Source: a virus
Taxonomy: Duplodnaviria > Heunggongvirae > Uroviricota > Caudoviricetes
Direction: 5' to 3' (one strand)
IMG/VR virus record: IMGVR_UViG_2778261631_000004
Length of the DNA: 37,064 nt
Every line of letters begins with the position of its first letter. Positions within the stretch are counted from its first letter, which is position 1. The notes under the pieces are model-generated. The model was not told where the DNA came from and made no database searches. It saw nothing but the letters and a program-made list of their open reading frames with translations. Position numbers and translations under genes: made by a program. Positions 1 through 37,064 of this stretch are shown here, piece after piece.

Positions 1-258
1 ATGCAAACCGTTATTTTTGGTCGTTCGGGTTGCCCTTACTGTGTGCGTGCAAAAGATCTGGCTGAGAAATTGAGCAATGAACGCGATGATTTTCAGTATC
101 AGTATGTAGATATTCGTGCGGAAGGGATCACTAAAGAAGATCTACAACAAAAGGCAGGTAAACCCGTAGAAACCGTGCCGCAGATTTTTGTCGATCAGCA
201 ACATATCGGCGGCTATACCGATTTTGCTGCATGGGTGAAAGAAAATCTGGACGCCTGA
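1..258 (+). CDS. grxA: Glutaredoxin 1
   Basis: 85-aa ORF with CPYC redox motif; translation recognisable as enterobacterial GrxA. Confidence 0.95.
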   Translation: MQTVIFGRSGCPYCVRAKDLAEKLSNERDDFQYQYVDIRAEGITKEDLQQKAGKPVETVPQIFVDQQHIGGYTDFAAWVKENLDA

Positions 259-287
259 TCGTCTGACAAGCCCTCGCGTTGAGGGCT

Positions 288-665
288 TTACTGATTTTTT
301 CTGTGCTGTGGTTTAAACAAACTACTGATAAATAAGAAACACAGTGCCCCCAGCGCACACCAGAACACCGCGCTTAGTAACCATGCCAGCTCTTGCCAGA
401 ATGAGCGCGTCGGTGAAAAAAACAGCCGCATAATGAGCATCGAACAGGGTGCCGCCAGCATTGCGCCAAACAGAGGTTTCAGGACTTCTCTACGCTGTGA
501 AAAGAAGCTGGCGACTGCTCCAGGAAGAATGAAAAATAGCAAGCCGATTTCAGGATGCCCGGCAGCCCGAAAAGCGCCTTTCATGTGCGTCGCCAGAAAA
601 AGGCACACCACAATGAAGAGGACAAAACAGCAGATTGCCCCCGCCCAACGTTGTTTATGTTTCAC
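288..665 (-). CDS. ybjM: Inner membrane protein YbjM
   Basis: 125-aa strongly hydrophobic multi-TM ORF in the conserved position between grxA and ybjL. Confidence 0.8.
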   Translation of the reverse strand: MKHKQRWAGAICCFVLFIVVCLFLATHMKGAFRAAGHPEIGLLFFILPGAVASFFSQRREVLKPLFGAMLAAPCSMLIMRLFFSPTRSFWQELAWLLSAVFWCALGALCFLFISSLFKPQHRKNQ

Positions 666-934
666 TCGTTCCTCCTGACACTGCGTCTATCGAACACATT
701 TTTCGCCAGTGTGGCGTTCAGTAAGATAAAGCCGCTTCGCATTCCATGCTAATATAGGCCAACGCAATTCATATAGCCGTTGATACCTAATGTGATTACA
801 CTAGTAAAATATATTGTTACTTTACTATCGTTTAGGTGCGCTGAATGAATCTGCGCCCTGAATTCTGGTAAAAAACATTATCGTAAATTACCATTTCTTT
901 CAACAGCTTACTAGTAAACAAGAAGTTAGCCTCC

Positions 935-2620
935 GTGAATATAAACGTCGCCGAATTGTTAAATGGGAATTACATTCTGTTATTATTTGTGGTCCTCGCG
1001 CTTGGGCTATGTCTCGGAAAGTTACGACTTGGTTCGATCCAACTGGGTAATTCCATTGGCGTTTTAGTCGTATCGCTGTTATTAGGCCAACAACATTTCA
1101 GCATTAACACCGATGCGCTTAATCTTGGCTTTATGCTGTTTATTTTCTGCGTCGGGGTCGAAGCCGGACCGAACTTTTTTTCCATTTTTTTTCGCGATGG
1201 GAAAAATTACCTAATGTTAGCACTGGTGATGGTTGGCAGTGCGCTGGTGATCGCCTTAGGGTTAGGTAAGCTGTTTGGCTGGGATATTGGCCTGACGGCC
1301 GGTATGTTAGCAGGCTCTATGACGTCGACACCGGTTCTGGTCGGTGCTGGCGATACACTGCGTCATTCCGGCATGGAAAGCAGGCAGCTCTCACTGGCAC
1401 TGGATAATCTGAGCCTCGGGTATGCCTTAACCTATTTAATCGGTCTGGTGAGTTTGATTGTTGGTGCGCGTTACTTGCCGAAATTGCAGCATCAGGACTT
1501 ACAGACCAGCGCCCAGCAAATCGCCCGCGAACGTGGCCTGGACACTGATGCCAACCGTAAGGTTTATTTACCGGTGATCCGCGCCTATCGCGTCGGCCCG
1601 GAGCTGGTGGCCTGGACCGACGGCAAAAATCTGCGTGAACTGGGTATTTATCGACAAACCGGCTGCTACATTGAACGTATTCGACGTAACGGGATTCTGG
1701 CAAATCCAGACGGTGATGCCGTGCTACAAATGGGCGATGAAATAGCGTTGGTAGGCTATCCCGACGCCCATGCCCGACTCGATCCCAGCTTCCGTAACGG
1801 TAAAGAAGTTTTCGATCGTGACCTTCTCGACATGCGTATCGTCACTGAAGAAGTGGTCGTTAAAAACCATAACGCTGTAGGTAAACGTCTCGCACAACTG
1901 AAGTTGACCGATCACGGTTGCTTCCTTAACCGCGTCATTCGTAGCCAGATTGAGATGCCGATAGATGACAACGTCGTGCTTAACAAAGGTGACGTTTTAC
2001 AAGTCAGCGGTGATGCCCGTCGCGTAAAAACCATCGCCGATCGCATCGGCTTTATCTCGATTCACAGCCAGGTCACTGACCTGCTGGCATTTTGCGCCTT
2101 CTTTGTTATTGGGCTGATGATCGGGATGATCACCTTCCAGTTCAGCACATTCAGTTTCGGCATGGGGAACGCTGCCGGGTTGTTATTCGCCGGAATTATG
2201 CTGGGCTTTATGCGTGCTAACCACCCGACCTTCGGTTACATTCCGCAAGGTGCATTAAGCATGGTGAAAGAGTTCGGCTTGATGGTGTTTATGGCAGGCG
2301 TTGGTCTGAGCGCCGGTAGCGGTATTAATAACGGCCTGGGCGCGATTGGCGGTCAGATGTTGATTGCCGGATTAATTGTCAGTCTTGTGCCCGTGGTTAT
2401 CTGTTTCTTGTTCGGTGCTTATGTATTGCGAATGAACCGCGCACTGTTGTTCGGCGCAATGATGGGCGCACGCACCTGCGCGCCGGCAATGGAGATCATC
2501 AGTGATACAGCTCGCAGTAACATCCCTGCGCTGGGCTACGCGGGCACCTACGCAATCGCCAACGTCCTGCTGACGCTGGCAGGGACAATCATCGTCATGG
2601 TATGGCCAGGATTAGGATAA
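935..2620 (+). CDS. ybjL: Putative AAE-family transporter YbjL (two membrane domains flanking cytoplasmic TrkA-C-like domains)
   Basis: 561-aa ORF, hydrophobic N- and C-terminal halves with soluble central region; recognisable as YbjL; starts with a non-ATG (GTG) codon. Confidence 0.9.
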
Positions 2621-2732
2621 AACTGAAGTTGCCCTGAAAATGAAATTTTTTTGCACAACCGCAGAACTTTTCCGCAGGGCATCAGTCTTAATTAGTGCCA
2701 CTGCTTTTCTTTGATGTCCCCATTTTGTGGAG

Positions 2733-2776
2733 CCCATCAACCCCGCCATTTCGGTTCAAGGTTGATGGGTTTTTTG
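2733..2776 (+). terminator. Rho-independent terminator downstream of ybjL
   Basis: Inverted repeat CCCATCAACC ... GGTTGATGGG followed by a TTTTTT run on the plus strand. Confidence 0.6.
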
Positions 2777-2855
2777 TTGCCTGAAATTTATGCTTTTTAA
2801 AATCATGATGTTAGACGCACTGTTTTTTAATGATGGCGACAAATTGGCGGCAGAG

Positions 2856-3074
2856 TCAAAGAGAGAGCGCCACCTGTCCTGATTTCATTGGATGCGGCTG
2901 AACCGGATTTGACTCTTTTGGCGTTGCAATCGAACGAACAAAAGTTTCATGGGTTACAAAAGTATGGCTGCAGTTAATATTCTGGCACTGGTTGTAACGC
3001 TCTTTGGTCAATGAAGATACCTGAAAACTGCTGCGAGTATGGGCGGCACTTCCACACAGTGGGCAAATCATCAT
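2856..3074 (-). CDS. ogr: Ogr/B-type zinc-finger late transcription activator
   Basis: C-x2-C ... C-x4-C motif (CPLCGSAAH ... CQNINCSHTF) typical of P2 Ogr / 186 B; lies just downstream of gene D as in P2. Start placed at internal Met (MMICPLCG), ORF track begins further upstream. Confidence 0.8.
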   Translation of the reverse strand: MMICPLCGSAAHTRSSFQVSSLTKERYNQCQNINCSHTFVTHETFVRSIATPKESNPVQPHPMKSGQVALSL

Positions 3075-3164
3075 TTTTCGAGTTCTCCCCATTTTTGCTA
3101 AATTCACAATAATGATACCGCATTATTCCATTTTGCAAACTTAAAAGTTCTCCATTGCGAAGAA

Positions 3165-4265
3165 TCATTCCATTTCGAAATCATCAATCCTCACTTCAAG
3201 CTCCAGACTGGTCGTAAAACCGTTATCCGGGCTGACAGTATGCGTCAGGGTGGTAATAGTCCATTCCGCATCATCTATCGGCTGTTTAAAGCCACTGACT
3301 TTCACTGGCATTTCCGTGTAGAGATCTGCCCGACCTTCTGCCAGTTGTAGCGAGAATGACGCAACACCGCGTTGCAGGCGTTCCCACTGCATTTTCGCTG
3401 CCCGTTCGGCGTTGCCCCGGTTGGCATAGGTGCGATTAAGTACCAGCACGTTTTCATCCGTACCCACCAGGTAATCGCCCTGCTTCGCTTCCGGCTCTTT
3501 CTTCTGCTTCTTAGTTCTGCGCTTACGCTTCACCGTGGTGCTTTCTTTCTTCGCAGGTTCGCGGGTATGCAACCAGCTGGCAATTACGCCCGTGTAGGCT
3601 CCGCGATCTGCCAGGGTAAAGCGGTGACTGTCGCCGTCCTTGCGTGTGATAGTGATCACTGGCAGTGGTTTACCAGTGGCGCTTTTGCCCTGCCCCTGCC
3701 GGATGAATAACAGATTGCCATTTTTCACCGACGCGATGGCACCGTACTGTCGCGCCAGCCGCATCAGAAAACTGCCGTCACTCTCATTAGTCTGGTCTAT
3801 ATGCTCCACGGGCTTATCCGACAGGTCTTTACCCAGTGCCATCTTCAGCTTGTGCCGCGCGGCTATTTCCTTCACCACTTCCCCGACAGTGGTCTTGTGC
3901 CACGATTTTTCACGGCGGGTATTCAGCGTTTCACGAAAATCAGCACTTCGCGCCCGGATAGTCAGGCGATCCGGTGCGCCAGTGTGTTCAATCTCGTCCA
4001 CCGTGAATGCCCCTTTCGGGAAAAGCGGCTGCCCCTTCCAGCCCAGCGCCAGCGTAATAACCGCACCACGACGCGGCAGCACGATTTTTCCGTCGGCGTC
4101 GTCCAGTTCCAGATCAAGCTGGTCCGCTTCAAAGCCCCGGTTATCCGTCAGCGTCAGACTCATCAGGCGGTTGTCCAGCACTGTGGTGATATCCCTGCCC
4201 TCAATACTGATGCTGAATGCGGGAGTTTTGTTGCCTTTGTTAAGCAGTTCAGAGCTGAAATTCAC
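3165..4265 (-). CDS. D: Tail protein D (late control protein D)
   Basis: 366-aa ORF at the end of the tail operon after U, matching P2 gpD in position and size. Confidence 0.85.
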   Translation of the reverse strand: MNFSSELLNKGNKTPAFSISIEGRDITTVLDNRLMSLTLTDNRGFEADQLDLELDDADGKIVLPRRGAVITLALGWKGQPLFPKGAFTVDEIEHTGAPDRLTIRARSADFRETLNTRREKSWHKTTVGEVVKEIAARHKLKMALGKDLSDKPVEHIDQTNESDGSFLMRLARQYGAIASVKNGNLLFIRQGQGKSATGKPLPVITITRKDGDSHRFTLADRGAYTGVIASWLHTREPAKKESTTVKRKRRTKKQKKEPEAKQGDYLVGTDENVLVLNRTYANRGNAERAAKMQWERLQRGVASFSLQLAEGRADLYTEMPVKVSGFKQPIDDAEWTITTLTHTVSPDNGFTTSLELEVRIDDFEME

Positions 4266-4747
4266 GACAGCAGCCCTCCCACCGTTTTACTGATATCACT
4301 TAAGGCAGATGTTGCCGTGTCCTGCAGATTATTCAGTTGCGCACTGAGATCACCGAACATATCGGACAATGATTCATCCACCCTTTTGAGCGACAGGGTG
4401 AACTCAATCCGGCGCGGCATACCGTCGCGGAAAAACTCCGTTTTAGTCTGATTCAGTCCCTCAATCACATACATGCCATAAATCGTGCCGCTGCCTTCAA
4501 TCAGGGGCCATGCTTTCCCCTGTTCTGCCATCTGCTCAAGTGCCAGCAACGACAGCCTGCCGCCTGTTATCTCCGGCATAAGAACACCGGAAAGCGTCAG
4601 CATGTCGTTGTCCGGTCCCAGAAACTGCGTGGACGGACGACGGTTTACCCGGCTGTTTGCCGCATGTCGCCAGCTGCGCTGATACTGCAGCTCCTGATAC
4701 GGCACGGTGCGCAGCATAAACACGTACAATCCCAGCACCATCATCAT
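4262..4747 (-). CDS. U: Tail protein U
   Basis: 161-aa ORF between tape measure and D, overlapping stop/start with both; P2 gpU-like. Confidence 0.85.
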   Translation of the reverse strand: MMMVLGLYVFMLRTVPYQELQYQRSWRHAANSRVNRRPSTQFLGPDNDMLTLSGVLMPEITGGRLSLLALEQMAEQGKAWPLIEGSGTIYGMYVIEGLNQTKTEFFRDGMPRRIEFTLSLKRVDESLSDMFGDLSAQLNNLQDTATSALSDISKTVGGLLS

Positions 4748-7700
4748 GCGTCGTATCCCCCCTGATCGCTGTAGTTACTCCTGGCTTTTGCCTTCAGCCT
4801 GCGTTCACGTTCATCAAGCTGGCGGGCCACCTCCCGCGCAATATCCTGCGCACTTTGTCCTGGCTGCGTCTGGATGATGATCTGCGTCGGTGCCTCAATG
4901 CTGTAAACGGGCGGCACAGTGGCTGCGCGACTCACCATCGCTTCTCCACCTTTCGCGGGAAGTGCCAAAGGGTGCAACGGTGGAAGCTCTGCTGGCGCGG
5001 CAGCAACGCCCATCATTCCGGCGACAACCGCAGCCAGTGCAGCGGTATTTCTCCGGCTGGTCACGTTTGCCGGGCCGTTGACAATTTCCGGCCCGTTTTC
5101 ACCGACAATGCCGAACTGCCCGCGCGGGATATACCCGCCGCTGTCATACAACCCCGCAAAGCCATATCCCCATGACGGAAAACCACCCGATGTCATCATC
5201 ACTTTACCGTCTGCATTCACCGTCGCAGGTTGCTGACGCGTCACGCTTTCCGGCAGTTTTGCCTTTGCGGCTTCTTTACTGACAATGCCGAGTTTCTCCA
5301 GCAACCAGGAAACGCCGGATTTCAGGGAGTCCAGCGGATGCATGACCATATTCAGCCCTTCCGCCAGTACCTCCCCGAATCGCCGCCCCATTGCCGCTGC
5401 ACTCTGCAGTTCGGCAGAGGTCGACTTAACGGGCGTCAGCAGATCAGTAAACCAGCCCCACAGCGCCTGTACTTTGTCGCCAATCCACTGAAACACAGGC
5501 TTAAGTGGTTCGAATGCAGCACTGATGGGACCTGCCGCCGCTTTGAATCCTTCCACCACGCCACCGAGAAATGCGGTGATGGGTTGCCAGTATTTCCAGA
5601 CAACCAGCGCCACGCCCGCCAGTGCAGTAACCACAAGACCTATCGGACTGAGCAGAGCACCTAACAGACCAGATATGGCATACAGAGCAACGCGCAGCAT
5701 CGCCAGCGGGCCGGATGCCAGCACTCGCAGCACCGCGCCTGCGGCGGACAGTCCACCGCGCAGTACCGCCAGTGGATTCATAAACATCACAGCAACAGCA
5801 CGTAAACCGGATAATCCAGACCGCAAAAGTGCAACCGGCGCACCTGCTACAGTTTTCAGGACATTTCCCGTCAGTGATGCCGTGCGGCGCAAAGACGACA
5901 ACGGCGCAGTAAGTAAACCTGCGGCGTTGCCCGATGAAGCAAGCCCGCGTCGCAGCAGTGCAAGTGGTGCGCCAGCCAACCAGGACAACACGCTGCTGGT
6001 TCGTGTTACCGCTGCCGTAACGGAAGGTAACGTTTTGATACCCAGCACAGAGAATCCCAGACGGATGACTGCCAGCGGCCCCAGCACTGCAGCCAGCGCC
6101 ACCGCTAAGGTACCGAGGCCCACGGTAACGGCAGCCACCACAGCGGCTACTTTCATCAGTGTGCCCGTCAGTTCCGGGTTAGCTTCCACCCAGCGACGCA
6201 ACGCCCCCGTGACGCTTTTCACCGTGTACAGAATATCCATCAGCGGCTGGCGCAGCGTTTCGCCCAGGCTACTGAAGGTGTTCCGCGCTCCGGTTTTGAC
6301 CAGCAACCACTGAGCAGAAAGTGAGTCTTTGTTGATGTCGGATTCTTTCTGCATGGAACCGAGCGCATCATTGCCCGCTGTCAGTTTTAGCTGGCGCTGC
6401 AGTTCCGGCAGGTTGTTTGCCAGTTTCGCCGCGTCATCGCCAAACTCTTTGCCAAACAACATGGTCATGGCAGACAGACGCTTGTCCTGCGGCAGCGCGT
6501 TCACCTTCTCCAGCACACGCTGGATAGTTCCCATCGCATCCTTCGTCATCTGCTTTTCAATCACTTCAGGATTGAGTTTCAGCAGATTCATCCCTTCAAA
6601 GAAACTCTTGCTTTGCATGGTGGCAATGGACAATTCACGCACCATCGCGTTTGCTGCACTGGCTGCAACCTCCGGCGCAGCGCCCAGTGTCAGAAAGGTG
6701 GAACCCAGCGCCGCCGCTTTACGATAATCCAGACGGTCAGCCACACCGCCCAGACGTTGCATGACATCAATAATGTCTGCCCCTTTCGACATGGCGTTAT
6801 CATCCAGATAGTTCAGCGCATCACCGAGCTGTTCAATATTGCGGGTAGGGATTTTGTAGAGCTGGGCGATTTTCCCCAGACTTTCTGACAGTTCATCCGC
6901 TGGCAGCTCAAAGGCTGTTGCCGCCTTTGCTGCCGTACTGGCGAAGGCCAGCAGGTCACGTTTCTGGTCTTCCCAGCTGTCGTCAGGGTTTGCGACGTTC
7001 ATGCGCGCACCACCTTCAACCAGTGCAGCGAAGTCCACCGCACCGTTTTCCATCGGCAACTGTTCGCTGGCAGCCTTGATGGCATCCTGCATTTCATAAA
7101 AACGTGCAGTGCGGTTGCCATTATCGTCACGCAGACCATTGACCTGCTTTGCCACACCTTTCATGGCATCTTCCATGCTGGTATAGCTTTTTACTGCCGC
7201 CATCACTGGCGTCCCCATTGCCAGCCCTGCCGCCGTGGTGGTGGCTCCGGCTCCTGCGATGCGATCGCGCACCTCCAGCGAACGGGCATAACTGGCACGC
7301 GCCACATTCATCCTGCGCTGAGCTTCCCCCAGTCGCTTCAGCCGCGCCTCCTGTTTCGACAGTTCCTGGTTATAACGTGATGTTTCACGGGCTAAACGGG
7401 CAGTTGCTCCCGCATCATCTTTCGCAGAAATTCCCGCCCGGTACAGTTCAGCACGCACAAGCGCCGTTTGCTTCTGCAAATATTTTTGTTGTTCTTCCAG
7501 ACGTTGGACTGCCAGCGTTTGCCGACCTAAAGCCACAAGATGCCTTTGTGATGGTTGTTCCATCGCCTCCAGCTCAGAGCTAAGCAAATTAGCCTTCTGT
7601 CTGGCATAGTTCAGCCTGTCGCCTAACTTCTTGTTATCGGCCTGCAGCTTGCGAAATTTTTCCAGGCTGTTACCCGCCTGATTGAGTTGCTTTAATGCGT

Positions 7701-7821
7701 CACGGGAGTTTCTGATTGCGCCAGCCAGCTCTTTCGAACTGGCCTGTGCAGCACGGAATGGGCGGGTGAGTTTGTCAACCGCATTAAGAATGACCTGCAG
7801 GCGCAGGTTATTATCACTCAT
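4744..7821 (-). CDS. T: Tail tape measure protein T
   Basis: 1025-aa Ala/Gly/Leu-rich ORF with coiled-coil N-terminal half and hydrophobic central segments, downstream of E/E'. Confidence 0.85.
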   Translation of the reverse strand: MSDNNLRLQVILNAVDKLTRPFRAAQASSKELAGAIRNSRDALKQLNQAGNSLEKFRKLQADNKKLGDRLNYARQKANLLSSELEAMEQPSQRHLVALGRQTLAVQRLEEQQKYLQKQTALVRAELYRAGISAKDDAGATARLARETSRYNQELSKQEARLKRLGEAQRRMNVARASYARSLEVRDRIAGAGATTTAAGLAMGTPVMAAVKSYTSMEDAMKGVAKQVNGLRDDNGNRTARFYEMQDAIKAASEQLPMENGAVDFAALVEGGARMNVANPDDSWEDQKRDLLAFASTAAKAATAFELPADELSESLGKIAQLYKIPTRNIEQLGDALNYLDDNAMSKGADIIDVMQRLGGVADRLDYRKAAALGSTFLTLGAAPEVAASAANAMVRELSIATMQSKSFFEGMNLLKLNPEVIEKQMTKDAMGTIQRVLEKVNALPQDKRLSAMTMLFGKEFGDDAAKLANNLPELQRQLKLTAGNDALGSMQKESDINKDSLSAQWLLVKTGARNTFSSLGETLRQPLMDILYTVKSVTGALRRWVEANPELTGTLMKVAAVVAAVTVGLGTLAVALAAVLGPLAVIRLGFSVLGIKTLPSVTAAVTRTSSVLSWLAGAPLALLRRGLASSGNAAGLLTAPLSSLRRTASLTGNVLKTVAGAPVALLRSGLSGLRAVAVMFMNPLAVLRGGLSAAGAVLRVLASGPLAMLRVALYAISGLLGALLSPIGLVVTALAGVALVVWKYWQPITAFLGGVVEGFKAAAGPISAAFEPLKPVFQWIGDKVQALWGWFTDLLTPVKSTSAELQSAAAMGRRFGEVLAEGLNMVMHPLDSLKSGVSWLLEKLGIVSKEAAKAKLPESVTRQQPATVNADGKVMMTSGGFPSWGYGFAGLYDSGGYIPRGQFGIVGENGPEIVNGPANVTSRRNTAALAAVVAGMMGVAAAPAELPPLHPLALPAKGGEAMVSRAATVPPVYSIEAPTQIIIQTQPGQSAQDIAREVARQLDERERRLKAKARSNYSDQGGYDA

Positions 7822-7824
7822 CGT

Positions 7825-8250
7825 TGGCCCCGCTTCTCTGAATCGCTTTATACCGCCATTCCAGCACTTCGGTCAGCGGCATAACGTCAGTAACGGATGG
7901 CGGCCAGTGAAAGATGGTGGCGATATCAGCCACCAGATCGTCAACCGTCAGGCTGTCGGTAAACCGGCAAGCACCGACTTCTTCAACAAAAAAGTGACAA
8001 CCTCAACCGACATGGCAGTGAGATCTGCCGGGTCCATCTCTGCAATTTCCTGTGCAGTCAGTGCCGGACTGGAGATGCGGGGGATCACGGTCATCATCGC
8101 GTTCACATCCATATCCATAATGGCCTGCAGGCGTGTACCGCGCAGCGCACCGGACTGCGGTTTACGCAGCACAATTTCGGTGATTTCTGTTTTACCGCGC
8201 TTGATGGGGGTATCCAGTTGAATGGTCTTTTCAGTCTGCTTATCGCTCAT
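7825..8250 (-). CDS. E+E' fusion made by programmed -1 frameshift (3' end approximate)
   Basis: Slippery run TTTTTTG near the 3' end of E (about 7975..7995) and open -1 frame continuing to the start of T, as in P2 E/E+E'. End coordinate not verified. Confidence 0.4.
7948..8250 (-). CDS. E: Tail assembly chaperone E
   Basis: 100-aa ORF between FII and T; its C-terminus (VTFLLKK) is encoded by a T-run slippery sequence. Confidence 0.8.
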   Translation of the reverse strand: MSDKQTEKTIQLDTPIKRGKTEITEIVLRKPQSGALRGTRLQAIMDMDVNAMMTVIPRISSPALTAQEIAEMDPADLTAMSVEVVTFLLKKSVLAGLPTA

Positions 8251-8304
8251 TTTGCTGTCCTGTAAATTGGGTTCTGGCGCGGTATCCCGCGCCGTTCAGA
8301 TATA

Positions 8305-8820
8305 TCAGAGGCCGAGGGCGTTGCGGTGCGCTTCCATCAGGTCCACACCGCCCACAATTTCCACCATGTTGATAAGGTCCACTTCATAGAGCACCTCACC
8401 ATTTATAGTCAGCTTCGCGTAGCTGTTGGTACTGGTCACTTTGGTGGTGTTGCTTTCGCCCGTCTTCCACTCGCCGGAATCCACTTCTTTGTGACGTCCA
8501 CGCACCACAAGCTCCACGGCCTGCACTTCCCCGGTATCGTCACGCTGGATAGAGCCGGTAAAGCGCAACTGGATACCATCCACCGTGGCTTTGCCCATCT
8601 GCTTAAACAGCAGCAGTTCAGTACCACCAATGGAAAATTCCGTATCCAGTGCGCCGTCATCCAGCCCCAGATCCACATCCACTGCACCCGGCATTCCGCC
8701 GCCGCGATACTTCTCATATTTGCGGGTAAATTTCGGCAGCGTCAGCGACTCAACGATCCCCTGCCAGTTGTTCCCGTCATTAAACAGGTTCAGGTGTTTT
8801 AATTTGCGTGGTAAAGCCAT
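8305..8820 (-). CDS. FII: Major tail tube protein FII
   Basis: 171-aa ORF after the sheath gene; P2 FII-like. Confidence 0.9.
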   Translation of the reverse strand: MALPRKLKHLNLFNDGNNWQGIVESLTLPKFTRKYEKYRGGGMPGAVDVDLGLDDGALDTEFSIGGTELLLFKQMGKATVDGIQLRFTGSIQRDDTGEVQAVELVVRGRHKEVDSGEWKTGESNTTKVTSTNSYAKLTINGEVLYEVDLINMVEIVGGVDLMEAHRNALGL

Positions 8821-8829
8821 GTTGTCCCC

Positions 8830-10002
8830 TTACGCGCTGACCTGGCTGGAGAAATTCACCAGGTACTGATCGGTGATGCGCTGACGCAGCATCAGGTTTT
8901 CAAGTGGCGGCACTGGCGTGTAGTCGTAGTCGATGGTGAGTTTTCCGGCTTTCAGCGTGTCTTTGTCGTTCACCGACTCATCCAGCCAGCAATCACCACC
9001 AATGAGATAGCCCTGACTGACCAGGCTGCGCATTTTGGCGCGGATACCCTCGATAATGTCGCGGGCCAGCGACGGATTCAGCGGTTTATCCACCGCCCAC
9101 ATGTGCGCTTCTGCCATCGTGTCCGTCAGCACCTGCGCCGTGCGGGTGTAGTTTTCGAAGGCAAAGAGCGGGTCATCACTCAGGCAGCGGGAACCCCAGA
9201 AGCGAAAACCGTCTTTGCGGATAAGGGTGGTGACGTCGTTCTGGTTCAGCAGTCCCGCATCGGTTGCCGGGTCCTGCAGATCCCAGAACACATCAGCAGA
9301 AATTCCGGTGACACCGTTAACGCCCACGTTGGACAGGCTTTTGTGCCATCCGGTCTGCTCGTCAATTTTGGCGCGCAGACCAAGCGCACGGGCGGTGGCA
9401 TAAGCCGTTGCTTCGGCATTCAGCACCGTGTCCCAGCCAGTAAAGTCGGGCCAGATCAGCATTCCTTCACGCTGACTGAAGTTTTCACGGTAAGTGATTG
9501 CTTCCTGCACCGTCTTGCAACCATACGCTGACAGGTAAGCAAATCCACGCAGGCTTTGCGCCACGCTCAGCAACTCAGTAGCTACCGCCTTCGTGTCGTG
9601 ACCTGGCACGCCGAGAATGCGCGGTTTAACGCCGAGCTGTGACTGGGCAGATAACAGGGCTTTCATGCCTGTTTTTTTACCTTCAGCGGTCACTGCGCCG
9701 ATGATATTGGTCGTGGTTTCTTCTTCCGTTTCACCCTGCGGCACACGCACAACAACGGTCACGGGTTTTGCCTGGTCAGCGATGGCATCCAGCGAACGAG
9801 CCAGCGTGCCTGACTCACCCGCTTTACCGCTGGCAGTCAGCACATCAGTGATCAGCACGGGTTTATTAAGAGGAAACATTTTTGCATCGGCATCATCGCC
9901 CGTGCAGACCATACCCACGATGGCGGTGCTCACCGTGGTAATGGATCGGGTGCCTTCGTTGACTTCAACAACGCGCACCCCGTGGTGGTAATCCTGAGCC
10001 AT
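8830..10002 (-). CDS. FI: Tail sheath protein FI
   Basis: 390-aa ORF heading the F operon; P2 FI-like. Confidence 0.9.
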
Positions 10003-10078
10003 AGTGGCGAACCTCCTGATTGGATTAGGCTTCGCCCTATGTTGAAGTGATTGTGCCTGACAAACAGCTAAGCGCAGT

Positions 10079-10096
10079 TGTACCGTTATTCACACA
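10079..10096 (-). promoter_or_regulatory. Late-promoter activator site (TGT-N12-ACA dyad) upstream of FI
   Basis: Sequence TGTACCGTTATTCACACA about 80 bp upstream of the FI start codon; same dyad type found upstream of V and between O and P. Confidence 0.5.
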
Positions 10097-10144
10097 AAAT
10101 GACGGTATTTGTCTGCTTTCAGAGATAATCAAAATAAAGCTGAT

Positions 10145-10711
10145 TCAGGGAGATTTATTGTTCTTATTTGCCGGAAATTTTCGATAAATGGTAGAAACGC
10201 CTACATCAAAAATCAGTGCAATACGCTGTCTTGATTCTCCGGCCTCGAGTAAACGCCCAATCTGTGCCCACTGTTCGCTGGTCAACTTAGGACGGCGTCC
10301 ACCTACTCTGCCTTTAGCACGAGCTGCAGCCAGCCCCGCCCTAGTACGTTCAACTATCAGTTCGCGTTCCATTTCAGCCAGGGCACCCATGACATGAAAA
10401 AAGAAACGGCCCATTGGGGTGCTGGTATCAATACTGTCAGTCAGGCTTCGGAAATTCACGCCACGCTGGCGCAGCTCTTCTATCAGCGTAACAAGATGCC
10501 GCATACTGCGCCCCAGTCTGTCCAGCTTCCAGACAACCAGCGTGTCTCCTGCCGATAGTGTCCTGAGCAGCTTTTTCAGCCCCGGTCTGTCGGACTTGGT
10601 GCCACTGATTTTATCCTCAAAAATCCGCTCACATCCCGCACAGTTCAGTGCATTGCGTTGCAAATCGGTGTTCTGGTCATTTGTTGACACGCGTACATAG
10701 CCAATAAGCAT
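10145..10711 (-). CDS. Serine-recombinase DNA invertase (Gin/Hin/Pin/Cin family)
   Basis: N-terminus MLIGYVRVSTNDQ with catalytic Ser, resolvase core and C-terminal HTH; very close to Gin/Hin. ORF track start is 2 codons upstream. Confidence 0.9.
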   Translation of the reverse strand: MLIGYVRVSTNDQNTDLQRNALNCAGCERIFEDKISGTKSDRPGLKKLLRTLSAGDTLVVWKLDRLGRSMRHLVTLIEELRQRGVNFRSLTDSIDTSTPMGRFFFHVMGALAEMERELIVERTRAGLAAARAKGRVGGRRPKLTSEQWAQIGRLLEAGESRQRIALIFDVGVSTIYRKFPANKNNKSP

Positions 10712-10738
10712 GATCATCCCCCTGAATAAAAACCGGAG

Positions 10739-11317
10739 ATGATGCCAGTTAGCCGTTATCTCTGCATTTTCATAAACGTTGGTTTAGGAGAAGGCTCTGC
10801 ATTACCGGTTGGGGTGCCTGTTCCGTGGCCTTCAGCCACTCCGCCAACAGGCTGGCTGAAATGCAATGGTGCGGCTTTTTCTGCTGAAGAATACCCGGAA
10901 CTGGCAAAGGCTTACCCGACCAATAAATTGCCTGATTTACGCGGTGAATTTATTCGTGGCTGGGATGATGGACGTGGAGTGGATGCGGGGCGAGCCTTGC
11001 TAAGTCTTCAGGATGACTCTTTTGAAGCTCACAGACATGAGTCCTTTTTTTACGCGGGTATTTCACGCAATGAAACACCATTAAAAAATCTTCCAAGTTC
11101 AGACGAGATGCTGACTTTAAGTTCCACAACTAATGCCTTGTCCCCGGACGGTATTGATGCCACCGATTCGTTAATTGGTAATGATGATTACAACTGTCTG
11201 ATTGAAGGAAATAAAAATAACAAACGAACGGCAACGGGGTTGAGTACCAGTATTGTCGGTGCAGCAGAGACACGCCCACGTAATATTTCATTTAATTACA
11301 TTGTGAGGGCTGCATGA
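10739..11317 (+). CDS. Alternative tail-fibre C-terminal segment (silent orientation, no own promoter/start expected)
   Basis: Shares the GLGE junction motif with H at the crossover site; would be fused to H after inversion. The N-terminal residues in the ORF track are read-through of the crossover region. Confidence 0.55.
   Translation: MMPVSRYLCIFINVGLGEGSALPVGVPVPWPSATPPTGWLKCNGAAFSAEEYPELAKAYPTNKLPDLRGEFIRGWDDGRGVDAGRALLSLQDDSFEAHRHESFFYAGISRNETPLKNLPSSDEMLTLSSTTNALSPDGIDATDSLIGNDDYNCLIEGNKNNKRTATGLSTSIVGAAETRPRNISFNYIVRAA
10781..10797. repeat. Left inverted-repeat crossover site
   Basis: TTGGTTTAGGAGAAGGC, 15 of 17 identical to the reverse complement of the copy inside gene H. Confidence 0.5.
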
Positions 11318-11922
11318 TGTATAACGCTATCTTAAATAATAAATTTATTGCCACAAAGGCAGGAGAGGTTACCGTTTATAACTATGACAGTGAGACACGG
11401 GAGTATATTTCTGCATCAATTGAATATCTTGCTGTGGGTGTCGGTATCCCCGCATATTCCTGTTTAGATGCTCCTGGCACACATAAGGCTGGTTATGCAA
11501 TCTGCCGTTCTGCAGATTTTAACTCATGGGAATATGTGCCAGACCATCGCGGTGAAATCGTCTTTAGCACCGAAACAGGAGAATCAAAAGAAATCACAGC
11601 TCCGGGTGATTACCCTGATAATACAACCACTATCGCCCCGTTAACACCATACGATAAATGGGATGGTGAGAAATGGGTGACGGATACCGATGCACAGCAT
11701 AGCGCCGCAGTAGATGCAGCAGAAGCACAACGCCAGTCGCTGATTGATACTGCAATGGCTTCCATCAGTCTGATTCAACTGAAATTACAGGCCGGACGGA
11801 ATCTGACGCAGGCAGAAACCAGCCGACTTAACACGGTGCTGGATTACATTGACGCGGTGACGGCAACAGATACCAGCACCGCGCCTGATATTATTTGGCC
11901 TGTATTCCCTGAGACTGATTAA
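11314..11922 (+). CDS. Tail-fibre assembly chaperone (alternative orientation)
   Basis: 202-aa ORF with typical Tfa C-terminus (TSTAPDIIWPVFPETD), overlapping the stop of the upstream fibre segment. Confidence 0.75.
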   Translation: MMYNAILNNKFIATKAGEVTVYNYDSETREYISASIEYLAVGVGIPAYSCLDAPGTHKAGYAICRSADFNSWEYVPDHRGEIVFSTETGESKEITAPGDYPDNTTTIAPLTPYDKWDGEKWVTDTDAQHSAAVDAAEAQRQSLIDTAMASISLIQLKLQAGRNLTQAETSRLNTVLDYIDAVTATDTSTAPDIIWPVFPETD

Positions 11923-12112
11923 CCTCAATTAGTATTGGTTCGCCTTTCTCATTAATTGTTAGCTCCATGCCCTGAGGAATTTCTGTCATAGTAAAAAACC
12001 AGTTGTCCTCCGGTAATTCAATAGCCCCGGTCACGTCATGAAGACCGGGGATTACTTCAGTCAAAGTAACTGGATTAAACAGGCGCACAATAAACCCTCC
12101 AGGAAAAAGCAT
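11891..12112 (-). CDS. Short ORF downstream of H, possible truncated or atypical fibre-assembly gene for the current orientation
   Basis: Occupies the position of gene G but is far shorter than typical Tfa proteins and lacks the Tfa C-terminal motif; overlaps the end of H in another frame. Confidence 0.25.
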   Translation of the reverse strand: MLFPGGFIVRLFNPVTLTEVIPGLHDVTGAIELPEDNWFFTMTEIPQGMELTINEKGEPILIEVNQSQGIQAK

Positions 12113-13466
12113 TTGATGATGGTCTGCCGTCGTACATCTGGCAGCGGGCATAAAAGCCGGTATTTGTTACCTGATCATCCACGATCATTGAAACGTGAAC
12201 ATTATTAGGTGTGCTCTCGTAATCTGTTCTTATTCTTTCCGCGATACTGATAAAACGTGAAAGTTTAGGCAGTGCAATTGGGTAAACAACTTTAGCCAGT
12301 CCATTATCATTAGATCCACCGGTTCCAAATACTTCTATTGCACCATCTGACCAGCGTATCCATGCACCATTGGCATTAGCTCCTCGCTGAATGATATATC
12401 TGGCTTCTCCCAAACCAAGGTATGTGAGAAGACCAGCTACATCCTTTCCACTCAAATTAGTCAGCGTATTGTCCAGCGGTTGTTTACCTGCCAGTGCATT
12501 AAGCATTGTCGTGGCAAAGTTCGGGTCATTCCCCAGCGCCGCCGCCAGTTCGTTCAGTGTATCCAGTGCCGCAGGTGCAGAACCCACCATTGCTGCAATC
12601 GCTGATTTCACAAAAGCTGTAGTGGCAATCTGTGTATTGTTGACCGACTGTGCCGCAGTAGGTGCTGTTGGCGTTCCGGTGAGTGCCGGACTCGACAGCG
12701 GTGCTTTTAGTGCCAGCGCATTGTTAATGGTGGTACTGAATTTCGGGTCATTGTTAATGGCTGCGGCAATTTCTTTCAGTGTGTCCAGCGTGGCTGGCGC
12801 ACCGTTAATCAGAGCAGTAATAGCGGCCTGAACAAACGCGGTGGTCGCAATCTGCGTGGTGTTATTCCCCTCCGCTGGCGTTGGCGCTTTGGGTGTTCCG
12901 GTCAATGTCGGGCTTTCTTTGGGTGCATACTGTGAATGCGGGTCCGGTGCGGCAAGATGTTTTGCCATCTTATCATCCACGAACACCTTCAGCTCCAGTA
13001 CCTTGTCATCCACATACTTGCGGGTTGCCAGCACGACGGCAGGGTCGATTTTCAGGGTGATATTGTCCGTGCTGCTGGTAATCAGCACCATGCGCACGGT
13101 CTGGGTGCGCCCGCTGCCTTCAGCCAGTTGCGGCTTATAGCTTTCCGGGCAGTTGCCTACGGCAATCAATGCCCCGGACTCATCAAACAGACCCACTTCA
13201 CGTATCCACCAACCACCCTCATTTTCAGGGATCACCTGTTCAGCAATAATCTGGCTGCTGTTCTGCGGGTCGATATAGAGCATATTCAGCGCAGCCCGGC
13301 GTTTCTCATTTACCAGTGCCGTCTGCTTTGCGTCCGGCGTCGGCAATGCTCCGCCGCCATCGCCCACCGCCATATGGGTAATTTTTAGCGGCACACCGAG
13401 CGCGGCGGCGCTGGCAAGTTTCGCCGCGCCAATATCCGTCAGCAGGGTATAAAATTTTGTGCTCAT
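12075..13466 (-). CDS. H: Tail fibre protein H
   Basis: 463-aa ORF with conserved N-terminus (MAVGDGGG) and two tandem about 70-aa repeats (TGTP...TQIATTAFV...LDTL...AAA.GNDP.F); C-terminus lies inside the invertible segment. Confidence 0.85.
   Translation of the reverse strand: MSTKFYTLLTDIGAAKLASAAALGVPLKITHMAVGDGGGALPTPDAKQTALVNEKRRAALNMLYIDPQNSSQIIAEQVIPENEGGWWIREVGLFDESGALIAVGNCPESYKPQLAEGSGRTQTVRMVLITSSTDNITLKIDPAVVLATRKYVDDKVLELKVFVDDKMAKHLAAPDPHSQYAPKESPTLTGTPKAPTPAEGNNTTQIATTAFVQAAITALINGAPATLDTLKEIAAAINNDPKFSTTINNALALKAPLSSPALTGTPTAPTAAQSVNNTQIATTAFVKSAIAAMVGSAPAALDTLNELAAALGNDPNFATTMLNALAGKQPLDNTLTNLSGKDVAGLLTYLGLGEARYIIQRGANANGAWIRWSDGAIEVFGTGGSNDNGLAKVVYPIALPKLSRFISIAERIRTDYESTPNNVHVSMIVDDQVTNTGFYARCQMYDGRPSSNAFSWRVYCAPV
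12403..12419. repeat. Right inverted-repeat crossover site (inside H)
   Basis: Reverse complement reads TTGGTTTGGGAGAAGCC and encodes the LGLGE motif of H. Confidence 0.5.
12492..12914. repeat. Intragenic tandem repeat (two about 210-bp units) within H
   Basis: Two consecutive near-identical peptide units in H; coordinates derived from residue positions, approximate. Confidence 0.5.
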
Positions 13467-14068
13467 GGATTCACTCTCATTGTGTCAATAACATGGACCG
13501 CCCCGCCTTCATGCGCGGTGCCGCCGGAAATAATTGTTTCGTTGATATACGGATAGATCGTGATTTCTTCGCCAAGATAACTGGCGGCTCCCACCCAATG
13601 CGGACCGCTGGTCTGCAGATTGATGGACATGCCGATCATGTGACGGCTACATGGTTTGGCATCGCTTATCAGTCGCTCAAGTTCCAGATAGGTATCTTCA
13701 GTGATGCCCTGGTCCTGCACACCAATGTCCAGACGAAACGTGCCCGGTGTTTCTCCGGTCTGCCACCACTCAATAATGCGGATCAGGAAGCCGAACGGCT
13801 CCACCACCCGCCGTACGGCACTGGTGGTTCCTTTGTGCTGATGAATATAAAAAGCATCCTTCACTACCTGGCGTTTGACGCTTTCTGTCCAGCCCTCGTC
13901 CCAGCGATCCACAGAGAACGCCCAGGCGAGATAAGGCAGGAAACTGGCCGGACAGGTTGCCGGATTCCACAAGTCACGCAGTGACACCTGCAGATCAGAA
14001 ATCCCGCTACAGGTTTGCGCCAGTCGGCGCTCCAGTGGCGTTGAACCCGGTGGCAGCAGACTATTCAT
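13463..14068 (-). CDS. I: Baseplate protein I
   Basis: 201-aa ORF between J and H, overlapping start/stop; P2 gpI-like. Confidence 0.8.
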   Translation of the reverse strand: MNSLLPPGSTPLERRLAQTCSGISDLQVSLRDLWNPATCPASFLPYLAWAFSVDRWDEGWTESVKRQVVKDAFYIHQHKGTTSAVRRVVEPFGFLIRIIEWWQTGETPGTFRLDIGVQDQGITEDTYLELERLISDAKPCSRHMIGMSINLQTSGPHWVGAASYLGEEITIYPYINETIISGGTAHEGGAVHVIDTMRVNP

Positions 14069-14969
14069 CCGTTCCCCCGTTGGTCACGCTCCACTGAGTA
14101 CATGATGCCGCCTGCGTTTTGTTCAGGACCACATCAGCCAGCGGTGAAGCCAGCTCCACACGTTGAACACCCTCAACATGCAGCGCGGCAAAAATAGCAC
14201 TACGGCGAATATCCCGACCGAGCCGCGTCTGACTGGCGATGTACCTCTGCAGGCTGACTTTTGCCGCTGCCATTACCGGCTCTGCTTCCGGTCCCGGATA
14301 AAGAAAAATGGTAGCTTCCACACGGTACGGGATGATTTCTGCGCTGCGAACCGTCAGACGGTCAGCCACCGGGCGGACGTTCTCACTGTTCAGGGCTTTC
14401 TCCACCACATCCAGCAAGTCTTTTTCTGCTGTTCCGTCGCCTTCACGACTCAGGACAGTCAGTACCACCTCTGCAGGTGCCGGGCTGGTTGCACTGGCAT
14501 CCGCCACCCGACCGTCGGCGCTTCGGGCATGAAATTCATAAGCGGCAGTTGGCCCCGCAACAGAAAGCCCTTCAAAGGCTGCGGGCACACGTAGGCGTAA
14601 CGCTTCATCGCTTTCCATCACAGCCGCAACGGGTGGCACAGCGTCATTATCAGCAGGCGTCACCGTCAGGCGTTTCACGTTGTAGTTGGCAGCGAGCTGG
14701 TCAAGATCGCCGCCCATCGCGTAAGCCACCATCACAGCCTGCGCGGCTTCGTTAATGCGCTGGCGCAGAAGCAACTCACGGTAAGCGTTCTCCTGCAGCA
14801 ATTTGGTGACGGGTTCAGATTCCAGTTCCAGCGTGCGGATCACGGCTTCCTGCTCATCTTTCGGATGAAGCGCAACAAATTCGGCCTTGCGTTCGGCAAG
14901 CAGCGTCTCAAAGTCCGGCACATCGACAATCTGCGGCGCAGGCAACTGCGAAAGGTCAATCACTGCCAT
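14061..14969 (-). CDS. J: Baseplate assembly protein J
   Basis: About 302-aa ORF; start placed at internal Met (MAVIDLSQ) so that it overlaps W by a few nt; P2 gpJ-like. Confidence 0.8.
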   Translation of the reverse strand: MAVIDLSQLPAPQIVDVPDFETLLAERKAEFVALHPKDEQEAVIRTLELESEPVTKLLQENAYRELLLRQRINEAAQAVMVAYAMGGDLDQLAANYNVKRLTVTPADNDAVPPVAAVMESDEALRLRVPAAFEGLSVAGPTAAYEFHARSADGRVADASATSPAPAEVVLTVLSREGDGTAEKDLLDVVEKALNSENVRPVADRLTVRSAEIIPYRVEATIFLYPGPEAEPVMAAAKVSLQRYIASQTRLGRDIRRSAIFAALHVEGVQRVELASPLADVVLNKTQAASCTQWSVTNGGTDE

Positions 14970-15315
14970 TCTCTGCTCCTGTTGATACGGAAAGGGAAAC
15001 AGGCACACCGTTATTACGCCGCCCGGTCAGCCCCACCACCATTGAACCGTCAAAATTGCTTTTAATGGTGATGGAATCCAGCGTCAGCCGTGGCTCCCAG
15101 CGACTCAGCGCCACATACACTGCCGACATGACCTGCAGGCGTAATGCCGGATTTTGTGGCTGGTCTATCAGTGTCGACAGCAGGGAACCATATTCACGAC
15201 GGGCAATGCGGCTACCCTGCGGTGTCAGTAGAATGTCCCGCACCGACTGACGCAGATGGTCAATATCAGTAATGGCTTTACCGCTGGTATTGTTCATCCC
15301 GATATAAAGCGTCAT
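14956..15315 (-). CDS. W: Baseplate wedge protein W (gp25-like)
   Basis: 119-aa ORF between V and J. Confidence 0.8.
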   Translation of the reverse strand: MTLYIGMNNTSGKAITDIDHLRQSVRDILLTPQGSRIARREYGSLLSTLIDQPQNPALRLQVMSAVYVALSRWEPRLTLDSITIKSNFDGSMVVGLTGRRNNGVPVSLSVSTGAENGSD

Positions 15316-15890
15316 ACCGGGCCTCCGGTTGTATCGCCGCCTTTCAGGACGCCAGTATGCTGATGCGCATCAACCACGATCCCGTTAGAACTCATCGCTC
15401 CGCCGCCCTGGGTAACGCCACCATTGATCACCACTTCGCTGTTAATGCGCGTGCGGTCAGCCTCCAGTACAAACTCACTGGTTTTCATGGTGATGTTGTC
15501 AGCGGCTTCAATGACCATTGATTTGATGCCCCTGACATACCAGCGCCCGGTGGCGGGTTCGTATTCAAACCAGCCACCGTCAGGATGTTCTGTCACGCAG
15601 GCGTCCGCCGACGTCGACGGTGGTGCGAACTGATTCGAATAGACAGCGGGCAGCGCAAAGGCGGTTTCCAGATTGCCGCCCAGACTCAGCAGCACCACCT
15701 GCTCACCTTCCGATGGTCGCCACCATGTGCGGGCATTCCCGGCACGCAGCGTCAGCCAGCTAATCCAGTTGGTTTCAAGCTCGCCCGTTTTCACCCGGCA
15801 AAGCCAGTTTTCCCTGTCCACTTCGGTGACTACCCCTGTGCGAATCAGGTTGGTGATAAGGCGCATGATTTCGGTTAATTGTGCGTTCAT
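15312..15890 (-). CDS. V: Baseplate spike/assembly protein V
   Basis: 192-aa ORF at the head of the V-W-J-I-H operon. Confidence 0.8.
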   Translation of the reverse strand: MNAQLTEIMRLITNLIRTGVVTEVDRENWLCRVKTGELETNWISWLTLRAGNARTWWRPSEGEQVVLLSLGGNLETAFALPAVYSNQFAPPSTSADACVTEHPDGGWFEYEPATGRWYVRGIKSMVIEAADNITMKTSEFVLEADRTRINSEVVINGGVTQGGGAMSSNGIVVDAHQHTGVLKGGDTTGGPV

Positions 15891-15936
15891 AGGGAAAGGT
15901 TGCCATCAGGGGAAGAAAGGCGGCAGTGCTGCAACT

Positions 15937-15954
15937 TGTATCAGTGCTGATACA
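15937..15954 (-). promoter_or_regulatory. Late-promoter activator site (TGT-N12-ACA dyad) upstream of V
   Basis: Perfect palindrome TGTATCAGTGCTGATACA between S and V. Confidence 0.5.
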
Positions 15955-15958
15955 AAGA

Positions 15959-16405
15959 TCACCCCGCCAGCCATTGCAGAATCATGTCGCGGGTCATTGC
16001 CTCAACATCATCATTTACACCCAGCAGGCGGCGCTCTGCGTAACGGACCTCCGGTCCTTTGCGACTGACGCGATCACGCAGGCCGTAATGGTGAACACGG
16101 GCAATACGCTGCACCTTGCCTTCAAACTGTACGCTGGCAGAGTCGGCGCTGGCGGCAGTTTTCAGGTATTTTGTGGTGCGCAGCTTTGCAAACATCTGAC
16201 GTTTGATGCGCCCCTTCTTGCTGCGTGCTGTTACCCTGCGCGGTTCATAACTGCTGCCATCTGGATTGCGCTGCATCCTGATATTCTGCTGCTGTGTCCG
16301 GCGCAGTTCCTGCGCCAGCTGGCGCATCATGCGGCTTCTCGTGGCTGGTTCCAGATTCGCCAGCAAGGCACTCAGCCAGTCGTCCACCTTCTGCAGTTCA
16401 GCCAC
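15959..16405 (-). CDS. S: Tail completion protein S
   Basis: 148-aa ORF following R with overlapping stop/start. Confidence 0.8.
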   Translation of the reverse strand: MAELQKVDDWLSALLANLEPATRSRMMRQLAQELRRTQQQNIRMQRNPDGSSYEPRRVTARSKKGRIKRQMFAKLRTTKYLKTAASADSASVQFEGKVQRIARVHHYGLRDRVSRKGPEVRYAERRLLGVNDDVEAMTRDMILQWLAG

Positions 16406-16850
16406 GTTTCACCGTCCACATTTCTTCAGGTGCATCAGGTTCCGCTATAGCTTCAACGCTCGACACACTGCCGTCAGTGCTGACCAGCACACGCTCCGTC
16501 AGTTGCAGGTTCAGGCTGATATCACAGACATCGTTGCGCAGAATATCCACCTCAAAGGTGAATAGCTTTTCCCGTAACGCCGGGTTATTGATGGCATCGG
16601 GCTGGTTATCCCTCAGCCACAGCAAAACCGGGGCCATCAGCAGATTCTGGTCGCCGCTGAAATCCTCAATCACCGCGTTCAGGGTGTAACGGTACTCCCA
16701 CGACATGGAGCTGGCCCCCGTGGCAACCAGCGAACCGTTATCCACAAACAGATGCAGTTTGTCCGGGTTATCGCGGACATAAGGCACCGCTTTACTGAGG
16801 GCGTGGCGCAGGGATTGTGGTTTGTTCACTGTTTCGCTCCTGACACGCAA
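16398..16850 (-). CDS. R: Tail completion protein R
   Basis: 150-aa ORF after the lysis genes. Confidence 0.8.
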   Translation of the reverse strand: MRVRSETVNKPQSLRHALSKAVPYVRDNPDKLHLFVDNGSLVATGASSMSWEYRYTLNAVIEDFSGDQNLLMAPVLLWLRDNQPDAINNPALREKLFTFEVDILRNDVCDISLNLQLTERVLVSTDGSVSSVEAIAEPDAPEEMWTVKRG

Positions 16851-17082
16851 TAATCATGTCCACTTTGTCTGCACAGACCGCCCAGGCGGCCTCCGTTTCA
16901 TCCAGCAACGCGTTCAGATCACCGTTAGTGCGCGGCGTTGCCTGATCCAGCCGACACGGCGTCACTCGCGGACAACCACTGACGGTAAGCCGTACCTCCG
17001 GTGAGTGCCGGACGTTCCCGCAGCCGGATAAGGTCAGCAGGCAAAGGAGTATCAGCCCAGCGGCGTAAATCCTCGTTCTCAC
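16792..17082 (-). CDS. lysC: LysC-type o-spanin (Rz1-like outer-membrane lipoprotein), embedded in another frame of lysB
   Basis: Signal peptide ending in lipobox LTLSGC, Pro-rich mature part, ORF nested inside and extending past lysB. Confidence 0.6.
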   Translation of the reverse strand: MRTRIYAAGLILLCLLTLSGCGNVRHSPEVRLTVSGCPRVTPCRLDQATPRTNGDLNALLDETEAAWAVCADKVDMIIACQERNSEQTTIPAPRPQ

Positions 17083-17353
17083 GTTTCAGTTCCTCGATTC
17101 GGTGTTGTCGTTGTCTCAGCAGCGCGCTGGTCTGTTCTGCTTCGGCATAGAGCCGCGCCTGCTCCCGGTTATTGGTTTCAGTCAGAATGGACAGGCTGAT
17201 AAGCTGGCTGTTGCTCTTTGCCAGTGCCTGGCTTTTGCTATGCAGCTTGTCTGCCTGCGTGCTGATGGTCTGGCTGGCATCAGCCAGCCGCCACGTCTGC
17301 CAGCCCAGCGCCGCCAGTAATAACGCCAGCACAACCAGCAGCAACCGGTTCAT
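16925..17353 (-). CDS. lysB: LysB-type i-spanin (Rz-like)
   Basis: N-terminal TM helix followed by coiled-coil charged region; follows lysA. Confidence 0.7.
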   Translation of the reverse strand: MNRLLLVVLALLLAALGWQTWRLADASQTISTQADKLHSKSQALAKSNSQLISLSILTETNNREQARLYAEAEQTSALLRQRQHRIEELKRENEDLRRWADTPLPADLIRLRERPALTGGTAYRQWLSASDAVSAGSGNAAH

Positions 17354-17727
17354 GCTGATACCTGTTGCGCAATCTGATTACGGGTCATCCAGAAGGCAAT
17401 AACGGTCAGCAGATAAAAGACCAGGGTAATAGCCCACCCCGTCCAGGCGAGACTGACGACAATCAGCAATCGCATCACCCAGCTGATAAATACGTTTTCT
17501 TTTCGGGTAATTGTCTTCAGCAAAGATGCCCTCAACTCCTGCCAGAGCGGGCCATTCTTAATTAACGCAGCCAGTGCTACCGGAATTACCGCCCATGTCA
17601 GCAAACAGGCTATCCAAACGCCGGACGCTGCCAGTACCGGAAAAATCCCCTGCGGATACACCATTGCTTCGATTAACAGCGTCATCCATAACATCAGAAA
17701 CAGCCCGCTGATTAATTTCTTTTTCAT
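17350..17727 (-). CDS. lysA: LysA-like membrane protein (lysis timing)
   Basis: Multi-TM hydrophobic ORF after the endolysin; start placed at internal MKKK. Confidence 0.55.
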   Translation of the reverse strand: MKKKLISGLFLMLWMTLLIEAMVYPQGIFPVLAASGVWIACLLTWAVIPVALAALIKNGPLWQELRASLLKTITRKENVFISWVMRLLIVVSLAWTGWAITLVFYLLTVIAFWMTRNQIAQQVSA

Positions 17728-17728
17728 T

Positions 17729-18241
17729 TCAGTTTGCTCCCTGTAAGCACCAGGCCATCTCCCGCGCACGGCGGTTATCCAGCCCCTGATTAAACACACC
17801 TTTCACATAAACCCAGCGCGGCAACTGTCGGCACGCATCCGCCCAGCGCCGCTGATTGAGTAATTTCACCAGCGTGGAGCTGCAGGCATTACCTGTCCCC
17901 ACGTTGAAGGCAAATGACACCACCGCGTCATACACTTTCTGCGGTGGCTGTTGCTTCACACACCTTTCCAGTGACCGCTCCACACGCAGCACGTTGGAGA
18001 TAAGCCCTTCTGCTGCCTGTCGTTCCGTAATGGTTTTGCCGGGAATGACGCCCGACGTATTACCAATGCCGTCAGTCCATACACCCGCGCTGCACTGATA
18101 CGGCTGCAGACGACAGCCTTCGTAATCGGCAATCAGTTTCAGTCCCTCCACGGAGGTGTGAAGCTGCTGAAAACCCGGCAGCGTGGCAGCAATAGCCAGC
18201 ACGGCCCCGACAAGACAGCGTTTAACGATTGATGGATTCAT
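17729..18241 (-). CDS. SAR-type endolysin (lysozyme, GH24-like)
   Basis: Gly/Ala-rich N-terminal signal-anchor-release segment followed by E-x8-D/C-x5-T catalytic pattern; P2 K position. Confidence 0.8.
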   Translation of the reverse strand: MNPSIVKRCLVGAVLAIAATLPGFQQLHTSVEGLKLIADYEGCRLQPYQCSAGVWTDGIGNTSGVIPGKTITERQAAEGLISNVLRVERSLERCVKQQPPQKVYDAVVSFAFNVGTGNACSSTLVKLLNQRRWADACRQLPRWVYVKGVFNQGLDNRRAREMAWCLQGAN

Positions 18242-18437
18242 AGTCCTCCCGCGAGATCTGCCCGTCGCGCAGAAGCTGGTAGGCTTTGTGTTTGTAGTAC
18301 CAGTTGATAGCCAGCATCAGCACACCAATCATCAGGCCGCCCAGCGTTGAGGCATCCTTGATGGACAAATCGCCCAGCCAGGCCAGCACAACGGCGATGC
18401 AGTACGTGATAAAGGCGCTGATTCGCTCAAGCGTCAT
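18222..18437 (-). CDS. Putative holin
   Basis: 71-aa ORF with two hydrophobic helices and charged C-terminus, immediately upstream of the endolysin. Confidence 0.65.
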   Translation of the reverse strand: MTLERISAFITYCIAVVLAWLGDLSIKDASTLGGLMIGVLMLAINWYYKHKAYQLLRDGQISREDYESINR

Positions 18438-18440
18438 AAT

Positions 18441-18644
18441 TCAGTCCCATAGCTGGACGGTCTGCACGGTGGTGGTTGTCGGAATGTCCGGCAGCTCCAC
18501 CTGCAGTCCGTGAGGTAAAAAGGGGCCGTATTCGACAAGCCCCGGATTTGCCTTCAGTACCTGCTCCGTGACACCCTGCGTGCGCCCGTAATGACGCCAG
18601 CAAAGTGCATCCACCGTGTCATACTGATGCGCTCGCACTTTCAT
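18441..18644 (-). CDS. X: Tail protein X
   Basis: 67-aa ORF between L and the lysis genes, same size and position as P2 gpX. Confidence 0.8.
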   Translation of the reverse strand: MKVRAHQYDTVDALCWRHYGRTQGVTEQVLKANPGLVEYGPFLPHGLQVELPDIPTTTTVQTVQLWD

Positions 18645-19171
18645 CAGATAAGCTCCACTGTGCAGTGCGGCGCGTCCTGCACCCGGCTGATGGCCCAGCG
18701 GGCGTCACGCCACAAATCACCGCTGGCTTCCGCCAGTTCCTCGCCTCGCTTCACACCGGATGCCGTGGCGTCATAGTCCTGGTAACGTTCGTTGAGCATG
18801 GCGCGTGCCCAGCAGTAAACCGCGTTGAAATAGTGCTGAACGCGCTCACTTTTGCCGTCCAGCTGTTCCGCCGGAACCTCTGCCAGCGAGGCATACCCCA
18901 GCATCTGCTGGCATCTGCGAAACTCATACAGCTCTGCGTTGACCTCCGAAATTGCCGACAGCGCAACCTGCTTTAAACGCGGCTGCGTCACCGTACCGTC
19001 AGTGCGCATCACACTGCGGAACTCCGACAGGTCCACATCAGGCCAGAACGGCGTATTCCTGATGATTTCCGCCTGTTCCGGTGCCTGTTCTGGCGCAACA
19101 AACTTCATGCTGCTTTCTCCTGAAATAGAGGGCGGTGGACGGGGTTTTGATGTGGCAGTGCCTTTCGCCAC
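18644..19171 (-). CDS. L: Head completion/stabilisation protein L
   Basis: 175-aa ORF after M. Confidence 0.85.
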   Translation of the reverse strand: MAKGTATSKPRPPPSISGESSMKFVAPEQAPEQAEIIRNTPFWPDVDLSEFRSVMRTDGTVTQPRLKQVALSAISEVNAELYEFRRCQQMLGYASLAEVPAEQLDGKSERVQHYFNAVYCWARAMLNERYQDYDATASGVKRGEELAEASGDLWRDARWAISRVQDAPHCTVELI

Positions 19172-19203
19172 CCCGTGCCGCCCGTGCGCGGGGGCACGTT
19201 CTG

Positions 19204-19854
19204 TCAGCGGCTGTCATTGCGCAGTCTGCGCTCCAGCTGCTGTTTGTCTTTTTTCACGCCACAGCGGGGATCGAGCTGTAACGCATGGTTGAGATGATTA
19301 AGGGCGGAAGCCGGGTTGCTTTCACTCAGGACAGCGCCAATCGCTTTATGCAGACGCGCCCGTGACTGGTCCGGCATATCCAGACCGTCTGTCAGCTCCA
19401 GCGTCTGCAGCAACAGATCGGCATCAAAGCCGGTGGCGGCAAGCATTGCGCTCTGCGCCGCGTCTGCCATTTCCTCTGCCAGCACGGTCTGCACATTGCG
19501 ATTACCCAGTGGCATCACCCAGCCATGACGCAGGGCATGACGCCCGATCTCCAGCGCCCCGGCATAATCTCCGGCATCAATGCGCCACAGCATCACGTAC
19601 ATCAGCACGTCATCCTGTTGAGCGCCTCCGGCAGCCAGGACACCCTCTGCCCAGGCGACGTATTTCGGCAGCAGCTCCACCTTGATTTCCGCTTTTTTGA
19701 CCGTGGACTGAACGCCCTTGAGACGGCGGCGGTCTTCCGCCAGTTGCAGCAGCATCAGGTCATAGCCCGACGCGTGGCGAACACTGCCGCCCTCGCGGGC
19801 GGCCTGTTCAGCCTGAACGCGCAGGCGATGCTGCCGTGCGGGACTCAGGCTCAT
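19204..19854 (-). CDS. M: Terminase small (endonuclease) subunit M
   Basis: 216-aa ORF after the capsid gene. Confidence 0.85.
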   Translation of the reverse strand: MSLSPARQHRLRVQAEQAAREGGSVRHASGYDLMLLQLAEDRRRLKGVQSTVKKAEIKVELLPKYVAWAEGVLAAGGAQQDDVLMYVMLWRIDAGDYAGALEIGRHALRHGWVMPLGNRNVQTVLAEEMADAAQSAMLAATGFDADLLLQTLELTDGLDMPDQSRARLHKAIGAVLSESNPASALNHLNHALQLDPRCGVKKDKQQLERRLRNDSR

Positions 19855-19857
19855 GGA

Positions 19858-20916
19858 TTACGCTCCGGTTTCTGCTGCGGCGGCGCTGAAGTCGCCAATC
19901 TGGATGTTTTCCACCAGTGCGGCGCAGCGGTAGTCCTCAACCACATAGGCTTCGTTAACGGATTCAAAGTTTTCAATCCGGTCACGTTTCGGGTTGTCGA
20001 TAACTGAACGGCGGCGAGTGTCTTCCTGCCAGTAGATGGACAGGTTATCCAGACGGGTGATCAGCAGCGCATTCGGCGGGAAGAACGGCGCACGCACTGC
20101 CTGCAGGCCACCCATGCGTTTTTGGCTGATGATCATATCTGCAGCCAGTTTTTCACTGTTCTCCTGCTCTTTGTTGACCAGCGGGAAATACTTGTCAGAC
20201 AACAGTTCACGACCGCAAATCACCACCAGATCGTCATCGTCCTGGTAAACCACGTCGATAAGCTCATTGACGGCATCCATCACCACGGCGTCCAGGTTGG
20301 CATATTCGCCACCTTTGCCGACTTTCACTGCGCCCGGTGTGGTTTCACCGCCCGTGGTGGTGCTGCCCATGACGTGATCCGGTGCATCCTCACGGATTTT
20401 CTGCAGCCAGCCTTTATTTACATCCTGCAGCAGTGGGTTTTCGCTACGGTTGGAGGTTTTCGCACGCTTCACGCCGTTAAAACCGATCATGATGCGGTCC
20501 AGTGCCTGACGTTTCACGATGGCATCACGGATGCGCACCTGGAAATCCTGAAACTTCGCCCACAGGTCCAGCTTCGCGTAGGTCAGTACCGTGTCAAAGT
20601 TGGTCTGCTCGCATTTATATTCCACATCGACCATCAGCGTCGGATCGACAGGCTCACGCTCTTTTGCGGTGGTATCAGTGGTTCCGGCAATGGTGCTGCC
20701 AACACCCAGCCCCAGCAACTGACCAGACTGCTCAGTCACTGGCGTGACGTTAATCAGCGTCAGGAATGCGGCGGATTGCTGGATCTGGTCTTCCAGCGTC
20801 TGCTGCACGGACGGCTCCACAGTGAACTTGCTGGACAGTTCTTCAACTGCCACACCGTTCAGACGCGCCAGCTGCTGCAGGTAAGCGTTAAAAGCAAAGC
20901 GGGTATTCTTCTTCAT
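19858..20916 (-). CDS. N: Major capsid protein N
   Basis: 352-aa ORF, P2 gpN-like size and position. Confidence 0.9.
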   Translation of the reverse strand: MKKNTRFAFNAYLQQLARLNGVAVEELSSKFTVEPSVQQTLEDQIQQSAAFLTLINVTPVTEQSGQLLGLGVGSTIAGTTDTTAKEREPVDPTLMVDVEYKCEQTNFDTVLTYAKLDLWAKFQDFQVRIRDAIVKRQALDRIMIGFNGVKRAKTSNRSENPLLQDVNKGWLQKIREDAPDHVMGSTTTGGETTPGAVKVGKGGEYANLDAVVMDAVNELIDVVYQDDDDLVVICGRELLSDKYFPLVNKEQENSEKLAADMIISQKRMGGLQAVRAPFFPPNALLITRLDNLSIYWQEDTRRRSVIDNPKRDRIENFESVNEAYVVEDYRCAALVENIQIGDFSAAAAETGA

Positions 20917-20932
20917 CAGGTTTTGTGCTCCA

Positions 20933-21766
20933 TCAGCAATTTGTCAGAGTGTCAGCGGGGGCATTACCGCCTGTTGCACGCTGGCGGTAGTCCTGGCGGC
21001 TGTCTTCATGGCTCAGTTTGTCCACCAGTTCATTAAAGGTGGTCAGCTGTGCCTGCAGGGCTGTCTCCAGCTCAGACAGGCGTTCTTCCTGTTCAGACAG
21101 GGATTTTTCGGTGCGCGCACTCAGGTTTTGCTGCTCAGTGGCGACCAGCTCCACGGCCTTATGCACATCAGAGAACCGGGCATCATCGGACTGCTCTTTT
21201 TTGGTGAACAGCGCCGTGACACGGGCAAACAGGGATGGTTTTTCGTCCTGGACTTCTTCCAGTTCGATCACCGTTTCCTCTGCAGCGGTAAAGAGATTGG
21301 CGGGGTTCTGCTTGCGGTTTGCCAGCGGGTTATGGGCTGCACTGGCGCTGAATGTCAGCATTTCAGTGCCCAGACTGGCAGGGTCATCAGTGGCAGCCAG
21401 GCCAACCAGGTAGGCTTTGCCCGTATCAGCAAACTTCGGGCTGACTTCCATAGAGGTGAATAATTTCTGGCCTTTTTTCACCAGCTCCACCAGGGACTCC
21501 GTTGGCTCAACGTCGGCATACAGCGCCATCTTGCCAGCCAGTGGACCTTCCGTGATTTCTTCAGCAAACAGCGCCGTCACCTTGCCGTAGCGGTTAAAGG
21601 TGCTGTCCGGCAGATAAGACTTGATGTGCTCAAGGTTAATCAGCGCGGTATACACCGCCGGGTTGTAGCTGGCTGCCATCTGTTCCAGCCATTCACGCTG
21701 GATTTCGCGTCCGTCGGTGGTGGCACCTTCCACCCCGATGCGAAAACGCTTTGCTTTCACTGTCAT
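20933..21766 (-). CDS. O: Capsid scaffolding protein O
   Basis: 277-aa ORF, first gene of the O-N-M-L operon, divergent from P. Confidence 0.85.
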   Translation of the reverse strand: MTVKAKRFRIGVEGATTDGREIQREWLEQMAASYNPAVYTALINLEHIKSYLPDSTFNRYGKVTALFAEEITEGPLAGKMALYADVEPTESLVELVKKGQKLFTSMEVSPKFADTGKAYLVGLAATDDPASLGTEMLTFSASAAHNPLANRKQNPANLFTAAEETVIELEEVQDEKPSLFARVTALFTKKEQSDDARFSDVHKAVELVATEQQNLSARTEKSLSEQEERLSELETALQAQLTTFNELVDKLSHEDSRQDYRQRATGGNAPADTLTNC

Positions 21767-21844
21767 GAGCCGTGCTCCGTTAGAAAAAACTTACTGGAGC
21801 CTTATGGTTGCGGTGATGGGGGCAGTGAAACAATGCGCGGTATT

Positions 21845-21862
21845 TGTACCGACAACCACACA
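21845..21862. promoter_or_regulatory. Late-promoter activator site (TGT-N12-ACA dyad) in the divergent O/P control region
   Basis: TGTACCGACAACCACACA in the 142-bp O-P intergenic region. Confidence 0.45.
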
Positions 21863-21908
21863 AACCGCAGGCGGGGAAAGCCGTCATTCAAGGCTGTAGG
21901 TTTGTGCC

Positions 21909-23675
21909 ATGAACACCACACTGACACCCGCAGATCTCGATCCCCGTCGGCAGGCCATGCTGCTGTACTTTCAGGGATACCGCGTAGCCCGCATTGCTGA
22001 AATGCTGGGCGAGAAAGTTGCAACTGTTCACAGCTGGAAAAAACGCGACAAGTGGGGTGACTATGGGCCGCTGGATCAGATGCAGCTCACCACCGCCGCA
22101 CGCTACTGCCAGCTCATTATGAAGGAGCACAAAGAAGGGAAAGATTTCAAAGAGATTGACCTGCTGGCACGCCAGTCTGAGCGCCACGCACGGATCGGCA
22201 AGTTTAACAATGGCGGCAACGAAGCCGACTTAAACCCTAACGTCGCCAACCGCAATAAAGGCCCGCGCCGTCAGCCGGAAAAGAATGTTTTCACCGATGA
22301 ACAGATTGAGAAGCTGGAGGAAATCTTCCATTCCTCCATGTTCAACTACCAGCGCCACTGGTGGGAAGCCGGAAAAACCAATCGCATCCGCAACCTGCTG
22401 AAGTCTCGCCAGATCGGCGCGACCTTTTACTTTGCCCGTGAAGCCCTGATTGACGCCCTGCTGACCGGACGTAACCAGATTTTCCTTTCTGCCAGCAAGG
22501 CTCAGGCCCACGTCTTTAAACAGTACATCATCGACTTTGCCAAAGAAGTGGAGGTGGAGCTGAAAGGCGATCCGATGGTGCTTCCTAACGGGGCCACGCT
22601 TTACTTCCTCGGCACCAATGCCCGCACGGCCCAGAGTTACCACGGCAACCTGTATCTGGATGAGTATTTCTGGATACCGAAATTCCAGGAGCTGCGCAAA
22701 GTGGCTTCCGGTATGGCTATTCACAAAAAATGGCGACAAACCTATTTTTCCACGCCATCCAGTCTGACACACAGTGCTTATCCGTTCTGGTCCGGTGCGC
22801 TGTTCAACCGTGGGCGTAACAAAGCCGATAAGGTGGACATCGACCTGTCCCACAGCAATCTGGCCCCCGGCCTGCTGTGCGCAGACGGGCAATACCGCCA
22901 GATAGTCACCGTGGAAGATGCAGTACGCGGCGGATGTAACCTTTTCGACCTCGATCAGTTGCGCATGGAGTACAGCCCGGACGAATACCAGAACCTGCTA
23001 ATGTGCGAGTTTGTGGACGATCTCGCGTCCGTGTTTCCGCTCAGCGAGCTGCAGGCGTGCATGGTGGACAGTTGGGAAGTCTGGACCGACTTTCATGCAC
23101 TGGCTCTGCGCCCGTTTGGCTGGCGCGAAGTATGGATCGGTTATGACCCGGCGAAAGGTACGCAGAATGGCGACAGTGCCGGATGCGTGGTGGTGGCACC
23201 GCCAGCCGTGTCGGGCGGTAAGTTCCGCATTCTTGAGCGTCACCAGTGGCGCGGGATGGACTTCCGCGCCCAGGCTGACGCCATCAAAAAACTGACTGAA
23301 CAGTACAACGTGACATACATCGGTATCGACTCAACCGGCGTCGGTCACGGGGTTTACGAGAACGTGAAAGCGTTCTTTCCTGCCGTCCGGGAGTTTGTCT
23401 ACAACCCCAACGTTAAAAACGCCCTGGTACTCAAGGCCTACGACATTATCAGTCACCGTCGTCTGGAGTTTGACGCCGGACACACCGACATAGCGCAGTC
23501 ATTTATGGCAATCCGTCGCGCCACCACCGCCAGCGGCAACCGCCCGACCTATGAAGCCAGCCGCAGCGAAGAAGCCAGCCATGCGGATCTGGCATGGGCA
23601 ACAATGCACGCACTGTTTAACGAACCGCTGCAGGGCGAGTCCGCCAATACCAGCAATATTGTGGAGATTTTTTGA
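21909..23675 (+). CDS. P: Terminase large (ATPase) subunit P
   Basis: 588-aa ORF divergent from O, followed by Q with overlapping stop/start. Confidence 0.9.
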   Translation: MNTTLTPADLDPRRQAMLLYFQGYRVARIAEMLGEKVATVHSWKKRDKWGDYGPLDQMQLTTAARYCQLIMKEHKEGKDFKEIDLLARQSERHARIGKFNNGGNEADLNPNVANRNKGPRRQPEKNVFTDEQIEKLEEIFHSSMFNYQRHWWEAGKTNRIRNLLKSRQIGATFYFAREALIDALLTGRNQIFLSASKAQAHVFKQYIIDFAKEVEVELKGDPMVLPNGATLYFLGTNARTAQSYHGNLYLDEYFWIPKFQELRKVASGMAIHKKWRQTYFSTPSSLTHSAYPFWSGALFNRGRNKADKVDIDLSHSNLAPGLLCADGQYRQIVTVEDAVRGGCNLFDLDQLRMEYSPDEYQNLLMCEFVDDLASVFPLSELQACMVDSWEVWTDFHALALRPFGWREVWIGYDPAKGTQNGDSAGCVVVAPPAVSGGKFRILERHQWRGMDFRAQADAIKKLTEQYNVTYIGIDSTGVGHGVYENVKAFFPAVREFVYNPNVKNALVLKAYDIISHRRLEFDAGHTDIAQSFMAIRRATTASGNRPTYEASRSEEASHADLAWATMHALFNEPLQGESANTSNIVEIF

Positions 23676-24712
23676 TGGGAAAGAGTAAGAAAAACCGCGC
23701 TGCGGCGACGAATCAGCTCAAACATAAAGGCCAGACTACAGCCGAAGCATTCAGCTTTGGCGATCCCGTTCCTGTTCTGGACCGCCGTGAACTGCTGGAC
23801 TATGTGGAATGCGTACAGACAGATCGCTGGTATGAGCCGCCAGTGAGTTTTGACGGACTGGCACGAACATTCCGCGCCGCCGTACACCACAGTTCACCGA
23901 TTGCAGTGAAATGCAACATTCTGACCAGCACCTACATCCCTCACCCGCTGCTCAGCCAGCAGGCTTTTTCACGTTTTGTGCAGGACTATCTGGTATTTGG
24001 TAACGCCTACCTGGAGAAACGCACGAACCGGTTCGGTGAAGTTATCGCCCTTGAGCCTGCTCTGGCAAAATACACCCGACGCGGGTTAGACCTGGATACC
24101 TACTGGTTTGTGCAATACGGTATGACAACCCAGCCGTATCAGTTCACGAAAGGCAGCATTTTTCATCTGATGGAACCGGACATCAACCAGGAGATCTACG
24201 GCCTGCCCGGTTATCTTTCTGCCATTCCGTCAGCCCTGCTCAACGAGTCCGCCACGCTGTTCCGCCGCAAGTATTACATTAACGGTAGCCATGCAGGCTT
24301 CATCATGTATATGACCGATGCCGCGCAGAACCAGGAAGATGTGAACAACCTCCGCAACGCAATGAAAAGCGCCAAAGGCCCTGGCAACTTCCGCAATTTG
24401 TTTATGTACTCGCCTAACGGCAAAAAGGACGGGCTTCAGATCATCCCGTTGTCAGAAGTCGCGGCGAAGGATGAGTTTCTGAATATCAAAAATGTCAGTC
24501 GCGATGACATGATGGCAGCACATCGCGTTCCGCCACAGATGATGGGGATAATGCCTAATAATGTTGGGGGATTTGGGGATATAGAGAAGGCAAGCCGTGT
24601 CTTTGTACGTAATGAGTTAACGCCTCTACAACAAAGAATTAAAGAACTAAACGAATGGATAGGCGACCATGTCATGCAATTTATGAAATATACATTTGAC
24701 GATATAAACTAA
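23672..24712 (+). CDS. Q: Portal protein Q
   Basis: 346-aa ORF after P. Confidence 0.9.
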   Translation: MMGKSKKNRAAATNQLKHKGQTTAEAFSFGDPVPVLDRRELLDYVECVQTDRWYEPPVSFDGLARTFRAAVHHSSPIAVKCNILTSTYIPHPLLSQQAFSRFVQDYLVFGNAYLEKRTNRFGEVIALEPALAKYTRRGLDLDTYWFVQYGMTTQPYQFTKGSIFHLMEPDINQEIYGLPGYLSAIPSALLNESATLFRRKYYINGSHAGFIMYMTDAAQNQEDVNNLRNAMKSAKGPGNFRNLFMYSPNGKKDGLQIIPLSEVAAKDEFLNIKNVSRDDMMAAHRVPPQMMGIMPNNVGGFGDIEKASRVFVRNELTPLQQRIKELNEWIGDHVMQFMKYTFDDIN

Positions 24713-24722
24713 TTTTTAAAAT

Positions 24723-24752
24723 AGGGTGCCATCATTTAAGTAATAGCACCCT
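24723..24752. terminator. Putative bidirectional terminator between convergent Q and the cargo operon
   Basis: Stem AGGGTGC/GCACCCT with a long A/T-rich loop, flanked by A/T runs on both sides. Confidence 0.35.
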
Positions 24753-24759
24753 CTACATT

Positions 24760-25455
24760 TTAAAATTTAGCAAGCTCCATATAAGAAATAGCATCATTAA
24801 AGACCGACACATGTTCTTCAGGAATTATTGCCGAGGCTCCACTAGTTAGTTCAAAGCTAAATTTAGAGTCATGATATAGCCCCCCAACTTTTATTTTATC
24901 GAGTTTAAAATCATTATCCAAAACAAATTTTTTCAAATCATTTAGAGCATCTCCACTAGAATTCAGCTCTAAACACGCCCTTGTTTTATCAGTAACAGGA
25001 ACATTTGAAACTTTCACCTTTGAGATGGCGAAAACTTTGACTCCAAACTCCTCCCTAATTATTTTCATAAAAGCCTTGAGATCTACCGTCAAGTTTCCAT
25101 AGGCAACATTTACCCCTTCACCTTTTGACAAGAAATCAATAAAAGACTTAACTGTCTTTGGAGGATTATAAAAAGTCAACAAACATAATTTATTACTTAA
25201 TGTTTGGATAGAAAAACCAATCTGTTCAAAAACAATCCTTTCGAACTCTAAAATATCACCAAATGGATCAGAAACTGGCTCCAACATTATAGTTTTTTTA
25301 TTAAAAGTCGCAGATATTCCATTGTGAATAGTTTCAAACTTAGTAAAACCAGCACCAATAGCATCAGAATAAGGGGTGTTTTTGATAAAATCAAAGATCG
25401 CTTCAGAACTGGTTCTGATCTTTAATCTCATCCACTTTAATCTTAACTGTGACAT
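24760..25455 (-). CDS. Hypothetical protein, cargo gene 3 of 3 (about 231 aa), no recognisable motif
   Basis: A+T-rich ORF; ATG with AAGGAG Shine-Dalgarno 5 nt upstream, 2 codons inside the ORF-track start; 14-nt gap from upstream gene. Confidence 0.6.
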   Translation of the reverse strand: MSQLRLKWMRLKIRTSSEAIFDFIKNTPYSDAIGAGFTKFETIHNGISATFNKKTIMLEPVSDPFGDILEFERIVFEQIGFSIQTLSNKLCLLTFYNPPKTVKSFIDFLSKGEGVNVAYGNLTVDLKAFMKIIREEFGVKVFAISKVKVSNVPVTDKTRACLELNSSGDALNDLKKFVLDNDFKLDKIKVGGLYHDSKFSFELTSGASAIIPEEHVSVFNDAISYMELAKF

Positions 25456-25474
25456 ATCCACTCCTTATGATGAA

Positions 25475-26539
25475 TTAGCTAATTTCCATTATAATAGAAT
25501 AAGCTCTATTTTCAATTAATTTATTAAATCTATCGGTTTCTCTAGCTGAAAGCTTTTGAGGTTTACTGAAATATTGACCGTTAGACTTATATTTTTTCAC
25601 TCCTTTTACTAAATATGAAAAATTAGTACAGTTTAGTGGATCTCCGAATTGAGCTTCGAGTTCATAAATATCTGGGTCTGCTAGTTTCTCTTTAACCTTC
25701 CATTTTATTTTCCAGATATAAAAGCCTCTATCATAAAGATCACTAAGTTCATCAGATTTAAGAACTCCCTCTCCTTTCAGAGATGCTTTTGACACATGAA
25801 CTCCAGTTTCAGTATTTCCCTCTTCTGCTTCTATTGTTTCAGGTTTTGGATGATATACATAAGCATCAGTAACATCGTCTAATTCATATCCATCTAGGCT
25901 ACGGATTAATTTATCGAAAAACAGTGTCCTAACATCTGCGGAGCTATTATGAGCAAGAGTAATTTCGTTTAATTTTAAATCAAGATTACTGTCATTATCT
26001 TGTTCACTCTGGATCGAAATTATATGCCCGAGGAGGAGATCTTCATAATCTTTGAGATTCTCGTTATCGGGACGACGGATGCTATAACCTTTATCAATAG
26101 GCTCGATTTCAATTAAAGCTTCTTTATTTACAGCCTGCTTAAAATCGCTTTTACTATAATTGGTCGATAGATATCTTATATCTATAAGAACTCGAGAACC
26201 ATCAATAATAATTTTACAATAATCATCCTGAGCAGTTATTTCTTTTTTTAACTTCTCTGCTGCCACTATGATATCGTCCTTAGTGACACTGGATTCAATT
26301 CTTACACATGTATTTTTTTCAGCTCTTGTCTGACCTCCGAGTAATGTTGCTATCTTCTGATGTTCATAATAATCATGAGTCATCCGAGAGTAGTTTCTGG
26401 CTAGATCTTTTCTAGGGGTTTTTTTACAAATAATAGTACCTCTTTCCAAGAAAAGATCTTGTATTTCATTTAATGTAATCTGCTTTTGATTCAAAGCATC
26501 ACATAAAGCCTTATCAGTTACACTATGAATATTTTTCAT
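25475..26539 (-). CDS. Hypothetical protein, cargo gene 2 of 3 (about 354 aa), no recognisable motif
   Basis: A+T-rich ORF; start ATG overlaps the stop of the upstream gene in an ATGA arrangement with a GGGAG Shine-Dalgarno; ORF-track start is 4 codons upstream. Confidence 0.65.
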   Translation of the reverse strand: MKNIHSVTDKALCDALNQKQITLNEIQDLFLERGTIICKKTPRKDLARNYSRMTHDYYEHQKIATLLGGQTRAEKNTCVRIESSVTKDDIIVAAEKLKKEITAQDDYCKIIIDGSRVLIDIRYLSTNYSKSDFKQAVNKEALIEIEPIDKGYSIRRPDNENLKDYEDLLLGHIISIQSEQDNDSNLDLKLNEITLAHNSSADVRTLFFDKLIRSLDGYELDDVTDAYVYHPKPETIEAEEGNTETGVHVSKASLKGEGVLKSDELSDLYDRGFYIWKIKWKVKEKLADPDIYELEAQFGDPLNCTNFSYLVKGVKKYKSNGQYFSKPQKLSARETDRFNKLIENRAYSIIMEIS

Positions 26540-27600
26540 TTCGGCTCCCAAGAAATAACCTCAGAAGAAAAGAATTCTTTTACAGTAGAGACAACTTTGA
26601 CATCCAGATCTTCAAGTCTCTTTTTAGCCTCTTCATCCAGTCCATACTCATGAACATACTTTTCGATCCCACGCTGAAAATGCGACATAACTCTATTATC
26701 TTTCTCACGATACGCCAATCTTATTCTAATTTTATTTATACCATCTAAAATTTGATAATTAGAAAGCAAGTCTAGCAAATAAAAGAATTCATTATCGCTA
26801 TTACCTTTTCTATTGTAATATATAACAAATCCCTCTGGATAAACCATTTCCTCAATACCTTTAGCCCTATTGAATTTATAAACAGGACCATGTTTAATAA
26901 TCATAAATGGTGATAACAAAACTTCAATAGTTGCAGGAAGGTATTTTTCAGTTACAGCAACCTTATGGAAAATAAGTTGAGGATAATAGAATCCATAATC
27001 CTCATCTGGAAATTCTTTTTTTGCAATCAAGTCATTCATATCATTCGTTACTGCCAACATATAATTAATAAGAAATGGATCAATTATATGAATTTGCTGA
27101 CCAGCACATAACGGAATCTTTTCTAAGTTTACAGCCTTATCTCTCCTTCCTTTAGTAGGTTTAGGAGGATTAAAGAAATCATAAAAATCATGTTGCAATT
27201 GATTATCATGATTAAAAACAAATAATAAACCTCGAACTTCGAAATCAATTTGAGAAAAGTTATATTTTTCTGACCATTCCTGGCTATATCGAGCACAATC
27301 AATTGTTTTTGCTAAAGACTCTAATGCAGATTCTATCTTTGTTGCATTAATAGAACCAGCCTTATAACTTTTCAAATCAGTATTTAAATAAATAATTTTA
27401 TTTAAATATGGATCTTTATAACTAAATACCACATCCACTGGGTGTGTGTGCTTTTGTTTTTTACCTTCAGGCTTATGTTTTGTTTCATTATCACAAGAGA
27501 AATCTTGGTCACAGGGGCCATGCTGTTGCCACTTAAAACGACTCATAAGATCGTTAGAAATGCGTTTTGCTAAGTCTTCAATAGGGCCATTCTCTGCCAT
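26536..27600 (-). CDS. Hypothetical protein, cargo gene 1 of 3 (354 aa), no recognisable motif
   Basis: A+T-rich ORF with AAGGA Shine-Dalgarno upstream of the ATG; no Walker A or other signature visible. Confidence 0.65.
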   Translation of the reverse strand: MAENGPIEDLAKRISNDLMSRFKWQQHGPCDQDFSCDNETKHKPEGKKQKHTHPVDVVFSYKDPYLNKIIYLNTDLKSYKAGSINATKIESALESLAKTIDCARYSQEWSEKYNFSQIDFEVRGLLFVFNHDNQLQHDFYDFFNPPKPTKGRRDKAVNLEKIPLCAGQQIHIIDPFLINYMLAVTNDMNDLIAKKEFPDEDYGFYYPQLIFHKVAVTEKYLPATIEVLLSPFMIIKHGPVYKFNRAKGIEEMVYPEGFVIYYNRKGNSDNEFFYLLDLLSNYQILDGINKIRIRLAYREKDNRVMSHFQRGIEKYVHEYGLDEEAKKRLEDLDVKVVSTVKEFFSSEVISWEPK

Positions 27601-27635
27601 TTCATTTCCTTACTTTTGCAGACAAATCTCATTGA

Positions 27636-27665
27636 AAGATAAAGGTAAGCTTTTTGCGTTGCAAG
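27636..27665 (-). promoter_or_regulatory. Candidate sigma-70 promoter of the cargo operon
   Basis: Minus-strand TTGCAA, 17-nt spacer, TATCTT about 40 to 60 nt upstream of the first cargo gene; by-eye match only. Confidence 0.3.
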
Positions 27666-27699
27666 AACTTTGGACTTGATGTGAGAAGCTTAACGCGCG

Positions 27700-27722
27700 C
27701 TCGTATCCCCGCCACGCCTGCC
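27700..27722. other. Candidate cos (cohesive-end) site
   Basis: Minus strand reads GGCGTGGCGGGGA, resembling the G-rich cohesive-end core I recall for P2/186; lies between the Q-side and A-side arms as expected. Confidence 0.45.
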
Positions 27723-27760
27723 CGCTTTATGTAGTGGTTTTCATGCACCTGCATGATCTA

Positions 27761-27787
27761 CGCAAAAGCCCGCCAGAACTGGCGGGC
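27761..27787 (-). terminator. Rho-independent terminator after the lipoprotein gene
   Basis: Stem GCCCGCCAG / CTGGCGGGC with 2-nt loop, followed on the minus strand by TTTTG. Confidence 0.45.
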
Positions 27788-27891
27788 CTTAACACAAAAG
27801 ATCCTCAAACGATCATGCGATCTCATGCAGCATAGACATGCGCGTTTATGCAGAATGTGCAAAATCGTAACATACTCAGTAAGCGTGAAAC

Positions 27892-28569
27892 CTAGAACGT
27901 GACAGCCTTGTCAAAGCCAGAAATAATTGTATAAGAAATAGACGAGTTATCAGCCTTGTTCACTTTGAACTTGGCACCTTTGTAAGCGATAACATCACTT
28001 CCCTTAGAATCTACAGAAAAATCTGTTGTAAATGCTGCACGAGCCATATCGTTTGCAAATTCACGATAGGTGAACTTCATTACACCGCCTGCATTTCCAT
28101 TGTATTCGATAGTCTTAACCAATGAATTACTCACTCGACACAGCCCATCAGGAACACGTTTGATAGAAATTTCTGATGCAGTATAAGAAGTGCCATTTGG
28201 CGGTGATATCTCATTTTTTGCAGCATCGTAACTAACATAATCAACATAGTTACCGATTTGCCCATAGAGATTTTTTAACGCAACAGCTTGAGGGTTATGA
28301 TAATTGCGGTAAATTCCATTCCCCTCACTGCAATATGTACCAGCAGCGATAGAAGACAATGCACCATTAGCCGCACCAAGTTCTAGTACGTCCGTTTTAA
28401 ATCCAGTAGCAGATGTGATAATGGGATCGCCCATGTAGGCGGTAGCACTTTGCCCAATAGCTGGCTTCACCACTTCAATAGCAGTGATATTTCGGTTAGA
28501 AGCATGTGGCACGCAACCAGTTAGGATTACAGCAAGAGATATTGGTAACGCTACATTATTAATTTTCAT
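27892..28569 (-). CDS. Predicted lipoprotein of unknown function (accessory/moron gene)
   Basis: Signal peptide ending in lipobox LTGC (MKINNVALPISLAVILTGC), Gly/Ser/Thr/Asn-rich mature part; start placed at internal Met; own terminator downstream. Confidence 0.65.
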   Translation of the reverse strand: MKINNVALPISLAVILTGCVPHASNRNITAIEVVKPAIGQSATAYMGDPIITSATGFKTDVLELGAANGALSSIAAGTYCSEGNGIYRNYHNPQAVALKNLYGQIGNYVDYVSYDAAKNEISPPNGTSYTASEISIKRVPDGLCRVSNSLVKTIEYNGNAGGVMKFTYREFANDMARAAFTTDFSVDSKGSDVIAYKGAKFKVNKADNSSISYTIISGFDKAVTF

Positions 28570-28682
28570 TTTTAGCCTATTATTCTTTTCTTGACAAAAA
28601 ACAAGGCGATATCTGATTGACATCGCCTCTCACTCATATGTAACCCTTTTTGATTAGTAAAAACAAGCGTCTATTGACAAAA

Positions 28683-28916
28683 TTAATGCAGCCAGCTGTC
28701 GTCTTCCCACACCTTCTGCAAAATTTTCATCACTTGTTTTCTTTCTTCGTCCAGTTGCAGTCCGGTCAGTTCCACACCGTTAGAGCTACCTTTACGGATA
28801 CGGATTACCGTTTTGGGATACAGGGGGCGCAGATTGCGGTAAAGCTCGGATTCAAGGGCGTCCAGGGTAGACTGGCTAATCTTCTGCTCTTTATCGATCA
28901 TTATTTCAATGCGCAT
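28683..28916 (-). CDS. DinI-family protein
   Basis: MRIEIMIDKEQ...LDALESEL...ILQKVWEDDSW closely parallels E. coli DinI; own GAGGTGA Shine-Dalgarno; ORF-track start is upstream of the likely Met. Confidence 0.8.
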   Translation of the reverse strand: MRIEIMIDKEQKISQSTLDALESELYRNLRPLYPKTVIRIRKGSSNGVELTGLQLDEERKQVMKILQKVWEDDSWLH

Positions 28917-28926
28917 AAAAGTCACC

Positions 28927-29114
28927 TCAACTGATGACATCCATTGAGCGGTTGTATTCGTGGGTTCTGATTTTTGCCATGAGTTCATCAGTCAATTCAG
29001 AAACCCACTGCAGAGCCAGCCCCTTCTCTTCATCACTACACTCACTAGCCGCTACAAGCTTAAGAAAAAAATCAATGCGCTGGAGCTTCAAAGACTCCAA
29101 AAAATAGTCCTGCA
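28927..29114 (-). CDS. Small protein (62 aa) co-transcribed with the DinI-like gene; possible Tum-like antirepressor component
   Basis: ATG preceded by GGAGGAAAG; the ORF-track N-terminal extension would overlap the LexA box, so the shorter start is preferred. Confidence 0.5.
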
Positions 29115-29157
29115 TCTTTCCTCCTATGACACCACAAGCAATACTGTATGCATAAAC

Positions 29158-29173
29158 ACTGTTTATATTTACA
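29158..29173. promoter_or_regulatory. LexA box (SOS operator)
   Basis: CTGTTTATATTTACAG, perfect CTGT-N8-ACAG, overlapping a TATAAT-like element; a second near-consensus box CTGTATGCATAAACAC lies immediately adjacent (29142..29157). Confidence 0.7.
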
Positions 29174-29268
29174 GTATATAATAATCTTACTGATGTAAAA
29201 CGTTTTTTTACGTTCATCAGCCTGATATGCCTGGTATTATTAAGAGCACGAATTGTTAACCCGCGTAA

Positions 29269-31710
29269 TTAATACAGGTTCCGCCACTTATCATCTTCCT
29301 GCAAACGCTGGTTCCGATAGAAGATACGCAGGCCTGCTCCTGACGGAATACTGCCACCGCGAAGGAGCAAATCGACCTCTTTCTCGCTGCCATCAAATCC
29401 TCTGGACTTCAGTTCATAGACGAGCTGCTGACGCTGATGCTCTGTAATTCGCTGTTTGTAGTCTTTACGCCGTTTCGGTTTAACCAGGCGTAATCTTGCT
29501 GCCAGTTCCCGGCGCTCTTTTTTGCTCATATTGTGCAGGTAATCGTGCAATTCCTTGTCATCCATGCAGGTAATATCAGTTCTGGTATCCCCATCTGCTG
29601 ATTTATCTTTCTCCTGTTGGTTCAAATTTTCAGCAAGGGGACAGTTATTGCCACGAGTCCAAGGGGCGCAAGCGCCCTGGTCGGCTGCCGCCTCCTGAAT
29701 GTCAACGGCCTTACGAACCATTTTCCACTTCACCGCATGAGTGCAGATCTTGCCCTCTGCAATGGGTGACCAGATGCCATAAATACGAATACCGTGATCG
29801 CCATAGGCGGTCGGCTCTTCGTTGATTTCATAAGCGGTTCTGATGAGGTGATATTTGCGGGGAACCAGTACGCCGCCCTGCTTCATGATGTAGGTGGCAA
29901 AACAGCCAGCATCAGCGGCAGCCAGGATGGCATCAAGGCGCGGGTTATCCAGTACCGGCGCACCTGCTTTTTTGTCCCCCTGTTGCCTTGCCGCCTGACC
30001 AGCCAGCAATCGCAGTTCACGGTAAGCCTGACGCCCCGGAATGCCAAAGAAGCGGAATTGCTGAACACGATGCAGAGACGCCCAGGCATTAACGTATTCG
30101 GCGTTATCACGCAGGGATTTACCCGTTTCCTTGCTGATCTCGCCAGCCAGACCACGCCCGTCAATGTTCTTACTGATGTATTTCGCGATGTAGCTTGTTG
30201 GCGTACCTTTGCGCGGGTTTATCAGCTCAGACTTAAAGCGTGGTTCCGTGTTATTACCCAGCTCCTCGCGGTCTTCACGAATGGCAAACTTACGCAACAA
30301 AGCAGTAATGGCGCGGCGATCTTTTTTGCGCATAAAACACAACAGGTGCCAGTGAACTGTACCGTCATGATGCGGCTCAGCCACCCGCACGCCATACCAG
30401 CGTAATCCGGCTTTGTGCATCGCCTTACGAAATGCAGCAAACATACCGACCAGATAATCACTGCTTTGTCTTACCGTCGCATTTGTCCAGGTCGGGTTGG
30501 GCCTGCCGTTATTTAGCGTGGAATGGAAACGTGACGGACAGGTGATGGTGTAGAAAACGGCGCAGTCACCACGCATTTCCGCGATAAGCTCCAGACCTTT
30601 AACACAGGCCATCATCTCATTGCGGCGATGCGCAGGGTTGCTGCTGCTGGCGTTTACCACGTCTTCCATATCCAGCGTGTCGCCGTCTTCGTTCACCAGT
30701 TCATGAGAACGGAAAAACTCCAGCGACTTACGGCGCTGCTCACGTTTATGCATCACGGCTTCATAGCTGACATAGGGAGATGCTTTTTTGCTGACCAGGC
30801 AAACAGCACGCAACTGCTCTTCCCGCCATTCGCAACGCATCTTCCATAATTTCCGATACCACCAGTCGGCGCATAACATACGCGCCAGCGAACCCGGAAT
30901 GAGTTCATAAGGCACGGGTTTACGGCGGTTTCTTTTCCGACGGAGTTGCTCAAACGCAGGCGGGATAACATCCAGACGCAGGGTTTCCGCTGCCACCTTT
31001 TCCCATGTCTTGCGGATTTCTTCTGGCGTAACATCATCGGTGGCATACAAATCGCCACAAGCTGTATCAAGGCACATGCTCATATGCGCAGCTACCAAGG
31101 TGGACAGGCGTTTCACCTGATCCTGACTCATTTCAGGCAGGATCAGCAGGCCGTCCAGCCCTTCATGGCTTGCCATAAAGCGAAAAGAAGTGGATAGCTG
31201 ACTGTCGCGTACATGCTCCAGTCGTTCCAAGCATGGCTTAATCGTCTCACGCAAATAGCGGGAATAAGCCTTTGGCCTGCCCAGGCTGCTGAAGTATTTA
31301 ATACGTTGCATCAGCGGCTTGCTGATATGGGAAGGCTGGGCGTTGACGTCCGCCAGAATGGCCATGTCTGGATTAAAACGCTGCTGCTCATGCGCCAGCT
31401 TTGCCCGGCTAATTAGCTTATCCTGCTCCATTTCGCGTTGGACAGGATCACGGGATTCATTAAAGAAATAACGCTCCCAGACCTGATCACTCAGTGCCTC
31501 GCGGCGCAGTTGTTCCTGCTCGTTATCGGCAGCGTACAGAGTGATCAGGTTTGAAAGCGCAGAAACCGGCGCAACTTCCGCCGGGTCCAGATAAGGGTTA
31601 ATGGCCTTTTTCGGGCTGTTCCATGAGAATGCTGCGGCGACCTCGTTAAAGCCGCTGCAGTTGTTCATATCAGCATGGCTCATGCACGCACTCCGTACAC
31701 GACGGAACAA
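29269..31710 (-). CDS. A: Replication initiation protein A (rolling-circle nickase)
   Basis: About 800-aa ORF in the early operon position of P2/186 gene A; true start may be an internal Met a few codons in. Confidence 0.85.
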
Positions 31711-32537
31711 TCCACGCCACGCGAAGGATCAAATCCTACCCAGCAGCGCGGCCCGGAAACAGCGATGATTTCTGTTGCAGATTTACTCTCACCAGCTGCC
31801 ACGCCGATGCTGCGTTTTGCCTTGATGTAGTGGTGAGTAAAATTGCGATACAGCGAACGGATCAGGGATGTGTCACTGTTAGAAACAATGACCGGATGAC
31901 CTTCAGATGATCGATGTTCAAGAACGGATGCCAGGTGATACTGGTCATCTTCAGTGAAGCCATCAGTGTGATAGCCGGAAAACGTACCGTCATAAGGCGG
32001 ATCGCAATACACCACATCCCCCGCCTTCAACATCGCCAGCGTTTCATCAAAGCTGGCGCAGATAAACGTTGCCCGCTGGGCTTTCTCTGCAAATGCGCGA
32101 ATTTCTTTTTCAGGGAAATACGGATTTTTATAATTACCGTAGGGAATGTTGAAATACCCGCTCTTGTTATAGCGACATAGCCCACGGTAACCATGACGAT
32201 TGAGATACAGAAAATATACCGCTTTCATGAAATCAGTAATTTCAGTGGAGTAATTAAACTCCTGCCTTATGTTGTAATAAGCCACCTCTCTGTTTGCTTC
32301 CTCAAATAAAGCTCTGGCACGAGATATAAACGTCTCACAATCAGCAGCAACCTTTTTATAGAGGTTGATTAAATCAGGATTAATATCCGCAACCAGATAG
32401 CTGGGGTAATCCGTCTCCATCATCACAGCACAAGAACCCGCGAAAGGTTCAACCAGTCGCGTGCCAGCAGGAAGGTATTTTTTCAGTTCGGACATAATGG
32501 TGGTTTTATTACCCGCCCATTTCAGGATGGTGCTCAT
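31680..32537 (-). CDS. Dam-family DNA adenine methyltransferase (predicted GATC specificity)
   Basis: [31 protein letters not shown] and CDPPY motifs, colinear with E. coli Dam; start placed at internal Met ([11 protein letters not shown]); 3' end overlaps the start of A. Confidence 0.9.
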
Positions 32538-32836
32538 ACAGCACCTCCTGCAATAACATATCCTAAAGCTTCTAATGGGGTTAATGAGCGAATTGATAGC
32601 ATCACCCATTGTTCTGAAACTGCCATGACGTCATTAACCGGAAGCACATGAGAGATAACCGCGGCCCATTCCCTACCCGTAAATACGCCATGCTTCCATT
32701 CGCAAAGAGAAAGAACATCACCAACTTTATAGCCACGATCGTCTTTACGAAGTTCAGCCGTCTTTTGACCTGCAACCACAGCGTTGAAATACTTAGGTGC
32801 AATTTTTAATTGATGGATACGCACAGCCCCTGTCAT
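32534..32836 (-). CDS. ASCH/DUF3850-like small protein
   Basis: About 100-aa ORF ([34 protein letters not shown]...) typical of phage early regions; ORF track start is a non-ATG codon upstream. Confidence 0.55.
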
Positions 32837-33060
32837 ACAGCACCTCCGTTGTAATGTTTGCCTTTCAGCTCTGCGATTTCCTGACAGGTAATGCAAAGCT
32901 GCACTCCTGGAATGGCGCGGCGGCGTGCTGGCGGAATTGGCGCTTCACATTCAATGCAAAGCACGCGAGACACGCCCGGTGTTTTGGCACGGGCAGCACG
33001 GATATGGCGCTGGCGTTCTTCTTCAACGCGCTGCTGTACGAGATCCATTGCATCAGCCAT
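32833..33060 (-). CDS. TraR/DksA-family C4 zinc-finger protein
   Basis: C-x2-C-x17-C-x2-C pattern (CIECEAP...CITCQ) in a 75-aa ORF. Confidence 0.75.
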
Positions 33061-33299
33061 TAGTGGATCTCCTGCGCTTCGTTCTGGATTGCTTCAGCGG
33101 TCACACGCAGCAGTTCTGCCGCTTCGACGTGGTTTAGCTGGCGGGATGTGATATGACACGCAAGACTATCAAGGCGGGCAGCCATTGCTTCAGCCCTTGC
33201 CCGGCGTTCTTCCAGACGAGCCTCTGTCAGTAAAATATTAAGCCCTGCGTCATCCGGTCCGGTTTTAGTCGTGAGGGTTTCAATATTACGCATAATCAA
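33060..33299 (-). CDS. Hypothetical small early protein
   Basis: 79-aa ORF, start/stop overlap with downstream gene. Confidence 0.45.
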   Translation of the reverse strand: MIMRNIETLTTKTGPDDAGLNILLTEARLEERRARAEAMAARLDSLACHITSRQLNHVEAAELLRVTAEAIQNEAQEIH

Positions 33300-33360
33300 T
33301 TCTCCTGAATTTAGATAAAGGGATGCCCGGCGGGTTTACGCCATTAATTTCATTAGCTGG

Positions 33361-33702
33361 TTAATTCGGCATGGTTAGCCGTCTGGGAAATAAGCTCACC
33401 ACTGCACGAAAATGATTCATTGCTTTAATCAACTCCCGCTTTTCGTCAGTGGTCAGCTCATTAATGCTGATGCTATGACGTTCAGCTGGAATTTTTGCCA
33501 TAAAGAATATGGCAGCCAGTGCCCGTTTATTTTGTTCGCTATTGATATCCCGTGGATCACGCATATCTTTAATAAACCGCTCAAGCTCTGACTCAATATT
33601 CAGGCCAAAAACTTTCGCCCTTAACTCCGCAATGTGATTAAGTCCATTCAGGCGTTCACCGGGGCTTAATGGAACAGTCGCCGCAGCGCCATTAATTGCC
33701 AT
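33361..33702 (-). CDS. Hypothetical early protein
   Basis: 113-aa ORF in the early operon. Confidence 0.5.
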   Translation of the reverse strand: MAINGAAATVPLSPGERLNGLNHIAELRAKVFGLNIESELERFIKDMRDPRDINSEQNKRALAAIFFMAKIPAERHSISINELTTDEKRELIKAMNHFRAVVSLFPRRLTMPN

Positions 33703-33724
33703 AATTCATATCCCCAAAACGCAA

Positions 33725-33949
33725 CTATCGTTCTTTGTTCTTACGGTAACGTTCAAGAGGAGATACATTTTTTCGTATCGTCTCTTTAACCTGCTCTCCC
33801 CGTAAAAACGTCCCATCCTTTAGCGTGAAAAAGTAACTGCCATCGCCCGACAACGACGGATAACAACAGAGCAAATCATCTTCAGGTACTGAATAACTCT
33901 CCCCTCTGTAACGAAACTGATAAACCACTTCACTTTCCGCTGCATACAT
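33725..33949 (-). CDS. Hypothetical small early protein
   Basis: 74-aa ORF; overlaps a 108-aa ORF in another frame, only one of which can be coding in the overlap. Confidence 0.4.
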   Translation of the reverse strand: MYAAESEVVYQFRYRGESYSVPEDDLLCCYPSLSGDGSYFFTLKDGTFLRGEQVKETIRKNVSPLERYRKNKER

Positions 33950-34123
33950 TTTGACTTTCTCCGTTTCCCCGTGGTCAATTCAGACAGCAATTCATCTTGT
34001 GAACGGCACGGATGCCAGCGTTTACCATCCTCACCCATGATCCAGCCGTGACCGTAGTGCATTGCCGGGCTTTGTTTTACCAGCAGCGATGCAAATGATG
34101 GTTCTTTCGTCAGCATAAGCACC

Positions 34124-34642
34124 TCACAGCAAACCGAATGAAGCACCGAGGCCAGTCACGGTATCAACTGCACTCGCCATCGCAGGATTAGCCTGTAAAC
34201 GGGCCTGCAATGAAACAGCCGCCAGCGCCATCAGTCGTGTTACAGAGTTAATGCTGCTGATAGCATCACGACGACCTGCACTGGTTTTTACATCGCCAGA
34301 TACCGCACCTGCAGCAACACGCCCGATCTCTGCGGTTGCACTCATGACGTAATGTGGCAGTTTCTCTTTTGCTACCTCATTAATCGGTACACATGGCAGA
34401 CAATGAATCTGTGCCAGAAAACCATCTACCAACGTTGAATCTTCAGTCAGATCGGTAAGCAGCCAGATTTCTGGTGCGGTTAATAAATGAGGTTGAGCTG
34501 GGTTCAGCTTGTTCCGCAGAATCTGCACATTCATGCCCGCACGTTCTGCCAGTTGCACCAGATTGTGGCGCAGTGCGAATGCACGACAGGCTTCATCAAA
34601 ATGTGGATGTTTGGAAACTTGGTAATCAAACATGGTTTTCAA
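34124..34642 (-). CDS. cII: CII-type regulatory protein (186 CII-like)
   Basis: 172-aa ORF ([27 protein letters not shown] ... [23 protein letters not shown]) immediately after the Apl/Cox-like gene. Confidence 0.7.
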
Positions 34643-34697
34643 CTCCGAACTTATCGCAAAATCGAACTCAGCGTCTTATTGCGAAAATAGACGTCTA

Positions 34698-34901
34698 TTA
34701 AGCAGACAAAGCATCAACAGTCAGAGCAGCCAGGTTAATCATTACCTTTTCACGTTTTTTGTCTTTACGAAGACGATGACGAGGTAGTCGGCCATCAGCC
34801 AACATGTCGTTAATCGTATCAATAGAAAGGCCAGTCAGTTCGCTATAACGTTCGATTGTGACATGTGGTGTATTCAGAGTAATTGAAATGTTAGGTGTCA
34901 T
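34698..34901 (-). CDS. Apl/Cox-like small DNA-binding protein (excision/immunity control)
   Basis: 67-aa basic ORF with HTH-like segment, first gene of the lytic operon, divergent from cI. Confidence 0.5.
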
Positions 34902-34959
34902 AAGGCAACATTCCTTCTAGATATGGCTTGTGGCGAGCCGTTGTTTGTCGTGATTAGTA

Positions 34960-35616
34960 GTGAAGGCTCCAAAAGAACACTTCTGGTTCAACTTTAAGAT
35001 CGCTTTTGGAATCTGTCAACGAATTTTGGATTTCTTTGGAGGACTTGTGGATTTCAATAGCGGCGGTAAGAAAGCCATAGAACGTTTAGTTGAAGCATAT
35101 GGGTTCGGTACTCGTCAGGCTCTCTGTGATCATTTAGGTGTTTCTAAGAGCACCATGGCAACGCGCTATATGCGTGATATTTTTCCAGCAGATTGGGTAA
35201 TCCAGTGCGCCCTTGAAACGGGCACCTCGCTTAATTGGCTAACAACAGGGCATGGTTCAAAGCAAGCATCAGCAAATACAAATACTATAGAAGTAGAAAA
35301 ATATTTATTGTCTGATGGAGCATTGCAGAAAGACGGTTTTTATATTTTTGATAAGGGATTTCTACCCTCTACGTTTAAAAAACCTTTTGTCATCACAGAT
35401 AACAATTCTGAATTTATTTGTGATAAAGAATTTGATGATATACGTGATGGTAAATGGGTAATAAGTATTGATGGCGAAATAACGATCCGTGACATTACTC
35501 GTTTACCCGGTGGAAGAATCTTCGTCGAGGGTGGAAACAGAGCCTTCGAATGCAAGATAGAAGACATTGAAATAATTGGTAAAATTATAAGTTTGACAGT
35601 CAAGTATGTTAAATAG
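34960..35616 (+). CDS. cI: CI-type immunity repressor (186 CI-like)
   Basis: N-terminal domain EAYGF...CALETG.SLNWL.TG as in 186 CI. ORF track starts at GTG 34960; a GTG at about 35047 preceded by GGAGGA is an alternative start giving a 189-aa product. Confidence 0.75.
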   Translation: MKAPKEHFWFNFKIAFGICQRILDFFGGLVDFNSGGKKAIERLVEAYGFGTRQALCDHLGVSKSTMATRYMRDIFPADWVIQCALETGTSLNWLTTGHGSKQASANTNTIEVEKYLLSDGALQKDGFYIFDKGFLPSTFKKPFVITDNNSEFICDKEFDDIRDGKWVISIDGEITIRDITRLPGGRIFVEGGNRAFECKIEDIEIIGKIISLTVKYVK

Positions 35617-35631
35617 TACCGGGAGGAAACT

Positions 35632-35823
35632 ATGCTTGGTAAGGTATTTTTTGTGGTTTTGTCATGTTCTTTGTTATTAAACCCACTAACTACCTATGCT
35701 AGAAATTATCCCTGCTCAGGGAAAAAGGGAGGTGTTTCTCACTGTACCTCAGATGGCAAATTCGTTTGCAATGATGGAACTATTAGTAAATCCAAAAAAA
35801 TCTGTACTAAAAACTCACGATAA
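35632..35823 (+). CDS. Small secreted cysteine-rich protein (63 aa) of unknown function
   Basis: N-terminal signal-peptide-like segment then 4 to 5 Cys in a Lys/Gly-rich about 40-aa mature part; A+T-rich; between cI and int. Confidence 0.45.
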
Positions 35824-36011
35824 CTTTTGTTTTTATATCTGCGTCTAAAATAAAAATGAGCCGCAGGTTAACCGCAAAAGTTACATGCTCACATAGCAAA
35901 AAGAATAGCCAACTTCATTATGGCTTCAGTGAGATGTATGGTCGTAGGATTTCATACATTGACACTGGTTATACATACAGTAAAAATGCTCTCTACTGGA
36001 GGGCATTTTTT

Positions 36012-37064
36012 ATGGCAGTACGAAAACTCACCACAGGGAAATGGCTTTGCGAATGTTACCCCGCCGGACGAAGTGGGCGTCGTGTGCGTAAACAATTCGC
36101 CACCAAAGGCGAAGCTCTGGCTTTTGAGCGCCACACGATGGAAGAAACCGAATCAAAGCCCTGGCTGGGCGAATCAGTGGATCGTCGAACCCTGAAAGAC
36201 GTGGTTGAGCTATGGTTCAAACTACATGGTAAATCTCTGACTGCTGGACAGCATGTCTATGACAAATTGCTGCTGATGGTTGACGCTCTAGGCAATCCTC
36301 TTGCAACCGATCTCACCTCTAAAATGTTTGCCCACTATCGAGATAAACGCCTGACAGGCGAGATCTACTTCAGCGAGAAATGGAAGAAAGGAGCAAGCCC
36401 GGTCACCATTAACCTGGAGCAAAGCTATCTAAGTAGTGTTTTTAGCGAACTATCCCGTCTGGGCGAATGGTCGTATCCGAACCCACTGGAGAACATGCGA
36501 AAATTCACCATCGCAGAAAAAGAGATGGCATGGCTTACCCATGAGCAGATTGTTGAATTGCTGGCTGATTGCAAACGTCAGGACCCAATTCTGGCACTGG
36601 TAGTTAAGATATGCTTAAGCACAGGCGCACGCTGGCGTGAAGCCGTAAATCTTACCCGCTCACAGGTGACCAAATACCGAATTACCTTTGTCAGAACGAA
36701 GGGGAAGAAAAACAGAAGCATCCCTATCAGTAAAGAGCTTTACGAAGAGATCATGGCGCTTGATGGGTTCAATTTCTTCACAGACTGCTATTTTCAATTT
36801 TTATCCGTGATGGAAAAAACGTCTATCGTGCTCCCTCGCGGTCAACTCACACACGTTCTGCGCCATACGTTTGCGGCGCACTTCATGATGTCGGGTGGAA
36901 ACATTCTGGCCTTACAAAAAATTCTCGGACACCACGATATAAAAATGACTATGCGTTACGCACATCTGGCACCGGATCATCTGGAAACGGCGCTCCGTTT
37001 CAATCCTCTGGCAACGCTGCCAAGTGGCGACAAAGTGGCGGCAGCGGTTGGCATTACCCCGTAA
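36012..37064 (+). CDS. int: Tyrosine integrase (P2/186 family)
   Basis: Start placed at MAVRKLTTGKW; C-terminal catalytic region HVLRHTFA ... LGHHDIKMTMRYAHL; ends exactly at the window edge. Confidence 0.9.
   Translation: MAVRKLTTGKWLCECYPAGRSGRRVRKQFATKGEALAFERHTMEETESKPWLGESVDRRTLKDVVELWFKLHGKSLTAGQHVYDKLLLMVDALGNPLATDLTSKMFAHYRDKRLTGEIYFSEKWKKGASPVTINLEQSYLSSVFSELSRLGEWSYPNPLENMRKFTIAEKEMAWLTHEQIVELLADCKRQDPILALVVKICLSTGARWREAVNLTRSQVTKYRITFVRTKGKKNRSIPISKELYEEIMALDGFNFFTDCYFQFLSVMEKTSIVLPRGQLTHVLRHTFAAHFMMSGGNILALQKILGHHDIKMTMRYAHLAPDHLETALRFNPLATLPSGDKVAAAVGITP

Follow-up and report, generated by a model that had tools for sequence, protein, structure and literature searches.

The 37-kb window (the whole 37,064-nt stretch of DNA analyzed here) is very probably a P2-like (Peduoviridae) prophage within an Escherichia chromosome that holds a working, Mu-Gin-type tail-fiber switch. 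In this switch, a Gin-family invertase would recombine two inverted, 26-bp gix-like sites so that the 1,638-bp segment between them flips. Since one of the crossover sites lies inside the fiber gene H, each flip would exchange the last third of the H protein together with the accessory gene that follows H. Given two alternative H tips, a lysogen population would therefore release phage with one or the other of two receptor specificities, and inversion would be expected to change host range. Switches of this type are already known and the present one adds no new principle; the sole uncommon element is a conserved, 65-aa accessory gene that resembles a tail-fiber chaperone without the usual assembly domain.

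Invertase, crossover sites and segment inversion

The invertase gene (10145..10711, minus strand) encodes a serine DNA invertase of 188 aa when counted from the third Met, while the mechanical ORF extends to 10717. Its product contains the Pfam domains Resolvase (PF00239, 2.3e-53) and HTH_7 (PF02796, 5.8e-16), also matches PHROG 125 (DNA invertase), and shares 75% identity with Mu Gin, with residues 1-183 aligning without gaps to the Gin structures 3UJ3 and 4M6F (E 1e-92). The serine at position 9, which is catalytic in Gin (PMC3575834), is kept (VRVSTNDQ), and M114 is wild type. A sequence-only reading of the window had placed a Gin/Hin-type invertase beside the segment, and the domains, collinearity and identity to Gin bear this out. 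A check for inactivating changes found none, the protein being full-length, collinear with Gin and intact at its catalytic serine. As in the G segment/Gin system of Mu (and also P1 C/Cin and e14 P/Pin), the gene is situated just outside of the segment, with its transcription directed away from the latter. At the DNA level, alignment with Mu gixR-gin was gap-free and showed 81% identity overall, and the left crossover site is separated from the invertase start by 68 bp, as compared to 67 bp in Mu. The Fis-dependent enhancers of Mu gin and Hin are reported to lie in the 5' portion of the respective invertase genes. Judging from collinearity with Mu gin, positions 10627..10690 (minus strand), in the 5' coding part of the invertase gene, would correspond to the enhancer-bearing part and constitute a putative Fis-dependent enhancer region. 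Two 15-mers that begin with G and end in C (GTGTCAACAAATGAC and GTGCGGGATGTGAGC) align with their Mu counterparts, a correspondence that is inseparable from coding conservation.

Consensus searching identified two 26-bp crossover sites with a 12-2-12 organization. The left site (10767..10792), which aligns with Mu gixR, reads TTTTCATAAACG TT GGTTTAGGAGAA with its central TT at 10779-10780, and the right site (12405..12430), which lies within the LGLGE codons of H, reads TTCTCCCAAACC AA GGTATGTGAGAA with its central AA at 12417-12418. The sites are inverted, and when they are read in the same sense the central dinucleotide is AA at both. Inverted 17-bp repeats, one of them inside H at the LGLGE codons, had been proposed as the boundaries of the segment. 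The placement within H is correct, and the repeats are true inverted copies of gix-like sites; however, they are identical at only 15 of 17 positions (10779-10795, TTGGTTTAGGAGAAGGC, vs. the reverse complement of 12402-12418, TTGGTTTGGGAGAAGCC), and the functional unit is 26 bp. A seed-based repeat search of the window failed to report them, as the two copies do not share an exact 9-mer. When the 37-kb window was scanned with the 26-bp Din-type consensus, allowing up to three mismatches, no third site was found, and the two matches compare to an expectation of zero from 100 shuffles. In this respect the window differs from multi-site systems such as p15B Min and the three-repeat shufflon of enteropathogenic E. 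coli (EPEC), which have at least three sites. From crossover to crossover, the invertible segment (10780..12417) measures 1,638 bp, in agreement with an earlier estimate of about 1.6 kb.

Public genomes showed that the segment does invert. Among complete E. coli genomes, the window orientation was present end to end in 26 and the computed, flipped sequence in 41. Sibling isolates were found to differ in orientation at the same coordinates (strain 64 vs. 61, and 82.0312 vs. 82.0311), as do E. coli W-lineage genomes that carry the same IS3 insertion. In addition, the single assembly of NCTC8623 contains two copies of the region in opposite orientations with flanks that are 99.9-100% identical, and the breakpoints between them map to window positions 10779-10793 (left) and 12404-12421 (right), i.e., to the predicted sites. 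Draft genomes of other genera contained whole contigs that start and stop at the site cores. Whether both orientations occur, a question raised by the sequence-only reading, is thus answered by the 26 and 41 complete genomes and by NCTC8623, which has both.

Fiber gene H and its two tips

The locus runs from the tail-sheath gene FI through the invertase and the segment to H, with gene I (13463-14068) on the other side of H from the segment, which is the P2 gene order. In the current assembly, H (12075..13466, minus strand) encodes a P2-type tail fiber of 463 aa with an N-terminal Phage_tail_fib domain (Pfam, 6.7e-65). Computed inversion showed that H is in frame in both orientations, with a length of 528 aa when flipped. 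Both fusions are open. The crossover inside H, the unequal arms and the switching of the receptor-binding tip, as first read from the sequence alone, are thus supported, and host range would be expected to change with the tip.

The expressed C-terminal receptor-binding domain (12075..12416, minus strand) comprises 110 aa after LGLGE, matching the earlier figure of about 110 aa beyond the crossover. A fold search showed that it shares the fold of AP22 gp53 and the R1/R2 pyocin foot (PDB 4MTM, 6CXB, and 6CL6), but it is only 16-19% identical to these proteins, and its score against Pfam Gp53-like_C (PF21882), 17.5 bits, falls below the cut-off of 24.9. A relative, DIBBI_027, reaches 25.7 bits on the same family. 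A profile search of the PDB with the expressed tip gave nothing significant, leaving the fold search as the one source of information. As the segment now lies, H would terminate in a small, lectin-like foot domain, with a translationally coupled gene for 65 aa behind it.

The silent, alternative C-terminus (10781..11317, plus strand) adds 175 aa after LGLGE, close to the 180 aa or so that had been claimed for a long alternative fiber end; its mechanical ORF starts at ATG 10739, outside of the segment. Matches to Pfam Collar (1.7e-15) and to tail-fiber PHROGs assign it to the collar/Mu-S/HK97-Stf type, and its DNA is 92% identical to HK97 stf-tfa. Behind it lies a Tfa gene (11314..11922, plus strand) whose 202-aa product matches Caudo_TAP (Pfam, 3e-32) and PHROG 105 (tail fiber assembly), so that this arm does carry a full-length Tfa, as first read. 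In the flipped orientation, H would end in the collar/HK97-Stf-type tip and be followed by this normal Tfa.

The 65-aa accessory gene

The gene behind the expressed tip, which we refer to as mini-Tfa (11891..12088, minus strand), has GTG 12088 as its start codon, with a GGAGG six bases ahead of it, and shares 14 nt with the end of H. The sequence-only reading had noted a very short, atypical ORF here in place of a normal Tfa; such an ORF is present, but the conserved gene encodes 65 aa from GTG 12088 rather than the 86 aa of the mechanical ORF (11891-12151). Its first five residues are invariant, in part because they are encoded where the gene overlaps the conserved H terminus. No Pfam family, Caudo_TAP (PF02413) included, was matched at E <= 0.01, and the PHROG hit, to positions 1-66 of the 145-position profile of PHROG 5400, is annotated as "unknown function." We found 123 homologues, with hosts that include E. 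coli, Enterobacter, Salmonella, Citrobacter, Hafnia, Xenorhabdus, and Erwinia, and a Pantoea wallisii contig bears the same mini-Tfa cassette. A literature search by protein accession, PHROG number, and MRLFNP motif returned no match, and the family appears to be uncharacterized.

Profile comparisons tie mini-Tfa to one part of the Tfa chaperones. When aligned with hhalign, it matched P0171, which has 131 aa and contains Caudo_TAP (3e-20), over residues 1-58 of the latter at 99.1% probability. JK004_1 behaves likewise in joining a mini-Tfa-like N-domain to Caudo_TAP, both proteins being within 128-131 aa. The mini-Tfa profile search reached Mu U (PDB 5YVQ) solely via the C-terminal part of JK004_1; hhalign of the profile with Mu U and with the window's 202-aa Tfa gave no similarity, and with the 141-aa Tfa of Enterobacter soli only a 17-residue motif. 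A single-sequence structure model of mini-Tfa was unusable (pLDDT 51). Members of the family end 3-11 residues past the N-domain core. Judged by homology, then, mini-Tfa is a counterpart of the variable, N-terminal fiber-binding domain of Tfa and, like Tfa chaperones such as Mu U, is encoded directly behind the fiber gene; unlike them, it is without the conserved C-terminal helical domain. The N and C domains of Tfa are considered to divide labor, with trimerization and assembly credited to the C-terminal helical domain (PMC9608196, summarizing work on Mu Tfa). As an alternative relationship, we considered whether the short ORF might have arisen by truncation of a chaperone like the 147-aa one of phage 500465-1. 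BLASTP showed no similarity of either the protein or the tip, and the equivalent arm of that phage is therefore a different cassette.

Several features of the family bear on whether the short arm is functional. Nearly all of the 123 homologues, drawn from at least seven genera, are 57-66 aa in length, so the short form is the norm. The reading frame is open in all 12 aligned loci, and start codon and ribosome-binding site are kept in 11; the exception is Erwinia dacicola, where an insert occurs at the H/mini-Tfa junction and the upstream sequence differs. Values of dN/dS were 0.03-0.24 despite saturated synonymous sites, indicating by codon comparison that mini-Tfa is under purifying selection. 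In Pantoea and Xenorhabdus, where no Tfa overlaps it, mini-Tfa ends at a stop codon of its own with a terminator-like hairpin behind it, and the adjoining tip domain is itself intact, diversifying in the manner of a receptor-binding domain. All of this argues against a decaying remnant, i.e., an arm in which a deletion took the C-terminal half of Tfa, leaving fibers that are defective and a 65-aa ORF that is a non-functional stump. We regard such decay as quite improbable, even though there are full-length relatives in which this N-domain is joined to Caudo_TAP (JK004_1, P0171, and the 145-position PHROG 5400 profile), the conserved core of mini-Tfa stops exactly at the end of the convergent Tfa gene with its last 10 codons antisense to Tfa, and IS3 interrupts the gene in the E. 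coli W lineage. The IS3 insertion does imply that mini-Tfa is dispensable for the lysogen, and the short-arm orientation might conceivably be tolerated even if it serves no function. Of the two options left by the sequence-only reading, a degenerate arm or an unusual short chaperone, conservation and purifying selection disfavor the former, and the latter would be the better reading.

A functional mini-Tfa might still act in more than one way. In a split chaperone, it would supply fiber-specific binding while the trimerization domain came in trans from the 202-aa Tfa or from the Tfa of another prophage. The mini-Tfa arm is paired with a full-Tfa arm in every segment examined (those of the window, L010, L012, S164, and L013), E. 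coli genomes matching the region have a median of two such places, and the C-domains of Tfa are conserved and reportedly interchangeable in part (PMC9608196). However, a promoter scan returned no promoter-like site to drive the silent arm in its present orientation, and the two domains would need to associate non-covalently; we consider this arrangement unlikely. That the 65-aa protein is unrelated to fiber assembly, being for example a small regulator or exclusion factor that rides in the cassette, would suit its want of a Pfam family and its PHROG annotation, yet seems highly improbable considering its homology to the N-domain of bona fide Tfa proteins, its overlap with the stop codon of the fiber gene, and its position directly behind the same tip family, at the same junction, in 10 of the 11 other aligned loci. 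The reading that we favor, and to which we give roughly an even chance, is that mini-Tfa, in the role of minimal chaperone or cap, would bind the foot domain and that the small foot tip would trimerize without any Tfa C-domain. More tentatively, the 57-66-aa mini-Tfa proteins may represent a distinct, functional class of minimal accessory proteins, in which the fiber-binding N-domain of a Tfa would act in the absence of the C-domain and which would be paired specifically with gp53/R-pyocin-foot tips. Throughout Enterobacterales, P2-type phages and tailocins would carry them in their invertible fiber segments as a compact cassette of about 500 bp.

Comparison with known fiber switches and implications

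The switches of Mu, P1, and e14 share with the present one 26-bp, 12-2-12 sites, one of which is inside the fiber gene, and the exchange of the fiber C-terminus plus an accessory gene. Here, however, the switch belongs to a P2-like prophage and sits between H and the sheath gene. Further differences from Mu are that the segment is 1.6 kb rather than about 3 kb, that its arms are unequal and mutually unrelated, and that one arm has a 65-aa, N-domain-only gene, in contrast to the pair of full Tfa genes (U and U') found in Mu. The P2-like prophages of EPEC E2348/69 likewise vary the fiber C-terminus by means of an invertase and inverted repeats, and experiments demonstrated that cultures contain both variants side by side (Goldberg et al., 2014; PMC4272514); one of those loci is a shufflon with three repeats, as against the two sites present here. 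P2-type tailocins, including carotovoricin Er and the "pantailocins" of Pantoea, have in common with the window a P2-type tail module, an invertase, and alternative tip/chaperone cassettes, but they are tailocins rather than a prophage. The chaperone gene of the invertase-bearing strain Pantoea stewartii ICMP 10132, a producer of active tailocin, has been described as "substantially shorter" (bioRxiv 10.1101/2023.05.07.539753).

The switch described here is one more case of host-range bet-hedging by fiber inversion. Inversion of this kind has been shown experimentally for Mu, P1, e14, and P2-like prophages of E. coli. The accessory gene carries a further implication. Since the C-domain of Tfa is held to drive trimerization, and yet a selected form without it is widespread, mini-Tfa suggests either that the binding domain is sufficient for some small, lectin-like tips or that the N-domain serves a separate function, for example as a cap or co-adhesin. 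Retargeting R-type tailocins or P2-like phages requires that a tip be moved with its cognate helper, and mini-Tfa with its tip would be a very compact tip-plus-helper module.

Invertase, crossover sites, and prophage setting

The sequence-only reading had described a Gin/Hin-type invertase beside an invertible tail-fibre segment, and we found every element of that description. The locus lies in the minus-strand tail module of a P2-like prophage, comprising tape measure (4744-7821), E (7948-8250), tube (8305-8820), sheath (8830-10002), invertase (10145-10717), the fibre gene H (12075-13466), I (13463-14068), and J (14061-15008). Chromosomal ybjM and ybjL occupy the window's left end, and the nearest complete genomes to the region are E. 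coli (identity up to 97.8%). In the P2 cargo region beside the head genes, three adjoining minus-strand genes (24760-27600; 233, 358, and 354 aa) matched the PADLOC candidate defence proteins Hp3, Hp2, and Hp1 (E 1e-10, 2e-39, and 1e-64, respectively); no Pfam domain was found in them, and a neighbouring 243-aa ORF (27892-28623) had no match.

The invertase comprises a resolvase catalytic domain and HTH_7, is 75% identical to Mu Gin, aligns gap-free with Gin structures over 183 residues (E 1e-92), and keeps the nucleophile serine. It has methionine at Gin position 114, where an M114V change yields Fis-independent Gin (PMC3575834). The layout is that of Mu: the invertase is transcribed away from the segment, the spacing from site to invertase start is 68 bp (67 bp in Mu), and the DNA aligns with Mu gixR-gin at 81% identity, gap-free throughout the coding part and with a lone one-base gap in the spacer that precedes the gene. 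The 5' coding region may contain a Fis-dependent enhancer.

The proposed 17-bp inverted repeats were confirmed at 10779-10795 and 12402-12418 (15/17 identical as inverted copies), and each arm proved to form the inner half of a 26-bp site with 12-2-12 layout: a left site at 10767-10792 (TTTTCATAAACG-TT-GGTTTAGGAGAA) and a right site at 12405-12430 (TTCTCCCAAACC-AA-GGTATGTGAGAA). When the Din-type 26-bp consensus was searched for with up to 3 mismatches allowed, these two sites were the only matches across 37 kb; 100 shuffles gave none. A repeat finder using an exact 9-mer seed did not report the repeats because no exact 9-mer is common to both. Religation after 180-degree rotation requires matching central dinucleotides, and both sites have AA when read in the same sense. 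The right site falls within the L-G-L-G-E codons of H, as had been noted, and the left within G-L-G-E codons of a plus-strand ORF; following in-silico inversion of 10779-12418, H stays open and lengthens from 463 to 528 aa. An ATG with GGAG just ahead (10739-10780) lies 13 codons outside the left site; therefore, whichever tip (the C-terminal receptor-binding end of H) is silent reads as a free-standing ORF. Databases list such ORFs as hypothetical proteins (119-131 aa), and a promoter scan found no promoter-like site for the one starting here.

Both orientations in public genomes

The analysis shows a switch of the Gin type, which swaps the receptor-binding end of H together with its helper gene. 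A 2.6-kb query was run, as in the window and after computed inversion, against 5,426 complete E. coli genomes, and a match was counted when at least 80% of the query was covered in one collinear piece. The window orientation occurred in 26 genomes and the flipped orientation in 41, as counted from finished assemblies that each represent one arbitrary state of a mixed population. Near-kin isolates differed in orientation (64 vs. 61, at identical coordinates; likewise 82.0312 vs. 82.0311). In the E. coli W lineage (NC_017664, NC_017635, KO11FL, CP026085, and others), an IS3-family element interrupts the short helper gene (mini-Tfa) near its start, at the equivalent of about window 12062, which indicates that this gene is dispensable for the lysogen. 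Despite the insertion in the tip/mini-Tfa cassette, both orientations occur among these genomes, with E. coli W and KO11FL opposite to several W-like genomes bearing the same element.

In E. coli NCTC8623 (NZ_LR134234.1), the prophage region appears twice, ~22 kb apart across the circular record's origin; between flanks of 99.9-100% identity, the two copies have a 1,643-bp piece in opposite orientation, with ends mapping to window 10779-10793 and 12404-12421. This duplication, whose copies carry differing frameshift annotations, looks less like two prophages than like an untrimmed assembly overlap in which both states of a single culture were caught. In Intestinirhabdus, Pantoea, and Xenorhabdus drafts, whole contigs of 1.25-1.7 kb start and end exactly at the site cores, which is the assembler output expected when reads hold both orientations. 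The genome counts, differing siblings, NCTC8623, and draft contigs therefore dispose of the concern that only one orientation might ever be seen.

The two arms and the mini-Tfa gene

As proposed, the silent plus-strand arm encodes an alternative fibre C-terminus and a full-length tail-fibre assembly chaperone, Tfa (202 aa, Caudo_TAP). Its tip matches Pfam Collar and, weakly, T4 short-fibre receptor-binding sequence, and the arm has 92% DNA identity to HK97 stf-tfa. The expressed arm gives H the predicted 110 residues beyond the crossover. A Pfam search with this tip returned nothing significant; its relatives are silent-arm ORFs in E. coli, Salmonella, Enterobacter, Serratia, and Xenorhabdus and, more remotely, proteins of Cronobacter phage JK004 and Xanthomonas phage DIBBI, where Gp53-like_C is just reached. 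All belong to the small, lectin-like domains with which P2-type and related tails bind receptors. E. coli AL.H8 (NZ_CP082349.1, 1204896-1206969) carries the invertase, annotated pinE, and the entire segment at 96.7% identity to window 10347-12421; the match ends at the right crossover site and the constant part of the fibre gene differs, consistent with a switch moving as a module between prophages.

The very short ORF noted after H is real, but the 86-aa mechanical ORF (11891-12151, minus strand) begins too far upstream to be the gene. Alignments with PHROG 5400 and with every homologue start only at residue 22, where a GTG (ATG in most relatives) follows GGAGG by six bases; from there the gene encodes 65 aa. 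It shares 14 nt with the end of H (GTGCGCCTGTTTAA), so the two genes are translationally coupled. A homologue search returned 123 proteins from E. coli, Enterobacter, Salmonella, Citrobacter, Hafnia, Xenorhabdus, and Erwinia, sharing a 55-residue core (MRLFNP...GEPxLxD) followed by a variable 3-11-residue tail; the identical protein occurs on about 1,000 E. coli contigs. The cassette is present in 116 of the 5,426 complete E. coli genomes (about 2%), and with differing partner arms in invertible segments of Enterobacter soli, Xenorhabdus, phage S164, and Pantoea. Two giant Spiralin/DUF285-domain proteins typical of Mollicutes (P0156, 2,709 aa; P0163, 1,373 aa) match the full length of the 65-aa query 15 and 5 times, respectively (26-30% identity; E 2e-32 and 1e-11). 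As both also hit many Pfam families in a spurious-looking way, the similarity may stem from repeats or composition and not from homology.

Proposed function of mini-Tfa and relation to known systems

The short ORF had been offered as a possible degenerate arm, and a tolerated remnant is indeed conceivable, yet quite unlikely: nearly all family members are 57-66 aa, and in the core pN is 0.02-0.32 against pS of 0.39-0.91 (ten loci, eight genera), with dN/dS of 0.03-0.24 where dS was correctable. Mini-Tfa (54-96% identity) is also more conserved than the preceding tip (33-95%). Unlike the window gene, which runs into the convergent Tfa gene, those of Pantoea and Xenorhabdus have their own stop and then a hairpin, so shortness is independent of such a collision. 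The strong hairpin between the convergent genes (Pantoea wallisii contig L013, 530-600; Xenorhabdus L011/L012, about 4180-4210) could be a bidirectional terminator; the window junction has no hairpin, and the two genes overlap by 32 nt instead.

Two full-length relatives, JK004_1 (128 aa) and P0171 (131 aa), start with a domain homologous to mini-Tfa (hhalign probability 99.1%) and continue into a Caudo_TAP C-terminal domain; a profile including JK004_1 reaches Mu Tfa U (5YVQ) through the C-terminal part only. Tfa proteins are modular: fibre-tip binding is the task of a non-conserved N-terminal domain, and trimerisation and assembly are mediated by a conserved helical domain at the C terminus (literature summarised in PMC9608196). 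On this homology and modularity, the 65-aa protein appears to be the fibre-binding module alone; that it is an unrelated small protein is very improbable. It might borrow a C-domain in trans from another Tfa, but this is unlikely, as no promoter-like site was found to express the silent-arm Tfa in the present orientation. We favour, at roughly even odds, a minimal chaperone or cap for the small foot (R-pyocin-type tip) domain.

Classical examples of invertible fibre segments are those of Mu, P1, e14, and p15B. Phase variation of such segments has also been demonstrated in EPEC, in its P2-like prophages (PMC4272514), and thus the switch is of a well-known kind. Among the annotations over-represented beside predicted programmed inversions are 'Phage tail protein I' and 'tail fiber assembly protein' (PMC9881135). 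Our literature search found no paper naming the mini-Tfa protein, its PHROG, or its motif. A Pantoea tailocin preprint remarks in passing on a 'substantially shorter' chaperone at an invertase-bearing, active tailocin locus (bioRxiv 10.1101/2023.05.07.539753), which may belong to the mini-Tfa family. Each orientation would yield virions with a different receptor specificity, and the domain-minimal helper may be the only new part of the system.

Follow-up and report, generated by a model that had tools for sequence, protein, structure and literature searches.

The operon between the portal gene and cos

The window is the whole stretch of DNA that was analysed, 37,064 nucleotides. It carries three minus-strand open reading frames, here called Hp1, Hp2 and Hp3 (Table 1). 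A preliminary description of this DNA had proposed three tightly coupled genes, and all of them are present in the sequence. The stop codon of Hp1 overlaps the start of Hp2 in an ATGA motif, also as proposed. The distance between Hp2 and Hp3, previously given as 14 nt, is really 19 nt, because homologues begin with MSQLRL, and the ATG of this start has an AGGAG 6 nt before it.

Table 1. Coordinates of the operon and its associated elements in the window.
Feature	Position	Strand	Remarks
Terminator hairpin, bidirectional	24723..24752	.	12-bp stem, U-tracts on both sides; common to convergent Q and Hp3
Hp3	24760..25455	-	231 aa
Hp2	25475..26539	-	354 aa, counted from ATG
Hp1	26536..27600	-	354 aa
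Hp1 Shine-Dalgarno	27610-27607	-	AGGA, read from sequence
Candidate operon promoter	27636..27664	-	-35 TTGCAA 27664-27659, 17-nt spacer, -10 TATCTT 27641-27636
cos core	27700..27718	-	GGCGTGGCGGGGATACGAG
G+C-rich hairpin + T-tract	27764..27787	-	A side of cos; GCCCGCC-AGTTCT-GGCGGGC-TTTT, read from sequence

The windowed G+C content agrees with the claim that the operon is A+T-rich compared with its flanks. It is 0.326 (32.6%) in the operon, against 0.548 in the structural genes on the left; the replication genes on the right have 0.50. Elsewhere in the window, no 2.8-kb stretch falls under 0.43. The neighbours are the portal and terminase genes on the left and the replication endonuclease A gene on the right, that is, the gpQ-gpA variable region of a P2-like prophage. 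The operon was correctly placed between Q and cos, since the cos core lies about 100 nt upstream of Hp1. In P2 this interval has no genes, as had been stated; it consists of 167 nt with the tQ terminator alone. The junction from Hp3 to the portal gene is the same in 26 of 30 viral contigs. A DinI-like RecA modulator is encoded nearby (28683-28988), and a neighbouring 243-aa ORF gave no informative match in Pfam, NCBIfam and PADLOC scans.

The proposal that the operon has its own promoter stands in part. The hexamers and their spacing are invariant in the five loci compared, including a divergent one (L084) whose flanking sequence has drifted. The match to the consensus is weak (8/12), and the promoter scan missed this element. 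The hairpin said to be shared with convergent Q is well supported, with a folding energy of -25.7 kcal/mol and z = -6.4; 0 of 200 shuffled sequences fold as well.

The cos core is also found in the pFR109 clone described below and in seven related loci. P2's own cos core gave 0 matches in the window with up to 3 mismatches allowed, and the prophage cos is a 186-like variant. The G+C-rich hairpin on the A side of cos, an observation from the sequence only that the same scan did not flag, is likewise present in the pFR109 clone. Such an element would shield the operon from minus-strand transcripts coming from upstream.

Relationship to the 3HP system

We compared the three proteins with the PADLOC profiles by profile search. 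They match the 3HP models in order: Hp1 with PDLC03004 (1.2e-64), Hp2 with PDLC03005 (1.7e-39) and Hp3 with PDLC03006 (1.1e-10). Each match spans nearly the whole protein. Judged by sequence, the operon is almost certainly a divergent member of the catalogued 3HP anti-phage system, listed in DefenseFinder as Rst_3HP. Rousset et al. 2022 cloned this system, under the name 'hp + hp + hp', from the P2 hotspot and found that it protects E. coli against phage P1. The validated exemplar is pFR109, from E. coli E1114, the sole variant tested. Protection against P1 was thus demonstrated by others, for a homologue at 23-36% identity.

More precisely, Hp1 shares 36% identity with the validated pFR109 protein (1e-68). 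Hp2 shares 30% (7e-41) with the Hp2 representative of their Table S5B, which is near-identical to pFR109 Protein 2. Hp3 shares 23% (5e-12) with pFR109 Protein 3, in the sequence of Table S2A and locus L088. The two operons differ by these low identities. In both, the genes are co-oriented as Hp1-Hp2-Hp3 and have similar sizes (354/354/231 here, 333/359/227 there). Both are A+T-rich cargo of P2-like prophages, placed in the variable region from Q to A; they begin beside cos and point away from it. However, the window type is on the Q side of cos and convergent with Q, whereas the validated type is on the A side (as in L088). P2 old and tin are also lysogen-protective cargo adjoining cos in a P2-family phage. 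Their proteins are unrelated and they lie on the A side, whereas the window operon fills the Q-cos interval. The general reading of the preliminary description, horizontally acquired anti-phage cargo adjoining cos in a P2-like prophage, is supported.

System 32 in Table S5B of Rousset et al. lists a protein 81% identical to the window Hp3. We considered whether divergent pairs of Hp1 and Hp2 had recently exchanged their Hp3 and rejected this as an artefact of mixing this table with that of the cloned system. Protein 3 of the cloned system (Table S2A) begins with MKKVKWLKL and is identical to the Hp3 of L088, unlike the third protein of Table S5B. By inspection, the Hp1 and Hp3 of L088 equal pFR109 Protein 1 and Protein 3. 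Neither the fetched loci nor the complete E. coli genomes contain an Hp1/Hp2 pair of the E1114 type joined to an Hp3 of the window type. Row 32 probably consists of cluster representatives drawn from different loci.

The order Hp1-Hp2-Hp3 is conserved in about 100 loci across phyla. Next to Hp2 comes the third gene, both in 71 genome loci with all three genes detected and in 28 of the 30 viral contigs. The three-gene cassette is under strong purifying selection, and Hp1 has dN/dS values of 0.03-0.05. Of the 81 cassette loci scanned, 80 belong to the genome collection; P2 markers accompany 5 of the 81 and 4 of these 80. The cassette is also found on plasmids, where tblastn with Hp1 returned three-gene relatives only. 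Near-identical copies of the operon exist in RefSeq E. coli genomes; of the 1277 E. coli genomes with a match to some part of the query, just 11 have the full cassette.

The Hp1, Hp2 and Hp3 proteins

The preliminary description had reported no PD-(D/E)xK signature in these proteins. This is incorrect for Hp1. It contains E3, H53-P-x-D56 and N73-T-D75-L-K77-S-Y79, invariant in 24 homologues down to 37% identity. E3, D56 and D75-x-K77 lie in hydrophobic, strand-like contexts (DVVFSY and IIYLNTDLK). By its sequence, Hp1 appears to follow the pattern of the superfamily, with the upstream glutamate E3, the acidic D56 and D75-x-K77, all invariant. PF26115 (PDDEXK_GAPS4) is precomputed on every listed Hp1 homologue, including those 82-91% identical. 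The window Hp1 had no match to PF26115 in the local Pfam copy, and the family assignment comes from the annotation of its homologues. In RefSeq, the Hp1 of a 99.5%-identical locus is named 'PD-(D/E)XK nuclease domain-containing'. We consider it very likely that Hp1 is a PD-(D/E)xK nuclease and the effector of the system.

Against the NCBIfam model GapS4a (NF047933), Hp1 scores 3.7e-10, and 18 of the 24 homologues match this model too. The comparison indicates that Hp1 represents a sister family to GapS4a rather than a member, because it reaches 39.5 bits against a cutoff of 270 and is aligned over residues 14-209 only.

The predicted structure of Hp2 strongly resembles RdgC along the greater part of its length. 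Hp2 is likely a DNA-binding scaffold or sensor with an RdgC-type fold. It is acidic overall (pI 5.6; family median 5.25), contrary to the expectation for a simple DNA clamp. Its family has 611 representatives by profile search, and the best 150 of these 611 miss the distant tail. Three relatives of Hp2 match GapS4b (NF047934) at 17-24 bits against a cutoff of 300 (1.1e-5, 1.2e-5 and 1.6e-3), and the NCBIfam search gave no GapS4b match for the window Hp2 itself. Hp2 would then be a distant relative of GapS4b.

The model of Hp3, of medium confidence, has moderate likeness to the RdgC/IML3-like fold. Hp3 is possibly a second, smaller version of this fold. Its possible roles are those of a partner or a regulator of Hp2, and we propose only tentatively that it is a ring partner. 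No match of Hp2 or Hp3 to the RdgC family was obtained in Pfam or in a profile search against PDB sequences, and no solved structure is linked to either by sequence. We also examined Hp2 and Hp3 as paralogues of each other or of Hp1 and discarded this; the hhalign probability is 0.4% between Hp2 and Hp3 and at most 1.2% in all the comparisons.

Possible mode of action

GAPS4 was described by Mahata et al. 2024 and 2025. It consists of GAPS4a and GAPS4b, which form an a2b2 complex with a modelled ring of b-subunits; DNA breaks trigger its DNase, and the outcome is abortive. Hp1 has the PDDEXK_GAPS4 nuclease domain with the same position of the catalytic motif. Both systems have the nuclease gene followed by that of its partner, and relatives of Hp2 match GapS4b weakly. 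A ring was also modelled for the GAPS4b dimer, and the fold predicted for Hp2 is that of ring-forming RdgC. On the other hand, GAPS4 presents the non-canonical HGxD...SxK, whereas Hp1 has the canonical acidic HPxD...DxK in all 24 sequences. The scores of Hp1 and of the Hp2 relatives are far below the GapS4a and GapS4b cutoffs, and the window Hp2 does not match GapS4b, so the analogy is one of distant homology. In GAPS4, two genes or their a-b fusion suffice for defence, and the third gene is always present in 3HP; therefore the mechanism may differ.

Proteins of the RdgC/RexA/IML3-CHL4 class bind DNA without specificity, in the form of ring homodimers or of horseshoe heterodimers. Within a prophage exclusion system, lambda RexA is the component that binds DNA. 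The predicted folds of Hp2 (strongly) and Hp3 (moderately) resemble this class, although neither has detectable sequence similarity to it. The partner of RexA is the membrane protein RexB, whereas in 3HP the predicted fold has a soluble nuclease as its partner.

From these likenesses we infer the formation of a complex, the sensing of DNA ends, an abortive outcome and the role of Hp3. Hp2 probably forms a ring or horseshoe round DNA and carries the nuclease Hp1, as in RdgC and the modelled GAPS4b dimer. Hp3 would be an obligatory third subunit, possibly with a smaller version of the Hp2 fold. It may join Hp2 in a DNA-gripping heteromer, in the manner of IML3 and CHL4, or gate the assembly. On intact DNA the complex would stay inactive; ends or breaks that arise in infection would license it. 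Once licensed, it would degrade DNA non-specifically and abort the infection. By analogy with GAPS4, we put this kind of trigger with an abortive outcome at somewhat under an even chance. The full scheme, in which 3HP is a three-component sister of GAPS4 and Hp2 with Hp3 forms a heteromeric DNA-encircling sensor that licenses the nuclease, is a tentative one. Taken as a whole, the best explanation is a divergent 3HP system with Hp1 as nuclease effector, an RdgC-like DNA-binding assembly of Hp2 and Hp3 and a GAPS4-like trigger (probability of about 0.6).

The preliminary description had favoured a possibly undescribed system. None of the three proteins has a Pfam match in the local library, no resource names a domain in Hp2 or Hp3, and a 2024 survey could not place Rst_3HP in any known domain family. 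A system unrelated to known ones is nevertheless very improbable, and refuted by the criterion that the preliminary description itself had set, given the ordered, significant matches to the three 3HP models and to the validated proteins. PHROG families already exist for Hp1, Hp2 and Hp3, and the window-type Hp3 is in Table S5B of Rousset et al. A module that benefits the phage in recombination, replication or maintenance, rather than primarily in defence, has a little more in its favour. It could consist of RdgC-like RecA modulators with a nuclease, or of an addiction cassette of the toxin-antitoxin kind that keeps the prophage stable. Some phages encode a bona fide RdgC; RdgC is a modulator of RecA, and lambda RexA has a further effect on the choice between lysis and lysogeny; here a DinI-like RecA modulator is near and the operon abuts cos. 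However, the homologous three-gene cassette gave phage resistance alone on a plasmid. Most loci of the genome collection do not have P2 markers, and some are on plasmids. The cassette is variable cargo, complete in few E. coli genomes, and its G+C content is foreign to the phage. We consider this function quite improbable.

Direct restriction without abortion of the infection is a more serious alternative, yet still unlikely. The RdgC-like ring would thread onto the ends of injected linear phage DNA and Hp1 would degrade that molecule only. The circular chromosome would be spared, closer to RecBCD or Shedu than to the suicide of GAPS4. Free ends would be the preferred loading site of a closed ring, the lone validated homologue acts against P1, which enters as linear DNA, and Shedu and Hachiman are cited as PD-(D/E)xK systems that sense DNA ends or aberrant DNA states. 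The present data fit either action. Nevertheless, GAPS4, the closest relative to have been characterised, destroys the DNA of the host as well as that of the phage, and cells die when the multiplicity of infection is high; RdgC binds circular DNA too.

Standard tools (PADLOC and DefenseFinder) already call this locus 3HP, so it has small value as a discovery. The literature searched assigns no domains or mechanism to 3HP and contains no link of it to GAPS4 or RdgC; the GAPS4 preprint mentions neither 3HP nor RdgC. What the present analysis adds is the E...HPxD...DxK core of Hp1 and its PDDEXK_GAPS4 family, the RdgC likeness of Hp3 in a weaker model and the gene order in about 100 loci. In this way 3HP becomes directly testable, as a putative GAPS4-type PD-(D/E)xK nuclease with a predicted RdgC-fold partner and a possible second RdgC-like subunit. 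The comparison suggests that RdgC-fold DNA binders recur as phage-exclusion sensors (RexA, GAPS4b, Hp2 and Hp3). If the proposed mechanism is true, 3HP would belong with GAPS4 and lambda RexA to a single class of immune modules that use the RdgC fold as a sensor of DNA state. A prophage that packages from cos would then have to stop its own cos cleavage from triggering the system beside it, which counts against the mechanism. Finally, divergent 3HP variants recur on either side of cos, which points to the Q-cos interval as a second cargo slot in the P2 hotspot.

Relationship of the operon to the 3HP system

The three minus-strand ORFs that had been read from the sequence alone are present in the window (Table). 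They match the PADLOC models Hp1, Hp2 and Hp3 in gene order and at near full length (1.2e-64, 1.7e-39 and 1.1e-10, respectively). These models constitute the 3HP system, and we name the proteins after them. In Rousset et al. 2022, the gpQ-gpA hotspot of P2-like prophages was the source of eight further cloned systems. In that study, 3HP was cloned from E. coli E1114 as plasmid pFR109 ("hp + hp + hp"). DefenseFinder calls the system Rst_3HP and describes it as mostly prophage-encoded. Identity between the window proteins and their validated counterparts is 36% (1e-68) for Hp1, 30% (7e-41) for Hp2 and 23% (5e-12) for Hp3. Besides, system 32 of Table S5B in Rousset et al. 2022 (116 occurrences) includes a protein 81% identical to the window Hp3. 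The locus is present at 99.0% or higher in five complete E. coli genomes, and six have a variant at about 80%. In a few genomes, more distant variants occupy the same interval between the portal gene Q and cos. Judged from these sequence comparisons, the operon is therefore a divergent member of a catalogued system and not a new one. The preliminary description had proposed a possibly undescribed system; the ordered 3HP matches and the homology to validated proteins refute it.

Reference sequences drawn from Table S5B are a chimeric set. Row 32 combines Hp1 and Hp2 of the E1114 type with an Hp3 of the window type, which is not Protein 3 of the cloned system (Table S2A, row pFR109). Protein 3 of pFR109 is instead identical to Hp3 of the E. 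coli locus in NZ_CP148400.1, whose Hp1 also matches Protein 1 by inspection. A recent module swap of Hp3, which would make the operon a mosaic, was considered and dropped. The idea came from treating the third entry of Table S5B as Hp3 of the validated system.

Features located in the window
Feature	Coordinates	Strand	Remarks
ybjM and ybjL (Asp-Al_Ex/TrkA_C permease)	288-2620		host genes, left end
Serine invertase (Resolvase + HTH_7)	within 10145-11922	minus	dip of G+C
Hp3 ORF	24760-25455	minus	231 aa
Hp2 ORF	25475-26539	minus	354 aa from ATG
Sigma-70 match TTGAAA-16-TATAAT	25488-25515	minus	near consensus, 11/12
Hp1 ORF	26536-27600	minus	354 aa
Candidate promoter TTGCAA-17-TATCTT	27664-27636	minus	weak consensus match
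cos core GGCGTGGCGGGGATACGAG	27700-27718		about 100 nt upstream of Hp1
243-aa ORF	27892-28623	minus	directly on A side of cos, G+C about 0.41
DinI-like gene (PF06183, 9e-23) and small PHROG 698 ORF	28683-29217	minus	
186-type CI repressor and tyrosine integrase	34960-37064		right end, G+C 0.37-0.39

Composition, signals and conservation

The G+C content of the operon is 0.32-0.33, against 0.548 in the structural genes on the left and 0.50 in the replication genes on the right. This bears out the A+T-richness noticed earlier. Elsewhere in the window, no second stretch of 2.8 kb falls below 0.43. The genes Hp1 and Hp2 overlap by ATGA, as first described. Between Hp2 and Hp3, the Shine-Dalgarno sequence (AGGAG) stands, while the gap of 14 nt has to be corrected to 19 nt. 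All homologues of Hp3 share its ATG start. The proposed hairpin shared by Hp3 and the convergent Q is also confirmed, with a stem of 12 bp and U-tracts on either side (-25.7 kcal/mol, z = -6.4).

The candidate promoter was not picked up by a promoter scan of the window. Its two hexamers and their spacing are invariant in five loci, one of them with diverged flanks. The sigma-70 match falls within the 3'-terminal part of Hp2, precedes the Hp3 start by about 30 nt and could provide a separate Hp3 transcript. Since it sits in A+T-rich coding sequence, it may be a chance match.

We scanned one genome per species (80 loci) together with an E. coli locus, 81 in total. All three genes were detected, adjacent and in the same order, in 71 of them, from Gamma-, Beta- and Alphaproteobacteria, Desulfobacterota, Bacteroidota and Cyanobacteria. 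The remaining loci are mostly interrupted by a contig end. Only one untruncated genome locus, from Methylophaga sp. 41_12_T18, has no Hp3 match: phmmer found no homologue after Hp2, downstream of position 9081. This may reflect a highly divergent Hp3 or a genuine two-gene organisation. Plasmid relatives with 28% identity in Hp1 still have three genes. P2 markers occur in only 5/81 loci (four from the genome collection), and the cassette is therefore mobile on other elements as well.

Of 30 IMG/VR contigs carrying an Hp2 relative, all three genes occur in 28 and a P2-type portal gene convergent with Hp3 in 26. Contig 2576861721_000003 has an insertion of about 1.3 kb between Hp2 and Hp3 (7000-8320), and its Hp2 appears truncated at the 3' end. 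Possibly, an insertion sequence disrupts this operon. The Hp2 family comprises 611 representatives at 50% clustering.

Hp3 is the fastest-evolving protein, with about 30% identity where Hp1 has 62%. In comparisons with relatives at about 80% nucleotide identity, Hp1 and Hp2 have dN/dS values of 0.02-0.05 and Hp3 has values of 0.07-0.08, all approximate because dS is saturated. All three genes are predicted to be functional.

Predicted nuclease and mechanism

Precomputed Pfam annotation places PF26115 (PDDEXK_GAPS4) on every Hp1 homologue among the matches listed in a large protein database. The local Pfam copy gave no PF26115 match. The NCBIfam model GapS4a matches Hp1 residues 14-209 at 3.7e-10, far under the family cutoff, and it matches 18/24 Hp1 homologues. 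In the Hp1 alignment (to 37% identity), E3, H53-P-x-D56, D63 and N73-T-D75-L-K77-S-Y79 are invariant. These residues form a predicted canonical PD-(D/E)xK core, and their position is that of the HGxD...SxK site in GAPS4a, where the Asp is required for defence. RefSeq names the protein of a 99.5%-identical locus as a PD-(D/E)XK nuclease domain protein.

GAPS4 assembles as an a2b2 complex, modelled with a ring-shaped GAPS4b dimer whose helical domains are docking sites for the GAPS4a nucleases. Dimers of RdgC are ring-shaped and bind DNA in a basic pore. In IML3-CHL4, a small and a large protein sharing one fold pair up to grip DNA. The phage-exclusion sensor RexA of lambda has the fold of RdgC and IML3-CHL4. 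Putting these properties together, Hp2, alone or with Hp3, would form a DNA-encircling or DNA-gripping assembly carrying Hp1. DNA ends or breaks from infection would then license Hp1 for DNA degradation. The homologies, the motif and the synteny are observed and the folds are predicted; by analogy, we infer the complex, the trigger and the outcome. The literature searched gave no domain assignment or mechanism for 3HP, and no papers tying it to GAPS4 or RdgC. The mechanistic hypothesis is the sole part with some novelty.

Several points speak against this mechanism. The distance from GAPS4 is large, the third gene is invariably present, and the overall charge of Hp2 is acidic. Likewise, a prophage that cuts cos would have to avoid triggering its own system. 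The same parts may instead attack linear incoming DNA directly, with the host not killed; the data are compatible with this alternative as well as with an abortive outcome. A recombination or addiction module benefiting the phage is unlikely, given that a homologue on a plasmid gave validated defence and many loci are without P2 markers.

The cos region and the rest of the prophage

The Q-cos interval of phage P2 measures 167 nt and contains the tQ terminator only, and old and tin lie on the opposite side of cos. The slot of the window operon is therefore unusual, as the preliminary description correctly held. This operon occupies the Q side of cos and is directed toward Q. In contrast, the validated type is on the A side, toward the replication gene A. 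Its order in NZ_CP148400.1 is Q, two unrelated minus-strand genes, cos and Hp1-Hp2-Hp3. Both types start adjoining cos and are transcribed away from it. The two other genes (5577-6689, both minus) encode an 'LPO_1073/Vpar_1526 family protein' and an 81-aa hypothetical protein. Thus, the Q-cos interval is itself a variable cargo slot. The record is a 55-kb 'plasmid' rich in P2-like phage genes.

The N-terminus of the 243-aa ORF resembles that of a lipoprotein (MKINNVALPISLAVILTGC, read from an internal Met). The ORF matches PHROG 1353, a family of unknown function, and Pfam, PADLOC and NCBIfam scans gave no informative match. It adds a second cargo gene, as yet uncharacterised, to the canonical hotspot. 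The DinI-like gene and the PHROG 698 ORF lie between it and gene A, and DinI-like genes are found again at this position in related prophages.

The window is a 186/P2-like prophage adjoining the host genes ybjM and ybjL. Its last position is exactly the integrase stop codon, and no tRNA is found within it. The serine invertase adjoins plus-strand tail-collar and tail-fibre-assembly genes; this region resembles an invertible tail-fibre switch of host range, of the Gin/Cin type.

Follow-up and report, generated by a model that had tools for sequence, protein, structure and literature searches.

The T5 Llp protein and the Cor proteins of phi80, N15 and HK022 are phage-encoded outer-membrane lipoproteins that exclude superinfecting phages by blocking receptors; they are dispensable for phage growth, and their mature parts, of roughly 60-80 amino acids, are encoded near tail or receptor-binding genes. 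Outer-membrane lipoproteins that are carried as accessory cargo of mobile elements, with roles in surface exclusion or serum resistance, include F-plasmid TraT and lambda Bor/Iss. To our knowledge, no layer of phage-phage competition has been explored less than the surface lipoproteins of prophages, and the few that are understood, Llp and Cor among them, are small. Phage P2 carries old and tin, the first encoding a cytoplasmic ATPase-nuclease and the second a protein that targets the single-strand-binding protein of T-even phages.

Here we describe a lipoprotein gene (27892..28569, minus strand) in a 37,064-nt stretch of viral DNA, hereafter the window, which is a 186/Fels-2-type P2-like prophage of E. 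coli. The gene encodes a 225-aa prolipoprotein whose mature part, of 207 aa and 22 kDa, is predicted to be all-beta. Like Llp and Cor, its product is predicted to be an outer-membrane lipoprotein that is dispensable for phage growth and, like TraT and Bor/Iss, one carried as mobile-element accessory cargo. TraT is of similar size, whereas the mature protein is about three times as long as Llp or Cor and its predicted fold differs from theirs. The gene occupies the slot that old and tin fill on the published P2 map, in the right arm and beside cos on the side of the replication genes, but its product has no homology to Old or Tin and carries an export signal. Unlike cor and llp, it is unlinked to receptor-binding genes in this P2-like phage; siphovirus-type relatives have the gene in their tail module, a position that resembles that of cor and llp near tail or receptor-binding genes. 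We hold the descriptive account, namely an optional cassette encoding an exported, predicted outer-membrane lipoprotein of a large unnamed family, with very high confidence.

An optional cassette beside cos

The order of genes and sites in this part of the window is gpA (29269-31710), tumA, dinI, the lipoprotein gene, cos (27700-27718), Hp1-3 and Q (23672-24712), such that the lipoprotein gene is the last gene in the right arm of virion DNA. Read on the minus strand from 27718 to 27700, cos is GGCGTGGCGGGGATACGAG, the same as the P2/P4 cos core in Table S2A of Rousset et al. (PMC9122126). All relatives are conserved up to this cohesive-end sequence and diverge immediately after it, and the end of the Salmonella phage SEN8 record maps here. 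The position that the earlier note had assigned to the gene, between the SOS module and cos and in the slot of P2 tin/old, is confirmed: the gene sits between the LexA-controlled tumA-dinI operon and cos, on the A-gene side of cos and inside the gpA-gpQ hotspot (Rousset et al. 2022).

The gene is carried by an accessory cassette of ~840 bp (~27843..28682, minus strand) whose right boundary coincides exactly with the dinI stop codon. Escherichia phage 500465-1 and Klebsiella phage Kp4845-2 have in its place an unrelated stretch of ~100 bp between identical flanks, which reach the dinI stop codon on one side and about 27842 on the other. The cassette has a GC content of 40% (0.39-0.42), compared with about 53% (0.52-0.57) in the phage core genes. 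Among 5426 complete E. coli genomes, the gene is present in 50 (~1%) and its flanks in 1277, and most P2-like phages of the same backbone are without it. The lipoprotein gene is an optional cargo cassette of the cos-proximal hotspot and, as had been proposed, stands outside the P2/186 core set. Its designation as a moron fares less evenly, since presence/absence polymorphism with sharp boundaries and deviating GC agree with the term but the classic layout of a gene between a promoter and a terminator of its own is not seen in the form stated: a search for a sigma-70 promoter gave none that was convincing, one terminator lies upstream, and the downstream terminator credited to the gene is not its own (see below).

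Three neighbouring low-GC genes (24760..27600, minus strand; GC 0.29-0.36) match the PADLOC families Hp1, Hp2 and Hp3 (E 1e-64, 2e-39 and 1e-10) and are inserted directly at the portal (Q) side of cos, 290 bp from the lipoprotein gene. We take them to be the three-gene, no-domain P2-hotspot system of Rousset et al., which is separate from the lipoprotein and gives protection against P1 (Rousset et al. 2022, PMC9122126). While these three genes do match PADLOC-DB v2, the lipoprotein matches none of its families at E <= 0.1. The gpA-gpQ hotspot serves as a reservoir of anti-phage systems (Rousset et al. 2022, PMC9122126), and P2-like hotspots also hold cargo unrelated to defence, for instance partition systems and cytolethal distending toxin.

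Lipoprotein signal, predicted fold and family

The open reading frame spans 27892..28623 (minus strand). Translation from the Met codon at 28569, the start used by most homologues in the alignment, gives the 225-aa product MKINNVALPISLAVILTGC|VPH..., and PGAP (NCBI) calls an identical product in E. coli ATCC 8739 (WP_000700647.1). An upstream ATG at 28623 falls within a terminator hairpin, and the 243-aa version that begins there (old Fels-2 annotation) was rejected for this reason and for its lack of homologue support. The mature protein has a pI of 7.8 and a combined Gly, Ser, Thr and Asn content of 32.9%; the enrichment in these residues that the earlier note pointed out is real, yet the sequence is not low-complexity.

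The signal peptide (codons 1-18; 28516..28569, minus strand) and the lipobox L16-T17-G18-C19 (28513-28524, minus strand) satisfy the PROSITE PS51257 rule, with K2, an uncharged h-region, the I-L-T-G-C motif and a canonical Cys19. The same rule is satisfied by 20 of 22 homologues, and the remaining two resemble mis-called starts. G18 and C19 are invariant in the homologue alignment, and C19 is kept in at least 90% of a 65-sequence alignment. A strict lipobox is found in 135 of 164 full-length family members, none of these 135 having Asp at position +2; the broad family alignment is too divergent for pattern scanning. The signal peptide and LTGC lipobox first read from the window are upheld by these comparisons, and a signal peptidase II site, looked for as a point on which the reading could fail, is present. 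Residues +2 to +4 of the window protein are V-P-H and include no Asp; as there is no Asp at +2, sorting to the outer membrane is expected. On these sequence features, we predict a Sec/SPase II-exported lipoprotein with outer-membrane anchoring.

An AlphaFold2 model (pLDDT 91, pTM 0.77) predicts a short tether (residues 20-30) followed by a compact all-beta domain of ~190 aa. The predicted fold has no counterpart among solved structures, a Foldseek search of BFVD returned no match at E <= 1e-3, and searches of PDB sequences with the two profiles yielded no match below E 0.3. The modelled fold is unrecognised, its novelty being judged against solved and viral structures alone. Virion structural homologs, which would speak against an envelope role, were likewise not matched in Pfam, PHROGs or BFVD, and the morphogenetic operons of the P2-like phage do not include the gene. 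Although some relatives are found inside tail modules, a structural role in the virion is very unlikely for a protein with a signal peptide.

The protein is already catalogued three times and is uncharacterised in each case. It matches phrog_1353, listed as of unknown function, over its full length (HMM E 3.1e-105, residues 1-223 against profile positions 1-230 of 230); its 99% identical counterpart in Fels-2 is STM2726, also located between dinI and cos; and it corresponds to the P2-hotspot entry 'System #44, signal peptide: yes', with 84 occurrences and a representative that differs by a few residues (Rousset et al. 2022). The sequence of the window protein is not in Tables S2A/S2B (tested systems) of PMC9122126. 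Our literature searches found nothing on STM2726 beyond a microarray study and nothing specific on prophage lipoprotein exclusion in P2-like phages. Scans of the window protein gave no match in Pfam at E <= 1 or in NCBIfam, and just one further PHROGs family, of unknown function, at E 0.04; 65 diverse relatives gave only stray single matches in Pfam. The Llp/Cor-like exclusion that the earlier note had raised is an analogy of function: a kinship with Llp and Cor finds no support in these homology searches (Pfam at E <= 1, PHROGs and the 65 relatives), nor do the window protein and 64 diverse relatives match the TraT or Lambda_Bor Pfam families. The family comprises more than 2400 clusters at 50% identity and is without a Pfam model. 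A scan of the genome contigs located a single locus.

Relatives of the window protein are found both near and far. Proteins 99-100% identical to it occur in prophages of E. coli, Salmonella and Klebsiella, and it is identical in prophages of clinical Klebsiella ST11, ST258, ST512 and ST437 and in Salmonella Fels-2 and RE-2010; environmental and commensal strains, including ATCC 8739 and wastewater and soil isolates, commonly have it as well. Homologues of 55-57% identity lie in other prophages near OLD-family nuclease genes. More distant homologues adjoin tape-measure genes, among HicAB, Arc/Mnt and antirepressor morons, and prophages of Acinetobacter and Moraxella as well as Mu-like prophages also have them. 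Relatives occupy accessory slots in at least four further prophage types, which brings the phage types that have captured the gene independently to at least five.

A hitch-hiking or decaying gene without function, or an open reading frame that is not a real gene, would fit the lack of a convincing promoter of its own and the annotation as a hypothetical protein wherever the gene is annotated. Selection analysis contradicts such an account, as dN/dS is 0.05-0.08 (unsaturated comparisons; dS up to about 1), and on this measure the gene is clearly real. Moreover, more than 50 viral contigs carry an unbroken reading frame, the lipobox is invariant and the confident predicted fold rests on co-variation in the alignment. 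We regard decay as scarcely credible.

Terminators and probable SOS-linked expression

Directly upstream of the lipoprotein gene lies a dinI/tumB-like gene of 77 aa (28683..28916, minus strand; PF06183, E 9e-23; phrog_189; TumB-like in Fels-2), preceded by a tumA-like gene of 62 aa (28927..29115, minus strand; phrog_698) that is the first of the SOS operon. Upstream of tumA is a LexA box, CTGT-N8-ACAG (29159..29174, minus strand), which is the sole exact match in the window and overlaps a promoter-like TTTACA...TATACT. Between dinI and the lipoprotein start, an intrinsic-terminator-like hairpin with a T-run (28593..28629, minus strand; hairpin 28629-28603) has an 11 bp stem, a folding energy of -16.6 kcal/mol and a z-score of -3.8. 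This hairpin lies inside the cassette and is kept in an 88%-identical orthologue (L053) with a compensatory C:G to T:A change; judged from its sequence, it probably attenuates read-through from the tum promoter.

A second, GC-rich hairpin, GGCCCGCCAG-UUCU-CUGGCGGGCU followed by UUUUGCG (27762..27792, minus strand), lies ~100 nt past the stop codon and had been read as the gene's own terminator. This hairpin (about 27765-27790; -23.6 kcal/mol) is also found in relatives that are without the lipoprotein gene, and for that reason it is not the gene's own; it is a backbone terminator of the right-end operon, and the cassette's own terminator is the one upstream of the gene. A search for sigma-70 promoters upstream of the lipoprotein gene gave none that was convincing, and the sole match, TTGTCA-18-AAAAAT, was rejected because its end falls inside the start codon. 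An Rfam scan of 27550-29300 matched no RNA family.

Published transcription data touch on this arrangement in two related prophages. The mutagen MX induced the Fels-2 predicted operon STM2726-STM2727-STM2728 in a microarray study, all three genes with p <= 0.01 and with fold changes of 2.6 to 14.8 (PMC2225428). In that study the fold changes are not attributed gene by gene, and read-through is inseparable from the rise in copy number on prophage induction. In the related prophage BTP5, tum is the top-expressed prophage transcript in the lysogen (PMC7067206). The window gene is the last after a LexA-controlled operon, with a hairpin terminator in between and no convincing promoter of its own, and hence its expression would depend on read-through: the lysogen probably makes little of the lipoprotein, and more of it once DNA is damaged, as the Fels-2 induction would suggest.

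This wiring could mean that the lipoprotein helps the phage's own induced lytic cycle, either, in the manner of T5 Llp, by preventing superinfection or the loss of progeny on cell debris, or by tuning the disruption of the envelope at lysis. The gene is appended to the LexA/tum induction operon, its Fels-2 counterpart is co-induced by DNA damage, and a homologue in a Mu-like prophage lies directly upstream of holin and transglycosylase genes. However, most P2-like phages with the same backbone are without the gene, which makes it dispensable, and a terminator separates it from the operon. In 79%-identical orthologues, a promoter-like TTGATG-17-TATGAT stands in place of that terminator, which points to expression without a tie to SOS. 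Furthermore, the receptor to which P2-type phages adsorb is LPS, and a lipoprotein on the periplasmic face could hardly mask it. Taken on both sides, a role in the phage's own lytic cycle seems distinctly unlikely to us.

Candidate functions at the cell envelope

The lipoprotein would most likely act at the cell envelope, where it would benefit the cell as a lysogen or after induction. By binding a conserved outer-membrane or periplasmic component, it would leave other phages or envelope-targeting agents unable to adsorb or to deliver their DNA. This would be exclusion in the functional sense of Llp, Cor and TraT, achieved by an unrelated protein. We put forward this envelope-level exclusion function tentatively, as a plausible reading that falls short of an even chance. 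It is favoured by the conserved lipoprotein signal, the clean presence/absence polymorphism, the low GC content, the defence-rich neighbourhood, the dN/dS of 0.05-0.08, the LexA box upstream of tumA and the co-induction by DNA damage in Fels-2, and near-identity of 99-100% over three genera fits a target that is conserved across Enterobacteriaceae. Against it, exclusion proteins engaged in an arms race usually do not show such purifying selection or such near-identity across genera, no match to Llp, Cor, TraT, Bor or PADLOC families was found, and the hotspot also holds non-defence cargo.

The same selection and cross-genus identity would also suit a host-directed function, that is, a lysogenic-conversion or fitness factor that is independent of phages and contributes to complement or serum resistance, envelope stability under stress, adhesion or biofilm in the manner of Bor/Iss or TraT. 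The identical protein in clinical Klebsiella lineages and in Salmonella Fels-2 and RE-2010 is consistent with this, and virulence cargo is also known from the hotspot. The gene is, however, common in environmental and commensal strains too, and the protein has no Bor or TraT match in Pfam, such that we judge a phage-independent fitness role rather unlikely.

Exclusion at the envelope could also have a wider meaning, in that the protein might be the first representative of a new kind of envelope protection. Its family, widespread and with a novel fold, would consist of outer-membrane lipoproteins captured repeatedly by at least five unrelated temperate-phage lineages and wired to the SOS/tum induction operon in P2-like phages; bound to a lipid or a conserved component of the outer membrane, they would close the envelope to phages, colicins or tailocins as neighbouring cells are induced. 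We consider this extended proposal unlikely, somewhat more so than a fitness role. The protein is common, with ~1% of complete E. coli genomes, Salmonella Fels-2 and epidemic Klebsiella clones carrying it, and highly constrained, and it belongs to a large family without annotation or structural precedent; as a single 0.7 kb gene, it is easily cloned. A positive phenotype would name a family of thousands of proteins, would be relevant to the choice of therapy phages against Klebsiella and E. coli lysogens, and would tell whether P2-like phages have, on the replication-gene side of cos, a separate cargo slot that is coupled to SOS. The finding of no phenotype would be a reminder that hotspot cargo is not always defence.

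A distant branch of the family points to lipid handling over receptor blocking and in this respect counts against exclusion. In all four members of this branch that we examined (Massilia, Rugamonas and two metagenome lineages), the gene has the same place in an aryl-polyene-type cluster, the order of which is MMPL, DUF3261, ketosynthase, ApeP-like, ketoreductase, ketosynthase, the lipoprotein family member and phosphopantetheinyl transferase. The homology of this branch to the window protein is full-length (hhalign probability 99.3% over 205 columns), at ~28% identity. Lol-like proteins export aryl-polyene lipids to the outer membrane (PMC8253772), and the basic activity of the family might be to bind a lipid or place it in the outer membrane; the phage copy would then remodel that membrane, which could itself lead to an exclusion or fitness effect. 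Even with this genomic context, we regard a lipid-handling role for the window protein as quite improbable. The studied E. coli aryl-polyene cluster contains no family member, and the aryl-polyene lipoprotein ApeA of E. coli, tested as one, was rejected. The lipoprotein encoded at the end of Oxalobacteraceae aryl-polyene-type clusters is a full-length homologue with a lipobox, as here, but it is uncharacterised and belongs to a chromosomal biosynthetic cluster, whereas the window protein is phage cargo. In L081, the sole cluster for which that end was captured, a LolA_3 gene precedes MMPL.

The lipoprotein gene and its cassette beside cos

The open reading frame at 27892-28569 (-) encodes a 225-aa protein with the N-terminus MKINNVALPISLAVILTGC, the same product that the PGAP annotation gives in ATCC 8739. 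A 243-aa reading in the old Fels-2 record was rejected, as its start falls inside a hairpin. The gene is real and under strong constraint, with orthologue dN/dS values of 0.05-0.08 at dS of 0.23-1.05. The signal peptide and lipobox described in the earlier note are borne out, as the PROSITE lipoprotein rule is satisfied by the window protein and 20 of 22 homologues, and Gly18 and Cys19 are invariant across the homologue alignment. The mature region of 207 aa is indeed rich in Gly, Ser, Thr and Asn (33% together), and Cys80 and Cys144 are two further invariant cysteines. Asp is absent from the +2 position in every family member examined, so sorting to the outer membrane is expected; the product is very probably exported, with a predicted location as an outer-membrane lipoprotein.

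The window is a segment of E. coli chromosome whose ybjM-ybjL-rybB flank matches many E. coli genomes at 99.9% identity, and it holds a P2-like prophage of the 186/Fels-2 type. This prophage carries genes for the tail hub gpD (3165-4265), tail fibres and an invertase (~10.1-13.5 kb), terminase (21909-23675), portal Q (23672-24712), replication protein gpA (gene A, 29269-31710), a 186-type CI repressor (34960-35616) and integrase (from 35856). A Dam-type gene for a D12-class adenine methyltransferase (31680-32609, -) overlaps the start of gene A, as does STM2730 in Fels-2. At the prophage boundary, adjoining an ogr-like gene, lies the RybB sRNA gene (2700-2778, +; Rfam 105 bits), and integration appears to have occurred at or beside rybB. 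The Hin/Gin-type invertase gene (10145-10717, -; Resolvase and HTH_7 domains) neighbours tail-collar (10739-11317, +), tail-fibre-assembly (11314-11922, +) and tail-fibre (12075-13466, -) genes in mixed orientation, and 10145-13466 looks like an invertible host-range segment.

The order tumA, dinI, lipoprotein, cos on the minus strand agrees with the earlier placement of the gene between the SOS module and cos. In the SOS module (28683-29217, -), the window's sole perfect LexA box (29159-29174, -) overlaps promoter-like sequence and precedes separate genes for a 62-aa tumA-like protein (29115-28927, -; phrog_698) and a DinI-like tumB (28916-28683, -; PF06183). PsP3 and Fels-2 show this split too; the counterparts in phage 186 form one Tum protein. 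The cassette of ~840 bp (28682 to ~27843, -) begins directly after the dinI stop codon, and in Escherichia phage 500465-1 and Klebsiella phage Kp4845-2 it is replaced by ~100 bp of unrelated sequence between otherwise identical flanks. The lipoprotein gene is optional cargo in the cos-proximal hotspot of P2.

An 11-bp hairpin with a T-run (28629-28593, -; -16.6 kcal/mol, z -3.8) stands at the cassette start, and a weak Shine-Dalgarno sequence lies between it and the open reading frame. Both a strong GC hairpin on the same strand (-23.6 kcal/mol), ~100 nt past the lipoprotein stop codon, and the cos sequence GGCGTGGCGGGGATACGAG (27718-27700, -), ~45 nt beyond that hairpin, belong to the conserved backbone; directly beyond cos the sequences of all relatives diverge. 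The downstream hairpin, taken in the earlier note for a terminator of the gene itself, therefore belongs to the backbone, and the cassette's terminator lies instead upstream of the gene. The description as a moron holds for an optional cassette with sharp borders but not for the textbook promoter-gene-terminator layout, since the terminator is upstream and the upstream search found no convincing promoter, its sole match ending within the start codon.

Expression behind the SOS operon

Direct expression evidence comes from one published microarray of the Fels-2 copy, STM2726, which is 99% identical to the window lipoprotein. Exposure of Salmonella TA100 (Fels-2+) to the mutagen MX raised expression of all three genes in the predicted operon STM2726-STM2727-STM2728, with p <= 0.01 for each and fold changes of 2.6 to 14.8 (PMC2225428). 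Of the prophage transcripts in the related prophage BTP5, tum shows the highest expression (PMC7067206). Together with the anatomy of the locus, these data suggest that read-through of the SOS operon drives lipoprotein expression; transcription from the LexA-controlled promoter would continue past the terminator, which would attenuate it. A rise in prophage copy number upon induction is another possible explanation of the MX result. The 88%-identical orthologue keeps the upstream hairpin, with a compensatory base-pair change, and in 79%-identical orthologues (viral contigs L055 and L057, ~3900-4000) the hairpin is replaced by promoter-like TTGATG-17-TATGAT. Cassette alleles may thus be wired differently, some for read-through and others with their own promoter.

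Distribution and the two sides of cos

The protein occurs at 99-100% identity in 28 phage records, comprising Klebsiella P2-like prophages (ST11, ST258, ST512 and ST437 strains), 4LV2017, KP12, Fels-2 and RE-2010. Among 5426 complete E. coli genomes, 50 carry the gene and 1277 the flanking backbone. The gpA-tumA-dinI-lipoprotein-cos arrangement is present in 54 of 58 viral contigs (L018-L075), where the tumA-dinI-lipoprotein block is far more identical (97-100%) than gpA (83-99%) or the portal gene Q (72-94%), a pattern suggesting that recombination among P2-like phages spreads the block. The 88%- and 79%-identical versions fill this slot in P2-like phages that diverge further, so the association of lipoprotein and slot is old. 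From cos to Q, the distance ranges from ~0.2 kb to >3.5 kb among the viral contigs, with varying cargo, and the lipoprotein slot appears to behave separately from this highly variable side.

Directly after cos on the portal side, the window carries three low-GC genes (29-36%; 27600-24760, -) that match the PADLOC defence models Hp1 (E 1e-64), Hp2 (2e-39) and Hp3 (1e-10); in NCBIfam the Hp1 gene further matches GapS4a, below threshold (E 4e-10). We regard the three genes as the no-domain, three-gene system of the P2 hotspot that protects against P1 (Rousset et al., PMC9122126). Since none of the 58 lipoprotein-carrying viral contigs has Hp1-3, the combination in the window is unusual.

The protein family and its possible functions

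The lipoprotein is already in catalogues yet has never been studied. It matches phrog_1353 (unknown function) over its full length (E 3e-105). Rousset et al. 2022 (PMC9122126) enter it in Table S5B as P2-hotspot system #44, which has 84 recorded occurrences, lacks a Pfam domain and is marked "signal peptide: yes"; it is absent from their tables of systems tested. Databases always name it "hypothetical protein" or "lipoprotein". When 1.84 billion cluster representatives were searched with a profile, 2434 proteins matched at E <= 1e-3, and 1256 of them reached E <= 1e-10. Nearly all are of 210-240 aa and align full-length; most have a lipobox and a few an ordinary signal peptide. No Pfam domain was found in 65 diverse members, and no sequence relative in the PDB. 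AlphaFold2 with a deeper alignment predicts an all-beta fold of 17 strands (pLDDT 91.0, pTM 0.77; residues 1-27 flexible), and this modelled fold is without counterpart among solved and viral structures. Homology therefore cannot transfer a function. The protein lies outside every characterised family, including Llp/Cor, which the earlier note had named as a functional parallel.

Prophages that encode large serine recombinases harbour homologues of 55-57% identity, with OLD-family nuclease genes nearby, and one such locus (L006) has a lambda-type terminase too. Those of 24-31% identity occur in Providencia and Klebsiella aerogenes prophages of siphovirus type, in Acinetobacter phage Ab1656-2 and in Moraxella phage Mcat28. 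In all but the last, the homologue adjoins a tape-measure gene; in Mcat28 it is inside the tail-gene region, where no tape-measure gene is annotated. Their annotated neighbours include HicAB, Arc/Mnt, antirepressor, AAA_15 and toxin-antitoxin-like morons. In one Mu-like prophage, the homologue immediately precedes the holin and transglycosylase genes. Across siphovirus-type and Mu-like prophages (loci L076-L079, L003, L004 and L084), the family gene occupies accessory slots by tape-measure or lysis genes, with DUF4258/HTH modules also among the neighbours.

We tentatively rank first envelope-level exclusion of other phages or of envelope-targeting agents, on the basis of what the hotspot is known to contain, the defence-rich surroundings in which independent captures sit, and the Llp, Cor and TraT precedents. 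Against exclusion stand the very strong conservation of the family, without diversification, and the non-defence cargo that the hotspot carries too. A role in host fitness or conversion is a possibility that we consider rather unlikely, and one in the induced cycle of the phage itself seems improbable to us.

A distant branch with full-length homology (hhalign probability 99.3%) occurs in Oxalobacteraceae (Massilia, Rugamonas) and related metagenome lineages (loci L080, L081 and L085-L089; family gene at 6001/7001 in each). In all four cases examined, its gene is part of an aryl-polyene-type lipid cluster that includes MMPL and DUF3261 export genes, and its position there is constant, preceded by the final ketosynthase and followed by the phosphopantetheinyl transferase; in the L081 cluster LolA_3 is visible as well. 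The E. coli CFT073 aryl-polyene cluster (L090) has no family member, and its lipoprotein ApeA was rejected as one, being unrelated. The link to outer-membrane lipid handling is a lead and nothing beyond that, and lipid handling as the primary activity is very doubtful. The contexts of the relatives argue for a general family of envelope lipoproteins, with many separate captures by temperate phages.

Follow-up and report, generated by a model that had tools for sequence, protein, structure and literature searches.

A split tum SOS operon, predicted to drive antirepressor-mediated induction, in a P2/186-like prophage of the Fels-2/DuoHS type

Organization of the locus

The DNA analyzed here is a stretch of 37,064 nucleotides from a virus of the Caudoviricetes (IMG/VR record IMGVR_UViG_2778261631_000004), to which we refer in its entirety as the window. 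Directly after a replication gene A of the P2 gpA type lies a compact module on the minus strand, in the position occupied by tum in phage 186 and by tumA and tumB in PSP3. Two small open reading frames (ORF1 and ORF2) stand behind a putative promoter that is overlapped by LexA-like sequences, and they are followed by a terminator and a gene for a predicted lipoprotein. Over 701 nt, identity is 97.6% to Salmonella phage Fels-2 and 98% to many P2-like phages of Klebsiella and Escherichia. The elements of the module, in the direction of transcription, are:

29194..29199, minus strand: putative -35 hexamer TTTACA, read from the sequence, 17 nt from the -10 hexamer
29171..29176, minus strand: putative -10 hexamer TACTGT, coinciding with the first six bases of LexA box 1 in its 20-nt form
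29157..29176, no strand assigned: LexA box 1, 20-mer TACTGTAAATATAAACAGTG, with its CTGT-N8-ACAG core at 29159..29174
29142..29161, no strand assigned: LexA box 2, 20-mer CAGTGTTTATGCATACAGTA, with a GTGT-N8-ACAG core at 29144..29159
29120..29125, minus strand: Shine-Dalgarno sequence AGGAGG of tumA, invariant in relatives
28927..29115, minus strand: tumA (ORF1), 62 aa, predicted from homology to be an antirepressor acting on the prophage CI
28683..28916, minus strand: tumB (ORF2), 77 aa, DinI family, matching Pfam DinI and the C-terminal part of Tum
28594..28629, minus strand: intrinsic terminator after tumB, with an 11-bp stem and then a T run (z -2.97)
27892..28569, minus strand: predicted lipoprotein gene, 225 aa, with an LTGC lipobox, which may belong to the SOS operon as a distal member

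An exact LexA box, a second near-consensus box next to it, and a 62-aa ORF followed 10 nt later by a DinI-family gene had been described in the original prediction, and all are present. ORF1 begins with the ATG at 29115 and extends to 28927, and ORF2 runs from 28916 to 28683. The exact box had been placed at 29158..29173, one base away from its true core at 29159..29174. The core of the second box, at 29144..29159, has one mismatch and overlaps that of the first by a single base.

The LexA operator and the tum promoter

On the minus strand the core of box 1 reads CTGTAAATATAAACAG (29174..29159), and that of box 2 reads GTGTTTATGCATACAG (29159..29144). An exact 16-mer of the form CTGT-N8-ACAG is by itself weak evidence for a LexA site, with 0.36 occurrences expected per window and at least one found in 30 of 100 shuffles. 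Extending the comparison to 20 nt is more discriminating. The 20-mer of box 1 differs from the consensus TACTGTATATATATACAGTA at no more than three positions, a match reached in none of the 100 shuffles, and the window as a whole contains four sites with five or fewer mismatches to the 20-nt consensus where 0.04 would be expected from a first-order Markov model. The third of these, an AT-rich sequence at 26868..26887 with five mismatches, is probably fortuitous.

Box 2 has five mismatches to the 20-nt consensus. Its left half is defective, being GTGT here and GTGG in most relatives. Cores with a single mismatch are common by chance (16 observed in the window, 13 expected), and for this reason box 2 rests on its context and not on its score.

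We compared this region among 71 distinct relatives. The segment from the -35 hexamer through box 1 is nearly invariant. Within box 2 the ends (GTG and ACAG) are kept while two central bases vary, and a few positions in the leader vary also. Retention of the ends together with a variable center is the pattern that would be expected of a site that binds a dimer. We considered the hypervariable patch within box 2 as a separate feature, and rejected it; the variation is about 3-fold above the local mean, and is located at the non-contacted center of the box. We treat it as probable relaxed constraint. A double box of this kind would be expected to confer tight, cooperative repression and a high threshold for induction.

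The tum promoter was not called by a consensus promoter scanner, because its -10 hexamer falls under the threshold of that program. A plus-strand candidate, TAAACA-18-TATAAT at 29153..29182, was rejected, since it is explained by the AT-rich palindrome and is directed into the end of gene A.

tumB encodes a homolog of DinI

ORF2 is preceded by its own ribosome-binding site, GAGGTGA. Residues 14-76 of its product match the Pfam DinI family (PF06183) with an E value of 4.6e-23 and a score of 81.8 bits against a cut-off of 24.2 bits. The match extends over the full length of the domain and takes in the acidic motif of the C-terminal helix. The protein aligns with residues 71-145 of 186 Tum at 43% identity (E 1e-24), with the alignment beginning at the very residue annotated as the internal start of Tum95.5, a truncated product, and it aligns end to end over residues 1-75 with Escherichia coli DinI (PDB 1GHH). 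On the NCBIfam equivalog it scores 44 bits, under the 111-bit cut-off, and we therefore regard it as a paralog and not as the host DinI. It is 98.7% identical to Fels-2 STM2726.1, a member of the DinI family whose annotation cites PSP3 TumB, and is approximately 35% identical to the DinI of Gifsy-2.

tumA is distantly related to the N-terminal region of Tum

The product of ORF1 is 98.4% identical to Fels-2 STM2728. It is also identical at 61 of 62 residues to the protein called 'tum' (ECHS_RS04495) of the prophage DuoHS in E. coli HS, which lies behind the same promoter and box 1. ECHS_RS04495 is a 62-aa 'hypothetical protein' encoded just upstream of the DinI-like ECHS_RS04500. ORF1 has no family in Pfam or NCBIfam; elsewhere it is labeled as hypothetical in RefSeq E. 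coli genomes, and as 'levan regulatory protein' in some phage records.

The relationship of ORF1 to Tum emerges from profile methods. The original prediction had proposed aligning both ORFs to Tum and DinI. For ORF2 this succeeds; for ORF1, BLASTP gives no similarity to either 186 Tum or PSP3 TumA, and the link is made by profiles only. ORF1 matches phrog_698 (3.6e-38), and also phrog_8554 (2.4e-8) and phrog_1993 (2e-3), the last of which is defined by PSP3 TumA. Reciprocally, residues 1-70 of 186 Tum match phrog_1993, phrog_8554 and phrog_698 (5.9e-6). When an alignment of 28 diverse relatives of ORF1 was compared with 186 Tum by hhalign, the match covered residues 3-44 of both with a probability of 94.9% and an E value of 4.5e-8. 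Identity over this segment is approximately 19%, and the ORF1 family and Tum have in common the motif C-x(6-7)-(L/I)AL-x2-(I/V)-x-E. With PSP3 TumA on its own, the profile match is weak. Taken together, these comparisons indicate that ORF1 is a distant homolog of the N-terminal region of Tum. AlphaFold2 predicts that TumA forms a two-helix hairpin of long helices (residues 2-23 and 28-61) with a pLDDT of 88.

The module is divided into two genes

ORF1 and ORF2 are separated by a gap of 10 nt, lie in different frames, and each have a ribosome-binding site of their own. The locus thus belongs to the split tumA/tumB form, and does not encode the single Tum polypeptide of approximately 146 aa. The division into two ORFs had been singled out as noteworthy in the original prediction, but it was known before: PMC3121763, citing Bunny et al. 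2002, reports it in Fels-2 and PSP3, and the PSP3 genes carry the annotation tumA/tumB. Searching the literature for these two gene names found nothing relevant.

Such a division could in principle arise by decay, the two ORFs being the remains of a recently frameshifted single tum of the 186 type in a prophage that is no longer SOS-inducible. The reading frame of ORF2 is open upstream to 28988, and the effect of a single-nucleotide frameshift, which the original prediction had suggested examining, lends this some plausibility: deletion of one base at 64 of the tested positions across 28993..28927 generates a fusion of 143 aa, close to the 146 aa of Tum, whereas no one-base insertion fuses the two. 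Against this, the ribosome-binding site of each ORF is strong, and the split form is conserved at approximately 98% identity in Fels-2, DuoHS, many Klebsiella phages and E. coli, where 1125 of the 5426 complete genomes carry it; overall, it recurs in thousands of genomes. All of the 120 close homologs of ORF1 that were listed are small proteins (55-109 aa) without a fusion to DinI. When 1.84 billion representative proteins were searched, the ORF1 family comprised 66 representative clusters; ORF1 did not match the N-terminal end of a protein the size of Tum in any of them, and none contained a relative that looks fused to DinI. Moreover an identity to Tum of approximately 19% is too low for a recent event, and DuoHS, a prophage of the same arrangement, is inducible according to the 2025 Phollow paper (PMC12055606). 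We consider decay to be extremely unlikely. Judged from these comparisons, the split is neither an error nor a gene in decay.

We looked also for a structural basis for translational coupling of the two genes. A small hairpin spanning the stop codon of ORF1 and the ribosome-binding site of ORF2 had a z of -1.26, no better than shuffled sequences, and the idea was dropped. No RNA family was found in Rfam for 27500..29400.

The downstream lipoprotein gene

Beyond the terminator, the predicted lipoprotein is 100% identical to ECHS_RS25360 of E. coli HS and 98.8% identical to Fels-2 STM2726. It has no match in Pfam or PADLOC. In a microarray study, STM2726-STM2727-STM2728 are listed as a single operon with differential expression after treatment with mutagen (PMC2225428). 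The locus is not covered in a paper on the Salmonella SOS regulon (PMC8072944).

The CI repressor and its pairing with TumA

The predicted target of TumA is the immunity repressor, encoded elsewhere in the window:

35047..35616, plus strand: cI, immunity repressor of the 186 type (Pfam), predicted target of TumA

CI matches the two families to which 186 CI belongs, Phage_CI_repr (2.5e-31) and Phage_CI_C (3.4e-29). Its score for the self-cleavage domain Peptidase_S24 is not significant (16.7 bits against a cut-off of 23.3 bits), and this domain content points to a repressor that would not undergo RecA-dependent self-cleavage. Induction driven by an antirepressor, rather than by self-cleavage, fits a CI of the 186 type in which S24 lies below the cut-off. 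The CI and CII proteins had been assigned to the 186 type, and this is borne out: identity to the 186 proteins is 33% for CI (E 7e-37) and 69% for CII, with 56% for Int. The CI of the window is 87% identical to that of DuoHS.

These data bear on the idea that the module is a cargo that modulates the SOS response, comprising a DinI homolog and an unrelated small protein, with the prophage itself induced through CI self-cleavage or by some other route. DinI homologs are indeed common prophage cargo, as in the Gifsy phages, and the absence of a Pfam or NCBIfam family for ORF1, its lack of BLASTP similarity to Tum and its label 'levan regulatory protein' in some databases could be taken in the same sense. 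Yet CI is below the S24 threshold and falls in the 186 CI families, and ORF1 has profile homology to the N-terminus of Tum. Furthermore, the Phollow paper reports that deletion in DuoHS of 'tum' ECHS_RS04495, the gene identical to ORF1 at 61 of 62 residues, abolishes lysis induced by mitomycin C, and that the same loss results from lexA(Ind-), which encodes a non-cleavable LexA (PMC12055606). A role purely as cargo thus seems to us very unlikely, and we retain TumA as the probable antirepressor.

If TumA acts on CI, the distribution of sequence variation in CI may indicate where. We examined 71 prophage loci in IMG/VR in which TumA is identical to ORF1 at all 62 residues. The CI proteins of these loci range from 38% to 100% identity with that of the window. 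The N-terminal helix-turn-helix domain (residues 8-72) retains 68-88% identity, and the C-terminal domain is only 25-46% identical in most of the loci. Among phages whose TumA or Tum has diverged, the identity of the N-terminal domain is lower still. Values for individual phages, compared with the window, are:

SopEPhi: TumA 89% identical to ORF1; CI N-terminal domain 71%; CI C-terminal domain 28%
ESSI2_ev129: TumA 49% identical to ORF1; CI N-terminal domain 68%; CI C-terminal domain 34%
ESSI-2: TumA 41% identical to ORF1; CI N-terminal domain 58%; CI C-terminal domain 24%
PSP3: TumA with no BLASTP match to ORF1; CI N-terminal domain 48%; CI C-terminal domain 29%
186: no BLASTP match to ORF1; CI N-terminal domain 39%; CI C-terminal domain 30%

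This suggests that TumA may target the N-terminal domain of CI, which we put forward as a lead and not as a result. The pattern would also fit with simple co-descent of neighboring modules.

A second LexA-like site upstream of int

A further LexA-like sequence is found upstream of the integrase gene:

35959..35987, plus strand: promoter-like TTGACA-17-AAAAAT, ending approximately 25 nt before the ATG of int (36012), assigned with lower confidence
35963..35982: LexA-like box CACTGGTTATACATACAGTA, within the spacer of TTGACA-17-AAAAAT, with four mismatches to the 20-nt consensus, likewise assigned with lower confidence

Sites with no more than four mismatches to the LexA consensus number two in the window, against 0.003 expected. 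The box upstream of int is present in DuoHS, and in at least 48 related loci belonging to three divergent families of flanking sequence the CTGG-N8-ACAG ends are kept and the center is variable. In BLAST comparisons, the resemblance between the int module and other phages starts approximately 5 nt upstream of the -35 hexamer; 15 records are involved, and Fels-2 is not among them.

Directly before the int ATG there is a hairpin followed by a U run. It contains the ribosome-binding site GGAGGG, and is conserved in two sequence families. The putative start of the int transcript lies near 35993..35995, at the end of the 5' arm of the hairpin, and a transcript induced by SOS would for that reason be unable to form the hairpin. 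We hypothesize that transcription reading through from cI would terminate here, with the int ribosome-binding site hidden, and that the SOS-induced transcript would express Int. If the LexA box is functional, Int would be made only after SOS.

One could go further, and propose an SOS wiring richer than in the 186 model, in which a double box, a TumA that targets the N-terminal domain and an SOS-gated int promoter are combined. We offer this tentatively; as a whole, the scheme is rather unlikely to be correct.

A model for induction of the prophage

The locus is very probably the SOS operon of a P2/186-like prophage of the Fels-2/DuoHS type, in the split tumA-tumB form, with induction by an antirepressor under the control of LexA. 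The module itself is already known, the split Tum (tumA-tumB) SOS operon having been documented for prophages of the Fels-2/DuoHS type. The analysis shows the anatomy of the sequence, its homologies and its near-identity to prophages that have been studied experimentally; we infer occupancy of both boxes by LexA, contact of TumA with this CI, and the role of TumB.

In the undamaged lysogen LexA would be bound to both boxes, with box 1 covering the -10 hexamer and box 2 the start of transcription, and the promoter would be shut. On DNA damage, activated RecA would lead to self-cleavage of LexA, whereupon the tum promoter should fire and both TumA and TumB be made. TumA, a predicted helical hairpin of 62 aa and homolog of the Tum N-terminus, would then bind the 186-type CI and free the lytic promoter, and the prophage would enter the lytic cycle without cleavage of CI. 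TumB, as a DinI homolog and the counterpart of the C-terminal half of Tum, would not be the inducer, and probably modulates the activity of the RecA filament. The original prediction had proposed that the prophage follows the induction logic of 186, and this is supported by the LexA box on the -10 hexamer, the position after gene A, the homologies with Tum and the 186-type CI. The genetics of the near-identical DuoHS (PMC12055606) are in agreement.

The roles of the two proteins might be exchanged, such that induction is due to the DinI-like TumB, by way of RecA, with TumA in an accessory role. Clear conservation of Tum sequence across 186, PSP3 and the window is confined to the DinI-like half, which would favor this assignment. 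However, in the 186 record the truncated, DinI-like forms of Tum are annotated as modulating SOS induction, and inhibition of DNA binding by CI is ascribed to full-length Tum only. In PSP3 the antirepressor activity has been assigned to the upstream gene (PMC3121763, second-hand, as a personal communication from G. E. Christie). The deletion reported for DuoHS (PMC12055606) likewise removed the upstream ECHS_RS04495 and not ECHS_RS04500, although a polar effect on tumB is possible. We find induction by TumB exceedingly improbable, and favor TumA as the antirepressor.

The mechanism is an established one, and the finding itself brings no new biology. Its importance lies in the prevalence of the module, which sets the timing of host killing and spread for a very common family of P2/186-like prophages, being found in roughly one in five complete E. 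coli genomes as well as in Salmonella and Klebsiella. Naming the 62-aa 'hypothetical protein' TumA corrects a widespread gap in annotation. The double operator, the shared TumA allele and the candidate int promoter provide leads on the induction threshold, cross-induction and the coupling of excision to SOS, respectively. The double SOS box, if real, would make for an induction threshold that is high and reached late, and a TumA that targets the N-terminal domain could cross-induce co-resident relatives that have a different CI.

Comparison with known systems

According to Lemire et al. (2011, PMC3121763), the Tum of phage 186 combines an antirepressor with a DinI-like half as a fusion, and its inhibition of CI has been shown biochemically (cited in PMC3121763). 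The p95 promoter of 186 is TTCACA-18-TACTGT with the LexA site starting from the -10 hexamer, and the window has the same geometry, with TTTACA-17-TACTGT. The terminator of the window is in the position of t95a, the partial terminator after tum, and in both the 186 operon (p95-tum-t95a-orf97) and the window the terminator is followed by a further gene. The CI of 186 is inactivated by binding and not by cleavage, and that of the window is of the same type. There are also differences. Phage 186 has one Tum of 146 aa together with DinI-like products from internal starts where the window has two genes in different frames, and it has a single LexA box where the window has two that overlap. The lipoprotein gene is unrelated to orf97, the 186 gene in the same position, and its product has no similarity to Orf97.

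PSP3 resembles the window in that the antirepressor gene precedes the DinI-like gene, and its TumB is 77% identical to the product of ORF2. Its tumA and tumB share a frame, with TAA and one codon between them, whereas in the window the gap of 10 nt shifts the frame. PSP3 TumA is a member of a different family (phrog_1993) and is only marginally related to ORF1, and PSP3 has a single LexA box rather than two.

The locus in Fels-2 and DuoHS is essentially that of the window, with an identical promoter and box 1 and the same lipoprotein gene downstream. Box 2 begins GTGG in these prophages and GTGT in the window, which is one step nearer the consensus. In Fels-2 the cargo beyond the lipoprotein gene differs.

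The Gifsy-1 and Gifsy-2 prophages of Salmonella have the gfoA and gftA operons, in which a DinI homolog and a small antirepressor that acts on a non-cleavable repressor are repressed by LexA (PMC3121763). Here dinI comes first, reversing the order in the window; the phages are lambdoid, and the repressor and antirepressor are of other families.

The closest counterparts of the operator are found in colicin operons. Using the Fels-2 version of the operator (59 nt) as query, we obtained matches in more than 1100 plasmid records. Two plasmid matches were inspected, and these lie approximately 40 nt upstream of the genes for colicin N and for a colicin of the E1 family. The sequences are:

Window: TACTGTAAATATAAACAGTGTTTATGCATACAGTAT
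Fels-2: TACTGTAAATATAAACAGTGGTTATATGTACAGTAT
Colicin N: TACTGTATATAAAACCAGTGGTTATATGTACAGTGC

Like the window, the operators of the colicin N and colicin E1-family genes comprise two SOS boxes that overlap by one base. The Fels-2 and colicin N operators differ at five positions over 38 nt, and their box 2, GTGGTTATATGTACAG, is identical. The tum operator thus appears to be close to the colicin-type double SOS box in both arrangement and sequence. Colicin operators have been reported to bind two LexA dimers, preventing untimely lethal expression (PMC2994835). In the colicin operons it is a bacteriocin that is driven from the double box, while in the window it is a prophage antirepressor, and outside the operator there is no relationship in the -35 region or the leader.

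Pairing of TumA with the CI repressor

Among the prophages that carry a TumA identical to ORF1, the 62-aa predicted antirepressor of the tum operon, the N-terminal domains of the CI repressors are 68-88% identical (window 35047..35616, and loci L089-L168 of the IMG/VR prophage set), and in most of these prophages the C-terminal domains of CI are only 25-46% identical. As judged from these sequence comparisons, the CI C-terminal domain is freely exchanged, with TumA and the CI N-terminal domain staying together.

A group II intron in the tum operator of one relative

In one relative (locus L089, IMGVR_UViG_2634166506_000002) a group II intron is inserted within the tum operator, at L089 8046..9960. 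The intron, in the sense orientation, has SOS box 1 directly on one side and the right half of box 2 directly on the other. It scores 186.6 bits against Rfam RF02005 and carries a reverse-transcriptase ORF of 495 aa.

The region between cI and int

Two features lie between cI and int:
35632..35823, plus strand, 63-aa ORF
35963..35982, plus strand, LexA-like box CACTGGTTATACATACAGTA, with four mismatches to the LexA consensus

The start of the 63-aa ORF is signal-peptide-like, and the protein has several cysteines; it has no match in Pfam. E. coli HS has an equally long gene, ECHS_RS23290, annotated there for a hypothetical protein.

The LexA-like box lies between the two hexamers of TTGACA-17-AAAAAT, a promoter-like sequence just 5' of int (element 35959..36014, plus strand). 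Downstream of this sequence is a hairpin with a U-run, and the ribosome-binding site of int lies inside the hairpin. In at least 48 related loci, as also in the DuoHS prophage of E. coli HS, the ends of the box are kept and its center is variable. Possibly the element is a promoter of int under SOS control, through which transcription avoids a terminator.

Genes downstream of the tum operon

Three features are found beyond tumB, the DinI-family gene of the operon:
27892..28569, minus strand, 225-aa predicted lipoprotein with lipobox LTGC, directly past the tumB terminator
26536..27600, minus strand, 354-aa ORF of the cargo segment that separates the tum operon from the portal gene
26868..26887, fourth site with five or fewer mismatches to the 20-nt LexA consensus, TATTGAATTTATAAACAGGA, within the AT-rich 354-aa ORF

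The lipoprotein gene may be transcribed by read-through as a member of the SOS operon. The protein has no match in Pfam or PADLOC. Its gene takes the position of orf97 in phage 186, with no detectable similarity to orf97.

The 354-aa ORF matches the PADLOC candidate-defence model Hp1 (PDLC03004) with an E value of 1.2e-64, and a Pfam search gave no match. A different gene stands at this position in Fels-2. The LexA-like site inside the ORF is probably fortuitous, because its right half-site is poor.

Comparison with the PSP3 repressor

The CI repressor of the related phage PSP3 is a protein of 286 aa (L174 19..879; NC_005340.1 23218..24078). Its N-terminal helix-turn-helix domain is present in two tandem copies, unlike the CI of 186 and that of the window.

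Follow-up and report, generated by a model that had tools for sequence, protein, structure and literature searches.

The DNA analysed here, the window, is the whole 37,064-nucleotide stretch of the Caudoviricetes record IMGVR_UViG_2778261631_000004, which carries a 186-like prophage. Between the cI repressor gene and the integrase gene (int), and co-oriented with both, lies an open reading frame (ORF) that runs from an ATG to a TAA over 63 codons (35632-35823, + strand), just where a sequence-only reading of this DNA had placed a gene for a small cysteine-rich secreted peptide of 63 residues. The cI stop codon occupies positions 35614-35616 and the ATG of the ydcA-like ORF follows 15 nt further on; int starts at 36012, leaving 188 nt between the ORF and int. 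That reading had suggested looking for a ribosome-binding site, and direct reading of the + strand places a Shine-Dalgarno sequence, GGGAGG, at 35621-35626 with a spacing of 5 nt to the ATG. A pattern scan of the 15-nt gap between cI and ydcA detected neither a promoter-like site nor a + strand terminator-like site. The features of the region are given below; the RefSeq coordinates of cI are mapped from L001, a 99.8%-identical locus.

34124-34633, - strand: cII-like regulator gene of the divergent lytic operon (Pfam Phage_CP76, E=3e-42; RefSeq 'phage regulatory CII family protein' in L001)
34698-34901, - strand: apl/cox-like gene, first gene of the lytic operon (weak Phage_Cox/HTH_17 matches; positioned as apl is in phage 186)
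35047-35616, + strand: 186-type CI repressor gene with a GTG start, first gene of the lysogenic operon (Pfam Phage_CI_repr, E=2e-31; Phage_CI_C, E=3e-29)
35621-35626, + strand: Shine-Dalgarno sequence of the ydcA-like ORF (read from the sequence)
35632-35700, + strand: predicted Sec-type signal peptide, codons 1-23, predicted cleavage after Thr-Tyr-Ala (hydrophobic core, Ala at -1)
35701-35823, + strand: mature YdcA domain (40 residues, four Cys, net charge +7) and stop codon (NF007463, PF27300, dN/dS, AlphaFold)
35821-35883, + strand: long imperfect hairpin immediately following the stop codon (RNA folding)
35933-35960, + strand: int-leader hairpin ATGTATG...CATACAT (retained in relatives with different cargo)
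35959-35987, + strand: promoter-like TTGACA-17-AAAAAT upstream of int (10/12 in a consensus scan; conserved in relatives)
35981-36011, + strand: terminator-like hairpin followed by a U-run up to the int ATG (RNA folding)
36012-37064, + strand: tyrosine integrase gene, ending at the end of the window (Pfam Int_N, E=3e-32; Phage_integrase, E=7e-22; RefSeq 'phage integrase')

The ORF had also been described as A+T-rich. Its composition bears this out, at 35% GC compared with 50.5% for the window and 49% for int, but the property is not specific to it: cI (38%) and the spacer downstream of the ORF (36%) are equally A+T-rich, so low GC marks the whole immunity block and not the ydcA-like ORF alone. 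At the far end of the window, a host transporter gene with Asp-Al_Ex and TrkA_C domains, which is probably ybjL, lies at 935-2620 on the + strand, and the window therefore begins in chromosomal DNA. The other end of the prophage adjoins rcdA/ybjJ in matching genomes.

The encoded protein begins with a signal-peptide-like N-terminus, as had been noticed from the sequence, comprising a lysine at position 4, a hydrophobic core (maximum Kyte-Doolittle 9-residue mean of 2.72) and Thr-Tyr-Ala before the mature part, and it is on these grounds predicted to be exported. In family alignments the presequences are variable and always hydrophobic, and the alanine at the predicted -1 position is invariant (alignment A1). 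The mature part is rich in Cys, Lys and Gly, again in agreement with the earlier description; its 40 residues (~4.3 kDa, pI 9.7) include four Cys, seven Lys, two Arg and five Gly. Cys28, Cys38, Cys46 and Ser52 are invariant in alignment A4, in which Cys58, Lys32, Gly33, Gly34, Phe44, Asp48, Gly49, Ser54 and Lys55 are at least 90% conserved; Cys58 is conserved to at least 90% in A1 too. Family alignments give the mature motif PCSGxKGG[VI]SHC..GKF[VI]CxDG[ST]xSxSKKxC, and the window protein has the architecture of a YdcA protein, with a predicted N-terminal signal peptide followed by the four-Cys motif PCSGxKGGxSHC...FxCxDGxxSxSKxxC.

Comparing the codons with those of L003, an allele of 68% identity, separates the two parts of the protein sharply. 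Among the mature codons there are 20 synonymous and three nonsynonymous differences (dN 0.046, dS saturated), and among the signal-peptide codons five synonymous and 16 nonsynonymous; in the HP2/Haemophilus clade of ydcA genes dN is ~0.04 and dS ~0.52. Judged by these substitutions, the mature part is under strong purifying selection and the signal peptide is free to vary. Such a pattern excludes a chance ORF or an untranslated spacer and, together with the conservation of the gene, disposes of the objection raised with the original reading that the region might be no more than an untranslated cI-int spacer. We are highly confident that this is a real gene of the cI operon with an exported product.

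The window gene is an already catalogued member of the YdcA family, and its annotation as such adds nothing new. The protein scores 115.8 bits against the NCBIfam model NF007463 (PRK10040.1-2), for which the curated cut-off is 93, and matches the phrog_6000 profile with E=2e-34; the cluster that contains it carries a precomputed Pfam assignment, PF27300 'YdcA'. Direct scanning of the ORF against a copy of Pfam that lacks PF27300 gave a sub-threshold match to GULLO2 and nothing significant. An identical RefSeq protein, WP_000900883.1, is named either 'YdcA family protein' or 'hypothetical protein'. Nothing useful came from searching the literature for phrog_6000, PF27300 and the protein accessions, and the 'ydcA' of papers on the Neisseria GGI, the F/ColV plasmid and Bacillus appears to be a positional gene name.

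Clustering divides the family into ~449 groups at 50% identity and 806 at 90%; it is found in Alpha-, Beta- and Gammaproteobacteria, and its members also occur as stand-alone chromosomal genes. Their median net charge is +4, falling to 0 in some. Six proteins (P0056, P0058, P0060, P0062, P0099 and P0130) carry a C-terminal Cys-rich extension, C.C.....C.GPRGG.YC...G.K.Y, which weakly resembles the PBCV basic adaptor domain (E ~0.003-0.006, below the cut-off); the named sources of these proteins are Betaproteobacteria (Herbaspirillum). YdcA may possibly be related to DUF3761 by circular permutation. The UniRef name 'Conjugal transfer protein' borne by some family members prompted us to consider a link with conjugation, which we rejected: no type IV secretion system (T4SS) genes were found near ydcA on the one Acinetobacter plasmid examined, and the E. 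coli 'plasmid' matches are the same prophage as that of the window.

Conservation in related prophages, which the sequence-only reading had named as a further check, is extensive, extending from E. coli to the Haemophilus phages HP2 and S2 and to the L003 allele. Of 5426 complete E. coli genomes, 648 (about 12%) contain the DNA of the ORF, 632 of them with at least 90% identity, and all of the E. coli entries sampled across the identity range annotate it as a coding sequence. This type of cI is found in nearly as many E. coli genomes, 638, where 479 of the cI matches are at 80-90% identity; on these figures ydcA is better conserved than cI in E. coli. A prophage remnant in BL21-Gold(DE3) (L181, NC_012947 2905977-2911189) has kept apl, cI, ydcA (94% identical) and int intact, its replication and cII genes being pseudogenes.

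A chromosomal paralogue is found in E. coli at cybB-ydcA-hokB-trg. Like the window protein, chromosomal YdcA has a signal peptide followed by a domain of ~37 residues with four Cys; the two proteins have the motif PCSGxKGG[VI]SHC...GKFVCNDG[ST]xSxSKKxC in common and their mature-coding DNA is 78% identical. They differ in setting. The window gene is prophage-borne, belongs to an immunity operon and is best matched by NF007463, not NF007462, whereas its chromosomal counterpart stands alone as a gene of the host and is reported to be YdcI-controlled and acid-induced (PMC7642389).

The earlier statement that the gene is not part of the P2/186 core was borne out by comparison with two relatives. 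Phage 186 has nothing between the two genes, the stop codon of cI overlapping the start of int, and in ESSI2_ev129 a cI-int gap of 78 nt contains no ydcA. Within the lineage of the window the junction takes three forms. The first, that of the window, has YdcA alone; the second, in E. coli and Klebsiella, has a YdcA allele of 61 residues and, right behind it, a KAP NTPase with a match to PADLOC PDC-S20 (E=1e-171); the third has PD-Lambda-1 (E=3e-120) without YdcA, in vB_EcoM-813R9 and probably in KP12, where the gap is of equal size. The defence genes at the junction lie at about 5198-6529 in L003-L009 and at 4076-5752 in L016. Against PADLOC the ydcA-like ORF itself has no match at E<=0.01.

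Compared with L003, the window has cI and ydcA in a single DNA block of 68% identity (the proteins being 65% identical for cI and 69% for YdcA); for the int module, starting from position 35923, identity is 93%. The shared block and the similar protein identities indicate that ydcA has diverged together with cI within the immunity module. As expected of a moron, ydcA is present in some members of the group and absent from the conserved backbone; the promoter and terminator of its own that a moron would have are not evident, the gene lying 15 nt from cI with no promoter-like site in that interval. The best-supported description, from these comparisons of sequence, is that ydcA is the constant first passenger gene of a variable cI-int cargo site. 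The prophage cargo and defence hotspots of P2-like phages (Rousset et al. 2022; PMC9122126) are likewise variable loci within a conserved P2-like backbone, and a minor defence hotspot has been described between the integrase and primase genes of P2-like phages (PMC13586616). Unlike the swapped cassettes of such hotspots, YdcA is the constant element of the cI-int site.

Elsewhere in the window, at 24760-27600 on the - strand, three consecutive genes match PADLOC Hp3, Hp2 and Hp1 (E=1e-10, 2e-39 and 1e-64) and have no Pfam match. Their position is that of the classical P2 defence hotspot, with replication gene A (29269-31710) on one side and the terminase/portal region on the other.

Linkage of ydcA to a repressor gene is not confined to the lineage of the window. 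The Haemophilus phages HP2 and S2 carry a 60-codon ydcA (L002 2920-3102), which has no annotation in the deposited records of either phage. It belongs to the same family as the window gene and has the same strand and place, after a 186-type cI and before int, but its start overlaps the cI stop, where the window gene begins 15 nt downstream, and its protein is 53% identical. With ydcA abutting cI in these phages as well, the cI-ydcA linkage recurs. In all 16 of the HP2-like viral contigs the order is cI, ydcA, variable cargo of 0.8-1.3 kb and int, and among the cargo are membrane proteins, a ParE toxin module and a secreted OB-fold protein. Next to ydcA on the int side, HP2 has orf1(S) (L101 4193-4954), whose product combines a signal peptide with an OB-fold tRNA_anti-like domain (E=3e-13). 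The IMG/VR scan was led by the HP2 protein. In other viral contigs ydcA comes immediately before or after S24/CI-type repressor genes, or right before int, and it adjoins other repressors in L117, L121, L128, L135 and L150. In an unbiased count of the genes immediately adjoining ydcA in 80 species genomes, Phage_CI_repr and SNase tie as the most frequent Pfam families, and integrase is recurrent. Phages of Moraxella, Acinetobacter and other hosts also have ydcA in tail or Mu-like early modules, outside the immunity region.

Expression of ydcA together with cI in the lysogen is a natural inference from the 15-nt spacing and the lack of any promoter- or terminator-like site between the two genes. 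In the annotation of phage 186 the lysogenic promoter pL transcribes cI through int, and from this annotation and the position of the gene it is very likely that ydcA is expressed with cI in the lysogen. Downstream of ydcA the RNA is predicted to be strongly structured (35816-36030, z=-5.65 compared with shuffled sequences). The first 112 nt past the stop codon (35824-35935) form an unannotated spacer that is found in 598 E. coli genomes, always beside ydcA, and that has no counterpart in the KAP-NTPase variant. On the minus strand this spacer contains a terminator-like sequence at 35877-35861. The int leader that follows, from ~35925, is common to relatives whatever their cargo, and both of its main stems are maintained through two-sided changes; the terminator-like stem persists, with altered sequence, in L003, L007 and L016. 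The terminator-like hairpin lies 158 nt past the ydcA stop, at the start of int, and the Shine-Dalgarno sequence of int, GGAGGG, lies within its 3' arm (hairpin at 35981-36011). The promoter-like TTGACA-17-AAAAAT overlaps the int-leader hairpins. Conservation of this structured leader, as seen in five sequences, suggests that cargo is expressed from the cI promoter and that int is attenuated, and the leader may possibly act as an attenuator or as a translational control of integrase. An Rfam scan of 34600-37064 returned one chance match to a CRISPR direct repeat (E=0.59) and nothing else.

AlphaFold models of the protein, with pLDDT values of 79 for the full-length sequence and 84 for the mature sequence, show a small fold centred on a beta-hairpin. 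For both models the top Foldseek matches in the PDB were 7muc_AN and 7mud_AN, the Legionella Dot/Icm protein Dis2 (Lpg0823), and the PDB structure search gave no other meaningful match. The mature model superimposes on one lobe of Dis2 with a TM-score of 0.67 and an rmsd of 1.5 Å, with 43% identity over 35 columns. Dis2 is an outer-membrane-proximal, stoichiometric part of the Dot/Icm cap, located at the cap edge, with two lobes and five disulfides. The window protein resembles it in its small, presumably periplasmic and disulfide-pinned fold, and the motif CS-K-GG-I-x-C...VCN-[DN]-G-x-x-S is common to both, but it differs in having one lobe and four Cys. A profile search against Dis2 gave E=5e-5 with the signal peptide included, E=0.095 with the mature sequence only and E=0.037 for a family member with tandem repeats; as the score fell once the signal peptide was removed, the link to Dis2 rests on the fold match. 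YdcA and Dis2 are related by a fold match with a shared motif and are probably homologous. No T4SS genes were found in the prophage. Matches to plant Pin-II, LDL-receptor class A, hepsin and lysozyme profiles (E=0.05-7) were set aside as noise arising from cysteine spacing.

A second lead comes from the partners of the domain. In some of the longer family members the YdcA domain comes after a signal peptide and is N-terminal to one of three unrelated nuclease domains: the DNA/RNA non-specific Endonuclease_NS in five proteins (P0213, P0185, P0217, P0287 and P0345), staphylococcal nuclease (SNase) in P0120 and, in P0215, a PLD-like domain of the type found in Nuc-type nucleases. One further fusion is to a domain of the type VI secretion (T6SS) protein VasL. 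A same-strand SNase gene is located near ydcA, in both gene orders, at three viral and ten genomic loci (L120, L144, L150, L198, L205, L209, L220, L221, L223, L227, L229, L230 and L244), many of the genomic ones being in Rhizobiales-type genomes and not all of them independent events. The distance is mostly a few hundred nt, and in L150 the SNase gene is ~1 kb downstream. These fusions and neighbours, the OB-fold protein of HP2 and the basic charge of the domain point either to a role involving periplasmic DNA or another polyanion, or to one in nuclease localisation; anchoring or targeting fits the nuclease fusions equally well as DNA binding does.

The reading we prefer, and to which we would give an even chance, is that YdcA is a periplasmic accessory protein expressed by the lysogen that binds a polyanion, plausibly DNA, and acts on incoming DNA. 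Lacking a promoter of its own, ydcA would be read with cI from the lysogenic promoter and its product made continuously in the lysogen, with the terminator-like hairpin before int probably keeping integrase expression low. After removal of the 23-residue Sec signal peptide the periplasmic product would be a basic domain of 40 residues (~4.3 kDa), held most likely by two disulfide bonds. There it would bind a polyanionic ligand, most plausibly DNA, and could act on foreign DNA entering by superinfection with a phage, by conjugation or by uptake, either alone or with a periplasmic nuclease. The separate parts of this proposal deserve their own weights: that YdcA has a DNA- or polyanion-related role is put forward tentatively, on balance leaning against it. 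An exclusion factor, one of the candidates of the sequence-only reading, draws indirect support from the placement of the gene at a defence hotspot and from the links to nucleases; that YdcA confers an actual exclusion phenotype we consider unlikely. The broader idea that the domain is a hitherto unrecognised periplasmic DNA-binding or DNA-entry module, found on secreted nucleases, in Dot/Icm as Dis2 and tied to the repressor gene in P2/186- and HP2-type prophages, is a speculation that we would not expect to hold.

Llp of T5, Cor of phi80 and SieA of P22 are superinfection exclusion proteins located in the envelope. YdcA would resemble them in logic only, in being a small, envelope-targeted prophage protein of the lysogenic state, but it has no sequence or fold relationship to them and, unlike the lipoproteins Llp and Cor, no lipobox; Cys12 of its signal peptide is not conserved, and a lipobox-like motif occurs in two of 86 family presequences.

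Several observations count against the DNA reading: YdcA has no match among PADLOC models, net charge falls to 0 in some family members, many other phages carry the gene in tail or early modules, and Dis2, the only solved relative, belongs to a secretion machine, where it lies beneath the outer membrane and is not known to contact DNA. Like the Dis2 lobes, YdcA might be an outer-membrane-proximal adaptor, docking on the outer membrane or on a complex there and altering an envelope structure such as a receptor, a secretin or a lipoprotein complex; the domain would then be a mere localisation tag in the nuclease fusions. That Dis2 is both the best and the only meaningful structural match, and that its place in the Dot/Icm cap is at the edge, close to the outer membrane, agrees with such a role, as does the fusion to the periplasmic domain of T6SS VasL, and the basic surface could bind lipid A or phospholipid head groups. 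Yet the match to Dis2 in sequence is no longer significant once the signal peptide is left out (E=0.095 and 0.037), the prophage has no secretion system, and the three unrelated nuclease fusion partners, together with the SNase neighbours, point more specifically to DNA. We hold an adaptor role to be unlikely, with a modest share of the probability.

The chromosomal paralogue suggests another possibility, that of lysogenic conversion, in which the prophage would provide the host with an extra, constitutive copy of YdcA against envelope or acid stress and YdcA would have no anti-phage role. Deletion of chromosomal ydcA sensitises E. coli W to 300 mM 3-hydroxypropionate (PMC7642389), and acid induction of ydcA under YdcI control is cited in the same paper; both observations point to envelope or stress physiology rather than to DNA. 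That the prophage gene is a paralogue of this gene, and that the BL21 remnant keeps cI-ydcA-int while its replication genes have decayed, are also in keeping with a contribution to host fitness. The phenotype, however, comes from a single study and is without a mechanism, and a fitness role leaves unexplained the recurrent adjacency to repressors in unrelated phages, the nuclease fusions and the defence genes at the junction. We think it a rather poor prospect.

If YdcA instead bound a secreted nuclease, for example host endonuclease I, it could serve as a regulator or inhibitor of periplasmic nucleases, and the small same-strand genes beside nuclease genes do resemble nuclease-inhibitor pairs. 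A specific inhibitor would hardly be expected to be covalently fused, on the N-terminal side, to nucleases of three structurally unrelated kinds, and no nuclease gene adjoins ydcA in this prophage region; such a role is improbable.

The toxin-like peptide that the sequence-only reading had entertained fared badly. A secreted toxin or bacteriocin would be small, Cys-rich, basic and exported, as this protein is or is predicted to be, and weak matches to Pin-II proteinase inhibitor profiles were obtained (E=0.07-3), but these and the LDL-receptor matches are at noise level and reflect cysteine spacing. The family includes core, single-copy chromosomal genes in ordinary contexts, there is no PADLOC match, and neither an adjacent immunity gene, that is, a toxin/immunity pairing, nor genes for bacteriocin processing or export were found, which makes a toxin very improbable. 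A chance ORF in an untranslated cI-int spacer, for which the small size of the ORF and nothing more can be cited, may be dismissed for practical purposes given a score above a curated HMM cut-off, homologues in 806 clusters at 90% identity, the strong synonymous excess and a good ribosome-binding site.

Returning to the broader speculation, of a periplasmic DNA-binding or DNA-entry module, its consequence, if true, would be that each lysogen has a periplasmic barrier to incoming DNA of foreign origin, and superinfection or DNA uptake would be excluded in a way not recognised before. The leads on which further work can build are a gene carried by ~12% of complete E. coli genomes and linked to repressors in two distant phage groups, a Dis2-like fold, and a domain repeatedly fused or adjacent to secreted nucleases. 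Combined, these leads open the function of a widespread 'y-gene' family to direct testing by simple experiments.
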